A stretch of DNA of 64,000 bases from Takakia lepidozioides (lineage: Eukaryota > Plantae > Bryophyta), in the NCBI GenBank assembly GCA_030704615.1, contig CM060731.1:36456001-36520000 (forward strand), given 5' to 3'. The notes beneath the pieces are model-generated. The model saw only the letters and a list, made by a program, of their open reading frames with translations, ran no database searches and was not told the origin of the DNA. This document shows positions 1 through 64,000 of this stretch, piece after piece; positions within the stretch are counted from its first letter, which is position 1, and the number at the start of each line of letters is the position of its first letter. A program made the translations under genes and the position numbers.

Positions 1-1057
1 CAAGCGACCCAAGCAAGGTCAGGCTGATTACCATCCTCTCAAGGCATTGTGGGAGATCTAGACTTCTAATGGATTTCATGAGTTGCAGGATACACAAGCA
101 GGGCACACGGAGAAGAGGCATTCCAATTCTTTTCGCAAACACAACGGAGAGAGAAAATATCACATTCTAAATGCACTTTGGGAAGCGGGTGCAATGCCAG
201 ATCCAGGAAAGCCACAGGTTGAGTCTGAAACGTCTGTGGTGCTCTTGTTGAGGTGTATGTCTAGTGCTGGTCAAGTGCGGCAAAGATGTGGACGCTTGGG
301 TAGTGTTTAACAAATTGACAGAATGAAATGTGGTCTCTCACATTGGACTCCCATGATTGTAGGATGTTTATTTTGTGTGATGTTGAATCAGCAGAAGGAA
401 GCGCCTTTATGGACCGTCCCCTCCAATCACTTGATTGAGTGTATATGGTATACCACAGCTCTAAAATTGCTGGACAAGAATGTCAGCTGCTTCCATCACT
501 TCAAGGATGGGGTTAGTCCTTGTGAGGAATTCTAGTGACAGAACTGAAACTTCTCAGGAACTTCAGCCAATTCTTCTCCCTCCAAGGTTTCCTGCTATGC
601 ACTCCACTTGTTACGGATCAGAGCTTTGATAACGTCACCCATATCATGTATTCCAGATAATGTTGACATCACGACCTACCTATGGTTGAAGGCTTGATGC
701 AATGGGCTGGAGTGGATTTTTGCCCGTTGATCAAAGACTGCAATCTTGGTCTGGCTAAGATGAGCTAGAGGTGTAAATGGTCATTCACAGTGGGATGTGT
801 CCTCGCCACGAGGAGATGACCTCAGAAAGCAGACACCTTGGAAATTTGGGACACATGAGACGACACTGGGGGTTGTATCAACCAAAGAAACAACAAAAGA
901 GCAAGAGGAGGAAGGTGCTTTTGGTGTTCCAAAGCTGTCAAATAGGCTTTACATGCAGCTGTGTAGAAAGAACTTACCAGGTCTATCTGTGACTAAACAA
1001 ATCTACGGGTTTCAAGTGCTCACTGGGCAACAGGAAAAGGAAGCAAAACATAAATAG
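1..1057 (+). pseudogene. 3' part of an unidentified spliced gene or relic entering from the left edge
   Basis: Frame 2 reads 2-218 with one TAG (59-61) and ends at a CAG|GT. Further AG/GT-bounded open segments lie at ~394-510 and from ~791. No family recognised. Confidence 0.25.
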
Positions 1058-1129
1058 CTGAATTATGCTGAGACAAATTTGCAAATTCTTGTCTTCACTG
1101 GAAAGACTCGTGCCAAAGACTGGGGAAGT

Positions 1130-1406
1130 ATTCAAAGGGATTCAAACTAATGTCGTGGCAAACTCAGTGTTAAAAAATACTAAATTGAAAGCCACCTTAC
1201 TACTTAAATTAAGGTCACTCACCTTATTCTCAAGGTAATTACTATCAAAATTTAGTGGCTGGTCAATTCAAAGGGATTGAGACTAATGTCGTGGCAAACT
1301 CTGTGGTAAAAGATACCAAATTGAAAGCCATGTTACAACTCGAATTAAGGTCACTCACCTTATTCTCAAAGTAATTCTCACCCTCAAAAATTAGTGGCTA
1401 GCCAAT
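1130..1406. repeat. two-copy tandem duplication, ~136-bp unit
   Basis: ATTCAAAGGGATT...AATGTCGTGGCAAACTC...AAGGTCACTCACCTTATTCTCAA...TTAGTGGCT starts at 1130 and again at 1266. Confidence 0.85.
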
Positions 1407-1564
1407 GGACCTCTGAGCAAACCTGTGGTCACAGACCACATTGGTGATTCACATGCTGATTGTTACTGGCCATCTGTATGCCCCCATCCCTCATAGATTG
1501 AAAGAAGACACCTTTGAGCCTGAAGTGAAAAAGGCAAGCAGACACTAAGAAGTACTCTACCAAG

Positions 1565-4500
1565 CTAACCCATCGGAGGTTTGCCAGATCCCAACATTTG
1601 TCCAACAATTCCTGTCACCTGCGTGACAACAACATATGAGCACCAAAGCCAGTGTAAATAAAAGATACTTCTGCTTGCAGGTACTGCCCACAGTCAACGG
1701 TGGGTCCTATCATACATAGCAATAACCTACATTCTGGTAGCACAAAGGATAATGGGGTCTTCACTCTGGCAAGCACAGACTTCAAACGTGCTTGGGTTCA
1801 CCTAACATGTTCTTTGCGTAGACAACAGTGTGACTGAGTTAAGTTTCCCACATTGAAGATAAAACCTGATGTACATCCCGTATTGTAAGTCATCCCTCAT
1901 TTCGGAATCAGTCACCAAATCAAGTCCTATCTGAGCAACCTATTTCAACATGAGCTGTATTACGTTCATGAAACACTCCCAAGAATCTAACCTGTTGTTT
2001 TCTACAACCTGGCAATTGCTATCCTGGTGAATGCCCATCCCTGAAATGCCTGCATGACTCATACCTGCCAGTACTTGGCAACACAACGATCAATGCAGCT
2101 ATTTTCTCCAACATTCAGATCCGCCTCCTTGTACCTAAGGTAATTGTCATGCCCCACTCATCGATGAAAAGAAGGAAAACATGTGTATGACAGGACTGAT
2201 AAGAGACAATTGTTGTGCCCACAGGAGGCCAAAGGGCCTTCAATAGCACACACCAATACCTGTATAAATATAAAAATTGGAGAGAGAATGTACTCATAAG
2301 ACGTTGTTTGCCGTAGCCTTGTGGCCATTGACCCCGCGCCCAGTTTGAGCGGGAACAAAAGGGACAGAACCTACCTCTGTCAGGGGCTGACGTTGGTAGT
2401 AAGACTTACCTCCATATAAAGAATTAATCCGGGTTTTCCAGATATCCTCTAGAAATCCCTTCACACAAGCATCAATCTGCTGTGTGTGATTTGCCCAAAA
2501 ACTAGGCCTCAGGAGGGCCTGGGCTTTTGGCTCAGCCTCGAGACTTTCAAAGTTGGTAAACAGGGGTACAGGCACAATTCCCTTAATAGATTTGAAGAGA
2601 GCGTCTCTTTGGTGAGAGAACCCCGGACAGTGTATCAGAAAATGAATACTGTCTTCAGATTGCCCACACAACGGGCAATTGCACTCTCCCTTTCCTCTCT
2701 GCTTCTGTTTGCTGTTCAAAGGTAGGCTTCCTGCCCTGAGTTTAAATTTCAGTCTAGTGCCGAGAGTGGGTAGACCCTTGAGGTCATCCAAGATGTCCTC
2801 CCCCATGTCACAGACTGGAAACAAGTTCAGGGAAGTTTTCTGCCTAACTTCATTTTCATCAGACAATCTCATGGCAACAGACATGGCTGAGGACACTACA
2901 GCCTCTACGTCAGATTTATCCAGCAGGGTCAAGACTTGCGGATCCAGGTCCAGGTCCTTGAGGATCTCTTCTACTCTCTTCTGCCAGGACTTAGCCTGTT
3001 TGACAGGGCGGTCCTGTTTCCAAGATATAGAGTCGATTATTTTAGGATATCTGGTGTTGGGCATATGTTGCAGCTGACCCCACCATCTGACCTTGAATTC
3101 ATCTCATCGGGAGCTTAAGGACGGAATGCCAAACTCACCCCGAACAGCCACATTGGCTGTTTTGGAGCATGCTGACATACACTCCTTAAGCACCCCCACT
3201 TGAATGGATTCTAGAGACTTAGCCTGGTTGGAGTTATCAACCCATATAGCAGATCCGTACTCCAAGGCAGGTCTAATAACGCGACAAAGCATGGTTTTCT
3301 TAACCTCAGAGTTGACCCCTCTGCAGTGGAAAAATTTAGTGAGCCCCAGAGCTTTGCCCTTGCCAGATTGAACAACTTTCCGGATATGTGCATCCCAATT
3401 ACAATTGGAGGAGAACTCAACGCCCAGGTAAGTGTAGGAAGGGAGGACCGGGATCTCTTGGCTACCCCACTGCCACTTAAGATCACTTCCTCTCCTCCTC
3501 TGTCGTTGAATGCTACCACTGCACATTTGCTGACATTAGCCTCTAGCCCCCAAAGATCAAAGTATCTCTTCGCGCAATCAATCAACTCCTAGAGATTGGT
3601 TGGAGTCTCCCCTATGCCTGCGAAGTCATCTGCAAACATAAGGGCTGGTATGTCAAAAAGGCTTATGACACAGTGTGGAGAGGTGGCCTATGGTTCCGCC
3701 TCTGGTCTTGTGGGATCAAGGGAAAGATGTGGAGAGTTGTCCACAACTTGTATGCTCACACCAAAAGCTGTGTCACTGTTAACGGACAGAAGTCCAACTT
3801 CTTTGACATAGACCAAGGTGTAGCTCAAGGATGTACTCTCTCCCCTCTGCTCTTCAATGTTTTCATCAATCAACTCCTCGAGGATGTGGAAAGTGAGGGA
3901 TTTGGGTTAAGGGTGGGTGAAAAGACATAAGTGGGTTTCCCTTCTTTTTTCCTTCCCTGGATAATCTGGCTTAGAGTGAAGATATGATCCACACAGCCCC
4001 TGTTTCGCCGAAAGCCAGCTTGGCCTTCGTGGAAACAACCTCTAGACTCCAGATCTACCTCGAGACGAGTACTTATAACTCTGCAGAATGTCTTGCCAAC
4101 AGCATTGAGGAGCATGATGCCACGGTAGTTCCCCGGTTCTTCTCTGTCACCCTTCTTGTATAGATTGACAATGACCCCCTGTCGCCAGCGAAAGGGGATC
4201 ATTTCAGTCTTCCAGATAAGGTTAAAGAGGAGAACTAGGGCCTCTATCATGGGATCGCCACCGTGCTTGATAAGCTCGTTGACAATACCATCAGGTCCAC
4301 CAGCTTTATATCCATTTAAATGTTCAATTGCTTCCACAATCTCAGAAGAACTAATGGGAGCATTATAAGCCATTGAAATATACTCCAGTTCATCAGGGCT
4401 GTTTTGAATCATAGGAACAGTTTTTCCAACTGTGTCCCTCCATTCAGCAGAAGACCCCTCACTGTTAGACCTAGAAGTTCTGCCAAGGATACTGTAGTGA

Positions 4501-5110
4501 GTTTCAAAGGTTTTGACAATGTCAACCGATGAAGTCACCACTGCACCTTTAGTAGTCTTCAGCGCTTGTACTTGCTGACCGTTTTTCGGTTTGTACAAAC
4601 GATGAAGGGCCAACCAGAATTTCTTGTCATTACCACCATGGTGGTTTGAGTTTGTCCCAGTATAATTTCTTCTGAGACCTAACAAACTGATTGATATCTT
4701 TACGGAGCTGGTAGTACCTCGCCCACAATTCTCTGTTGCTTCCAAATTGCAGCACCCTTTATAGAGGGCTCGTCTCTCAGCTATCTTGAGTTTAATCTCA
4801 TTAGTCCACCAATTAACTGCTCTACCGCAGACAATTAGTTTCCTCCCAATGATCTTGTCAGCCACGGAGGAAACGAAACTCTCCCAAGAGTCCACTGCTC
4901 TTTCGACTTCATTTCTTGCATTAACAGAGCGTGACTGAAGTTCTTGGAGCGATTGGACAAAATGAGGGAGAGCCTCTTGCAAGGCCTGGACGTACTCAGT
5001 CTTGACCTCCTCATTGTGGAATTTTTCTATGCGCCACTTCCGAATCGAACGTTTCACAGATCTCTTGGTGGTGGGAAAACACCTTTTGATCTCAGTCCAA
5101 ACCCGGAAGT

Positions 5111-5152
<42 letters not shown>

Positions 5153-6013
5153 TTATTTGTTGATCTACGCTATCGAGGATTTTTCACCTTACCTTTTGAC
5201 TAAATTTTTATCCTTTCTCCAGGACTAAGGCAAAGAAAAAGGTGGCATGTGCAGGGCGGGCAACACCTTGAAATGGAAGAGTGTAAAAGAAGAGCTACAA
5301 CTCCATTCTCAGAGAAGATTGATTGCAATGTACTTGGCTTCAGATTCAACACCAATCTTTCGCTAACAGATAGCACCCAAAATTAGAAGGGTAGGACGGA
5401 GATGAAAAAAAGAGAGGCAGACACTCACTTTCTTTCAACGCACTTATCAAAACATGTCTGCGTCAGCCTGCACCGTCCAACCGACTCCATCTCTATTAAC
5501 ATGTCCCCTGATAATTTTTAATGACCCAAAAAAATGATAATAGAGTTAGACTCGAATCTAAACAAGGGGGAGTCGGGACACAAAACCTCCACTACCAACC
5601 GAGATAGCCTTCTGGATTTAAGACTGGTTCACCAATGACCTAAACTCAATCCAAAAATCAACGATCAAGCAGAACCGAAGAAAGAAGTGGGCGACAGTTG
5701 GACGGAGTAGCAGAAAACATAGACCATAACGGGACAGGGTTCGAATGTTCACTTGTTAAAAAGATCAACTCTATACTCCATTTCCTGCTGTGCCATTCCA
5801 AATATCTGCAAGACCCACCAGCGTCGCATTACTATCAAACGTGGAGCTTCAAGGAGAGTGTGATTAGGGCACAGACTCCAACAGAAAAAAGAAGAATCCC
5901 ATGGGACAACAAAGCACAACCATAGACAAAAATACACCCGAAAAAAAACCGATACAGAGAGAGAGAGAAGAGAGAGGCGGTACCTGCTCCTTGTCAACTG
6001 GGATCCCCGCCAT
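1565..6013 (-). CDS. TIM10: mitochondrial intermembrane-space chaperone TIM10 (5 exons, 81 aa)
   Basis: Exons 6013-5984, 5805-5753, 5467-5429, 2134-2065, 1618-1565, all GT-AG and phase-consistent. Protein MAGIPVDKEQIFGMAQQEMEYRVDLFNKLTQTCFDKCVERKYKEADLNVGENSCIDRCVAKYWQVTGIVGQMLGSGKPPMG has the twin CX3C motif and closely matches plant TIM10. Confidence 0.95.
2289..5111 (-). mobile_element. 5'-truncated, disrupted non-LTR retrotransposon (LINE family A, probably RTE/RTEX group) in TIM10 intron 3
   Basis: Begins at the apparent end of the APE domain (HFRVW). RT motifs KAGGPDGI, NYRGIML, QAGFR, QGCTLSPLLF (inverted segment), FADD and YTYLG; C-terminal CPLC..EDSIHFLIHC. Contains frameshifts and an in-frame TAG near 3590. 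Confidence 0.93.
5113..5149. repeat. (GA)n microsatellite abutting the LINE 5' truncation point
   Basis: About 18 perfect GA units. Confidence 0.95.
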
Positions 6014-6268
6014 GGTGATGCACAGCCGATACGCAGATTCCTTGCGGCTTGAGAGACAAGGCGGCCAAAAGAGCAGACTTTGTCTCAGTTCCCACTAATT
6101 TTCAACTGTTAGTATCACAGTGGTCCATCCGCATATAGTTCTCAATGATAATAACAATGTTCCCATGATATAAGCGCCCCCACACAGTGCCCTTCCTTAA
6201 AGGCAATCTGGCCGAATAAACTTTTGCACACTTACAAATAAAAAGTGGCCAAACACCTCTGAACATTC

Positions 6269-6341
6269 GGGGATGTAGCTCAAATGGTAGAGCGATCGCT
6301 TCGCATGCGATAGGTAGGGGGATCGATGCCCCCCATCTCCA
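6269..6341 (+). tRNA. tRNA-Ala (anticodon CGC)
   Basis: 73-nt cloverleaf: acceptor GGGGATG/CATCTCC with G3:U70, D arm GCTC/GAGC, anticodon stem ATCGC/GCGAT with loop TT-CGC-AT, T stem GGGGG/CCCCC, discriminator A. Confidence 0.93.
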
Positions 6342-6667
6342 CTCGCTATAATTGTAGAGATACACGCCAGTGACGACCCCTACGGCACTTTTTGCCGTCT
6401 TAGTTGTAACTTGTAGCCTGCAGCTTATGCCCTTTTGCAAGGGCAGCTTGGGAGAAGGCCCTGTCTCTTTACTACTGCTGGTCTGATTGCATAACCTAGG
6501 TGATCCTGGGTTCGATCCTTCAACATGTGCCTTCAGACCCCATCGTCCATTGGGCCCTCGATGGCCTAAGTGTTGAGCAGTACGCTCTGTAAAATTCACA
6601 GTGACTGGACGTTAAAGAAACTTTCTCTTTATCCTTCCATTATGCTTTTGAATATTAAGGATGGAAG

Positions 6668-6717
6668 CATCTTCAGATCCCTCGGAGGCATCTTCAGATC
6701 CCTCGGAGGCATCTTCA
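6668..6717. repeat. 21-bp tandem repeat x2.4
   Basis: GCATCTTCAGATCCCTCGGAG twice plus GCATCTTCA. Confidence 0.9.
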
Positions 6718-6865
6718 TGTGGCATATTTGGAAGTCAAGATGTGCGGTTGTTTTCCGGAGTGTAAGGCCTTGTTTGCAGAAATTATTGTACTCGGCAAGT
6801 CACTGAGACAAGCTGCGAGCTACTATGTCTTTCTTTCTTTCTTTTTTTTTTCCTCCTCCTTTTTT

Positions 6866-7080
6866 GTTTTAAAAAACACAGCTCACAAATCATGCCCCTT
6901 AATTATAGTGAGAGGAGAAAATAACCTCTTTCATAGTAACCTCACCGTGAAGGCTTTCGCATGGGAAACCGCCCAACGGAAAAGGAGAGATGAACATACC
7001 ACACCCATCAAGGTACTCTAGCAGGATTTGACCCCAAAACATCTGGTAGCATTCAGTGCGCTATCCAACTGAGCTACTAA
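6866..7080 (-). mobile_element. tRNA-derived SINE
   Basis: Minus strand: A-box TAGCTCAGTTGG, B-box-like GGTCAAATCC about 30 nt later, non-tRNA body, then TTTTTT and an A-rich end. No intact cloverleaf. Confidence 0.6.
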
Positions 7081-7090
7081 CTGTTGGTAT

Positions 7091-7403
7091 CAGTGTTGTG
7101 CCGGTTGTGCCTTTTTAAGGAAACCCCCGGGTCCAGATCCGGGTTTTTGAAATTTGGAAAATCCGGGTTCGGGTCTAGGTTTTTGAACACGGAGTTGGGT
7201 CCGGGTCCTAATTGATTGATTAAATAAATAAGATTAATTAGAAATAATTCTTTTCTGTCATGTTTAAATAAATAAATGTCAGATGAATATCAATTTAAAA
7301 ATTTAAAAAAAAACTATTATTTATTTCTTTATTAAAAGTTAAAACCCGGACCCGGACCTGCCGGGTCACACCAAGGGTCAAAACCTGGACCCGCACAACA
7401 CTA
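7091..7403. mobile_element. hAT-type MITE
   Basis: TIRs CAGTGTTGTGC / TAGTGTTGTGC, subterminal CCGGGT repeats at both ends, AT-rich core, degenerate 8-bp TSD GTTGGTAT/GTTGGAAA. Confidence 0.75.
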
Positions 7404-8064
7404 GTTGGAAATTGCTCATGGAATATGATGATGTGTTAGAGGTATCAGAAAAGAAGCTATGAGACATTCTTAATTGTAGTATAAATCAATTGACATGTAT
7501 GTACAACATCAAAAGAGAACATGCAGTTAAGTTCTTGCATAACAGAAGAAAGGTTGGGGTTGAAAAAAGAATAGGTCTCACGTTCACTGTATCTATGACA
7601 AACCATCACCTCAGCAACTAGTAGATTGCAGTAATGAGAAACTACTCCCTGCTTTGACCTCTGTGTATTTGACTCATAAGAGCATGTCTTGAAGTGCTTG
7701 TACAAAAGAATAGTGGTAGAGTATAAATGAGAGATTTGTCATAAGTATACTAAACAAAAAATGTCATTTATCGTGGCACCAATCTTTAAGCCAATGGAGT
7801 GTGATGATAAGTTGTACTTCTTTAATGCACCTACACATGACATCCTTCAACCCACATATGAGACAATACTCTAGAAGCCACCACTGGATTTGAGTGAATT
7901 TAGATGCTGACAATCCCCAGTCTACGTGCTGAAGTTGATCAATTTGTTGACCTCAGAACCCTGATGATTTCACTTCCAATTCAATGCCAACAATTTTATG
8001 AGCATGAATGCTTGATGACTAGCCAGTGGTCTTGCCAGCTCAATCTCTTGTCAAACTCTATTTC

Positions 8065-10865
8065 TTAACCTAAAAACCTTAAGGGGGTAACCTTGGGAGG
8101 GAAAAACCAAATACATGAAGGGAAGATGACACCGGGGAAATCATAGGGGGTTACTTTCCCTGTGAGACCCCCTGGGGAAAAAATACACAAGGGAAAGACA
8201 CATGACACCGGAAAATCACAGGGGGTTTCTAAGGGTATATTGCCCAAATTCTCTTGAGGGAATTTTCTAAAAGCTCCTTGTGTAATATCTTTTCCAGTGG
8301 AGGGTTTACAACTTGAACTTACAGTCTTTTCGAAGTTGATTCACCACAGCGTTGGAGGTTAAGAAATACTTGAGCACTCGTAAGCCTAAATTGGCTAAGT
8401 TCTCATTTTGCTATGACAGTACCATTGTGCACATGATGAGATGGTCAGTGTATAACTTGTATAAGAAGTTTAAATAATTTAAATACAATATAAAAAAATT
8501 GTCGGTTGGTTAGAAGACCATAGTTCACTGAAATTACGGACAAAATGGTGGTGAAAGTAGGGTCTATGAAAACAACAAGACTTGTTTGGGTGTTCTATAT
8601 AATCTCTCTACAACAGATATGACCACGGGGTATCTTGTATATCCTCATGCACAATACAACAAACAGTTCCGAACGATGAGTGATTGTCGAAAGAACAAAG
8701 GCCTAAGAAGTTAAGGGTATTGTTTTTTTTGTTTTTTTTTCCGGAAAAGGGACTGAGGCGCTGCTCGAACTTTATTATAGTTATTGGAGGGAAAAATATT
8801 GCTCTTAGAAATGAAGATTGTAGTATTTTAGACGTGATAAGTTTTCATGTAGAGGTTCACGTCTTATAATTTTTCCACTAGTATAAATTCTTAATAATCT
8901 TCTATATTATGATGTACTAAAGATGAGTTAATGCTTGTGCAGATTTCCAACATACATTCTAAATTCCAATGTTTCTAAGAAGCCTGGTGTTGCAACTTGC
9001 TTCTATTCCTTGGATTGAAGGTTTTAGCGCTGAACCAACCATGCCAAAAAACTGTAAGTTTGTAGAGGCTTCTAATTTTTATACTAATAATATAAGTTCT
9101 TAATATAATCTTTAGTATTATGAGGTAATAAATATGAGTTGTAACTAGTGTAGATTTCCAGCATTATGAAGTCCAATGTATCCGAGAAGGATGCTGCTCT
9201 TATTCTTAGAAGTGACGGTTTCAACATTGAATCAATGATGCTAGACATTGTAAGTGTATAGAGGCTTATAATTTTGGTACCAATATAAATTCTTAATAAT
9301 CTTTAGTATTTTGAGGTACTAAAGATGAATTGATACTTGTGCAGATTTCTAGCACCATGAAGTCCAACATACGAAAAAAATCTATGATTGCCACAAAAAA
9401 CATGGTGGAATAGTTTTCATGAAAATGATGGAGAAAAAGAGATCTCGAGTCATATATAGTTTGTAGATAAACTGGCACTGTTGTACTTAAAGTATTTTCT
9501 TTCAGAGTTGGGTCATAAAATGCCTAAACTCAATGATTTGGGGGTGGATGTAACAGATTTCCGATGAGCTTTTCTTTCCAGCGAAAAAGTGATAACCGTT
9601 CATGTCTGCATGGGTTTAAATAATATTCATGATGTCTTGCTAGGCATCACAACATATGGATTGAGAGTTCTAAAGAAGAAAAGAGCAATATTTGTTTCAC
9701 CAAAAGACCAAACACCTTGATGAAGTGGTGAAGTGGGCATTACGGAAAAAAAAAAAACTTTGGTGAGCCTTCCAAGCCCGAAAGATGGATGTTTTGACTA
9801 GTTGAATGCAGACTACATTCTATGGATAGGTATGGCTTGTACCATTGTAAGTCTTGTCTATTATACTTGAACTTTTCTATATGGACAAATTTTGTTGGAT
9901 ATAGGGTTTTTAATTGAAATAAGTCATGGAACTAATATAGTCCTCCAAATTCACATCAGTGAAGTTTGCTAGAACGTCATGCAAAGTGACAATGCTTTGA
10001 CTCGTCTAAATTGAGAGAACTGCTTCTCCGTTTATTGAGTAGAAGTGATGACTCTCCAAAGTGTTTGTTGTAGATGTTCGTGAGTACTACAAATGATGTT
10101 AGTTGGTTCCAACTTGACTTATCAATGTACTGTACTTTTGTGAACCTTGTCTAAAAGGACATTTTCTATGGGAGCAATAATCTTGTTGGATATAAAATTT
10201 CTAATTGGTGCTTTTGGTTGCATTGAATAGATAAGGCGGTTGCTTGAAATGTTAGTGAGGATGTGCTACAAATGATTGATTATGTTTGAACAAAGGACGA
10301 TATTTGTGGCAGCCAGCTAAATTGTGTGTCAAAGTCACAGCTACACACATCAAACCTGTGGATATCTTTGGACCATAGAATGATAAAAATACCATACAAA
10401 AATATCAAAGGGAAAAAAACACTTACTCTCGCGGGGAAATTGCACGGGATAAGATAATCCACGGTAAAAATGTACACAAGGGAAAACACCACAAAATCAC
10501 AGAGAAAAAAACATACTCGTGCGAGGAAAATTGCACAAGACAAGGGGAAATGTAAATGTGAGAAAAACATACTCTTGCACGGAAAATTTCAGACAGCCTA
10601 AAGGGAAAATGTACACCAGGAAAAACACAAAAACCTCATGGAAATAAATATTACCCTCACATGGAAAAGTACATACGGATAAGCTAAGCTATAGAGAACA
10701 TCGACACCGGGAAAAGCTCAAAGGAAAAGTCCACGGGATTTATTTTTTGGCTTTCTCTCGGAAATCAAAGGGAAATTTTTTTCTTTGTTGCACTCCTTTT
10801 GATGTGCATCAATTTGTAAGGGCATACTTTGCCTTAAGGGAATGTGTTGAAAGCTCGTTGTGTAA
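8065..10865. mobile_element. degenerate DNA-transposon relic(s), CACTA-like subterminal arrays
   Basis: Arrays of GGGAAAA/ACACCGG(G)AAA at 8065-8290 and 10380-10790, each followed by a similar AAAGCTC(C/G)TTGTGTAAT. No intact TIR or ORF. Confidence 0.4.
8880..9365 (+). repeat. ~200-bp degenerate tandem repeat x2.5-3
   Basis: TAA(A/G)TTCTTAATA...AGATTTC at ~8884, ~9093 and ~9286. Confidence 0.75.
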
Positions 10866-13800
10866 TTCATTCGATTTGCTTGAGCAACTTGTTTTTATAT
10901 TCAGTCAATACATAATCATACTAACTAAATTTATTTGTTTTGAGCAACACAATATGAAAGACATAGCCGAACGTCTAGAACATCTTACACAAAAAAGAAA
11001 GAGAATGCGTTAGATCTATTCAGAATTCAAAATGAGAAAGTCTCTAAAAAAAAATGGAATAAGATGGCTACAAGCAAAAGCGATAAGAAAATGAAAGCAT
11101 CAAAAGAATTTCACTCTTAAATTATATGCACAAAGAAAAGGAATGCATCAGATTTATTCTTAATTCAGAATGAGAAAGATTCAGAAAAAAAACAAAAGAA
11201 TGGAACATGATGGTTACAAATAAAAACAATTATAAAGTGAAGTATCAAATAAATTTCAGTCATGACTTACATGTTGATGCTCACTCAGCTGAAGACAATT
11301 ATTATCTTCATAGGTCATCATTTTCAAAGTTGCAACATCGTTTCAACCATCTTCCATTAAATCTTCTACCAAAGGTTGCAAATACACAGTGATCAAATTT
11401 TTTTTCCAAAGCCTTTGCTATTCTGACAATCTATCAAAGAAGAAAAAAAATAACAGGTTGTTTTTTATAGGACATGCCATTACAGCTGCTCAAACTTCAT
11501 CAAATTTCATTTCTCCTAAGATACTCTTTAGATGCCAAAACCTCCATTGACCTCTGAAGCCATTGGCAAATGACTCATGTATTCAAATTTGTCAGTCGCA
11601 GAAATGGATCATTTGTGTATGTACTCAGTGAAGAGCATGAACAATTGGAAATGTCTTCTAAGGAACCACAAAGCCCTCCCGACAAACCACATCTTCCCCA
11701 AGATGCTAGTGATAACCTTGCAATCAGCATAAGATGCAACTCCGAAGCCAACAACAGAATGAACACATTCCAGAAGTTGGCGAGAAGCGGAAGTCTCCAT
11801 TGAGTGATTGTGAGCTGCTCACTTCATCATCAAGTATGTGGAAGTTGGAAAGTTGGTTTATACAATTTTTTAGCAGTCACCGTGCAACACTACTCAAGAC
11901 ATATAGTTTTTTGTATTCTTTCTTAGAATATCTCATTGGTTTCTTTGTCCCTATGCTAAGTCTGTAAAACAAATCCAATGATGCAAAATCTATCAACACT
12001 TAGACATGTCCTCCATGATTTCCTCGCAAGCGCAACACAATTGTCTTCTGAAGTTGTTTTATTGTTACTTGTCGAGGCGCCATTGAGGCCCACTGTGGAT
12101 GTTGGAACCCCCCCTTCACAGGCGTTGAGGAAGCATTACCGCTGGTTTGGGTGCCTCCATTTTTTGGCGTCCCAATATTTGTACTCCAACTAAAACATCA
12201 TCACAATATTAATATGACTCAACTTATTCTTAATCTACTTCAACAACCAGTATTTTCCATGTAAGTGATTTTCTCTCTGTAGGATTTGTCAGTTTTTACA
12301 TATCAGGACTGCACTTTTAACTTGCAACAATAAAAGATAACTCTCTGTATTTTCGAGACCTTCCCCATTGAGCATGAGGAGATGAGGTGGTCCGTAAGAG
12401 CGTAAGAGAAAAATGCACACGACACAGTCCGAAGCATAGAAAATGATTTTCATCATCTTAGGGATTCATCTTAGTTCATCATGATGAGGTTTCATCCCGG
12501 TTTCATCGTACTTATTTTTGTCACCTCATTTTCACCATTTTTTATTTTTGTTTTTATGTGTTTTTTAAAGTTTTGTTCTAAAACTTACTTCTTCGTGGTA
12601 TGAGTACAAAAAATGATGATACAATTAGTAGGTGAAATCTGAGCAAAACTGAGCCCATTGCATCATGCAGTACCAATGCCATACATCATGACTCGAGAGA
12701 TGATATCCCAACGTGACAGGATGCAGTTTTTTCTTATCATTTCATAGAGACTTCTTGCATCCCGTAGACCTGATCCCCATGTCAGTTCAGTTATCAATTC
12801 AGAGCATCTTTCTTTCATGACTATCATTGCTAGAAATTTCTAACATGGATAGGGATTTTTCCTAGAACTTGGGATTAACTTAAGATCAAGATACTTGTGG
12901 CTTTGGTATACAGTTGTTTTGGCAAAGAAATTGACCCTAGTGATAATCTACCAAAATCCCTTACTCTTGGAGTGCGAGCTAGCCTATTATGCAATAGCCT
13001 CTTGTAAACGGAAAATGAAGAATTTAGAGTGTAAACTTGTAGAGTCCTATACTTGAACTATAAACAATTACAGAGTCTTCAAACTGTTTGGTGTAAAGAA
13101 GTGTTGTGAAGTATCATGTAAACTAAACTGTTGCTTTGCGGCTCATTGCAATAGCATCAACACTGTCATTTGTGCAGGCTGGACTTCTTTTCATGATTTT
13201 GTAGGATCTTTTCCAATATTCCGAATGCAAATTCACCCTCTTCATTGTGACAAAGACCATAAGTTGGTGGGATTTGCTTTTGTAATCCATAGTTCTCCAA
13301 CATCATACACAACGCCACATCCGGTACCTTTTCGCTAAAAAACCTTCTTAAATTTTAGTACTTCAATAGATAAGACTTTAATAAAAGGTTCTAGAAAACA
13401 AACATAGAACAATCAGTGAGCCAGATGTATATTATACACTCCACTTAGGCTAATCTAGTAATCCATTGACATTAAACAACTCAAACTATTGAGTATTGCA
13501 AATTAGCTCATGTGACAGTCACACACTAGCATTTTCAAAAATTAATAACTTTTGGTAGACATATTTTTCTTTTGTGATTTAATTTTTTAAAAAAAAATTT
13601 AGTTATCATGACTCTATTACTACATTTTGGGAAGAAACCTTCCTAAGAGAATAAACTATGGCTAATCAAAAAGACAAAAATTGATAGTAGTAATAGACAT
13701 TTGTTTATAAAAAACTAAAATAGATTGGGATTTGCGCATTCAATCCACAGTTCTCCAACATGATACATCATTTATCGTTTCGCCCTGCCACATGCCCAAA

Positions 13801-16800
13801 ATATTTTTCTAAATTCAGTTTTTTGCAAGGGGTGGAGATTTGATTGCGGCCCTGCCAAAAGCCCCCGGACGGTAGGCTCACATGTGCGCATTCAACTCCC
13901 ATATTATGTCTAGTACCCGTCTAGTGTCTACCATTGATATGCTGCAATTTTGGAATTATGAGTAGATATGCTACTATGATTTCATATGATGTTTGCGGAT
14001 TTTATGGAAGTCATCTCTCTAAACTAGAATCGGATGTTGTTGTTGACAGTCATTTGTATATAGAAACTCAACTTATGTAACATGTCAGCTTGTGAATATG
14101 TTTGTGGGTATGTAGTGTATAGTGTATACCCCCAGTTTCCATGAGAAGAATGAGTAATACTCTGAAGAACAAATGTGAGCACTGTATCCTGTAGAAGAAG
14201 CTTGAACTATTGGAAGGAGGTTAAGAATTCAAATATGAATAATTTGGGGATCTTTGTCAGGTTGTCGGAGTTTTCCATCGTTCAACACGATGCATATAGC
14301 TCGTTTGAAAAACATAGAGTTGCAATGCCATTTCTTGGACAATGATACACCTTTAGCCAAACATCTCAAAACATAATAGGAGGTGAACAAAGATGCTTCT
14401 ATGGCTAGAGGGCTAAGCTCCACAATGGTATCTTCAACGACTTGGATAGGTCAGAAACTTGGTCGCTATGCAACATTTGTAAATAGGGTTGCCAGGGAAA
14501 ACGTTGGCCTGAACATATGGCTTACCGATTGAACTAGCTTTTATGAATATAAACTACGCATGGTCAAAACAAAATTTAGTCAGGCCACTGAATTGTGAGT
14601 GAAGCTAAGCAAATATATTCGAAACCAGACAATCCTCATATTAATTTACTGCTGTGAGGTCTGGGTCCATCGGTGACCAAACGATTCTTCTTTTTCAGCA
14701 CCATGACTCTGCAGAGACGACACGAACGTTTCAAAGTAAGAAAAATAAAATTGACTGCTCGAAGCAAATTATTTATTCAATTCAGAGCCTCACATCAACA
14801 TTATGATGAACGAAGGAATAAACGAATAGAGTCTATGCGCCATCCCGAACTGATCTCTGATTCACAATCTCCTATCTGATTCTGCTAGTTTGCTGCCATA
14901 TAAATTTAATCCCTCAATTGGCCGGTGGATTCCTTTGATCCCTTCTTATTAATGAACATTCGCATCCGGTGCAACGAACAACAAATAATCCAGTCTACAA
15001 GCTGACCTTGCATGATAACACTCGGAAAGACTTTTGAATTATAATGTAGTAAGTTTTCAAATTTGGTGGACCAGCTATATATAAAACTTAGAACTGTAGC
15101 AAGTTGTAAAGTGAGATAACAGGAAGGGGGGCTTTGATCAAGCAAACAATAAATTTGATGCGCCACAGTTAGTTGCGAGACCTATTTCTTTCTTGAGTAA
15201 AATCGTTGGGCCGCATAAAGGTCAATGGCGGCAAACAACAACAATTGAACATCCGAGATATTAGATTCTTGCTGGCCAGCAGATTAGCTTGACACAAGCT
15301 AATAGACTTTGACACTTTGATATGGCAGATCTTTGTTGACAGTTTATACTTGATCTGTGATGCAAAAAGACGGAGCCGTGACATGGACTTGCATTTACGC
15401 ATAGCTTTCAAAGATTTCTCAGCGCTTGGACACTTATCACAAATGTTATAGCAAGTCTAATAGAGTACCTTTCACATTGGCCCAAGGTAAAGTGAAAGTT
15501 GAGCTCTTTCCTTTACAAGCATACACATTTTTTTGAGAGCTTGCCACTAGAGCACCAAGTCTTGGTATTCCAATGGACAAACCATCTCCCATCTTTCTTT
15601 TTCATAGAGCTTGACATGATGCACAATTCTATTTTTACATGCCATCTAGCGGTGTTCATCAATTTATCCACAGACAGATTTACGTGTGTTGGCTAACTTT
15701 GCCAATGCACAAGAATTTGCGGTCTGAAATCCTTGTTCTTGAGGGGTGTGGTCAACCAATAAATGAGTTGCAGCTGTGTAAGCCTCACTGATTCTTGTTT
15801 AATGATCATCAAGGATCCCCCTGTAGTTTACAAAGAACTTTCTGGCTCTTTCTTTAACAGTGCTGAATCGAGCTTTAGTTATACGGAATCATATATGTAC
15901 AGGCGATGTGACATGCTATGAAGTTTAACGAGTTCATGTATCCTTCTCATTCACAAGAAATCTGAAATGTGAGATGTCGTAGGTTTGTCTCAATGTAAGG
16001 AGTAATGAATACCAGCAGCAAATATTCTGCAGAGGCCTTAAGTACATGCTTTCCAGGTCTAGTGAGCCAGTAACAAGACACGAATTGTGCTGTGTGTAAA
16101 GTACTACTTACTCTCCGCATATAATGCAGAGCAAACAAGTATTGGGGTCTGCCCAAATGCCTCGTTGGTTCAAGATGTGCAGCGCTACTTTCAGTCCGCC
16201 CTGACAGATCAGTGTCCTCCCATGCCCAAAAGCGTTTTTGTCGAATCCTCCTCTCGCTCCTCTTTCAAAGTCAGTGGCAACGGTCGGATTGCTACCCACG
16301 CTACCATTCTGATGTACAACAAACTGTGTCTGAATCAACCCTGCCATCTTACATGACACAAAACTCCTAGATGTAAACCTTGCACTGAACCTCACATATT
16401 ATATCTCCAACGCCTTACGTGCTTGAAAGATTGATCTTTTCATGTCCCTGTTTTTGAAGAAGAGGAAAAAGAGCTGAGAAGTTTGAAGTTTTGAACTTTG
16501 TAGACGAAGAGTCTGGCTTCTTCTTCCTTGCTGCCGCTTGACCTTTCAACTCTCTCATACACTGGAGTTACAGGGAAGGCATGGAGACCAATGCTTTCAA
16601 CGGCAGCAGTCAAGTGACTGGTCACTATGTCCTGCATGATTCGGAAAGTCACCTTGTCGATGCTTAAGTAGAGCTCACCGTTTGCTGGAAGATGGCAGGT
16701 GGATTGTGGCGGTGCTTACTTGTTCTGTGTGTTTGTGGTGAAATTCATAGCAAGATTGATTTCCCTGGTGTGTTTGCATGCTCCGCTTCTATCTCAGGGC

Positions 16801-17059
16801 GTGTTTCTGGTAGAGGTTCATATCCCTTGGAGTCTAAAGCATAAGTTAGTGTCGATTTCTGTGCTGGTTCCGTGTGACAGTCGGGGAGGTATGTTCTGTG
16901 GTTCCCGGTGCCTCCTTCATTCGACGACTGACCCTGTGTCTCTCCTCTACTCTTGCCCCCTGGTTGCTGGCCTTTTCCCGCTCTCAGCATTCTCAATTGC
17001 GGTGTCGAACGGACGAGCTTCTTGCCAGAGGTTTCATAGTAAGGGGTGAGTGGGCAAGA

Positions 17060-18194
17060 ATGAATTTTAGGATCAGGAGGCCACGACAAACCGGTTCTGC
17101 TGGAGTTTTTGCGAGCGAATCGAGTACCCCTGCTTGCAATCTGTCATTGACAGAGGAAAGTCTATCAAATCCTACATATGAAGGGTCTCGACCACCAGCG
17201 AACAGGGCCGGGAGACTATCGAACTCTAATCCCAGTGCTCCTTCTCCTCAGCAGTCAGGAAACTTGGGAGTAGTTGCTCTGACTTTGAGAGATCTATCGT
17301 TTGGGGATGAAGGGCTGGACCCTACACCTGCGGAATCATCTGCTGCCCCTACTCAACCGGTGTCTACTATTGTAAAAGATACTGTTCAAGGAACCCAATC
17401 TCCCACATGCGGGAGAGGGCGGCCGAAAAGTTTTGCTTGTGGTGACAACTTGGAATTCACTAAGCAATTTTGTCTCCCAAAAGTGTTTGAGTTCCAATGC
17501 CTCGGAGAAAAGCAGTGGATGACTTTGACAGAAATTGCAGACAAATGCTTAGAGATCACCTTGCCTACACAAATGCCTTGGGAAAATCAGATGGGTCTCG
17601 CAACTTACGAACGTGGAACCCCACAGTTGGCCGTGGCCCAAGCTGCAGCAGCAGAGTATGACGATCCAAAGCTCGCAAAGATAGGGGGGTTCTTTTACCG
17701 ACTCAATCCATCCTCAATTCGGGTAGTTGCATTGCACCTCCCCCTCTTACTTACATGTGAAGCATGCGTACCTGAAGTGCAATACGGAGTGTGGTCTTAA
17801 TCAAGGCAGCATCATGCACACTGCGCACCTGTCGAAGGAGAGAACAATGTTATTTTAGTTGTGGAAGTTTGTGAGAAAATCTACTGGACTATATCCTCGG
17901 TAGTACTTCGTTATGAACCTAGAACCAGCTTGAAACTTGAAAAGGGGTCAGTGCCAGGCCTGCTGGATAGCTAGAATAGGTCCAGTATGTTGTCCATGTA
18001 TGCATACTTGCTGGCTGATCAGTGGACTCAATTCGCCTCATGCAGGCCAGGAGAAGGAACAAGGGATGGTTGGGGAAGCCTTTGGTGATCTCAGGGAAGA
18101 TAAAATGGTGTATGCTACCACCAAATCGTGCGACTTACCCCTGCTTGATATACATTCCAGACCCACAGAAGATGTTATCGACTTGTCAGATTGA
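17060..18194 (+). pseudogene. orphan spliced gene with putative winged-helix (HARE-HTH-like) domain; premature TAG in the modelled exon 2
   Basis: ORF from ATG 17060 to donor CGG|GT at ~17722. Phase-compatible exons ~17809-17983 and ~18045-18194. Domain call is by motif resemblance only. Confidence 0.35.
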
Positions 18195-19279
18195 GGAGTA
18201 CATGCTTGCGCTTACGCCGATCGGATCTCCCGGTTCAACTTCTTTGCCAGCAAAACCATCAGCTTCGAGGGCGAGTCGTCGCAAGCTGAAAAATCATGAC
18301 CAGAGCCTTACCAAATCACATCTGGAGGTTAGTCGGCACCAGGATCTAATCTCTGAAGATGACTCGTCTACTTCTCATCTTGCGGAAATCGTGAGGACGC
18401 TCAACGGATCTGTCAGTTTGTCAATGACCGCAACCCCATCAGTGGTCAGCTTGGAGACCCGTGACGAAAGCCTAAGCTCTCATCACGGATCAACATCGGC
18501 TTCGAGTGCAAGACGCCATTTCCGGAATCTCAATCACCGCTCAGCAGCTTGGGTGGCAGCTCGTCTTGAGGATCTTACTTCTGAAGGTACCACGGACACT
18601 GATTCTTATGATGATTCTTGTGACTACAGCTCCGACGCTGATTCTGACGGGGAGTCTTACAGCACTGATGACTCTCACACTCATTCTTCTGACGAGAGCG
18701 TACATCATATCCACTGCAACCGAAGGTCACGGTAGGGTCCCAATCCCTTGAAGAAGACAGTGGGTAACCATTTAAGGTTTCCCTTTGCATGAAGGAGTCC
18801 GAGAGTTCCCTCATGAGCTTGCCAAAACCCAGTAGGCACTGCATCTTGCCACAAGAGGAGGTTTGAGAGCAACCTTGTTAGCCCAAAGAGAGATTCCAAA
18901 GACATTAGTAGCACCCACCTTACATACCTAGACATACACACTGTTGTTTCAGGAGTAGTGCCTGTTTATGAGCGCAAGGTGGCCTTCCTATATTGTAAGG
19001 CCTAAGCTGAGCTCCTCGGTTGCTCAGATGCCGACGACGTTCATACGCATGATCAGTACATGTAATTAATTCGTGACGTTGCAGTTCAATGCCAGAACAA
19101 AGTCTTCGTGTATAGCAAAGTCTTCGTATGTTCTCAATGTGTGTACATGTTTGCCATAATGCCACAAAAATTTGAACTGCATGAGATCTCTACACTTCAC
19201 TGTGCCAGCAGCGTGTTCATGTGATTGTTTTTTTACCATGTTTGTGAAGTGGTCATCAAAACAATGATGGTTCTGACCC

Positions 19280-19764
19280 CTCCTTTCTTCCTTCTTGAGA
19301 CCAAATTACCTTTCAGCATCCTTATCTCCTTCCCTCCTGAGGGCATTGGGGCGGTTCAGGGTGGGTTCCCACAACCTACGGATAGAGACTGGCAGATGGG
19401 AAAACCTGCAACGGGAGGACCGCCTATGTCCAGCTTGCGTAGGGCGCAGCCAGGAAATCGAAACTGAAGAACACTTCTTCTTCTACTGCCCTCTATACTA
19501 CGAGATCCGTGGGAGATTCCACTGTTTATTCAGTGGAACCCAAACTCTCACTGATGTCTTCCACACTGAGGATCAAAAATGCTTGGCAGCCTACCTGCAC
19601 GAGGCCTTCACCTTCGACATTCGCTAGAACATTATTTGTGGTTTCTGGACTTGTTCCTCTCTCATGTTTCCATTTTGTCCCATAAGCTCTATGAGCTTTC
19701 CGCGGACGTTATAAAGTACCATTTCATTTCATTTCCGCGGACGTTATAAAGCACCATTTCATTT
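19280..19764 (+). mobile_element. 5'-truncated LINE 3' end (family B, RTEX-like) with (ATTTC)n tail
   Basis: Encodes RFRVGSHNLRIETGRW...RLCPAC...ETEEHFFFYCPLY (C-terminal zinc motif of such LINEs), short 3' UTR, then GAGCTTTCCGCGGACGTTATAAAGYACC(ATTTC)n. Confidence 0.85.
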
Positions 19765-20507
19765 GATGACCCTCAGGGGCCTGTATTCAGCTATACACAG
19801 CAGACTAACTTCACACCTGAATGTCCCATCAGATCAAGATCAAAAGTGTTGTGGCTTTGAACTCCAACGACACGACGTCTTCCAAGACGAAGAGCACATG
19901 GAATACTTCCCATCATCAACTTTACACCGATTGCTTAGGAAGTTTTGCACTGAAGAGCTCCATTTCATAAATATACATAGATGTATATATATTTGCTGAC
20001 GCCTCTTCCGTCCACATTAGTAGAGAGCATATTCAATTGATTTCAACTCTGAGGTTCTCTACTTGTGGGAAACTCCAATTGTCTATGAGTAAGGAGTGTT
20101 AAGAAAATTCCCTCACCTGTGAGAGGGTGAGCTTATGCACATGCCGTTACTGTGGGGTTTGAGGGGAAACATTCTCGTTGTTTGAAACGCAGCCTTGGAG
20201 CATAATCCTCTCTAAATGCTGCCTCATGGGGCAGGTGTTGGAGATTGAACCCTCCAGAATATGGAACTATCGCTCAAAATGTCATGATGCTTGGGCTAAT
20301 GGCGACCCCGTGACAGAGAAATGTGTGTTGATTCACTAACATCATCCTCTGCAAGATGTTGAGTGCAGTATAACTACTGGAGCCCTCTCCATTAACACTC
20401 TATATACGCAAAATGGGACCCTCTGGCTCTTCAACAACTGAGGTTTCTTAGTGCAGTGTTGCTCCCCACATCCCAGAATTCGGCATCCCTGCAGCGGGCC
20501 TTGATCT

Positions 20508-22041
20508 TCACAAACCCACTTTGGAAGCACGAACCGCATCCATAAAGGCATGGATTCGAGCAGGGTCCTTGCGAATTCCATCAGTGCCAGCAATACCACT
20601 AGACACATCGACAGCACCTGGTCTCACAAGTGAGACTGCAGCTGCCACGTTGTCAGGTGTGAGTCCTCCTGCCAGGAGCCATCCCTGCTTGCTCCCCATT
20701 GATGGAGGTTGAAAATTGGTCCAATCAAACTTCTCTCCACTGCAATCCAAAGCACTCCACAACATCAAACCATAGTAGAGACCCTAAAGCCCTAAGCCTT
20801 TTCCAGTAGTTGGCCTGACAAAAAATCGTGTGGTTAATCAGGTAGACTGTGACTGGGCTTGACGCAAAACTCCCAGCATCTTGCTATTCCATCAATGGCC
20901 ATACATGCTCATGCTACAAGCCACACATGATTGAATGGCGGCATTTAGAAATGTGAAATGAATACCCTGTTGCTCTTCTGCTAGTAGAATTGTTACACTT
21001 TCAAACTCTGCACCTCCAAATGAACTGACTTTGGATAGTGTTACTGATCTCATAAAGTACACAGTGGGCCATCTGCGGAGAATGGCATGAGATTTGCTAT
21101 GAAAACTTTAAGAGTACCTTTGTAGTTTAAATCAAGGACCTGTCCCCCCATCTCTTTTATGATGTATTATCTGAATTCACTCTTTGCTTGATTGTCACAC
21201 AGGTACAGAGAATAAAGAACGTTTGACATCCTACCTTCCACCTTGCAAGCTGTCCACCAACACCCAGTCAACCGATGGCCCGTTCTTCTCATTAGGGATG
21301 ACAGTCTGTATGATACCATTCTTGTTGGCGTGCAAGACATAGATGAGCTTCAAAGAGGCAGGCAGTCCTCGCAACAACGATGCCCGCGCCCCATCACCAT
21401 GTAGCTGTGGACCCACTTCCCAAACACATTCCACTCATGAATCATAGAACCACTAAAGAATTGCCCAGGGAAGAATGCATTGAGCTGCATAGAGAGGAGA
21501 AAGAATGGAGTACCTGTGCAAATGTAAGGCCTGCCGCATCGCACGCCTTTTCGATTTCTGCCATGTCTTCTTCCACGAAAACACCCACGGGCTCTGCCCC
21601 ACTCTCCCTTGCAGCAGCTGCAATTTCCATAGCAAGGCTCCCACAAACCGACCGCTTGGATTTTGGCCACAGAATCATCCCCACATAATCAGCTCCAGCC
21701 TTTGCAGCAATGGCCGCATCCTCGGGGCTGGTTATGCCACACATCTTCACGAGTGGCGTGAAGATTTCACGCACATCTTCGCTCTTTGGAGAGGAGAAAG
21801 TCAATGCTCCAGCCATCGCTTGGAACCTCTGAGAAAGTTTTCTACTACAGACGCACAGACTCTTCCTTGCATCGTGAAAAGAAGGGCGGCTTTGCATATG
21901 CTGGAAGTATTTCGAAGATTTGTCAAATGGGTTTGCACAGAGTACATTGCTAGCATGAAGGGAAGGAAAGACTGAAGGGGAAGGAGTTGCAAGTGGTGGA
22001 CGCTGTGAAAGGCAACAACAGTTGCCCCCCGCAGAAAGCAT
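20508..22041 (-). CDS. PAI: phosphoribosylanthranilate isomerase (TrpF), probably plastid-targeted
   Basis: Exons 22041-21514, 21404-21235, 20739-20508. Motifs VKMCGIT, VGVFV, QLHG, VLVDS..GGSG..FDW, LAGGLTPDNV, DVSSG; Ser-rich N-terminal extension. Confidence 0.95.
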
Positions 22042-22978
22042 CGCAACTCAATAAGAAAAGAGATCACTTGTACTCTGCGAATGAGACCATCTCCATATAC
22101 GAACGAATCACTGGAGCAGAGAAGGAGAGAACTGACGATCTATAAGGAGATATTGTGATTTGGGTCCTTCCTAGAAGATCTCAGGCGATGAGAAGTTTTG
22201 TCTCGGAGGCAGAGTCTGAAACTTGGTTGTAAGAGAATTACTAGTAAGTTTCTAGTTAACAGTTACTTAGTTGCCTTCTCTCAAATCCGTGTTTCTTGCA
22301 TTGTTCTCTCTCTCCCCTTTCGCTAGGCACGGACAGGGCACCAGTATTTGCAACGGGAAGTGAAGAAGGGAGCCTTCTGCATTTCTCAACGTCAGTGGAA
22401 AATCTGATACCTCTGCATGAAGTGAATGCCTGCGATAATCTCATATCCTCCGTGTCTATGTATGTAGCTCCAAGCAACCCATGTCATGCCTCAGATCAGT
22501 CGGCTGACGAAACTTGGCCTATCACCTTCTTTGACATGTGAGTCTAATTAGTTGAAGCTCCAATTGCCAAAGAAGGCGATAGAATCACAAGTGATTCCTC
22601 AGAAACAAGAGATTTCTCTTGTGATGGGAGTAGTCTGAAGAGCACTTTTTGGAAATTGCAACATTTGGGCTGTGTGTGGAAACTTGAACCTTTATGAACC
22701 CCAACTTGCTGTGTACAAATGGTCAAGACTTAAGATCAAAAGTGGAAACATGATGCACTATGCGGGAAGGTGAATAGAAATTTGAGTCTTGCCACAAAGT
22801 TGAACCTCACTGCCATCACAAAATTGTTTTACTCTTGTTGACAGGCTTCCAGCACTCTAGAGACGCTCAACTTCGTACAAGTGAAGGGTTGACAGAGAAG
22901 GCGACTTACTAGAGGATCGCTGGTGCTGTGCTAGGCCATAAATCTTGACGCAGTTTCAAGATCACCTTCAGTTACGAG

Positions 22979-23167
22979 ATGGGAGGATACAATGCTCTTC
23001 TGGAGAAACAAAGATACTTTCAAGGCATTCATGGAAAGTTGATACATTTGAAAGGCCCCAATGATAAGATCACATCTGTGATAGTTCCACTGGGTTTCGT
23101 GGCTACCGCATTTGCAATGATGTTTCGCGGCGTATGGAACATGTGTCATGGCACAGGGAAAAGTTAA
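22979..23167 (+). CDS. cytochrome c oxidase subunit VIIa-like protein
   Basis: 62 aa LLEKQRYFQ...HLKGPNDKITSV..P...GVWNM..G.GK matches the plant COX7a-like family. Probable 5'-UTR intron ending at ~22845. Confidence 0.85.
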   Translation: MGGYNALLEKQRYFQGIHGKLIHLKGPNDKITSVIVPLGFVATAFAMMFRGVWNMCHGTGKS

Positions 23168-23474
23168 AACTACATCGCCCACAAGCAATAATGGCAGTTC
23201 TTGGATGGAATTGCTTGTAAGACAGGTTCAAGACCAGGAGTAATGACTCAATGTTCAAAGTTCCAGTGAAGCAGATGAAATTTGAGTATGCTTTGATTGA
23301 GAGAGAAGCCTTGAGTATAGGGACATGGTTTGGTGCTGCCACCCTGCTGTGAGAGAAGATACTTTTCATTAAAAGCTTCCCAAAATACATTTGAGTTACA
23401 CTTTAACCACATTGCCACCACTTACCATGTGTGTCTAGACCCCCTTGTTTGAAATCCAATTCACAACACTTGCA

Positions 23475-23518
23475 TCTCTAGAAGAGCATCTCTAGAAGAG
23501 CATCTTGAGAAGAGCATC
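23475..23518. repeat. 14-bp tandem repeat x3
   Basis: TCTCTAGAAGAGCA x2 plus TCTTGAGAAGAGCA. Confidence 0.85.
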
Positions 23519-24178
23519 AATGGAATTGTCCTTGTAGACACACACAGGCTGACTTGCCAAAGTACACATCTACATTGATCGTAAAAGCCCAGTAGACTCT
23601 AGACCAAATGACTCCAATCCTTAACATGCTCACTCACATAGACGAATATCAGCCTTCAGAGCTGCAACAGACAAGCTCTTCTTTGAGAGGGTAACTCAAC
23701 AGAACAGGTTAATGAGGAAAAAGGGGAGGAAAGTTTCATGCATGAGAAGAGAATGAGCTGCTGATGACATAACCTGCTACTCATGGAGGGGGGAGTCGAA
23801 CATTTCATAGAACTCACAAGCTTTCTTTGCTAGAAACTTGAAACCCTGGCCCTGGCATTTCACAGTGTCGCTCATAGCCCCTTAAAACATAGAAAATGAG
23901 CTTTGATACACCCAATATCTGCTGGACCGAGGGCTTCCTAATTTCTCATAATAGATGCAAAATTTATGAACTCAGGTCCAAGAACGACAATGACATGCTC
24001 TTGCATTTGTCAACTAGAAAAGAGATGATAAACACTCATTTCCTCCTTGATGGGATGATCTCAAGTATGCAAACAAGTGTCTGACAATGTAAGCGTTAGC
24101 TTGGTCACTGTATGATTCAACAATCACTAATCCATTGCTGACACGTCACATGGCAGGTGTACTATGACAATCCATATG

Positions 24179-26882
24179 CTACCTTGGTGTCAATCTCCGT
24201 CGGGGTCTCAAGGTCTCCCTCTTCAGGAATTCCTTCTCCAACTCATTTAGACCACGATGCGTGCCATCAGGTTCTGCAACAAAACGCCTGCCACCCCGCT
24301 TTCCTCGCTTGCCCTCCTCGCCTAGCTCTTCTATCAGATATCGCCAGCCGCCAGGAGGCCTCCGACGGCTTCTAACATCTGTTAAGATCAGGCCAGCAAT
24401 CTTGACACAAACCAAAGCTCAGATCAGTTAAGCTACAGTAATGAGATTCAAACATGTTACTCAAAAGAGATTTATTGACCATAACCTAGCAGCTCACACA
24501 GCAGTGCTGGAACTGCTGGAATATTTCAAACTGGAAAAAATCAATGAAAACATTCAGTCTGAGAAATTTCAAGCCCGACATTATCAAAATCAAGCACCAC
24601 TTCATAAGATTTTCAGAAGAAAGCTCAGTTGGGAAAGTTTTGTGCACATTGTAGCCCTCAAAGTGAAACCAGTATTTCCAGTATTACCTGGTTGATTGCT
24701 GTTCAGAACTTGCAAGATAATCAATTACTTTTCAAACCAAATAATTCTTCATTAACTATTAGAAACAATGGGCACGAGGACACATCAGGGTACTGCCCTT
24801 TAGAAACATTCAAACAGGTGTTCCACATCGGTCAGGGATCCAATGGTGCATCTACCTTATCCCAGAGCTGTTTGAAGAAATATTACTGGATGTAGAAACA
24901 CACCCTACCTGCTTCTTGTTGAAGGACATGCGGCGCTCAAACTCTTCAACCAGCATCAATTCTTCCTTGGCTGACAAGTCCTCTGTGTCTGGGCCCTCTC
25001 CATCTTCCCCGTCCTCAATTGCCCCTTTCACACCAGGGCCTGTGCGTGGCATCGTCACATGACGTTCATTGTCTGCCGCTTCATAGGTCCTGCACAAACT
25101 CACACCTATCTGTTTCAAACACCAAGGCTCAAAATCTCTAACTATTGTTGACTTCCTCATGGTGGTATTCCTGAGCACAGGAACCTACGAGCCTATGCTC
25201 CTTGGCTCCTGGAGTACTGAGTGCCTGTAAGCATAAAGCACAAGGTCATGGCTAGACAGCTTCGAGTTTAATCTCTTCAGGGAGACAGAGGACCATTAGA
25301 CACAGGGCATATGGTGGCTGCCAGAGCAGTACCCACCAGGCTAAAAGTCCCACCATCCAAGTTGTTGCTTATCTCCTTCCCCTAACCACCAGCACTACTA
25401 AAACGGAACGGATACCCATAAAAACAGAAAACTCCTCCAAACTCCCCTGGTACATCTGTGTCAAAAAACAATCACCATAACTCCTGTGTCTGCTGGGGCA
25501 GTATGGTAACCCAGCCAAGAAACAGGTGCATGTGGCTGACCTGTGCACTAATGTCTAGTCTTAATGCCGTTCAAGGTGCACACCTGCGTACGAGGCCCTC
25601 TTTCAAAGCCTAAGGAAGATTGTCATTGCACCTTTATGTGATATTATGAAAAGCTTTGATTCTCCTTGAGTTTGTACTTTGGCTCATTTTCGTTTTGATA
25701 CATGATATGATAAAGAGGTTCTGGAGAACATGTGAAAGACCTTAATTTTTGAAAACAGTATCACTACTGGAGTGAGACTTCCTGATAGTAGTGGCCCTAA
25801 TGCTGCTCTCCCCCCTCCTCTAACCCTTCCTGCACCCATTTAGTCCGTCACATTGCAATGGTAGGGCAGGCAGACTATAATGTCTCTGTCTGGGTGGGGG
25901 GGGGTGAGTGGGGGGATCAATGATTGCACAATTAGAATGGCACGTCACCGTTCTGCAGGTGATGATCAGAATGCAACTTCCCCTCTTTGTCTAGATTCCT
26001 TCCCTCTCTTTGAAAGGTTCCACGCACCCATGTATATTTGCAAAAGCTTGCTCTATGTCATCCTCCAAAGGCCTTCCCAGCACCTCCTCCTCTTTCTTCT
26101 CTATGTCTTTAAGCCACACAATGGCATGCACTCGCTGCTTCCGAATCCGAAACTCCTTTGCCAATCTCTCAACCGTGACAGGCTCTGGGTTGTCGGTGTA
26201 CGCCCTCCAGATTCTCTCCTTCGTTTCTTCGGAAAGACGGGATGCTTTTTGGTCAGGCTCCACACCCGCAAAATTGTATATCATCGGTGTTTGTTCCACC
26301 TACCGACCGTTGAATGCCAACAGTTTCAATTGATTCAGTATAGACATGAAACTTGATGGCTTATCTGAAGTCTCATGGCCCATCCCAGGTCTGGAATGGG
26401 CTGTTGGGAAGTCGCACAGTGCGCTGGGGTCTACAGGTCGAATACAGAGGCATTGGACGAGTCTGGAAGATGCGTTCCCAGGAAACTATATGGTACATAA
26501 GTGAATGAGGATTTCCATTCCAGATTTTTGATTCAACCAAACAAAAACTTTCAAGACAACCTCCCTCGAAGGCTTGCAACAAGCTGTTTCTGCTGAGAAG
26601 ATGTAAGCAACCAGAATGGAACCACATTGTTATCAGTTCACTTACCTCTGCATCCGTGATGATCTCATACTTTCCTTTCTTTTGCTTGCCATCGGGATTG
26701 CCTTCCTGGTCGTCAGCGGCTGCACCCCTCCCGTCCGCTTCCTGCTCACTAGTGGTCGAGATTGGCCAACTTGCGACCAAATTTACTTGCAGCGATCTTA
26801 GCAGAGAAGCAGGTATGGAGGGAGCCATTAGATTCTCTCGCCCCCATCTGGAAGCCCAACGGTGGGCATGCTTGAGAAGCAT
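24179..26882 (-). CDS. GCD1: GAMETE CELL DEFECTIVE 1 / mitoribosomal mS45-like protein
   Basis: Exons 26882-26646, 26299-26028, 25089-24909, 24400-24179. Motifs TVERLAKEFRIRKQRVHAI.WLK, LGRPLEDD, SRRRPPGGW...GKRG..GG..F..EPDG..R.LNELEK..KRET. The true start may be further upstream (ATG ~27200). Confidence 0.85.
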
Positions 26883-27996
26883 CCCCAGCCCCCTTGCTTA
26901 CACCCTTTGAGGGAAAGTGCGTGTGATGGGAGAAGAAGGGCCCACCCAGTAACTGGGGCTGTGAAGCATATGCAGGTTGCCTCAACCTTATTACTGTTTC
27001 CTGCTACACCGTTGTGGGTTGTGAATCAAATAAGGAAAATCTTTCACACAGTGGTTCCCCCCAACTCTTCAATGCTTCTTCCCAGGCTAGCTGCCATTTG
27101 CGACACTGATAAAGGTTGAATCACGATGGGGGAGACAAGTTTATGGAGTGGACATACCAAAGCCACCAGCAAAAGCCCTAAACCCGACACCTCTTCTCAT
27201 GGTTTTTCCCCCTAGGAATGTGATGTTCAAGATTTCAGTATACAAGTTTGTCAACGACTGTGGTTCGTGGACACGCTTCTTTTTTAGGATGCATACGAAG
27301 CGCACTGTCTCCCTTCAACAAAGATCTGCCTCTAATCTGGCAGGCCCATTGTCGGAGAATCTCCTTGGTGTCTGATACGTAAAGCCCAGACTTTGGGTTT
27401 GGGATCATTGTCAACGTGAAATTCACTACATCGTTATATGGTCTTGTCACGGCTGCCACTGATGTGCAGGAGGCTAGAAGTGAGATGACTTTCCTCGGGC
27501 AGGTGACTGGTTTTAGAAGCATAATCTCAACAGGCGAGGCCCCGTCAAACAGGCTTCCTACCAAGCTGCATTCATGTCATCATGTAGGTGGCATCTCCTT
27601 ATTTCAGAAGCAAAGAGTAAGTTACTGATAGATTTTATGTTGTAGTTCTTTCGCAGTCTCGTCAGCGTACTCCGTTTGAGCAGCATGGGGACGACATGAG
27701 AGTAGATTGGGAAACCACTACCGGAGGTTTGGCTCACTCCAGCTATTAAAGAAGTAAAGTAAGCTATTTTTTGCCTTGCAGATGGAAGAAAAGCCCTTAC
27801 CGTAGGAGCAATTGGGCTAAAAACTTGTGCCCTTAGGTGTAACAAAGAAGACCACACTGGAAAAGGATGAATCCTTGTTATGTCCACGGACGACTCAAAG
27901 AAGAAAGCAGCCCAAAAGCTTCTGGGAGAAAAATGTATAACAAACAAGGCAACAACCACCGAAGAAATTGCACGAGAAATTGTTGAGAGAGAAAGA

Positions 27997-28108
27997 TTGT
28001 ACTCATAAGACGTTGTTTGCCGTAGCCTTGTGGGCATTGACCTCGCGCCCAGTTTGAGCGGGAACAAAAGGAACAGAACCTACCTCTGTCAGGGGCTGAC
28101 GTTGGTAG
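27997..28108 (-). mobile_element. 112-bp 3'-end copy of LINE family A with 15-bp TSD
   Basis: Near-identical to 2289-2399. TSD GTTGAGAGAGAAAGA at 27982-27996 and 28109-28123. Confidence 0.92.
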
Positions 28109-28666
28109 GTTGAGAGAGAAAGAGATGAGGAAAGAGGGGAAGAAAGACAGAGAGAAAGACTTGGGGTTTTTGAAGGCAGCAGCATAGAAGAGCAATCCCA
28201 TCTCTGAGTGTCCCAGCATAGAAAAGGGAGATTGAAATCTTGGGCAGGGCTTCTTGCAGGTATGAACCAACCAAAAACCTCCGTCAATCACAACTCGTTC
28301 AATATGAAAATGATGACTCGGGGAACGCGATTCTGTCTTAGGTGGTATCTGCGAGTTCTTGTGGTTCACAGTTTGGTGAAAGGCGAACTGCAAAATTTTC
28401 TTGCAACGACCTGACAGATACGAATTCCCATTGTATACGCATGGCATTGAGTGTTGAAAGAGTGATGGTTCGCTTTACGAACAGCTTGCGGATCAGTCTT
28501 ATGATCCTTGTTGGCTATATGCCAGCACCCTGTTCCAGTAATACCATTGCCGATGGTAGCTAAACTTTGAAGTATCGCAGCAACCTGAGTCGTCAGACAT
28601 GAGTGAGGCTATGATCAAGCAATTCTGGAAAATGAATGGACTGTGACGTAAAAAATGTCTCGTTTA

Positions 28667-31600
28667 CTAGTTCAAAGATGTGGGTTGAATCTCAGTTTGC
28701 AGAGGTTCCCTTCTCAAAAGGTACTCAACTCTATTACTTGAAGTGCTCTTGCACACTCTTGTCCACAAAACCAAAAGGGGCATCATTGCCAGGGAAGAGA
28801 CGATGAAGGCAACCCACATCACGGTGAGAGCAGACTTCAAGGGCCGGCAGCGGTGTGCCAGGATGTCTTCAAACGTCATCTTGACAACATTGCAAGATAT
28901 GATTCGAAATATAGTGGGCAATATGAGGTAGACGTTCTTTGTCGCATTCATGGCCAGCGTTGCCTCTTGAAATACAAAATTAGGGATTGGGGTGGTTGTA
29001 CCTAAGCAGAATGTGATGTTGTCAACATTGCACTGAAACATTCCATAATCCTGCACAAGGAGATCAATTTTCAGTAGGGGCTTGAAATTGATGGCTGAAT
29101 TTGTTATGTTGTTCTGCATCTGCGGGATTGTAACATGACTTCCTGAATATTAGCAAGGCTAAATCAGCTAGTACAGCCAGTTTTTTGCTGCAAAGAGCTC
29201 ACAACCACAGGTTCCTATGGATTCGAAGAGCCTAAAGCTCAAATGACTTCTTTGTCTGGTATTTTATCAGATCACTATCACTTTCCAAATTAGACAGATG
29301 ATGACAAAGAGCAGGATGCTTACTTCTTGGAATCGAGAAAATGAGCCTTGGCCTGGCGAACAGGCAGCTGGAAGGTATTCAGGTTCAGGTCCAAATGGAT
29401 CACAAAGGTGAGGCAGGATAGTTGGGTGGGCAATTTCCCCTCTGTCTGCCATTCTCTCTTCCTGCGCGTTGAGCAAGTCCACGGCTTTGTTGGTACGTTT
29501 GATCACAATCTTGATGGCCGATTTTGCCCCACCTAGAGTTTTGGCAGCAGCTACTGGAGTCAGGCAGGGTAGAAGCCTTGCAATGCTAGAGTTATGGGGG
29601 TTTCCATCGTAGGCTTTCATAGCCTGGCAGCCATCAGTAACAACACTGGACCATCCCATTGGCCATACAAACCAGATCATAATAGTTTCTTTGATGCCAA
29701 TGCTAAGAAGCAAAAGGTGCAAGGAACATCACCATTTGTATTGAATGTGTATATCAAAAAGAGAGAGACAGCAAGGATCTTAGTTTCATCTCCCTTTCAA
29801 TGTCATAACATGCAGGGCAGGATAGAAAGGAATGATGTTGTGTCAAATGATATCCTTGCAGTATGTGAAGTAGTCCATGTGTCTTGATATGGAGAATGTG
29901 TGAATTGAGCCCTGGTGAGGGAGGTGGAGAAAGTTGTGGACATGTAGTAAGGCGTCAAGATTTGGTTATCTTGACAAGTCACCCTGCCCATATGAGGAAT
30001 CAGTGAGATGAAAGCTCACTCCAATACTCAGAGTAAAAAGAAAGTTTCGAGATTTCTTCTATAGAGCTCTTTACTCTAGCATCGCTTAGATACAAGTACC
30101 ACATTCAGCCCCCCAAAAAGGCCACAACTTTTGGCTTTTTTGGAGTTTCACACACCCGTGGAAGTGTCATGCATTGACAGATCTGTTTGATTTTCAAAAA
30201 GGGCTCCTTTTTTAGCAGAGTACTTGTTTCAATGCTGTAGAGAATGTTCGGTATCCTATCGGTCATGTCCGCAGATTGATTGGACATCCGGAGACCCACT
30301 TTTCCCTGCTGAGTGAACTTATTATAACAAGGCGGCCTACGCTAATATTGAACTTCAACCTACTGCTGAATGGGAGGAGCCTTTTGATGGTCCTTTGGCC
30401 CTGTTGTCCACCAAAGGCTTTCAAGAAGCTTCGAGTAGACTTGTGCCGAGTTTCGCTCCTTCACTTTGGAAAGAGCAAGAGAATGTTGCTTGCTGGAATA
30501 GACATTGTGCCCAGTTCTACAAAGAGGCAAGCGGTGGAGAGGGGGAGACAGAACAATCCCGAAGAGTAAATGTGTTCAAGTGTCATAGCAAAAGAAGGGA
30601 AAGCACTAGGAAGCAAGGCCTCAAGCCTTAGATGAAGAGAGGGAAGGGACCCAGACCTGGTCAGGACGAAACTCACTCCAGCAACCATCCAGGATGCAAC
30701 CAGCACAAGTACCGCAATGGAAAATACCCTGCACACTAGCATTCACACTTTATCTTAGAGTTAAATTATCAGCTTGTGCTAGGCCTGATCTAGTTTGTGT
30801 TAGTGGGTGTGTATATGCCTTTTTAACCAGGTTAGAAGGCTGGAGAAGTGGGGCATGCATGTGGGTTGTTTCTTAGTTGTTACTGGTCATTTTCTTGGCT
30901 GGCTCTTGATCAGTGTTATCATACTTGTCATACTTAATTGTTACTGATGGCTGATTTCTGGCTATGTTTTTGTCTGTTTCTTGGATATTGCTACAGAGAT
31001 ATCGAAACAACCATCAGCAATCATGTGAGGCCTAGTTTGTGCTGTGAGAAGGACAGTATATGAAGATGTAGGTCTAACAGAAAGTACAATATTATGAGAG
31101 ATTGCTTTAAGAAGGTACTGGAGGCGTACATCATGAGAGGGATATGCCATCCTTTGATCATGCACACTGCGTCCACCGTGCCCCACAACCAGAGTATTTC
31201 CTCAGTTGCAACTTCAGACCATTTGTTCAGTCTAATATATATTTGGTTCCTGTTTGGTTGCTGTCTTGGGAAGGTCCCACTTGCTTGGAGTGCAAACCAC
31301 TTAAACTATGTCTATGTTGGGTTCTGTTATGCTAGAAATTCTATTTGGTTTGAAGCATTAGTTCAAGGATAGGAGAAATACATATTGCTGTTAAATAGTG
31401 TATTTACTTTATGCTGTTTAGAAGTGGTGATGCTTTGCACCTACAACAAATGCTGTGCGTTTGGAGCCATTGAACCTGCCAATCTTAGAATGGAACTCCA
31501 GTAGGTTTTTCTCTGCCAATGATACCCAATCCCTACAGTTGAGGTTCTCTAGCTTGTTTTCTTATGTAAAGTATGTCATTTAGTGGCAGTGCAGTGATCA

Positions 31601-34600
31601 GAACCCTGGCATCTTGATGATACTGCAGCATGGTTTTCCATCTCCAAACTTTTGGTTTTTACTTTTCTGACCCTCCACCTGCTGTCTTTTTCTTATTGCA
31701 AGGAACCCCCGCAGGTCCAAAGGGTATCGAGGGCAGACAGACCCTTATAAATCTTTCTTTCTTTGTTTTACTTTGGAAATCGAAATGCATGGCAGCTAAT
31801 GTGCATGAGGCCCTTTGTCTTTCGTGAATTGTTTGATGTTTCTGAAGTCCTTTCTTGCTATACTACTCTGTCCCATAGGCCCTGAGGGTCCCCTGTTGGC
31901 GCTATACCGTTGTTCTTTCTTTCTCGCTTTCTCTTCTCTCTTTCCCATTCTATGGCAGCTTTTAGGACCTCAAGTGACTGTCAGGGTACCTGCATGAAGC
32001 TCTTCGTCTTTGGGTGATGTCTCGTGTTTCTTGCTGTTCTACTTTGTCCCATGGGCTCTCAGGGCCCCCTGTGGACGCTATCCCATGACCCCTATGGGAT
32101 TTATCCTTTCTTTCTCTACGAGCTTTCCGCGGACGTTATAAAGCACCATTTCATTTCATTTCATTTCTAGTGTCCCTTGGGCTCTGTGGGCCTCTATGGA
32201 GGTAATAAAGTTCTTTCTCTGTTACCACCAAGTGACGAGTCTTTGTAATTCATTGAGTAAATGGGAAAGACGTACACATGCCAACAATCACCAGGATGAC
32301 CGTGAAAACTGCAATTATTGTCACAGCCACCTTCCTGCAGGCCGTCCCCCCAGTGATTTTACAACTTAGTGTTCAATCTCAATGGTTGATCTCTCCTGCT
32401 TTTTTTCCTCAGATTTGTTAGGCTGATAAAGAAGTTTGTCCATGGACTTCCTTTCACATGCATGAGTTCGATGAGCTTTAATTTGGAGTTATGTCCCCTA
32501 TCCTCAGTAACAGCCAGGTGAGTATACATGTGTTAAGGTGCATATACTTGTTGAATTGCTACCAGAATGCATACACCGGTGATTACATGCAGGAATTGGA
32601 TCAAAAGTTTGTGGGCTGAGTCTGGAGCGACTGGGTAATAAGGCTGCTCACGCAGAATAAAAGACACGGTAGACAAGTTCTTTGTTCTCCTCCACTAAGA
32701 CTGTGAGCTCCTTGAATGTCTCCGCCAGGTTGTGACAAGCAGAGAGAAACTTTTTTGCTACTTCTTGATTTGCTATGGCCCCGATGTTGGCAATGGGAAT
32801 GAGGCTTATTGCGTCATCCACTTCTGTCTGCATAAAACCCATGACTTGGTCAACAATGTACACTGACACTGACTGGGATAAGGACTGATCTAGAGGCAAG
32901 AAATGATACTCATTATGTCTGTGGGGGGACCAAAAAGACGAGGTTTTGATTGTGTTCAGAGAGGAAAATGAAAAACAGAGATGAGGAAGATAAACATTCA
33001 AATTTATTATGTCCAGAGTGAGAGAGAGGCCCTGCCTGGCTTGAACCCTGCACAAAACCTGCAAGAGTTTTGTATTAGGCTCCTAACCCCAGGAAGGAAG
33101 GTTAGGAGGGATCAATCTGGTTTTCGTCGCTATCTTGGGTGTTCACGGAAAAGTGAGGATCTGCCATCCCTCTGTCTGCTCTTATCCAAACAGCTTGCCG
33201 ACAGAGCCCCCCTTTTTTCTGTTCTTTTTCTTCCAGTACGGTCAAGGATTTTGAGCAAGGAGGGCTGTGCTTCAAGAATTTTAGAAGCTTGGGATTCTTA
33301 TTTTATCAAGGCTTCTGCCTTTGCATTGTGCCTCTCGCCTCTTCCTTGGTGGCTTCTTTCCAGTTAGGGGATCTTTTGCCTCGTGGGTTCTTGCCTTAGG
33401 GGCTTTTCATGAAGAGGGTCCGTAGTGAGTTTTCCTGACCTTTACATCTTTTGAGAAGCATGAAGTTGATCCAGTGCTGCTCAACTAGGCCTCCCAATTG
33501 TAACAGATGTGACACGTGTGGCTGGGGTTGCACGCCCAGTCACATTGTTGAGGAAAAAGGCCAGAAAGAGAAAGAAGAGAAACTTCATGGTCTGCGAAAA
33601 GGCCAAAGAGCTTTTGAGAGTGAGAGAGAAGAACACGAAATTTATTATGTCCATGGGAGGCCCTAGAACCACTGACACCGAACGAACAAATCAACCCCAA
33701 ACATTGCACGATGGTGATTTGCCTCATGCAGTGCCATTAAGCACTTTGGCTTAGACAGAAATGAAATGAAATGAAATAAAACTTTATAATGTTCACGGAA
33801 AGCTCAAAGAGCTTACTGGACAAGGAAGCAATAAACAAGAAAGAGAGAGGGGGCCACGAACAGCTCAAGAGCAACTATTGCTCAAGGGATTGCCTCACGC
33901 AGGTAAAGACACAAAGAGAGAAACTTATTGTATCACTTAAGAGGGCCATATTGCGCAGTAGAACGACACAGTAGACAGAGAAACCAAAGAACGAATGAAC
34001 CAAGTGTTGCATGAAGGCGAGTGCCTTAGATTGAGACAAGTTAAGAGAGGAAAAAATCTATAGACTCCATGGGAGGGCATGCCGGAGATTAAAAATAGAA
34101 GATTATTATGATTTCAGGAAGTCCAAAGGGCCCATGGTAGTGAGAGGGATTATGCTTGTGTCAGAGCTCTACACCATACAGTTAGTCATGGCTTCAAAAT
34201 GTGGATATTTGGTGATGGTATGTTGAAGGCATACCTTGATGTGGTCCACAGTGCCAATGAGGGTTTTGGCACAGGCCTTGAGCTGATATCCAAGTGTTTT
34301 GTTCCCCCAGAATATGACACCAGCAGCTGCTCTGCACACTTAGCTGCTTGGGTTAGAATATCTAGCTTGCATGATCTCAACTTCATGTCTGTCTATTCCT
34401 TCTCTCCTAGGGGATGAAGGATTCGTGTCAACAATGGATGTATGACCGTTGTCCTGTGCTCCATGACAGCACTTGTAGAATACCTGTCAACATAGGGCTA
34501 GCTTTCACATGTACTTCTTGGAGAGTAAAGGGCATTGCAAATTATCTTGGGGAAATCGATAGAAACAAGGTTGAGAGGGGAGAGACTGACAATGAAAGGA

Positions 34601-36077
34601 CGCTGAATTGGAAGACACATAAGATGGGCAGGCCTGGATGCATGTTGAATGGCAGGAGCTTGTCTTTCAATGGAAGGTTGCCCCAAGTCCAGCAGTGTCT
34701 GGTTCCCACCACAATTCCAATAACCAGACAGATAAAAGCCACTGCATACCCCCATATTCCTGTGAAGGCTGCCGACTGTCCACCCACAACACAGATCCCA
34801 ACAGTCCCTGCCGTTAGTGAATGAACCAGCAGTTCAATGCTCAGAAAATGTAGCTGAGGTTCATCTCTCTCTTGCTTCCTCCCAGTCAGACACAGGGTCT
34901 ATGCCTTGTATGCCAAGCGAAGCACTGGCATCTATTTCTCTCATGTATCTAGGCTGGTTTCTGAGATCTTTGGGACCAAATTCAAACCACAATGACACGG
35001 TCTAAGCATAATATCCAAAATAGGTAGCAGTAACTTAGATCTGAAATGTCAGTGTATTGAGTGTTGAAGTGCTTTGTTGCAGCACTTCTACCTTGAAGCA
35101 TTCACTAATTTGATTTGACCTGCACTCTCGACACCAGTTCACATTTAGATCCTGCGACTCGCGACCCTTGCACTTGGAGAAAACCAATGGCCTCCAATTC
35201 CCATGTCTAGAGCATCTGCTCTCAAAGGCTCTGGATGGGATCAAAAAATGCAGCAGCCATTGAGAATACGTACACTCCAATAGTGCAAGTTGGTGACGTT
35301 GAAGCCTTTGTTATATCTCCTGAACTTATTCAGTGGATCCAAGCGTGGAATGAGTCCAAGGACCTTCTCAGAGACATCGGGTATCCTTGGCACTGAATTG
35401 ATCTCCCCATCCTATCCTTCCCCCATTAATCCACAAAGTCATGCCAATTTAGCTTGCTATAAACTCGAGATGTGTGTGCTGATAACATCTGGTTCTGAAT
35501 TTAACTTGGCATTGACATGGATGATGAGTGTTTGGGCACACAGGTTCTCCTAGTGGCCTTTAGTTCAGTGGAGAGTCCTGAGTATCTTCCAGTGGTTTAA
35601 GTGAAGTGCTCATTTCTTAAGTGAAGTTTTGATCTGTTAATGCTTCCTTTCCTGGGATGTAACATTGATGTAAGTCCTAGAAATAAGCAAGATAAACGAG
35701 AAAAGCAACACCAGAAAGCTTCCCTCATAGATTGTTTGATGTCATTCACCAAGTCTAAGATTGAGCTACCGCTTCCCTTTGACTACCTGTAGACCCTGGT
35801 ATACCCAAAGACTAGTTTATAGGAGGCAGATGAGACTCCATACCTTCCTGAGCCACTTGAGGTGACGCTGGGTCTGGGGCTGGCAGTCACTGATATAAGG
35901 CTCATTTGGTAACCTGAAGGCCAACTTGCCTGTGGCAGGAAGCCTTCTCTCTCTCACACAGAGGAAAAGTCCGTGGGCATCCACAAACATGAGTGTAAGT
36001 GTCAGACCGATCAACCATAGATGTCTCTTCTTTCCTGTGGACCTCCATTGGCCGCTGTCATTGTACTTGATACTCAT
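28667..36077 (-). CDS. plant multi-pass membrane protein (At5g67550/At1g71110-type, possibly Tweety-like fold)
   Basis: Exons include ~35400-35274 (RLDPLNKFRRYNKGFNVTNLHYWS), 34775-~34590 (SAAFTGIWG), ~32875-32652, 32334-32276, 30728-30657, 29645-29324 (DGCQAM..LLPC..LCDPF) and 29050-28667 (C..V..TF..I...RC.PL). The first exon (~36077) and some small exons are uncertain. Confidence 0.75.
31860..32220 (+). mobile_element. stack of at least four LINE family-B-like 3' termini in an intron
   Basis: Units TGTCCC-hairpin-CYGYGGAC/G at ~31869, ~32045, ~32115 (with (ATTTC)4 tail) and ~32171. Confidence 0.7.
33758..33830 (-). mobile_element. LINE family B 3' end with (ATTTC)n tail
   Basis: Minus strand TTGTCCAGTAAGCTCTTTGAGCTTTCCGTGAACATTATAAAGTTTT(ATTTC)4. 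More degenerate relatives extend to ~34140. Confidence 0.75.
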
Positions 36078-38243
36078 TTCTGCCAAGACTTACTTTTCCT
36101 AGAGCTACATATGCAATCATCTATGTTCTTATTTTGAACCTTGCTGGACCTTGTAATGAAATTCCAAGATTGCTATGTTGGGCATGCTGTCGGCAAGGTC
36201 CTTGAGGATTGTAAAGGTTAAATGGACGACCACACTGTTGGGAGGCTAATCTAAGTTGAGGAGCAGTGAGTGTAGATTAGGGAGTGCGGGTAATAGAAAA
36301 CAATAAAGTCCCTCTCCAGATATCCACACTCACTCCAGGTTACCCCAGTACCAAAAACAGCACATGATTGAGGGTGTTGGCCTCTCTGCAGCCTCTCTGC
36401 AGTCAACCAATGTGGTGTACTATTGGTATTGTAGTCTTGTGATTGGCCTGGGACATTGTTTTTCACCTAGGCGAGACTGATAAACAAATTCCAGTACAAA
36501 CTTTGTAGAGCTTTCATGATAAACTACAATACCTGGATTGTCAAAAGTTATTGTGATGGCTCTTCTCATGTCTATCAATCCTACTATTGTAACCCTGTAA
36601 GACATTGAGGTACATTGAGACTACTGTGGCACGTATTGTCCTCCCCTGTGTCTGGATCTATGTTGTTTTAGCATAGAAGAGCCTAATAAACTGCTATAGA
36701 CCATTTGTTGCAGCATGATCTCCATTCATGTATTAAGCTGGAAAATGGTTGGATTATCTTATAAGTGCTGACAGTTGAGGGAGTCTCCAGTGATAGATTT
36801 TTCAGTTGTTTGCCAAAAGAGGATTGTGAAGCTTGTGCATTTTTCTAAATAATATTGGCTTATCTTTGGATTTAGCTCTAATGGAATCATCATTTATCAG
36901 ATGGTCCCACTCTGGCTTTCCAATTTAAATGCCTCTTTCATTTCTATGTTGTGAATTGCATCTTCCAATCTGTTGATAACCTGTTCATGTGCATAAAGTA
37001 CTATGTAGATGATTCCTACAGTCTGGTGGTGAAGGAGGTGAGGAGGTGTAAACCATCACCAATTGAAGAGAGGGGAAATGAGTGGGGGCAGTGGGGGATG
37101 ACAATTAGCAGGACAGCGAAGGAGGAAATTTGTAGTGCAGGACTTACAAAAGAGTGCAGGCACAGATCTCCAGAGCCAACAAGAGAGGTTTTTCAGATGG
37201 TTTCCAAGAGAGGTTTCTTTTAGTACAGAGCTTTTAATACATTTGAAATTCAAACACTGCTGGAACATAGTCTCGATGGAAGCTCCTAAACAATGAAGAG
37301 ACATAACTTCGAGAAATCTATTGAGACCTCATAGAATTGTCGGAAAAGGGCTGTGTGTGTGTGAGGAGGGGGGGTGTTAATGCATCGCCCAACCTTTGAG
37401 ATAGAAACCTCAGACCAAACACACTTCTCAATCTCAATAAATGAGCAAGAGGCAAAAGAGCTTTCACCAAAGTAAATGCCTGCTCTACACAAAGAAACGA
37501 CATAAATTATGCCTCCACAGCCGACTTAGATTGCAATGATTTGGGACAGAAACCATTCCGAAAACACTTTGAGAGATGATTCAACCACCTCTCTAAGTCT
37601 ACGACTGCTTGTAAGAGGAAAGAAGCAACCACCTAGTCTGGAGAAAAGAAAGGGGAGGAAATGAAGTCAAGGATAAACTGCAAAGAGAAAGTATCCACAC
37701 ATCTGGTGAGGGCGGCCATAGCAGCAGATGATGGTGACTTAGTAGAAACATGACGTGGGCACTCTGTTGCATTGTGCTCCCATGAGCCCCACGACGAAGA
37801 AGATCGCTGGAGCCTCCGTATTCAGTTGAATCAAGAAACTTCTGGGCAGTCCGGGGAATTTCTCCAGGGGTAGATATCTCGGGCTGCCCTTTTCGAATAT
37901 TATCTGTGCTGCCCGGACACCCCTCCGGCAGCAGTATACCTGGGCGGGCTGCCCCTTTTCATGGGTTTCTTCCCAAAGGAAGACAGGGAAACAACGCTTA
38001 GCTACAATCCGTTCCAGAGATCACTGTAATTACAGAAAGGCCACAACTTCACAAAGTCAGATCTTGGGTTTCAAGTGTAATTGCGTTGGGGTGTGGCGTT
38101 CGAAGGATTGAAGCGGATTGAAGGCAGATTTGAGAGCTTTCAACCGATCCATGGCGTAATTTTGAGGAAAGGTGAAGAGCTTAGGTGTAGGAGGTTGGTC
38201 CAGAGGTGGAAGTCACACAGGTGCAGAGACGTGCACAGGTTGA

Positions 38244-41200
38244 ATGAGGTTGAATGAGATGGTGGGCGAGGAGGCGAAGGGAACGGTGTGCAAGTGGATT
38301 GTGAGAGACTGCTCGTCCGAGGCAGAAGTTCACCCTGCCAGCAATGTGTTGAAGGAGGAGCGTTACCAGCTCTGGCAGACAGGAGTGCCTACCGACGAGG
38401 CCTGGATGGTACTGGAGCCCCAACCCCCAAGCGCATTTAACAAAGTCGAGATTGTGAATGCTGGGTCATCGCTTGTTGAAATCTATGGGCTGCGGGAGGA
38501 CACGGATGGTGATGCCGAGGAAGATTATGAACTCTTATTATCCGCGCAGCAGGTTGGTGTTATTTGCATACCGAATTCAGCAAACCCGAGTTTCCATCCT
38601 GTATTTCCAGCGTTGTAAGTCAGGAGTCAATAGCGTACAATTCCACAATTGCTGGCAGATTGAACTCTGATTTGCGACTATGGACGAGGTCACACTTGGT
38701 ATGGAAAGGGTTCTACTAAGGTCATCGAAAATTGGGAACATCTGCTTTCAATGCAGCAAGTTCTTCGCAGTGCGTTTCTCATGCATTCTGCTACAGGCAG
38801 GACCTATACTCCCCTGAAAGACCCATTATTCACCAACCCAGGTGGGGTTTGGCAGTTTTGAGTGATCACCTCGCCATGTGTTGAGTACATGGTTTACGCT
38901 ACACTGTAGGCCATTGCAAGAAAGAGAAAGTATATGTTCCTGTTCTGGAATTACAATGGTAAACCCTAAACCCTTAGCATGGTGAAAGTACTTTAATATA
39001 AGAGGAAGAACATGTTATCATGAAGAATGTCTTATGGGTGATATTCAGGTGATGTCAGTGAAGGACTTGGTGAGCAAAAGCAACCGCAATCGCGCATTTA
39101 CATATGACATTGATGTCACTCACAAGCTGTCACCCCTTGCTGCCCAGCAACGGTAATTCTCTCTACCAAACTACAGGCAAACGAATTGCATCTCAGTATT
39201 CTGCAGGGATGATGCACTCAAGGGTACATAATCAATCCTTAGGATGAACAGTCAAAGGAGACATCCCTTGTCAAATGCCAAGCAATGTCTCCTGTTTCTT
39301 GATGGCAGTTTATATGGAAGCTTTGCAAAGGTGGAAGATTTGGTACAAGAACAATGTATGTTCAGTCTTTTTACTGACTCAACACATGGGTAATAAGTAT
39401 GATCAGTTTTGATTAGTGCAGGTGGAGAAAGCTGCGGGTGGTCTGTAAGCAGCCCTTTGGCACTGCTGAGCACCAAACTTCTATTGGCCTGGCTTTCATT
39501 CACTTTTCGCCTTGCAAATCCAAAGCTGACAAGTCGTATGTGAAGGCTCATTCCAGAAGTCAGGCGAAGATTTTAGTGACAAGTTGTATGGTGCCGAGTG
39601 TTGGTAACAAGTTCCAGAACAGAGTAGAACCCTCTAGATCCCAAACAGACCACCATCTGGCTGATGATGAAGAGGAGAAATTGAACACTCCGCTAGTGGA
39701 CCTCAGGAAAACAGACAATGGGAGGAAGCTCCCAACCTGGGCATCACCCAGTAAGTCTGCAAACTCAGAAGACAAATCTGGACAAAGATGCCTGGAACCT
39801 TCCATAATAGATGGCAACACAGAAGGCAAAGATGGTATAGATGAGAAAGATATTCAAAGAAGGAGGTCCTTCGCCAAAAGCGTTAAAAGCATTGGGAGTA
39901 GTACAAAAGTTGTGGCTTATTCTGAAGATGAGATTAATGGTACAGATATAGAGGTGCAAGATAGAGACAAAAGACTTCAATCCAGGGGAGAAGCCAGTGA
40001 AAACTCAGAGAAGAGCCAACAAAACAAAAAAAGTCCTGGTGCTGAAGCAAGTCAACGCTCTGCCATTCAGGACAATCAAGGAAGAAAAAATAATAAGCGA
40101 AGTCAGACTCCGGATGTGGAGGAGAGGAAAGGAAGTAAGAAACTGAACAGCTCAAGGGTCGGTGATGAAGTTCAAGCCAACCTTAGCTCACGGAGCTCCG
40201 AGGCAGGAGGCACTGTAGCTGGCAAGCCATGGAATTCGCAAGGCCAATCCAATGATGGAGGAGGTCCAATCTCTCATATGACTACCGACCACAGCAATAC
40301 AGACAGAAACATTAGCAGGAAACTAGGTGCTGGAAGAGGGATTGGAGTTGGTTGTTCCAAATCTGTCAGTTCCACCAAGCATCAAGACAATGCGGCTTCC
40401 GGAAATTTTGCAATGATAGGGACCTCTTCTGGGGGGACAGGTGAGAGAAACAAGGAGGCTGGCAATGGGATGGGCGGTGCTAGGAGAGAGGGTGGTACAG
40501 AAGGAAAGAGCACTGCTGTGCAAGACTTCTCAAGACTTATGGTGAGATCTCGCTGACTAGAGAGGCCAGGTTGACGTATGGCACACTTTTGTGTGACATG
40601 TGCCTTGTTTTGGGTGACCTGTCTTACTTTAGGGACCTTAGGGAAAAGAGGGAGGGAGCCTCACATGTTGTGTCAACTTTTAACAGTCCTGAAGAAGTAC
40701 TGTGTGGTGGCAGGGAGGAGTGGCATTCGCGATATCAGGATTAGTAAATCCAGAGCGTGGAGAAGTCCGAGATATGGGCCTGGATATGGGAGCCCAGTAC
40801 CGGCCTGACTGGACTTCAGACTGCACCCTGCTTGTGTGTGCATACCCCAACACTCCCAAGTTCAAGCAAGTGAAAGGAGCCGGTGGAACCATTGTCTCAA
40901 AGGTTTTCTCCCTGTTCTTCTAGTCCAAATGACATTAGTGTAGGATGTTACATGGTATTCTCTGTGTCGGCAAGACCTATCACAAGGTGTTTGCACATAT
41001 TCTTACCTATATCTGGCCTGTAACTGAATGCTTTTAGTTGGAAATTACTTGGTCCCAAGATCATGTTGTAAACAACAGTCTCTGGTCTTGCTTGATAATT
41101 TTAGTAGAGACAAGTCAGAAGTGCAGAACTGAAATCTCTTTTCCAGTCATCACACTCGCTTACATTGTTTTTGCTTTCAATGACGAATGATGTCCGGATG

Positions 41201-43730
41201 GCAGGAGTGGATCCCCAGATGTCACAAACAAAAGATGCTCATTGACATCGACAGGTAGCATGTCCACTTTTTGCTGCTAAGCTTTCGCTTTTGCTGTCCG
41301 AACTGTGAACAGTCTAATGGATATTGCAAGAACAGTTTGTAAGATTGCATTCCTCCACTGTATGTCATATCTCATCCCTAGACTCAAAGAACACAGCACC
41401 CAGGACACTAATACACCCCTGAAGATGAGTAGGGGCTGCAATTACATCCACTCTGGATCGGGGCTGTTGGTGAACTTCCAAAAAAATAAGGTATCTTGAC
41501 ACTGTGGGCCCCGAGGAATCTGACCTGATTGCATAGAAATGGATTGCAGTCACATTTTTTGGCCTACTAATGATCTTAAAATGCAACATGATTTCCCTTA
41601 ATTCTTCTGCATTTTGATTGGAGGGTGCTAGTCCATGTTTATTGAGAAGATTGAAGAACCCCATGTGTGGACCCTGCCCTTTTGTTCATGAAGCCAGGCC
41701 CACCATATAGCACTTTCTCGCTCATGCTTCAAACACGCAGGGCATGCCAATGGTCAGGGCAATACGTCTCACTGTAGGTGGGGTCCAAGCATGTGTGAGG
41801 TTATATCTGTGGTCGGCACACAGCAAGCCAGCACCACAGGCTCTCCACTTTGGGTACTTAAGGGGAAGGATCCTCAGTTTCTGACAGGTGGCTACTGTGT
41901 ATTTCCATTTGCATTGTCAGCAGGATCTTTCATATGCACTTTACTGGATTTTGCAGGTACCTTATGCACTCGGGGAGGCCATGGAGGAAGGGCAACTTCA
42001 AACAAACTGCAGATCATGTTAGTGTAGGTAAATCACATGCCTTAGGATCCCCTCTGAGATTGTCTGAAATTGTGTTTTCTGCAAAACTAAAATGACAAAG
42101 TTGTGCTCAAAATAGTGTAGGTAGCACCGCACTGCTGATAAATGCATGGACAGAGAGCAAATTAGGGTGCTACCTGGTAAGGTAGTTTTGTGACTTTGGG
42201 ACACCTACCTGTTAAGGCCCAACAGTGTTAGGTGGGCCAGGCCTTGACTAAATTTGGAAAATCTTCTCCAATTCTTGGGATCGAGTCCTGATATCCTTAA
42301 ATTGTACTGGAGTTAGTTGACAGAGATGAATAACCTAATTTATATGTATGTAGTCAATAGCCAGGACAATTGACTGCATGAGCAAGTACACAGGAATACC
42401 AAACAGTGTTGCAAATTATTCAGAGGGCTTTCAGGACCTATAGAAGCTGTATGAGTGACTTGCCCACGAAGATATACTAATCTGCTATCATCCTGCCAAC
42501 TGTTCTGGAAACACTCTTCACATTTCTGCAGAGGACGAGAAGGAGGATCAGTGCAGGGCTGCTCCAGCAGTGAAACAGTGGGTGCATGAGGATTTGAAGG
42601 CGAGTATGGAATGGCTGCAGCAACAACAAGACAAGGCAATCTGCTTTGCCTTTTTGACTGTAGCTTGTGCTTGATGAGGTGTGTCAGCTGAGGGATCCTG
42701 TAGCATTGTTAAGGGGTGTGGTAAGGGCCCAAATACAGGGTGAGGTAGGGAGGACAGCTGAACTCGAAGAGGACCGAGGTCATGTCCAGTAGACGAGAAC
42801 AGATGTGCCAGGGTTTGGTTGAAACTGCACATTGCTAAGAATGTGGATATGATGATGGGATTCATTGCAGCCAGATGCACATCAGTTGGAATCAACAGCA
42901 GCACAGGGCATCCTGGTCTGCCTGGATGATACTATCGAGAGTCTTAAGGAAAAACTGGTATGTTTGCATAATTTCATGGAAGTAGCCATCCTTTAACCTT
43001 GGTATTCATTAACAAGTTACTGCCTTGCTGGCATACACACTACTCAAGGACGTGGCATGTAGGCAGATACATATTTCTTTGTCATCCAAAGCAGGACAAA
43101 TTACAGGCAGCCGTTGCCCAATGAGATTGGTGGGCGGCCATATTGTCAGCCTCCATTTTTGTTTTTGGATGATGTTTATGTAATGTACCTAGGAACTGAC
43201 GGCATCTCTGGCTTCTCTGCAGGGTGTCTGCAGCATCATTGAGAAGTGGAGTTTCGTTCCACGGCCAGTCAAGGAGCTAGCAGCCCTGGAAGAAGGCAAC
43301 AGAGGTACAAGGATTGCAACAAGAGACCTAATCAAGGAAGCGGAGCGACTTAGGCGTATCTATGATGAAGAATTGACAAAATGCACTCCTCGTTTGAAGA
43401 GGCTTTACCACAAGGCAGAAGAGAAAGAGGACATGACCAGGTCAGTTCAATTCAGAACCATTAGTGACACGAAACTGCAAAGTCACTAACCAAGAGTCTC
43501 TGGAGATCCTCCAAAGATGGTCAACTGAACGTGACATTTGCTGTTCAGTATACAAAGTTGGGTGCTCCTGTGCTCAAACGCTCAACTGCACAAGTTTTAC
43601 AATTCATGTTTGCAGTGGAAAGAGGGGAGCGAATGGAGAGGAGGTTGATGATTCTGCCACAGAGGTGATGTCAGATGTGGACTCCCAGGAAACTGTTGAT
43701 CGCAACAGTGACGATACAATAGTTATGTGA
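38244..43730 (+). CDS. XRCC1: DNA repair scaffold XRCC1 (N-terminal domain + BRCT + plant-type C-terminus), 10 exons
   Basis: Exons 38244-38552, 39049-39152, 39422-40541, 40714-40902, 41205-41254, 41957-42027, 42532-42635, 42871-42957, 43223-43440, 43616-43730. BRCT motifs GVAFAISGLVNPERG..MGAQYRPDW...CTLLVCA.PNTPKF.QV...GG.IVSKEWI; plant motifs KLPTW, WSFVPR.VKEL, SDDTIVM. Confidence 0.93.
41662..41793. mobile_element. possible small MITE in XRCC1 intron 5
   Basis: Imperfect 17-bp terminal inverted repeat CATGTGTGGACCCTGCC / CATGCTTGGACCCCACC. No clear TSD. Confidence 0.35.
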
Positions 43731-44298
43731 TCTGGCATTACAAGGAAAAACTTGTGGCGAAGTATTGACAGTAGCTAAGAGCAGCAGAGTGTAACAAGCA
43801 GGGAGAATCATCTGGGTTGTGCCAATGGAAAAATGACCACATTCAAGCATGCAGAGTGCAGAATGCACGACTTGCATAGGGAACAATCAAAATACACCGT
43901 CCGGAGCTCAACGACATGTAAAAGTGAACTGCATCAAGGATACAGAAGTAGTAGATGTGAAATAGAAAAACTATCCAGACTGCCTTGGTCTCACTTCTTG
44001 GGATTTATCACTGTACAGCTTGAAGCAACAGAGATGACTGCCTTGATGTTCCTCCTCATGGAATTCTTTGTGTCACATCATCAACATGACATGATGACAC
44101 ATTGAACAAAATATGGGCAGTTGGAGAGAGCCAACTTTTTCCACAGTTTTGAGTGCAAGATACATGTTCATGGCCAGGCTCAGAGCTTCCCTAGCATCAG
44201 CCACATATGTTGGAAGTCACCCAGAAGCAGGTACTTTTCTGCACAGTTTTGTGGATGGTGTTCGGATGTTGGCAATTTCAGCCAAAGATCTGCTTGAC

Positions 44299-44567
44299 CT
44301 TTACATTGCTAGTGAATACACTCCACTGATGAAAAGAGCATCAGTCCTCATTGATTTGGCTGGATTGGGGGCAGAGTCGGTATGTGATGACAAGTGGAAA
44401 GAAGAGACTGGGAAACAGATGTGATGGCAAAAATGTTTCTACTGAACTTTACATTGCTATTGAATACTACAATGATGTAAAGAGCATCAGTCCTCATTGA
44501 TTTAGCTGGATTGGGGGCAGAGTCAGTATATAATGACAAGTGGGAAGAAAGAGACTGGGAAAAAGAT
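44299..44567. repeat. two-copy tandem duplication, ~150-bp unit
   Basis: TTTACATTGCTA..AAAGAGCATCAGTCCTCATTGATTT.GCTGGATTGGGGGCAGAGTC..GAGACTGGGAAA at ~44299 and ~44448. Confidence 0.85.
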
Positions 44568-45775
44568 TTCATGGGAGCTTGAGAAAAGAAAGAAGTGATG
44601 TCTCTAATGCAGATTGTCAACAAAAATGGCCATCTATCTTTGCCATGTACTAATTTCAACACCTAGCAACATGAACTTCATAAATTGCTATCCTTCCTTT
44701 TGGTGACCTTTAGTGAAAGGAAAGGTTTACGCCATTTCCAGCTTATACCCAGTTTACTCATTGTCTATCCCCTGCAAGCCCCTTTTATGCTGACAAGGCT
44801 TTGCCGAATCAGTTACTACCAATGAGCCAGGAAGGCAGTCATATGTGAGATGATGAGGGGGAGTCTGCATGCGGACTCGTACACGCATCTGTTGTTGTGA
44901 TTCAGGAGTGGGCCCCATCACTTGCACGTGGACATTGACGCAAAACATGCACACAGCCCCGTCTCTCGTGAAGAGAAAAGTAGGACTAGAAACGCTCTGC
45001 CACATCTGGATCTGGCCTGCCATTATCTTCCAAAATATGTGGCCTATGCACCTCACTGCACAAAACTGCCATCAGAACATTTGGTGGTTGAAACCAAGCA
45101 CTTCAATCTTGTACAGCAAGAACACCATTTCTAGCAACACTTGAGATATGGTGGCTGACCTAGTGCAAGCTACTTACCTCCATAAGGACAATTACAAATA
45201 CCTTCCTGAAGGTATTCGATTTGTCTTGTATTGGCTGGCCAGCAGGATGCAAAACTATATCCCACATGTGTGGGGCTCAACTTTAGAGAGACCACAAACT
45301 TGCCAAAGAAATGAGTGGGAGGGGGCCCTTCAAACCGCTATACCTTTCAAGATTTTGGGTTGCTGGTGGTGGGGCCAGAAGCATTGGACAGGAAATTGTT
45401 TAGTGCAAAACTGACCACAAATTAGCAAGATCCGAGCATGTCTGAGAAAGCTACGGAATGTAGGAAAAGAAGGCATCCAACAGCTTTTTTTAAGTCCACA
45501 GAGGATCAATCATGCAATCGTATGACGATGCTAGCCTAATGACTGTTCAACAAGGATAATTGCAGCCCCGAGGAACCTCCAGGATGAACTGGATTGGAGA
45601 GGAAGGAAGGAAGATGGCCCTATCGTAGACGAGAGGCTGTCGGTCGGTTACCTGAGCGAAGGAAAGCGTTGCCACAAAACTTGTGAGCGACAAGACGCAC
45701 CTCATCACCTTGCCTTGGCTGCTGTGCTCTAACGTACACACTGCCTTTCACACCTACACTTGAGGTGGTGCAGCG

Positions 45776-47162
45776 ATGGCGCTCAGATGCGTGGCGGTGC
45801 AGGCTGCTGCGGTGTTGAGACTGGGGGGTAGACAGCCCATCTCGCAATCCTTTTGGGTCCCTCTCTCGCGGAGGTTTTCTCAGGCAGTTGAGGAGACCGA
45901 AGGTGCTGGCCCATCTGTGGATGTGCTTTTATGTGTGTTGTCGTTGTGGGTTTCGTGGAATCAATGTCCTTTCGGGTTCCTGTTGTGGAGTTGTATCGTA
46001 GCAGCTCGGAGTATTTTTCTTGATTTTTTGTCTATTCTCGCCCCCACCTCCTTCTTTTTTATCCTCTCTCATTTCAGTGTATGCATGCTTGCATGATGAG
46101 GAAAGCAATGTGTGCTTAACTAGGCTGAGTTGTTGTTTCCTCACTGCGTCTGGTTTGGACAAATTTGGTATGCTATGGCAGTTGTATTGGACGGGCTGCA
46201 CTACGCAAAGTCTCACGAGTGGGTGAAAGTAGAAGGCGAGACCGCCACTGTGGGCATCACTGATCATGCCCAGGTGTGTCTCACATTCCAATATATTCAA
46301 TCGTCCAATCATCTTGCGGGCCTTAAAACATCCGGAAGTGGGATTCGTTGATCTGTGCTGTCTCGCCCATACTTTCAGCTTTGTTGGTTGAATGCTGGTG
46401 ATGGCTGCAGAAAGAGCTAGGAGACGTGGTCTTCGTCGACTTGCCTGAACCGGGGAAGAAGTTCACCCAGGGTGAGACCTTCGGTGTGGTGGAGAGTGTT
46501 AAAGCGGCCAGTGATGTCTATTCGCCAGTGTCGGGGGAAGTCGTGGAGGTCAATGGGGTTCTTACCGACACTCCGGGCTTGGTGAGCTTCGAAATGAGTT
46601 TCTAATCTACATAAAGAGGCAAATTAGAGACGTGGATCTGGAGATGCTCTCTCTGCATGATAAGGGACAGTTGTAATATCTCTTGTAAGTTTGGATGCTG
46701 TTCTTCTCCAGCACCACCTAAAATGGTTGTGGCATGCTGAGAAGTCTGTAATCTTGTGTGGTATCGTTAGTTTGTGGTTACTACCAGATGAATGGTGCAA
46801 TGTTCAATGCAGTACATTGGATAATGACGGGCCGGTATTTGCGTGTGAGTGCAATATTCTATGTTGGTCCTCATGTCTGTCTGTGCTGATTGTTCTAACA
46901 GATGGTAGTGTTTCCATCTATCAATGTATGGGTTTATTCAACTGTGGGGTTGCTTTATCTCTTCACGCTGCAAGTATTTTCTTAGAACTTGTTAGTTTGA
47001 TGTGTTCTGTCAAAGCTTGATGAATGAAGTCTGAATTGGCAGGTGAACCAAGGCCCTTATAGCGATGGGTGGATCATGAAGTTGAAGCTCTCAGACAAGG
47101 GTGAACTTGACTCATTGCTGGACCCTGCAAAGTACAAGGAGCATAGTTCTGCAGGTCATTGA
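45776..47162 (+). CDS. GDCH: glycine cleavage system H protein, mitochondrial
   Basis: Exons 45776-45902, 46182-46273, 46411-46581, 47043-47162. [25 protein letters not shown], lipoyl site [31 protein letters not shown]. Confidence 0.96.
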
Positions 47163-48639
47163 TTCCTGTAAGATTCGGTGATTGCCCACATGCTACCAGC
47201 CAGAGTTGCAACAGTAAGCTCAAACATGTGCGTTTTACGAGGTGGACGCTTGGTGGCATCCCTGGAGGACTCACCAAGTCTGAGAATGCTAAAGCTGCCT
47301 GACACGAGTATGTAGGGTGGAATGACGGCTTTGAGTCCTTTGAAGGGCTTAGTTTGGATGACTTTCTTCCATCTCTTCTAAGCTATCAAAGGTAATTGGG
47401 AATCTGTAACTCTCAAGGACTCTAAGCTTTTCTTCCTGTCACTGTTGTCTGGCAGGGATTAGTGGAGCAGTCAAATTTGTAATTGAAACTTGATGGTTTT
47501 ATCCAATGTTGTGATTTGGCATTTAGTTGATCACTTACATCATTGAAGCAAGAAGCTGAGTTGTCTGCAGTTTGATGGAACCAGTGTGCTTTTGAGTGCC
47601 ATAAAATTTGTTGTGTGGTATGGAGAGACTGACAAGGTCAGGTGGTAGAAGAGGGGCTGCTTTTGACATGCATGGCAGCCCCCAACTGAAGGCGGAAGAT
47701 CTCTTTGCCCTGAGTCTGACAGAAGACATACTTGCAAGCATCCTCTGCTCTCCTGTACTACTGTGTCTTTCACATTAGGAAGGGTGGTTGGATAGAGCAC
47801 TTGATTAGTTACAATTCTATACAAGCAGCGGATAATTTGTCCGTCCTGTTTTCTGACTTTTTCATCCACCCCAATTTGTGAGTTGTCTCTCCCCGAAGTG
47901 TGCGGTAAATTAACGGACATTGTCTTTTCCTTCCCTCTCGTTTCTCCTCCAAACCATCAAGACCATCTCCCTCTGAAACGAATTCAGACTGTTTGTGCTG
48001 AGGTTTCCAATACCTCCCCGCCCCCCAACGCCGTATGAAGAGCATCTTATGAGGTCGCTTGAAAGTAGTATCTTTGTACACAAGTTTATGAGCTTCCTCA
48101 CTCAGGCTGTGTCATAACACCTTCCCCAGTGTTTGAAAGATGTAAACGGAATCTTCACTCTCTCTCGGCTGTCACTATGAACCCTTACCACCCATGCCCA
48201 TGGTTTTTCTCTTCCTGAACATCTCAACAACAAAAATTCTCTTGTCGACTCTGAAGATCTTCAGATCACTGAAAGAGTTGCTTCCTTTCTACAGTGGAGC
48301 AAACCAAGCAAACCCATTGAAGCTGCAGAATGTGCCACAGCAGATGCGAATGTCGGAAATTCTAGAAGGCAATCTTACTCGCACTGTTCCATTCCACCGA
48401 CATCTTCTATATATACAAACTGTGAGTAATTGCTCAGTAAGTATATCTGTTAGGGCACACTTGGCACTACCCTACTCATTTTTCTCTTATGGCTACTTTC
48501 ATTGCTGCCAGGAGATAACTACATTCATCCACTCTCACCTCTGCGCCCTCGTTCCGTTCCACTAATTTTTACGTATGTAATCGATTTAATTAGTATAATT
48601 TTCCAGCTGCAAAATTACATAAGCTCAACAAACATAGAC

Positions 48640-49367
48640 CAGTGTTTTGTTTTTCAAATTTGGAAAATAACAGGAGTGGCTACTGAGTTTTGCAGGAAAT
48701 AGCCATATTTTCTGTTCATCCACTGAAATTTGGACAGAGTCATCCTCCTCTGTACTTTCATCCATCTACATCATGGCGAATTCATCCAAGATTTTTCTTC
48801 CTGGGAGAATTTTGGCGATTTCTTCCATGAGAAAATAGGGTATTTACGACAGAATATTCGATTTGTTCTTTCGAGGTCGCAAAAGTGCAAAATTTCGCCC
48901 GGCCCAGGGTTTTTCTTTCAAATTTGGGAAATAACACCTGCATTCCCAGGAACTCGCCACGAGTTCCTATATATTCCCAAGGCGTTCCCGGGCGTTCCCA
49001 CATGTTCTCGAGCTCTCCCCGAGCTGGGGTTTGCTCCTGCACCTGCTGCCGACGAGCTATGGCTTCTGCAAAGCCACCAGACCTGCTGCCATGCTTTCTT
49101 GGGCTCTCGCGGGAGTGGTACTGAGTTTTGCAGGAAATAGCCATACGGTATTTTCTGTTCATCCACTGAAATTTGGACAGAATCATCCTTCACTGTACTT
49201 TCATCCATCTATATCATCCATATTAGGCGAATTCATCCTCAGTTTATTTTTCTTGGGAGAATTTTGGCGATTTCATCCATGAGAAAATAGGGAATTTACG
49301 TCAGAATATTCGATTTGTTTTTGGAGGTCGAAAAAGTGCGAAATTTCGCCAGAAATAAAAACACTTG
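48640..49367. mobile_element. hAT-like non-autonomous element (dimeric) upstream of UPL1
   Basis: Ends CAGTGTTTT / CAAGTGTTTTT; duplication AACATAGAC at 48631-48639 and 49368-49376; internal ~230-bp direct repeat (48675-48900 vs 49113-49350). Confidence 0.8.
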
Positions 49368-49836
49368 AACATAGACGGTTGGAGGATTTATGATCTTTTC
49401 ACTTTTTATTCTTTATTTTTTTAATATTCCCTGTTTGCGTTGGATGAACAGACTTCTCACAACGAACGAATTATTCTCCCGAGGGAGGTAAGAAAGGAAA
49501 GAAGAAAAGGAAAGGGAAAAGAAAAGGGAGACGAAGAGGAAGATGAAAGTAGACTGAGACAAGAGAGAGAAGAGAGTCTAGTAGGAACAAGGCACGTTGA
49601 GGCCTGCTCCAGACATCCTTCCCGGCCGGGGATCCGTGCCCTGATTCATTCTTACGATATGCCATTCAGGGATCGGCTTGCCGCTCTCTCTCGCATGTGA
49701 TAGATGTGTGACGTGAGAAGGATTGGGAGTGAAGAGGGGTTGAAGGATTTGAGAGGGGAAGAAGGGGAGGGGAGGGGAAATAGAGAATTGATTATGCATC
49801 ACTAGTGCATGCTGTGAGCAACTGGACAGACTGATC

Positions 49837-52800
49837 ATGAAGGCCAAGAAGAAGCGGGGCGTGGAGGCGGTATGAACAATCGTACTCTTTTTGCTCAGAA
49901 GAGGGATGGATGATGCAGTTATGTTTAGAGTGGTGAAGTTAGTGCGAGCGAGTGCGATGTTGTTATAGTGGATCATGCTTGGGCCTCGTATGCTTATTTG
50001 ATGGAGGCGGTATGGCCAATTCACCTTTCTGTTTGCTAGAGGATTTCTAGGGTTTGCTGGAAAGGGCTGTTGCCGGAGATGTAGGCACTGGATAGGAGCT
50101 CATATGCATTTGTAAGCTAATGAAGGAGAGGTCAGGGGCTTAGACTCAGGCTACTCCACTCTTGTTTCTTGATACAAGAGGGGGATGGCTGGATGTGGAG
50201 TATGATGTACTCGCTAAGGCGATGGTGCAACGTTATATCACGGTTGATTACTAGATTACCATTCATATGCGGTGACTTTGTATGCTTGGTTGTCTTTTGA
50301 GTAGTGGCATTCTTTAGCTGTAGTAGTGAAGTGGTGGCTTTATTGCTCTTTTCTCCTCTCAGTAGAGGCGGGTCATAGCGCTGATTAGGTAGGCATTGGA
50401 CCAGGTATGACTGCAGCCATACCCGAGGAGGTCCTTCCCTTGGATCAGGCAATTCACATCTTAGGACAAACAATTGTGGATAGGATGATTAGGCTGTAGT
50501 GGCAGGCTATCCTTAAACTTCTAGCGATAGCTCTACTGAAACGTGCTGTCTGGGTGTTTCTGTGATTGAACCTGGCCTCAGGCGATCATTTTAACTATTG
50601 AATTTGCTGGGCAAATGAAGCTTGGTTAGGGTTGGGCTATACTCAAGTTGGTGACGTCTTCTGCAGTTATTACATTATAATGTTAGCTTCTTGGGGAGGG
50701 GGGTTGGGATCCCTAATTGTAGGGTATCTTATGAACAACGTTTAATTACACCACCATTACCAACTGTGTACTTCATGTTGGCAGAGCTGTGTTGCCGGGA
50801 AGTGCCCGATTGATGATGGGCGAAATATGAGTTTTATCTAGATTTATGTGAGTTGGGCAGGATGGATTGGTACAGGTTGGGAATTTGGAGAGAAACCTGA
50901 GGCAAAGGCCAAGGCCAAGTGTAGAAGTTCAGATCCATACTTACACCACTTAGGTTATTTGGAGTAGAAGGATTGTCCCTGTCAATTTTTAAATATCATT
51001 TTGGTATCCTATATCTCCTCCGGACGATGAGAGTTGTCAAGTCACACTCAAAATTTCCCAATCAGATGTAGCTCTGTGATCAGCTCACAGAGTAGGGTTC
51101 CGTCCCAATTTGTCCCAATTGCATGTTCATTCTCCAGCAGTTGGAGGCAGGAATAGGCATCATTGCGCTCTCTGTTGGCATTGTGGGAGAGTGGCTGGAA
51201 GCTTTTCCTTCTGGTAGATCGCTTGGGTGAAGGTGGTATTTTGTGGATGCTAGTGATAACAGGTCGGTCCCACATCTCCTGGAACTTTTTTGAGAATCAT
51301 TGACAGTTAAGGCTGATGGTCAGTTTGCATGGCAGCCTGTGAAAGTGAGGACCTTCATCAACAGCATCCTCAGCACTCCCCTTGAGAATATTGAGGTGCC
51401 TCTTTCTAGATTCAGTTGGGAGTATGAAAAGGTACATAAGGCTATACCAATTGTTCCCCTGTCTTTTCTATGTCTGTCTGGGATGGTGTTTTACAATGTA
51501 AGGTAGGTGAGGGATGAAATATGTTTGCCTGTGTCTCTCTCCCCTCTTCTATGTAGGAAAGACCTTGTGCTGCACTGCATATGCCCCACATGCTAGGCTT
51601 CTGGCAGTCGTACTCTCCTCCCTTTGTTTGTGAGCCTTTGGTTGCAAAGGAAAAGCCTCTCCTATTGCTGCCTGTCCTATGTATATTTTTCAACCTGTCT
51701 GCTATGAGGGCACTAAACCATTCCGGTCTTCAGTGTCTGGTTTTTGGTTTTCAATTCTTTTCAGCTCTCTTGCTCATAGTATATAGACCCACATAAGTTA
51801 TTTAGATTCTTTTTGTCATCTCTCCTTTTGTTTGTCTTACATTTCATTCTGTTTCTTCGCATTCTGAAATCCTCTTGCCATGGGCGTTTCTCAGAACTCT
51901 GATGGAGTTTGGTTGCATTGCAGGGTGACTTCTATCACTGGGTCGATTTGTTGAATCACTTCGAGGCTTTTTTTGAAAAGTATGTAAAACCTAGAAAAGA
52001 TTTGCAGCTGGAAGGTGAATTTCTGGAGGGAGATAACCCTTTTCCAAAGGAGGCAGTTTTGCAAATTCTTAGGGTGACACGAATCATCCTAGAAAACTGC
52101 ATGAACAAATATTTGTACAGTTCAAATGAGGTATTGTTCTAATGGCAGCATGTCTCAACTTTGTTGCACGTAGTTTTCTAGGATGACAGAAGGTGACATC
52201 TAGCTAGCTCAAAATATAGGTCCATCATCCCATATATTTTATCTGATATTATCCTCTTAAACTACTGTTGTAGTATTTGTCTGGCTGTCATATGGAAACT
52301 TCTAACCTCCGGTAGCATCTTTAATTCTGAATATGATTACAGATAAGTATGTTCATATCTGTTTGGCCTGAAATGAGCAATCAATGGTCTATGGATGCAG
52401 CATGTGTCTTCATTATTTGCTTCAACGGACCCAGATGTAGTTATTGCGGCATTGCATACATTGGCAGCATTTGTGAAGAAGCCTGTGCAGTCAAACCGGG
52501 CAATGCGATGGCCTGGAGACTCAGCCTTGAACGCCCGTCTTTTCTCCTTGTCTCAAGGTTGGGGGGGAAAAGAGGAAGGTTTAGGATTATTGGCTTGTGC
52601 TGTAGAGAGTGGATGTGACAGCGATGCTTGCAAACTCGGGGCTACATTGCACTTTGAGTTTTATGCAGAGGGTGATGCTGCGAATGGGACGGATGCAAAA
52701 CCATCTGGATTGCAAGTAATCCACATCTCCAACCTTCATATGCAAGTAGAGGGGGATCTTCAGCTGTTGAAGAAGCTTGTGGATGAATATATGGTACCCC

Positions 52801-55800
52801 CCAGCCTTAGATTCTCACTGCTCACGCGGCTGCGGTTTGCAAGGGCATTTGCGTGCCTTACCTCTAGGAGGCAATATATTTGTGTGCGGCTTCTTGCTTT
52901 CACAGTGCTACTTCAGTCGAATCCTGATCATGAAGACCTTACAGCCTTTTTCATCAATGAGCCTGAGTTTGTGGATGAATTAGTGACAGTTTTGCGGTGT
53001 GAGGACACCGTCCCAGAGGACATTCGCATTCTAGCAGTCTTGGCTTTGGCAGCACAGTCCCAAGACAGGCCCCGACAATCCAATGTCTTGAATGTGATAA
53101 GTGCAGGCGGGCATCGCGGCATTTTGCCCAGTCTCATGCAGAAAGCAATTGGGTCGATCACTGAAGGGGCATTTGGATGCTCAGTTGCCTTTGTGGAGTC
53201 CCTTCTCTCTCTTGTCACTGTTCTTGTGTCATCATCAGTGGGCTGTGCTGCTTTGAGGGAAGCCGGTTTGATTCCCACTCTTCTCCCTCTTTTGAAGGAC
53301 ATGGACCCCCAACGCACACATCTAGTCAGCTCGGCTGTCCACATTCTCGAAGCTTTTATGGATTACAGCAACCCCGCAGGTACCCTGTTCCGGGATCTAG
53401 GAGGGCTGGATGACACAGTTGCAAGGTTGAGAGTTGAAGTTACTCGCGTAGAAGAGGGGGCAATGAAGCAGCGGGAAGAAGCTCAATCAGATAGCAAGGG
53501 AAAGGCCCCTATGATGGAGGATGGGGACTTGCAACAGCTGTCTGCTGGAGTATTGTCAGAGACCCTTATTCCATACCACCAAAGATTACTTCTCAAGGCC
53601 TTGCTCCGGGCCATTGCTCTAGGCACCTATGCCCCAGGTAGTTCGGCAAGGCTCCATGGGGCAGAAGAGAGTGCGTTGCCTGCCTGCCTTTGCACTATTT
53701 TCAGGCATGCTAAGGAGTTTGGAGGGGGTGTTTTCGCATTGGCAGCATCAGTTATGAGTGATCTCATTCACAAGGACCCCACTTGTTTTACTGCCCTCGA
53801 TGGTGCAGGCCTTCCTGCTGCATTTTTGGACGCCATTACATCGGGTGTGTTACCTTCATCAGAGGCCGTTGGCTGCATTCCCAACAGTTTGGATGCTCTC
53901 TGCCTTAACAATTCAGGCTTGCAGTCAGTCCGGGACCGTAATGCTCTCGGTTGTTTTGTCAAGATTTTTACATCAAAGGTGTATGTACGTGCGTTAGCCA
54001 ATGACACACCAGGGACTCTTGCTTCAGGGCTTGATGAGTTAATGCGACACGCACCCACGCTTCGTGGACCAGGCATTGACACATGTATAGACATTTTGAA
54101 GACCATTGCAACCATCGGAGGAGCAGCAGGAGAGCCCCCAGCTGCAGCCTCTCTACCTGAGCCTGCCAACGGAGATGTCCCTGTGCCTATGGATACAGAC
54201 ACAGAAGACAGACCTTGTGGTGCAGTTTCAGGTGAAGAAACAATCAAAGCATCAGGCCAATCGAAGCAAATCTCTGAACCTGTGCCTGATGTCTCCGGCT
54301 CAAATGTAGAGGCCTTCCTGCCTGAATGCATCAACAATGCCGTGCGGCTTCTGGAGACTGTGCTTCAAAATGCAGATACAAGCCGTGTGTTTATTGAGAA
54401 GAAAGGGATTGAAGCTTTGCTTCAGCTGTATACCCTACCTCATTTGCCTGTCTCTTTCGGGGGCTCGTCCACTGCACATAACATGTCAGTCACCTTCCGA
54501 GCTTTCTCACCCCAACATTCTGCAGCACTTACTCGGGCAGTGTGTGGTGGCCTTAGAGAACATTTGAAGGTGACCCTGGACCAGCTAAACCTGGTCACTG
54601 GAACAAAATTGTCAGACTTGGAGAGTGGATTGCGGAACAGGGCAGTGCGCTTGCTGTCGGCAGCCGAGTGTTTTCTTTCTTTGTCCTCTGTTCTGGTTAG
54701 GAGTTCAGCTGCCATGATGGCAGAGTTGAGCTCTGGGTCGGCAGAAATATTGCATGATGTTGGGGAGGTTCACAGGAAAGTTCTTTGGCAAATATCAATG
54801 TTTGATGATGCCAAAGTAGATGTGAAAAAGGATACAGATGTCGGGAGCGGCAGCACTGCTGCAAGTGTAGGTGTAGGAACAGGTCAAAGGGAAGGGGAAG
54901 ATGAGACAGATGTTTATCCTGTAGTGAGATACGTGAATCCGGTACAGTTGCGCAATGGACCATCCTCTCATTGGGGTGTAGGGCCTGACTTTCTACCTGT
55001 CCTCCACACCGGCGATGGTCCTCACCGGCGTGCCCGCAGGGACCATGCATCAAATGCTGAAACTCTCAGTCACATTGCGCGTTTGGGTCGCCTTGCCCGT
55101 CATGCAGAGGCCAGTCAAGCTGACTTAGAGGGTGCTGCTAGCCTCACTGAGCCGTCTCCGGTTGCAGAATCAGGGAAACGAAAGTCTCCAGAATCTCTGA
55201 ACTATGAGATGCTGAACAGGCTCGCATCAGCTGCCCGTTCGCTTTATGTGGCTTTGGGGAAAGCCATGGTGGTCCCTTCTCGCCGTCGTGATGACACTGT
55301 GCCCTTGAGTGTGGCTGCCAAGTCAGTGGCCGCTGCACTTGCTAAGCTTCTTCGCAACAATCTGAGCTTTGATGGGCACAGGGGAGCATCTCAGTCAGAG
55401 CCCTCCATTTCAGTCAAATGTCAGTACTTGGGGAAGGTAGTTGAGGACGTTCTAGCGGTGGTTTTCGACAGTCGACGGCGAACTTGCAACACTGTGCTAG
55501 TGAATAGCTTGTTTGGGCACGGAGCATTTAAGCAACTCCTGGCCACTTTTGAAGCAACGAGCCAGCTGCTGTGGACAGTTCCACAGAGCTCATGGGGATC
55601 TCCCATGGAAACGGAGAACGGAAAGGCGGAAGGTGAAAAAAGTGAGGAGAAATCAGAGAGCAACTCCTGGCTACTTGATACGTTGCGAAACTATGCACGA
55701 CTGTTGGAGCACTTGGTAACTTCTTCTCTGTTGTTGACTCCCCCATCAATGGCACAGATGCTGGTTCAGTCTGTGTCAGGTGGGTCAGTGACTGTGCCAA

Positions 55801-58800
55801 AGGAACCGGAGGTGTTCATCCGGACCTTGCAAACCCAGGTGCTGGAAGTTGTACTTCCTATCTGGAATCACCCAATGTTTCCGCAATGCAGTTCTAGTTT
55901 CATAACATCTATTGCAGCCATCATCACGCATGTCTACACAGGCATAGGAGATGTGAAAGGGAGTCGAGCAGCAGGGGTAGGTACTGGTGGGGCACGTCTT
56001 GGCCCCCCTCCTGATGAATCTTCAATATCAATGATTGTGGAGATGGGATTTCCACGCGCGAGGGCAGAAGAAGCACTTCGTCGTGTGGATACTAACAGTG
56101 TTGAGATGGCTATGGAGTGGTTGTTTACCCATCCGGAGGAGGCAGCACAGGTAATTTAGCTTGTACATGTTGATTTCCTTTTAATGTTCACAAATTGTTG
56201 TTTCCTGCTTTTTATAAAGTTTGTTGATATGAGATATTTCTTTCCTACATTTACTTCCACAAGACATATCAGTGTGACCTTGACTTACCTTGACTTACAA
56301 GTTGGCTTTAACAGTTTGTGTGCTTTGTTAGTCTTGCTTGGTGGATTGTACGAAGACTAATGACATTTGTAACGCACTGGATCTATTCAACACATTTTAC
56401 TCCTTGTGGGGCGTTTTACTACCAGGAGGATGATGAACTGGCAAGGGCCCTTGCCCTGTCACTCGGTAATGATGGACCACCTAAAGAGGATGCGACAGCT
56501 GGAAGCAAAGGAAAAGAAGCTTCTCCAGAGGAAGAGGGAACACAAGCTCCTCCCATAGAGGACATGCTTTCCACATGCATGAACCTCTTACAGAACACAG
56601 ATGCGGTAGCTTTTCCTTTGACAGACTTACTGGTCACTATGTGTAACCGGAACAAGGGCCAGGACCGTCCTCGCGTCATCTCCCACCTCATACAACAATT
56701 GAAGGTCTGTAAAGTGGAGGAATCGACCAGTGATACAAGCCCACTATCAACCATATCTCACACACTGGCTTTAGTCTTGAGCGAAGACAGCACTGCCCGA
56801 GAGATTGCGGCTTCGAATAGCCTAGTGAATATAGCTCTGGATGCTCTTACATGTTTCCATCCTGCTGAGGACAGTGTGAAGGCTGAGGTTCCCAAGTGGG
56901 TCACAGCTCTCTTGCTCATCCTAGGTCACATGCTGCAAAACAAATCAAAAATCAATGGAGATGCTGTGAATGGGTCAGCTGCAACAAGCAATAGTGGGGC
57001 GGTGAGCTTGGAGGTCCTTCCCTCTGAGGGACAAAAGCCTGTCTCTCAGGATGGGCAGAAGGAGAAGGATGCAAACCCATTTGTTGCCATACTGGGAAAG
57101 CCAACAGGGTACATGACAGATGATGAGCAACGAAGAGCTATGGCTGTTGCTGGTGTCTTTCTTCACATGCAGTTGCCATCCTCAGCAGTACAGGCTGTGC
57201 TCCAACTTTGTGCACGGCTAACGAAGACACACTCAGTAGCCATGCAGTTCTTGGATGCAGGGGGGTTGACTGCGTTGCTGAGCCTTCCCAGGAGCTGCCT
57301 TTTTTCAGGGTTTGACAGTGTGGCTTCTGCTATTATTCGTCATGTTCTAGAGGATCCCCAGACACTTCAGCAAGCTATGGAGTCCGAGATTCGTCATACT
57401 CTAGCTGCTACTCTGTCACGCCACAATGGTCGTGTGTCTCCCCGCATGTTCTTAACAGCCATGGCACCTGTCGTGTCACGTGATCCTTCAATTTTCATGC
57501 AGGCTGCAGCCATGGTCTGCCAGATTGAGACAGTGGGGGGCCGCCCAACCATCATTCAGGCCAAGGAGAAAGAGAAGGACAAAGATAAGGACAAAGATAG
57601 AGACAAGGAGAAGGAGAAGGATAAAGAGAAGTTAAAGACTGTTTCCTCTACTGGGGAGACAGGAGGTGTGGGTGCAGGCACAGTAGATGGAAGCTTAAAG
57701 GCTCATGATGCATCTAACAAATCGGGTAAGGGACATCATCACAAAAAGGTGCCTCAAAGCTTTTCGCAGGTCATTGATCAGTTGCTGGAGGTTATTCTTC
57801 ATTATCCACCACCTGACAAGGAAGATGATCAATCAACCAAGGATGGCAGCATTGCTATGGAAGTGGACGATTTTGCAGTCAAGGATAAGGGCAAGGCAAA
57901 GGTAGCTAACATCCTCATAGCGGCCCTCAAGCTAGAGGGTGATTCAGACATTCCAGAGAGCTCTGCAGCATTGGCCAAGGTGACCTTCATTTTGAAGCTT
58001 ACCACTGAGGTTTTGCTTATGTATTCATCGGCTGTGACTGTAGTTTTGCGGAGGGATTCAGAGAGCAGTCAAGGAAGAGGCCCGTGTCAGGGAGGGGCAG
58101 AGGCGATCGGGCATGGAGGCCTTTTGTATCATGTCCTTCACAGGTTACTTCCATATCCTGGTGAGAAGGCTAGTGACAAGCTCAGTGAGGATGAGTGGAG
58201 GGAGAAATTGTCGGACAAAGCTGCGTACTTCCTTATGGCAGTGTGTGTGAGATCAGGGGAAGGCAGGAGACGAGTAGTGGTGGAGATTGCGAGGGCCTTT
58301 ACTGCTGCTGCTGCCACCACACACAGTCCCAGTTTGGAGGTGGGAACTTTTAAGGGCCTGCAGGCCCCACACAAAAAAGTTCGGGCCTTTGTCGATCTTG
58401 TGAACTCAATTCTCTCCTCTCATTCCTCATCAGGGAATGCTCAGGCTCCTGGGTTCTCCACGGACATGGCAAAGACTATGATGGATGCTGGTATGGTGCA
58501 AGCATTGACTCACACTCTCCAGGTAAGGTCATCGTAATTTTGAAAGTATCACATTTAATAGGGCTTCATTGCTATGCTTCTCTGAATGACTTGTAATTCA
58601 CACACGGCCCCCAACACAGATCCTTGAGCACTAAGATGGTGAAGGTGGCAACTAACACACTCTTACTTTGGTGGACTTCAGGTGATAGACTTGGACCATC
58701 CAGATGCACCCAAGTTAGTGAATGCTGTCCTGAAAGCACTGGAGGCTCTAACCAGGGCTCCCAGTAGCAGCGAGCAAGTGTTTGGCTCTGAGGTCAGTAA

Positions 58801-61800
58801 CCAGAAAAAGTCTACCATGGGTGAGAGACCATCTGAGCAACGACCTGAAGCCCCAAATGAGCAGGGGGCAGCAGAGGCCCGGCGAGAAGGGGAGGTCCTA
58901 TTGCACTCAAGAGATGAACCCATGTCTGATTCTGTGCCACAAGAGACTGTGGCTCTGGAGGGAGTCCTTCCAGTCCCCACTGGGAGCGGTGACAGTAGTC
59001 GGGATGAGCAGATGGAGCATGACATGGGGCTGGATAGAGAGGAAGAGGTACACTACCCAAGGAGACCTGAATAGTATTAGTACAAGGTTCAGGTTGTTCA
59101 AGAAAACCTGCTCTGCCTCTGTTGGTATATCACGGGAGCACTGTAGATTTGTGTGTTGGCTTGTTCAAGGACTCAACAACTTGGATCTAGTCTGGGAGGC
59201 AAGTACTTGTTGGAATAAGTTCAGGTTTTGTTTGGTTAGCATTGAGTTGTATTTAAGCAAGTGTTCCCTGCTCCAGGCATGCTTAGATGCAGAGGCTGAG
59301 GAGGAGGAGTTTATGCGTGAGGCAGTTGAGGATGCGGTTGAGCTGGAAAATGTTGCTGCTGAGATGGCATACCGCATGGAGCATGGCACAGAAGACGAAA
59401 TTGTGGATGAGGATGAGGATGAGGATGACATGGACGGTGATGATGGTGATGATGATGGTGAAGAGGAGGAGGAGGATGAGGAGGAAGAGGAGGATGAAGA
59501 TGACATGGAAGGTGATGAAGGTACTGAGTCTATGCGAGAATAAGAGATGCACCCTGAAGATTTTTGTTTTTGCTAACGTGAGGGCCATAGAACCCTGCAC
59601 CTTGTTTGGATAGAGTGATATAGGGAGGGGTTAGAGGAAGGGCACTGGAGTAAAATGCACACTGCTGAAGGCTGGCTCCAGCAGTGGTATTTGTCTATTA
59701 TATTAAGTTGATTTAACTCTTTCGGCTTAACCATCATCCATTGGATATACATCCCAGAAAACCCAAGAATGGCTACAGGATTGAGCTGACCTGAACATGT
59801 CTTCGCTGGTTTTGATGGATTGGATAGTATCAGGATTGTTTTACGGTCTTGAAACCACTGAGAAGTGCCTTGGGGTCTCCAGTGGCGCCTAAGGAGCTGT
59901 CCAAAAGTTCTGCATCTGGAATTCCTCTTGTCTAGGTTTTGTTCAGCTCTGGAATGGCGGGCTTCCTAGAAAGCCGTATTTATGTGCAATTCATTGTGAT
60001 GCATTTAGTATTCCTAATGTGTTTTAGGAGGAAACTGTGGTAGAGTAGTGTTTTCTGTGGCTGTACTCTCTGGCTACCTTTATGTATTGCAGGGTCACTT
60101 CACACATCAAAGGATGGTGGTATGGTACTTGAGGGACGTGTTACTACATGTTGATAGTATAGTGCTCTCCATCTGAGCTTGCTGCACAGAGTAGAGTGTA
60201 AAAAGATTACTATGGTGATGATGATGATAAAGGAGTGAATCTGTTTTTTCTGCATTTATTGAACCAAGTTTTCCTATTTTCTGTGACAGTTGTTTAATAC
60301 TACTTGTAAATTTGGGTTCGTCCTGAATTTACAAAGGGTTGTTCATGAATGCAGGGGTTCCTCATCTCTCACCCCCTGACACTGATGTTGAGGATCATGA
60401 AGACAATGGGCTGGGTGACGAGTATGAGGAAGATATGGTGGAAGAAGAGGACGAAGACGATGACTGGCGCGAGGATCGTGTGATTGAAGTGCGGTGGCGT
60501 GATGGGCTGACAGGGCTCAACCATGTCCAAGTGGGTGCCTTAAGTCTGGGGCTTGTAGTCCAGTAATGCTAGACATATGTTGTTGGGTTTGTTCTTAGGT
60601 ATGCTGCCCGGAAGTGAAAGCAACTAGTTCACCTGCTTAGGATTGTTGCAGTTTCTGACTAGTGCAACACCCATGCTTGCCAGGACTTACTGAAATTGGA
60701 AGAAAGATTGCAATGCAGGTACTGGGCCACACGGGCCCTGGAAATTTGGTTGATTTTACAGGAGACCCGTTTCACGGTATGAACATGGACGATGTCTTTG
60801 GCTCTTTCCGACGACCTGGAGGCAGTGACCGTAGGCGTCCTGCCGCTTACCGGCCATTTCCCGAACGGCCTGGTGGGGAACGTGGAGGGGCTTTTCACCA
60901 CCCTCTGCTGACAAGGCCATCCCCGACATCTGGGTCTGGATCAACTGCAGGAGTCACAAGTAGTTCTCTCTGGCCGAGCACTGGCAGCATTGTGCGGGAG
61001 GCAGAAAATTGGCTGGGGGGAGGAGCAGCACTGGATGTAACTCATTTCTACATGTATGATGGCCCCATGATGGCTGATCATACTGATGGACTCTTTGGAG
61101 AAAGGGGAGCAGGTGGCCCACCTCCTCTTCTTGACTTTTCAGTGGACCCTGTTTATCTTATGGGGCGACGAGGGGGCCGGACTGATGGCCGTTTGAGCAG
61201 CTGGACTGATGATGGTCAGCCCCAGGCAGGTGCACATGCTGCAGCAGTAGCCCAGGCTATTGAAGAACAGTTCATCTCACAGTTGCGGATTCTAGTCCCT
61301 GGAGATGAGCCCCTGTCAACCCAGATAGCGGGTGATGTCAGCGCCCCTGCCAGCACTGTGGCCACAGACGCAAGGGGTCCAGAGAATATTGTGGGAGCAG
61401 TGGAACCAGAGGCTTCCACCCGGGTCACTGACAGCAATATGAATGAGCAGCGGGGCAGTCTAAATGGAACAGAAGCGGAAACATGCAATGTGGAGGGTGG
61501 GAGTGCAAGTGGTGCAGAGGGTCTTCACTTATCAAGCAGCAGAATCAACGCAGCCAGGTTGGGTTCAGAGGGCCCCAATGGTAACCAAGCAAATGCTGAT
61601 CTGGATGTTCAGATGCAAGACGAGAGGAGCGAGCCTGTGGCACATGATACCGAGGCCGGCAGTCAAGACAGTGGTGGAAGTGGGGCTACTGTGGGGGAGA
61701 GTCTTCGCAGCTTGGAGGTAGAGATAGGGAGTGTCGATGGGCATGATGAAGGGGATCGGCCTATAGGCCCTGAGCGATTGAGAGCCAGTGAACTACAGCC

Positions 61801-63674
61801 AGCTAGTGCAGTGGACAGACAGGCAGGTAATGACAGAAGAGGAGAACAGGGTGGTGATACAGATGAAGATATGGAGGGTGCAGGGACTATTGGTCAGCAA
61901 AGGGGTGAGGCCGAGGGAACAGAGGGTCAGGCAGGTTTAGCTAGTGGACATGAAGAGGGAGCTGTATCTGCTGGGCAAGAGAATGATCCGTCTCAGCATG
62001 CTGTAAGTGGACAAAGGGAGGGCAGGGATGCTAGTATCAACTCAATTGATCCCACATTTCTTGAAGCACTGCCTGCAGACCTACGGGCAGAGGTGTTAGC
62101 GTCTCAGCAAACCCAAGCTGTGAGACCTGTCAATCCCCCTCCTCCTGCAGAGGAAATTGACCCAGAGTTTTTGGCAGCCCTGCCCCCTGACATCCAGGCA
62201 GAGGTGTTGGCACAGCAGCGGGCACAGCGGGCAGTACTAGCACATCATATTGAAGGGCAGCCCGTGGATATGGACAGTGCTTCAATCATTGCCACATTCC
62301 CAGCTGAACTGCGAGAGGAGGTCTGAGTTTTTATTTGCTTTTTACATCAACGGTTATGATGAGGGCAAGTTGAGAGCTGTAGCTAAATATTGTTCTACTG
62401 TGTTGAAGCTGTTACGTTGTTTCTGTCCACCTCTGTCACACTCTCTATCTCGCCCTCTCATACTATCAGTGTGAACCCCTGACAAAGGCAGCTTCTGTCC
62501 GTTTGTGTTCCGCTCAAACTGAGCACGGGGTCAATGGCCACAAGGCTATGGCAAACAACATCTTAATGTGTACATTCTATCTGTCTCCTCTCTCCAGGGA
62601 GTGTTCAGGTTGTTTACATGCCCTAGTGGTTTTATCTTGTAGTATTATTGTTTTTCATCGACCCTCTAGGCTTTCTGTGAGCACAACATATCTCTTTCAT
62701 CTCTTTTCTCTCTCCCTTTGTCAATGGCCACAAGGCTACGGCAAACAACATCTTATGAGTACATTCTCTCTCCCTTTTTGTGTACTTGATTTTTAGTCAA
62801 TATTGACTTCATACTTTGCTTGTGCTACTGAAATTTCCTCCAAAGACAGGTTTAGTTCTCTGAAAACACCACTCTGTTCTGTTGTCTATTGTAGGTTCTT
62901 TTGACATCGTCAGAGGCAGTATTGGCAGCTCTCCCACCAGCATTGCTCGCTGAAGCCCAACTACTACGGGAACGGGCAATGAACCAGTACCAAGCCCGTG
63001 GTCTCTTTGGGGGGGCCCATCGCATAGGGCACCGGCGAAATAACTTAGGAGTGGCTGCTGCTGCAGCCATGGATCGAGGAGTGGGAGCTGGAACGGCCCT
63101 CACTGTTGGCCGCAGACCTGTTGTTCTCAGTAGTAACACAAGGATGAAGGAGGCTGAAGGCAAGCCACTTGTTGACACTGCTGCTTTGAAGGCGATGCTC
63201 CGTCTTCTCCGATTAGCCCAGGTAGGGGAAATGTTTGTAGTTGCTTTGTTAGTTTACTTCAATGGTATCGCTTGTTGGTCCTTGGATGTCTATCTTCTAA
63301 GAGTCAATTTCCATGCTACTTTTGCAAACATACCTTTTAATATTCTTCAAGGGTATTCTGCTGTCTTCAGTAATTCCTGTAAGATCGTAGATGGTAAGGA
63401 AGCATGAAGGAAATCTCTGACTGCACAACTGAAGAAGGAACCACGTGATATGCTTTGTTGCAGCCCCTAGGGAAAGGACTGCTCCAACGGCTGTTGCTGA
63501 ATCTGTGTGCACATAGTGCAACGCGAGTGACATTGCTGCAGCTTTTGTTGGATATGCTGCGCCCAGAAGCAGAAGGTGTCTCCACAGGGGGAACATCTGC
63601 TGATGGAGCCCCATCACAGCGCTTGTATGGGTGCCAGTGGAATGTGGTCTATGCTCGCTCACAGCTTTCTGATG
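49837..63674 (+). CDS. UPL1: HECT E3 ubiquitin ligase UPL1/UPL2 (HUWE1/Tom1 family), 5' part; HECT domain lies beyond the window
   Basis: Exons 49837-49869, 51336-51431, 51924-52130, 52401-56150, 56426-58522, 58682-59047, 59277-59520, 60355-60530, 60719-62320, 62895-63221, 63464-63674. DUF908/913 armadillo region, UBA (EMGFPRARAEEAL), UIM (EDDELARALALSL), acidic tract, UBM repeats (IDPxFLxALP). Confidence 0.96.
62461..62575 (+). mobile_element. older ~115-bp 3'-end copy of LINE family A in a UPL1 intron
   Basis: Diverged match to the reverse complement of 2289-2400, flanked by TC-rich sequence. Confidence 0.8.
62720..62763 (+). mobile_element. 44-bp 3'-end copy of LINE family A with 14-bp TSD
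   Basis: GTCAATGGCCACAAGGCTACGGCAAACAACATCTTATGAGTACA between TTCTCTCTCCCTTT at 62706-62719 and 62764-62777. Confidence 0.9.
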
Positions 63675-63762
63675 GTAGGTTTTTCTTCAATTGTGGGGGA
63701 AATTATCATTCTCTATCACTCAACATGCAGATCTCTGTTCAATAGGGGATGTGGGTTATAAC

Positions 63763-64000
63763 CAATGTTGGGCGGTTCTCTATATTCGTGATTCCGGATA
63801 TATACCCACTGCACCGGAGGTTCTAAAAAACTTTAATAACCTGCAGTGCAAGGAACCGGCGGGGCCCACGTGCCCGCATAACCGCATGGCTTTGGAACCG
63901 GCGAGGCATAAAACATCTTTTTTATTTAACCTGACCTGTGTGGGGTAACATGAGACCCCCGGTTACAGTTAATGATACTTGCTGGTAACCAACGGTTACT
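63763..64000. mobile_element. probable MITE left end in a UPL1 intron (truncated by the window)
   Basis: CAATGTTGGGCGGTT start followed by repeated AACCG/CGGTT subterminal motifs. Confidence 0.4.

What the first reader, a model, noticed from the sequence alone, without database searches (positions are those of the whole stretch)
38244..39505. Land-plant XRCC1 that keeps the animal-type N-terminal (Pol-beta-binding) domain
Seen: exons 1-3 splice in frame to give DCSSEAEVHPASNVLK..YQLW...VEIVNAGSSLVEI...EDYELLL...VMS...SNRNR...AAQQRWRKLRVVCKQPF...IGLAFIHF. These lie ahead of the plant KLPTW motif and BRCT. Known (recalled): this tracks the human XRCC1 NTD (SCSSQD..C.ENLLK, VDIGNDGSAFVEV, QDYEVLL, SNPNR, AAEKRWDRVKIVCSQPY..FGLSFV.F). 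Angiosperm XRCC1 is described as lacking both the NTD and BRCT2, in line with plants lacking Pol beta and LigIII. Here the NTD is present and BRCT2 is absent. By eye, F67->L, V86->L, R109->F and redox Cys20->P are altered, while E69 and Cys12 are kept. Inference: an ancestral short-patch repair module, possibly recruiting Pol lambda, a retained Pol beta-like enzyme or a new partner.
Basis: partly seen in the sequence, partly recalled or inferred. Interest (0 to 1): 0.78.

Follow-up and report, generated by a model that had tools for sequence, protein, structure and literature searches.

The report
Ancestral plant XRCC1, repeatedly shortened elsewhere
This is the intact, spliced gene for the DNA-repair scaffold XRCC1 of what is likely a bryophyte; like moss, fern and gymnosperm relatives it keeps the front domain that flowering plants lack, but with a changed polymerase-binding face that likely docks a repair polymerase differently from animals, and it carries a short motif predicted to bind the break sensor Ku.

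Summary
Observation confirmed. A 10-exon, 788-aa XRCC1 gene; one transcript-like contig joins all nine introns, including both N-terminal-domain (NTD) junctions. Exon 1 scores Pfam XRCC1_N above cut-off; BRCT2 is absent. The NTD is not special to this genome: Ceratodon, a lycophyte, ferns and gymnosperms have it, already Pfam-labelled in public records. It is missing in 12 of 12 named angiosperm species, in Marchantia and Riccia records, and at the Sphagnum locus (checked in DNA): likely three or more losses. New here: all 16 plant NTDs share a remodelled Pol-beta face (F67, R100, R109 replaced in 16 of 16, kept or conservatively changed in most of 112 non-plant NTDs), and 32 of 45 plant-type XRCC1s but 0 of 120 others carry the minimal APLF-type Ku-binding motif. 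Flies keep the NTD without Pol beta, so retention does not imply Pol beta. The partner is untested; I could not look for Pol beta in this genome. Ten paper searches found no description. The scan's notes held no earlier XRCC1 plant finding. New variant of a known kind; interest 0.42.

The parts
37984..38243 (+). 5' untranslated leader (at least); in-frame TGA just before the start codon; a two-codon uORF at 38151-38159
   Evidence: X1 contig begins at 37984; ATG positions and upstream stop
38244..38552 (+). Coding exon 1: first two thirds of XRCC1 N-terminal domain (aa 1-103)
   Evidence: Pfam XRCC1_N E=2.8e-12; PDB 3k77/1xna/3k75 E 3-4e-7
39049..39152 (+). Exon 2: NTD aa 104-137, holds the equivalents of human R100, R107, R109
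   Evidence: joints in X1 contig; NTD profile 44 bits; alignment
39422..40541 (+). Exon 3: end of NTD (to 39512), ~340-aa poorly conserved linker, start of BRCT1
39723..39740 (+). R-x-x-P-x-W motif (aa 239-244), predicted APLF-type Ku80-binding motif
   Evidence: motif definition PMC4831024
40714..40902 (+). Exon 4: core of BRCT1
   Evidence: Pfam BRCT/PTCB-BRCT; joints
41205..41254 (+). Exon 5: BRCT1
41957..42027 (+). Exon 6: end of BRCT1 (to 41987)
42532..42635 (+). Exon 7: start of plant C-terminal helical domain (from 42570); followed by a GC-AG intron
42871..42957 (+). Exon 8: helical domain
43223..43440 (+). Exon 9: end of helical domain (to 43381)
43616..43730 (+). Exon 10 coding part: acidic tail and stop; no BRCT2

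Best explanation
This is an intact, spliced land-plant XRCC1 gene with an N-terminal domain, a Ku-binding-like motif, one BRCT domain and a plant helical domain; the N-terminal domain is likely the ancestral state, likely lost independently in flowering plants, Sphagnum and Marchantia-type liverworts, and likely still docks an X-family repair polymerase through a remodelled, more hydrophobic version of the animal Pol-beta site. Shown: gene, splicing, domain order, distribution in the sampled records, residue pattern. Inferred from family knowledge: BRCT1 brings the scaffold to poly(ADP-ribose) at strand breaks. Inferred, untested: the NTD's partner (my split: Pol lambda 0.3, an overlooked Pol-beta-like enzyme 0.2, a non-polymerase protein 0.35, DNA or nothing 0.15) and binding of the R-x-x-P-x-W motif to the Ku80 vWA pocket (about 0.5), which would tie plant XRCC1 directly to Ku at double-strand breaks. 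Confidence in identity and architecture is about 0.97, in repeated loss about 0.8; the number below is for the whole statement including the polymerase partner.
For: Splicing and ORF. Domains; a model of a related plant NTD (P0237, pLDDT >90 for 132 residues) matches human XRCC1 NTD best (3k75, E=4.5e-13, TM 0.85 by target). Distribution: NTD in Ceratodon (two paralogues), Diphasiastrum, Adiantum, Ceratopteris, Psilotum (fragment), Gb_38900 (Ginkgo by my recall of the id), Cryptomeria, Taxus, and in dictyostelids and animals; absent in 12 of 12 named angiosperm species and in Marchantia, Riccia and Sphagnum records. Sphagnum-type loci: no NTD exon in 10 kb upstream (L001, L002), in-frame stop two codons before the ATG, same in transcript-like L005. 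One clade of NTD-less land-plant genes is rejected, modestly (p-AU 0.033, 9 vs 11 rows). The NTD is as conserved as BRCT1 (window vs 9 plants: NTD 57-69%, BRCT1 59-74%, linker 22-31%), so it is under selection. The same face keeps E69 (16 of 16), R107 (15 of 16) and hydrophobic residues at 67 and 86 (16 of 16), while R109 becomes F/L/S and R100 loses its charge in 16 of 16, against R/K in 104 and 106 of 112 non-plant NTDs. F67/V86 form the Pol-beta pocket and R109A cuts binding ~5-fold (PMC6614843, PMC2926592). NTD-less rice XRCC1 does not bind Pol lambda (PMC4444747), as expected if the NTD were needed. Motif: 11 of 14 NTD-bearing and 21 of 31 NTD-less plant-type proteins, 0 of 120 non-plant, shuffle expectation 0.06, 0.08, 0.15.
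Against: No binding was tested, not even by modelling: no plant or animal X-family polymerase or Ku80 sequence was obtained. Diptera keep the NTD with no X-family polymerase, so it can have a polymerase-independent use. Human Pol lambda is reported to bind the central/BRCT region of XRCC1 rather than the NTD (PMC11241748). Loss of R109 weakens Pol-beta-type binding. Repeated loss shows the domain is dispensable. R-x-x-P-x-W occurs in over 600 human proteins and its basic flank could be just a nuclear localisation signal; it is missing in 3 of 14 and 10 of 31 plant proteins, including one Ceratodon paralogue and Magnolia. Marchantia, Riccia and angiosperm losses rest on annotated proteins, not on genome DNA; an NTD-bearing paralogue elsewhere in those genomes is not excluded; Amborella, hornworts, Selaginella, Physcomitrium and green algae were not sampled by name. 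The tree does not place the window's organism.
Confidence: 0.5

Rival explanations
1. The remodelled NTD binds a non-polymerase partner (or DNA), conserved from mosses to conifers; the polymerase link was lost before land plants.
For: A coherent plant-wide swap on the binding face (F67, S92, R100, R109; invariant Q91, Q92, K97, R105); Diptera precedent; Pol lambda binds human XRCC1 elsewhere; plants are stated to have only Pol lambda. NTD-DNA binding is reported but disputed (PMC6395731).
Against: E69, R107 and the hydrophobic pocket are kept; no candidate partner is identified.
Confidence: 0.35
2. Seed-free plants and gymnosperms retain an unrecognised Pol beta orthologue whose thumb loop co-evolved with the NTD; NTD loss follows Pol beta loss.
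For: Statements that plants lack Pol beta rest, in the passages I saw, on Arabidopsis, rice and Chlamydomonas; Chlamydomonas has extra X-family sequences; NTD loss is patchy.
Against: No call showed such a gene; no genome was held; a search for X-family + Physcomitrella + Pol beta found 0 papers; R109 is lost in 16 of 16 plants; Diptera break the expected co-occurrence.
Confidence: 0.2
3. The NTD is a vestige with no current function, decaying at different rates.
For: Lost in at least three lineages; Arabidopsis XRCC1 works without it (PMC10573277).
Against: NTD identity matches that of BRCT1 across mosses to gymnosperms and 33 columns are invariant in 14 full plant NTDs; kept in both Ceratodon paralogues.
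Confidence: 0.1
4. Artefact: exons 1-2 belong to another gene or are not spliced to exon 3.
For: The NTD junctions are seen in one contig of one run whose RNA status is a guess.
Against: The domain itself is split across the three exons in register with the profile; introns have no cover; the same fusion is in 13 other plant proteins.
Confidence: 0.01

Closest known systems
Human XRCC1 (NTD structures 1xna, 3k77; Pol beta complexes 3k75, 3lqc; BRCT1 2d8m)
   Same: NTD fold and sequence, BRCT1, order NTD-linker-BRCT1; E69 and R107 kept.
   Different: No BRCT2; F67, V86, R100, R109 and C20 changed; has a plant helical domain and an R-x-x-P-x-W motif that 0 of 120 non-plant XRCC1s show.
Arabidopsis and rice XRCC1 (AT1G80420; reviews PMC10573277, PMC6728418, passages)
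   Same: BRCT1, C-terminal helical domain, acidic tail, no BRCT2; the motif is near the N-terminus of most angiosperm records.
   Different: Angiosperm proteins are ~350-450 aa and begin just before the motif; this one has the NTD and a long linker in front.
Unnamed XRCC1 orthologues of Ceratodon, Diphasiastrum, Adiantum, Ceratopteris, Cryptomeria, Taxus (public records, Pfam PF01834 + BRCT)
   Same: Same architecture; NTD 55-68% identical.
   Different: Only in linker length and sequence; these are database entries, mostly 'hypothetical protein', with no paper found.
Dipteran XRCC1 (Drosophila, Anastrepha, Anopheles, Condylostylus)
   Same: NTD kept in a lineage reported to lack Pol beta.
   Different: They change V86 to E/D (5 of 5) but mostly keep F67 (4 of 5) and R109 (3 of 5); plants keep a hydrophobic 86 and change 67, 100, 109.
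APLF-type Ku-binding motif of APLF, WRN, MRI/CYREN (PMC4831024, passages)
   Same: Core R-X-X-P-X-W in a disordered region, usually after basic residues.
   Different: XRCC1 and plants are not mentioned in that paper (0 occurrences); binding untested here.

Membership tests
Land-plant XRCC1 orthologues | XRCC1-type BRCT1 | tested here: met
   Pfam BRCT; 57-74% identity to plant XRCC1 BRCT1; related P0002 hits human BRCT1 2d8m E=8e-29
Land-plant XRCC1 orthologues | No BRCT2 (PMC6728418) | tested here: met
Land-plant XRCC1 orthologues | C-terminal helical domain shared with angiosperm XRCC1 | tested here: met
   profile 140 bits; no non-plant hit above 8 bits
Land-plant XRCC1 orthologues | Groups with land-plant XRCC1 in a tree | tested here: met
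   inside the land-plant group, 92/95, exact place unresolved
XRCC1_N domain (PF01834) | Profile score above gathering cut-off | tested here: met
   47.3 bits vs 21 on exon 1 alone
XRCC1_N domain (PF01834) | XRCC1 NTD beta-sandwich fold | tested here: met
   on relatives, not on the window's own spliced protein: P0237 model vs 3k75 E=4.5e-13; Atlas model of P0002 TM 0.85 to chordate XRCC1
Animal-type full XRCC1 (NTD-BRCT1-BRCT2) | C-terminal BRCT2 for ligase III | tested here: not met
Mammalian Pol-beta-binding NTD | F67/V86 hydrophobic pocket | tested here: inconclusive
   both are Leu: changed but hydrophobic
Mammalian Pol-beta-binding NTD | R109 | tested here: not met
   Phe here; F/L/S in 16 of 16 plants
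Mammalian Pol-beta-binding NTD | C12-C20 redox pair (role recalled; paper title only) | tested here: not met
   C20 is Pro; Cys in 0 of the plant rows shown and 9 of 112 non-plants
Mammalian Pol-beta-binding NTD | A Pol beta in the same genome and binding to it | not testable with these tools
   no genome held; no polymerase sequence obtained
APLF-type Ku-binding motif | R-X-X-P-X-W core in a poorly conserved linker | tested here: met
   aa 239-244
APLF-type Ku-binding motif | Trp-dependent binding to Ku80 vWA pocket | not testable with these tools
   no plant Ku80 sequence on hand

The most novel reading that the evidence does not exclude
Land-plant XRCC1 is a rewired scaffold: it traded BRCT2 for an undescribed helical domain, gained its own APLF-type Ku80-binding motif that links single-strand-break repair to Ku end joining, and in mosses, ferns and gymnosperms uses a remodelled N-terminal domain to recruit the long-sought gap-filling polymerase of plant base excision repair; three lineages then cut the protein back to just before the Ku motif.
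Probability: 0.22. Interest if true: 0.72.

Novelty: new variant of a known kind. Interest (0 to 1): 0.42.

Why it matters
Reviews treat the short Arabidopsis protein as the plant XRCC1 and name the gap-filling polymerase of plant base excision repair as a major open question (PMC6728418). If most non-flowering land plants keep the polymerase-docking domain, a moss or fern NTD is a ready bait to find that polymerase, and Ceratodon versus Sphagnum or Marchantia gives natural with/without pairs. The Ku-binding-like motif is present in crops too and, if real, changes how XRCC1 is placed in plant double-strand-break repair, which bears on genome editing outcomes. The gene itself is an ordinary housekeeping gene, and its NTD is already visible in public domain labels, which caps the surprise.

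Tried and rejected
No whole genome is held, so X-family polymerases, ligase III, APLF and Ku80 of this organism could not be sought; all protein database searches went to XRCC1 itself. No complex prediction was run: no polymerase or Ku80 chain was available and I do not claim NTD self-association. One search listed no holder on record as RNA; both runs are guessed RNA. The C-terminal helical domain folds confidently (P0176, residues ~77-200) but has no Pfam hit, no Foldseek match at E<=0.001 and only Z<=7.0 helical-bundle matches; the Atlas gave Med26/LEDGF-like leads at 0.86-0.88, below the trust line: fold unassigned. My idea that the helical domain also exists in the protist P0031 was not supported (no profile hit). 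Trees on BRCT1 + helical domain did not place the window's organism; 'likely bryophyte' rests on NTD identity (65-68% to moss-type proteins vs 55-58% to others) and a shared short insertion. The Closterium record starts at BRCT1 and is uninformative. In one search the script printed 1 of 121 non-plant hits; that row (P0177) is Diphasiastrum, mis-binned, so the count is 0 of 120. One search's non-plant set kept only near-complete NTDs (112). Paper searches; two searches were poorly aimed (1 of 30 and 0 of 40 listed papers held XRCC1). PMC4030884 and PMC3969565 (passages; supplement rows for the latter) gave nothing on architecture. PMC5580684 was not held. Taylor 2002, Uchiyama 2008/2009, Martinez-Macias 2013 and Morales-Ruiz 2018 were seen only as citations and may discuss plant architecture; Table S1 of bioRxiv 2023.05.26.542399, which may list APLF in plants, was not seen.

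Full report
Observation. Exons 38244-38552, 39049-39152 and 39422-40541 have canonical ends and join in frame. Guided by contig joints, the model extends to 10 exons and 788 aa with one stop at the end and one GC-AG intron. Of two public runs, both only guessed to be RNA, X1 has one 3256-nt contig with all nine joints and X2 has 6 of 9, none in the NTD; several intron bins have no cover. X1 differs from the window at four single letters and by a 3-nt in-frame insertion, so it is probably another individual. Exon 1 scores Pfam XRCC1_N at 47.3 bits (cut-off 21), the start of exon 3 completes the profile, exon 4 is BRCT; human NTD structures match. A BRCT2 profile from 55 sequences finds nothing in the protein or window beyond a weak cross-hit to BRCT1.

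Anatomy. NTD aa 17-168; a 340-aa linker with R-x-x-P-x-W at aa 239-244; BRCT1 aa 507-601; a helical domain aa 628-731; an acidic tail. The window's own spliced NTD was not folded; a related plant NTD (P0237) was, at high confidence, and matched human XRCC1 NTD first, as did the Atlas model of the Ceratodon protein. The helical domain is confined to plant-type records in my set, folds confidently and has no assigned family.

Distribution. The NTD joined to plant-type XRCC1 occurs in Ceratodon (two paralogues), Diphasiastrum, Adiantum, Ceratopteris, Cryptomeria, Taxus, Gb_38900 (Ginkgo, recalled from the id) and as a fragment in Psilotum; these records already carry the Pfam label. Dictyostelids and animals have NTD-BRCT1-BRCT2, so the NTD is ancestral. 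It is absent in 12 of 12 named angiosperm species (Victoria, Magnolia, Asimina, Spirodela, Canna, Rhynchospora, Digitaria, Alopecurus, two Triticum, Carnegiea, Fraxinus), in Marchantia polymorpha and Riccia fluitans, and in Sphagnum records. For Sphagnum-type DNA I checked the locus: 5 loci, two with 10 kb upstream and no NTD exon, an in-frame stop two codons before the ATG in the three examined, and a transcript-like contig that agrees; the same profile found all three NTD exons in the window as control. Holding the nine NTD-less land-plant rows in one clade is rejected at p-AU 0.033 (20 rows; group defined by the trait, tested after a first tree had been seen). With the accepted species tree (own knowledge) this means likely three or more losses. 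Limits: liverwort and angiosperm losses rest on annotation; paralogues elsewhere are not excluded; several lineages are unsampled.

The binding face. Using rabbit XRCC1 for human numbering (checked), 16 plant and 112 non-plant NTDs were compared. Kept in plants: E69 16 of 16, R107 15 of 16, N62, M94, W33. Changed in all 16: F67 to L/V (F in 91 of 112 others), V86 to L/M (V in 79), S92 to Q (S in 83), R100 to uncharged residues (R/K in 106), R109 to F/L/S (R/K in 104). F67 and V86 bound the Pol-beta pocket (PMC6614843, passages); V86R abolishes and R109A cuts binding about five-fold (PMC2926592, passages; PMC12190888, passages). So the face is conserved in position, changed in chemistry, and the change is fixed from mosses to conifers, with NTD identity equal to BRCT1's. 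That argues for a live partner and against a plain animal-type Pol beta contact. Plant rows are related, so 16 of 16 is one ancestral event, not 16. C20 to Pro is the commonest state outside plants too and says nothing.

Precedent against over-reading. Five named Diptera keep the NTD although Diptera lack Pol beta and Pol lambda (PMC6849265, section 11). Human Pol lambda is proposed to bind XRCC1's central region (PMC11241748, passages). On the other side, NTD-less rice XRCC1 does not bind Pol lambda (PMC4444747, passages), and 'plants have only Pol lambda' rests, in the passages seen, on angiosperms and Chlamydomonas. I could not look for polymerases in this organism.

The motif. It lies before BRCT1 in 11 of 14 NTD-bearing and 21 of 31 NTD-less plant-type proteins and in 0 of 120 non-plant XRCC1s; shuffles give 0.06, 0.08 and 0.15 (one mis-binned lycophyte row removed from the last set). 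NTD-less forms mostly start 5-20 residues before it, which suggests truncation stops at something needed. The core is short and common (over 600 human proteins), so Ku80 binding is a prediction. In mammals XRCC1's second linker binds APLF (PMC6395731); a built-in motif would shortcut that. That plants lack APLF is my recall; the plant PAXX preprint (passages and section 5) does not say it outright and its table was not seen.

Literature. PMC10573277 states that AtXRCC1 lacks NTD and BRCT2; PMC6728418 that plant XRCC1 lacks BRCT2 (passages). Ten searches found no paper on NTD retention in non-flowering plants or on a Ku motif in plant XRCC1; the library lacks most subscription papers, including the original plant XRCC1 studies. 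The scan's notes held no similar sequence and no plant XRCC1 entry; same-genome notes call the organism a bryophyte, unchecked.

Verdict. A real, ordinary XRCC1 gene whose architecture is the undocumented ancestral land-plant form. New variant of a known kind.

Noticed in passing
window 39723-39740 +: Minimal APLF-type Ku-binding motif, shared by most plant XRCC1s including cereals and absent from 120 non-plant XRCC1s; no paper found.
   Followed up: partly
window 42570-43381 + (exons 7-9): Plant-specific ~105-aa helical domain with no Pfam family and no clear PDB match; weak Med26/LEDGF-like lead.
   Followed up: partly
window 42636-42870: Intron 7 has a GC donor, supported by the X1 contig joint.
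   Followed up: yes
window 38151-38159 +: Two-codon upstream ORF in the 5' leader.
   Followed up: no
window 38114, 39524, 39947, 43305, 43709: Four single-letter differences and a 3-nt in-frame insertion in the run contigs versus the window; probably another accession.
   Followed up: no
P0002 and P0006: Ceratodon has two XRCC1 paralogues, both with the NTD; only one keeps the Ku-like motif and the acidic tail.
   Followed up: partly
L001:10001-12791: Sphagnum-type XRCC1 shares the exon boundary before BRCT1 with the window; its first coding exon corresponds to the window's exon 3, so the loss removed exons 1-2 and the start of exon 3. The upstream gene looks like a sigma factor (recalled resemblance, not tested).
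   Followed up: partly
window 52377-63404 +: Large gene with DUF908, DUF913, UBA, UIM and UBM hits: an ordinary UPL1/HUWE1-type ubiquitin ligase, running towards the window end.
   Followed up: no
window 21445-22047 -: Exon of a phosphoribosylanthranilate isomerase (PRAI, E=1.7e-9).
   Followed up: no
window 2297-5183 -: Broken reverse-transcriptase-like frames, probably a LINE remnant (RVT_1 E=6e-4, below cut-off).
   Followed up: no
P0142, P0066, P0160: Odd XRCC1 records: Closterium XRCC1 joined to a helicase domain, a 1903-aa Synstelium protein, and a 952-aa protein with an internal NTD; possibly merged gene models.
   Followed up: no
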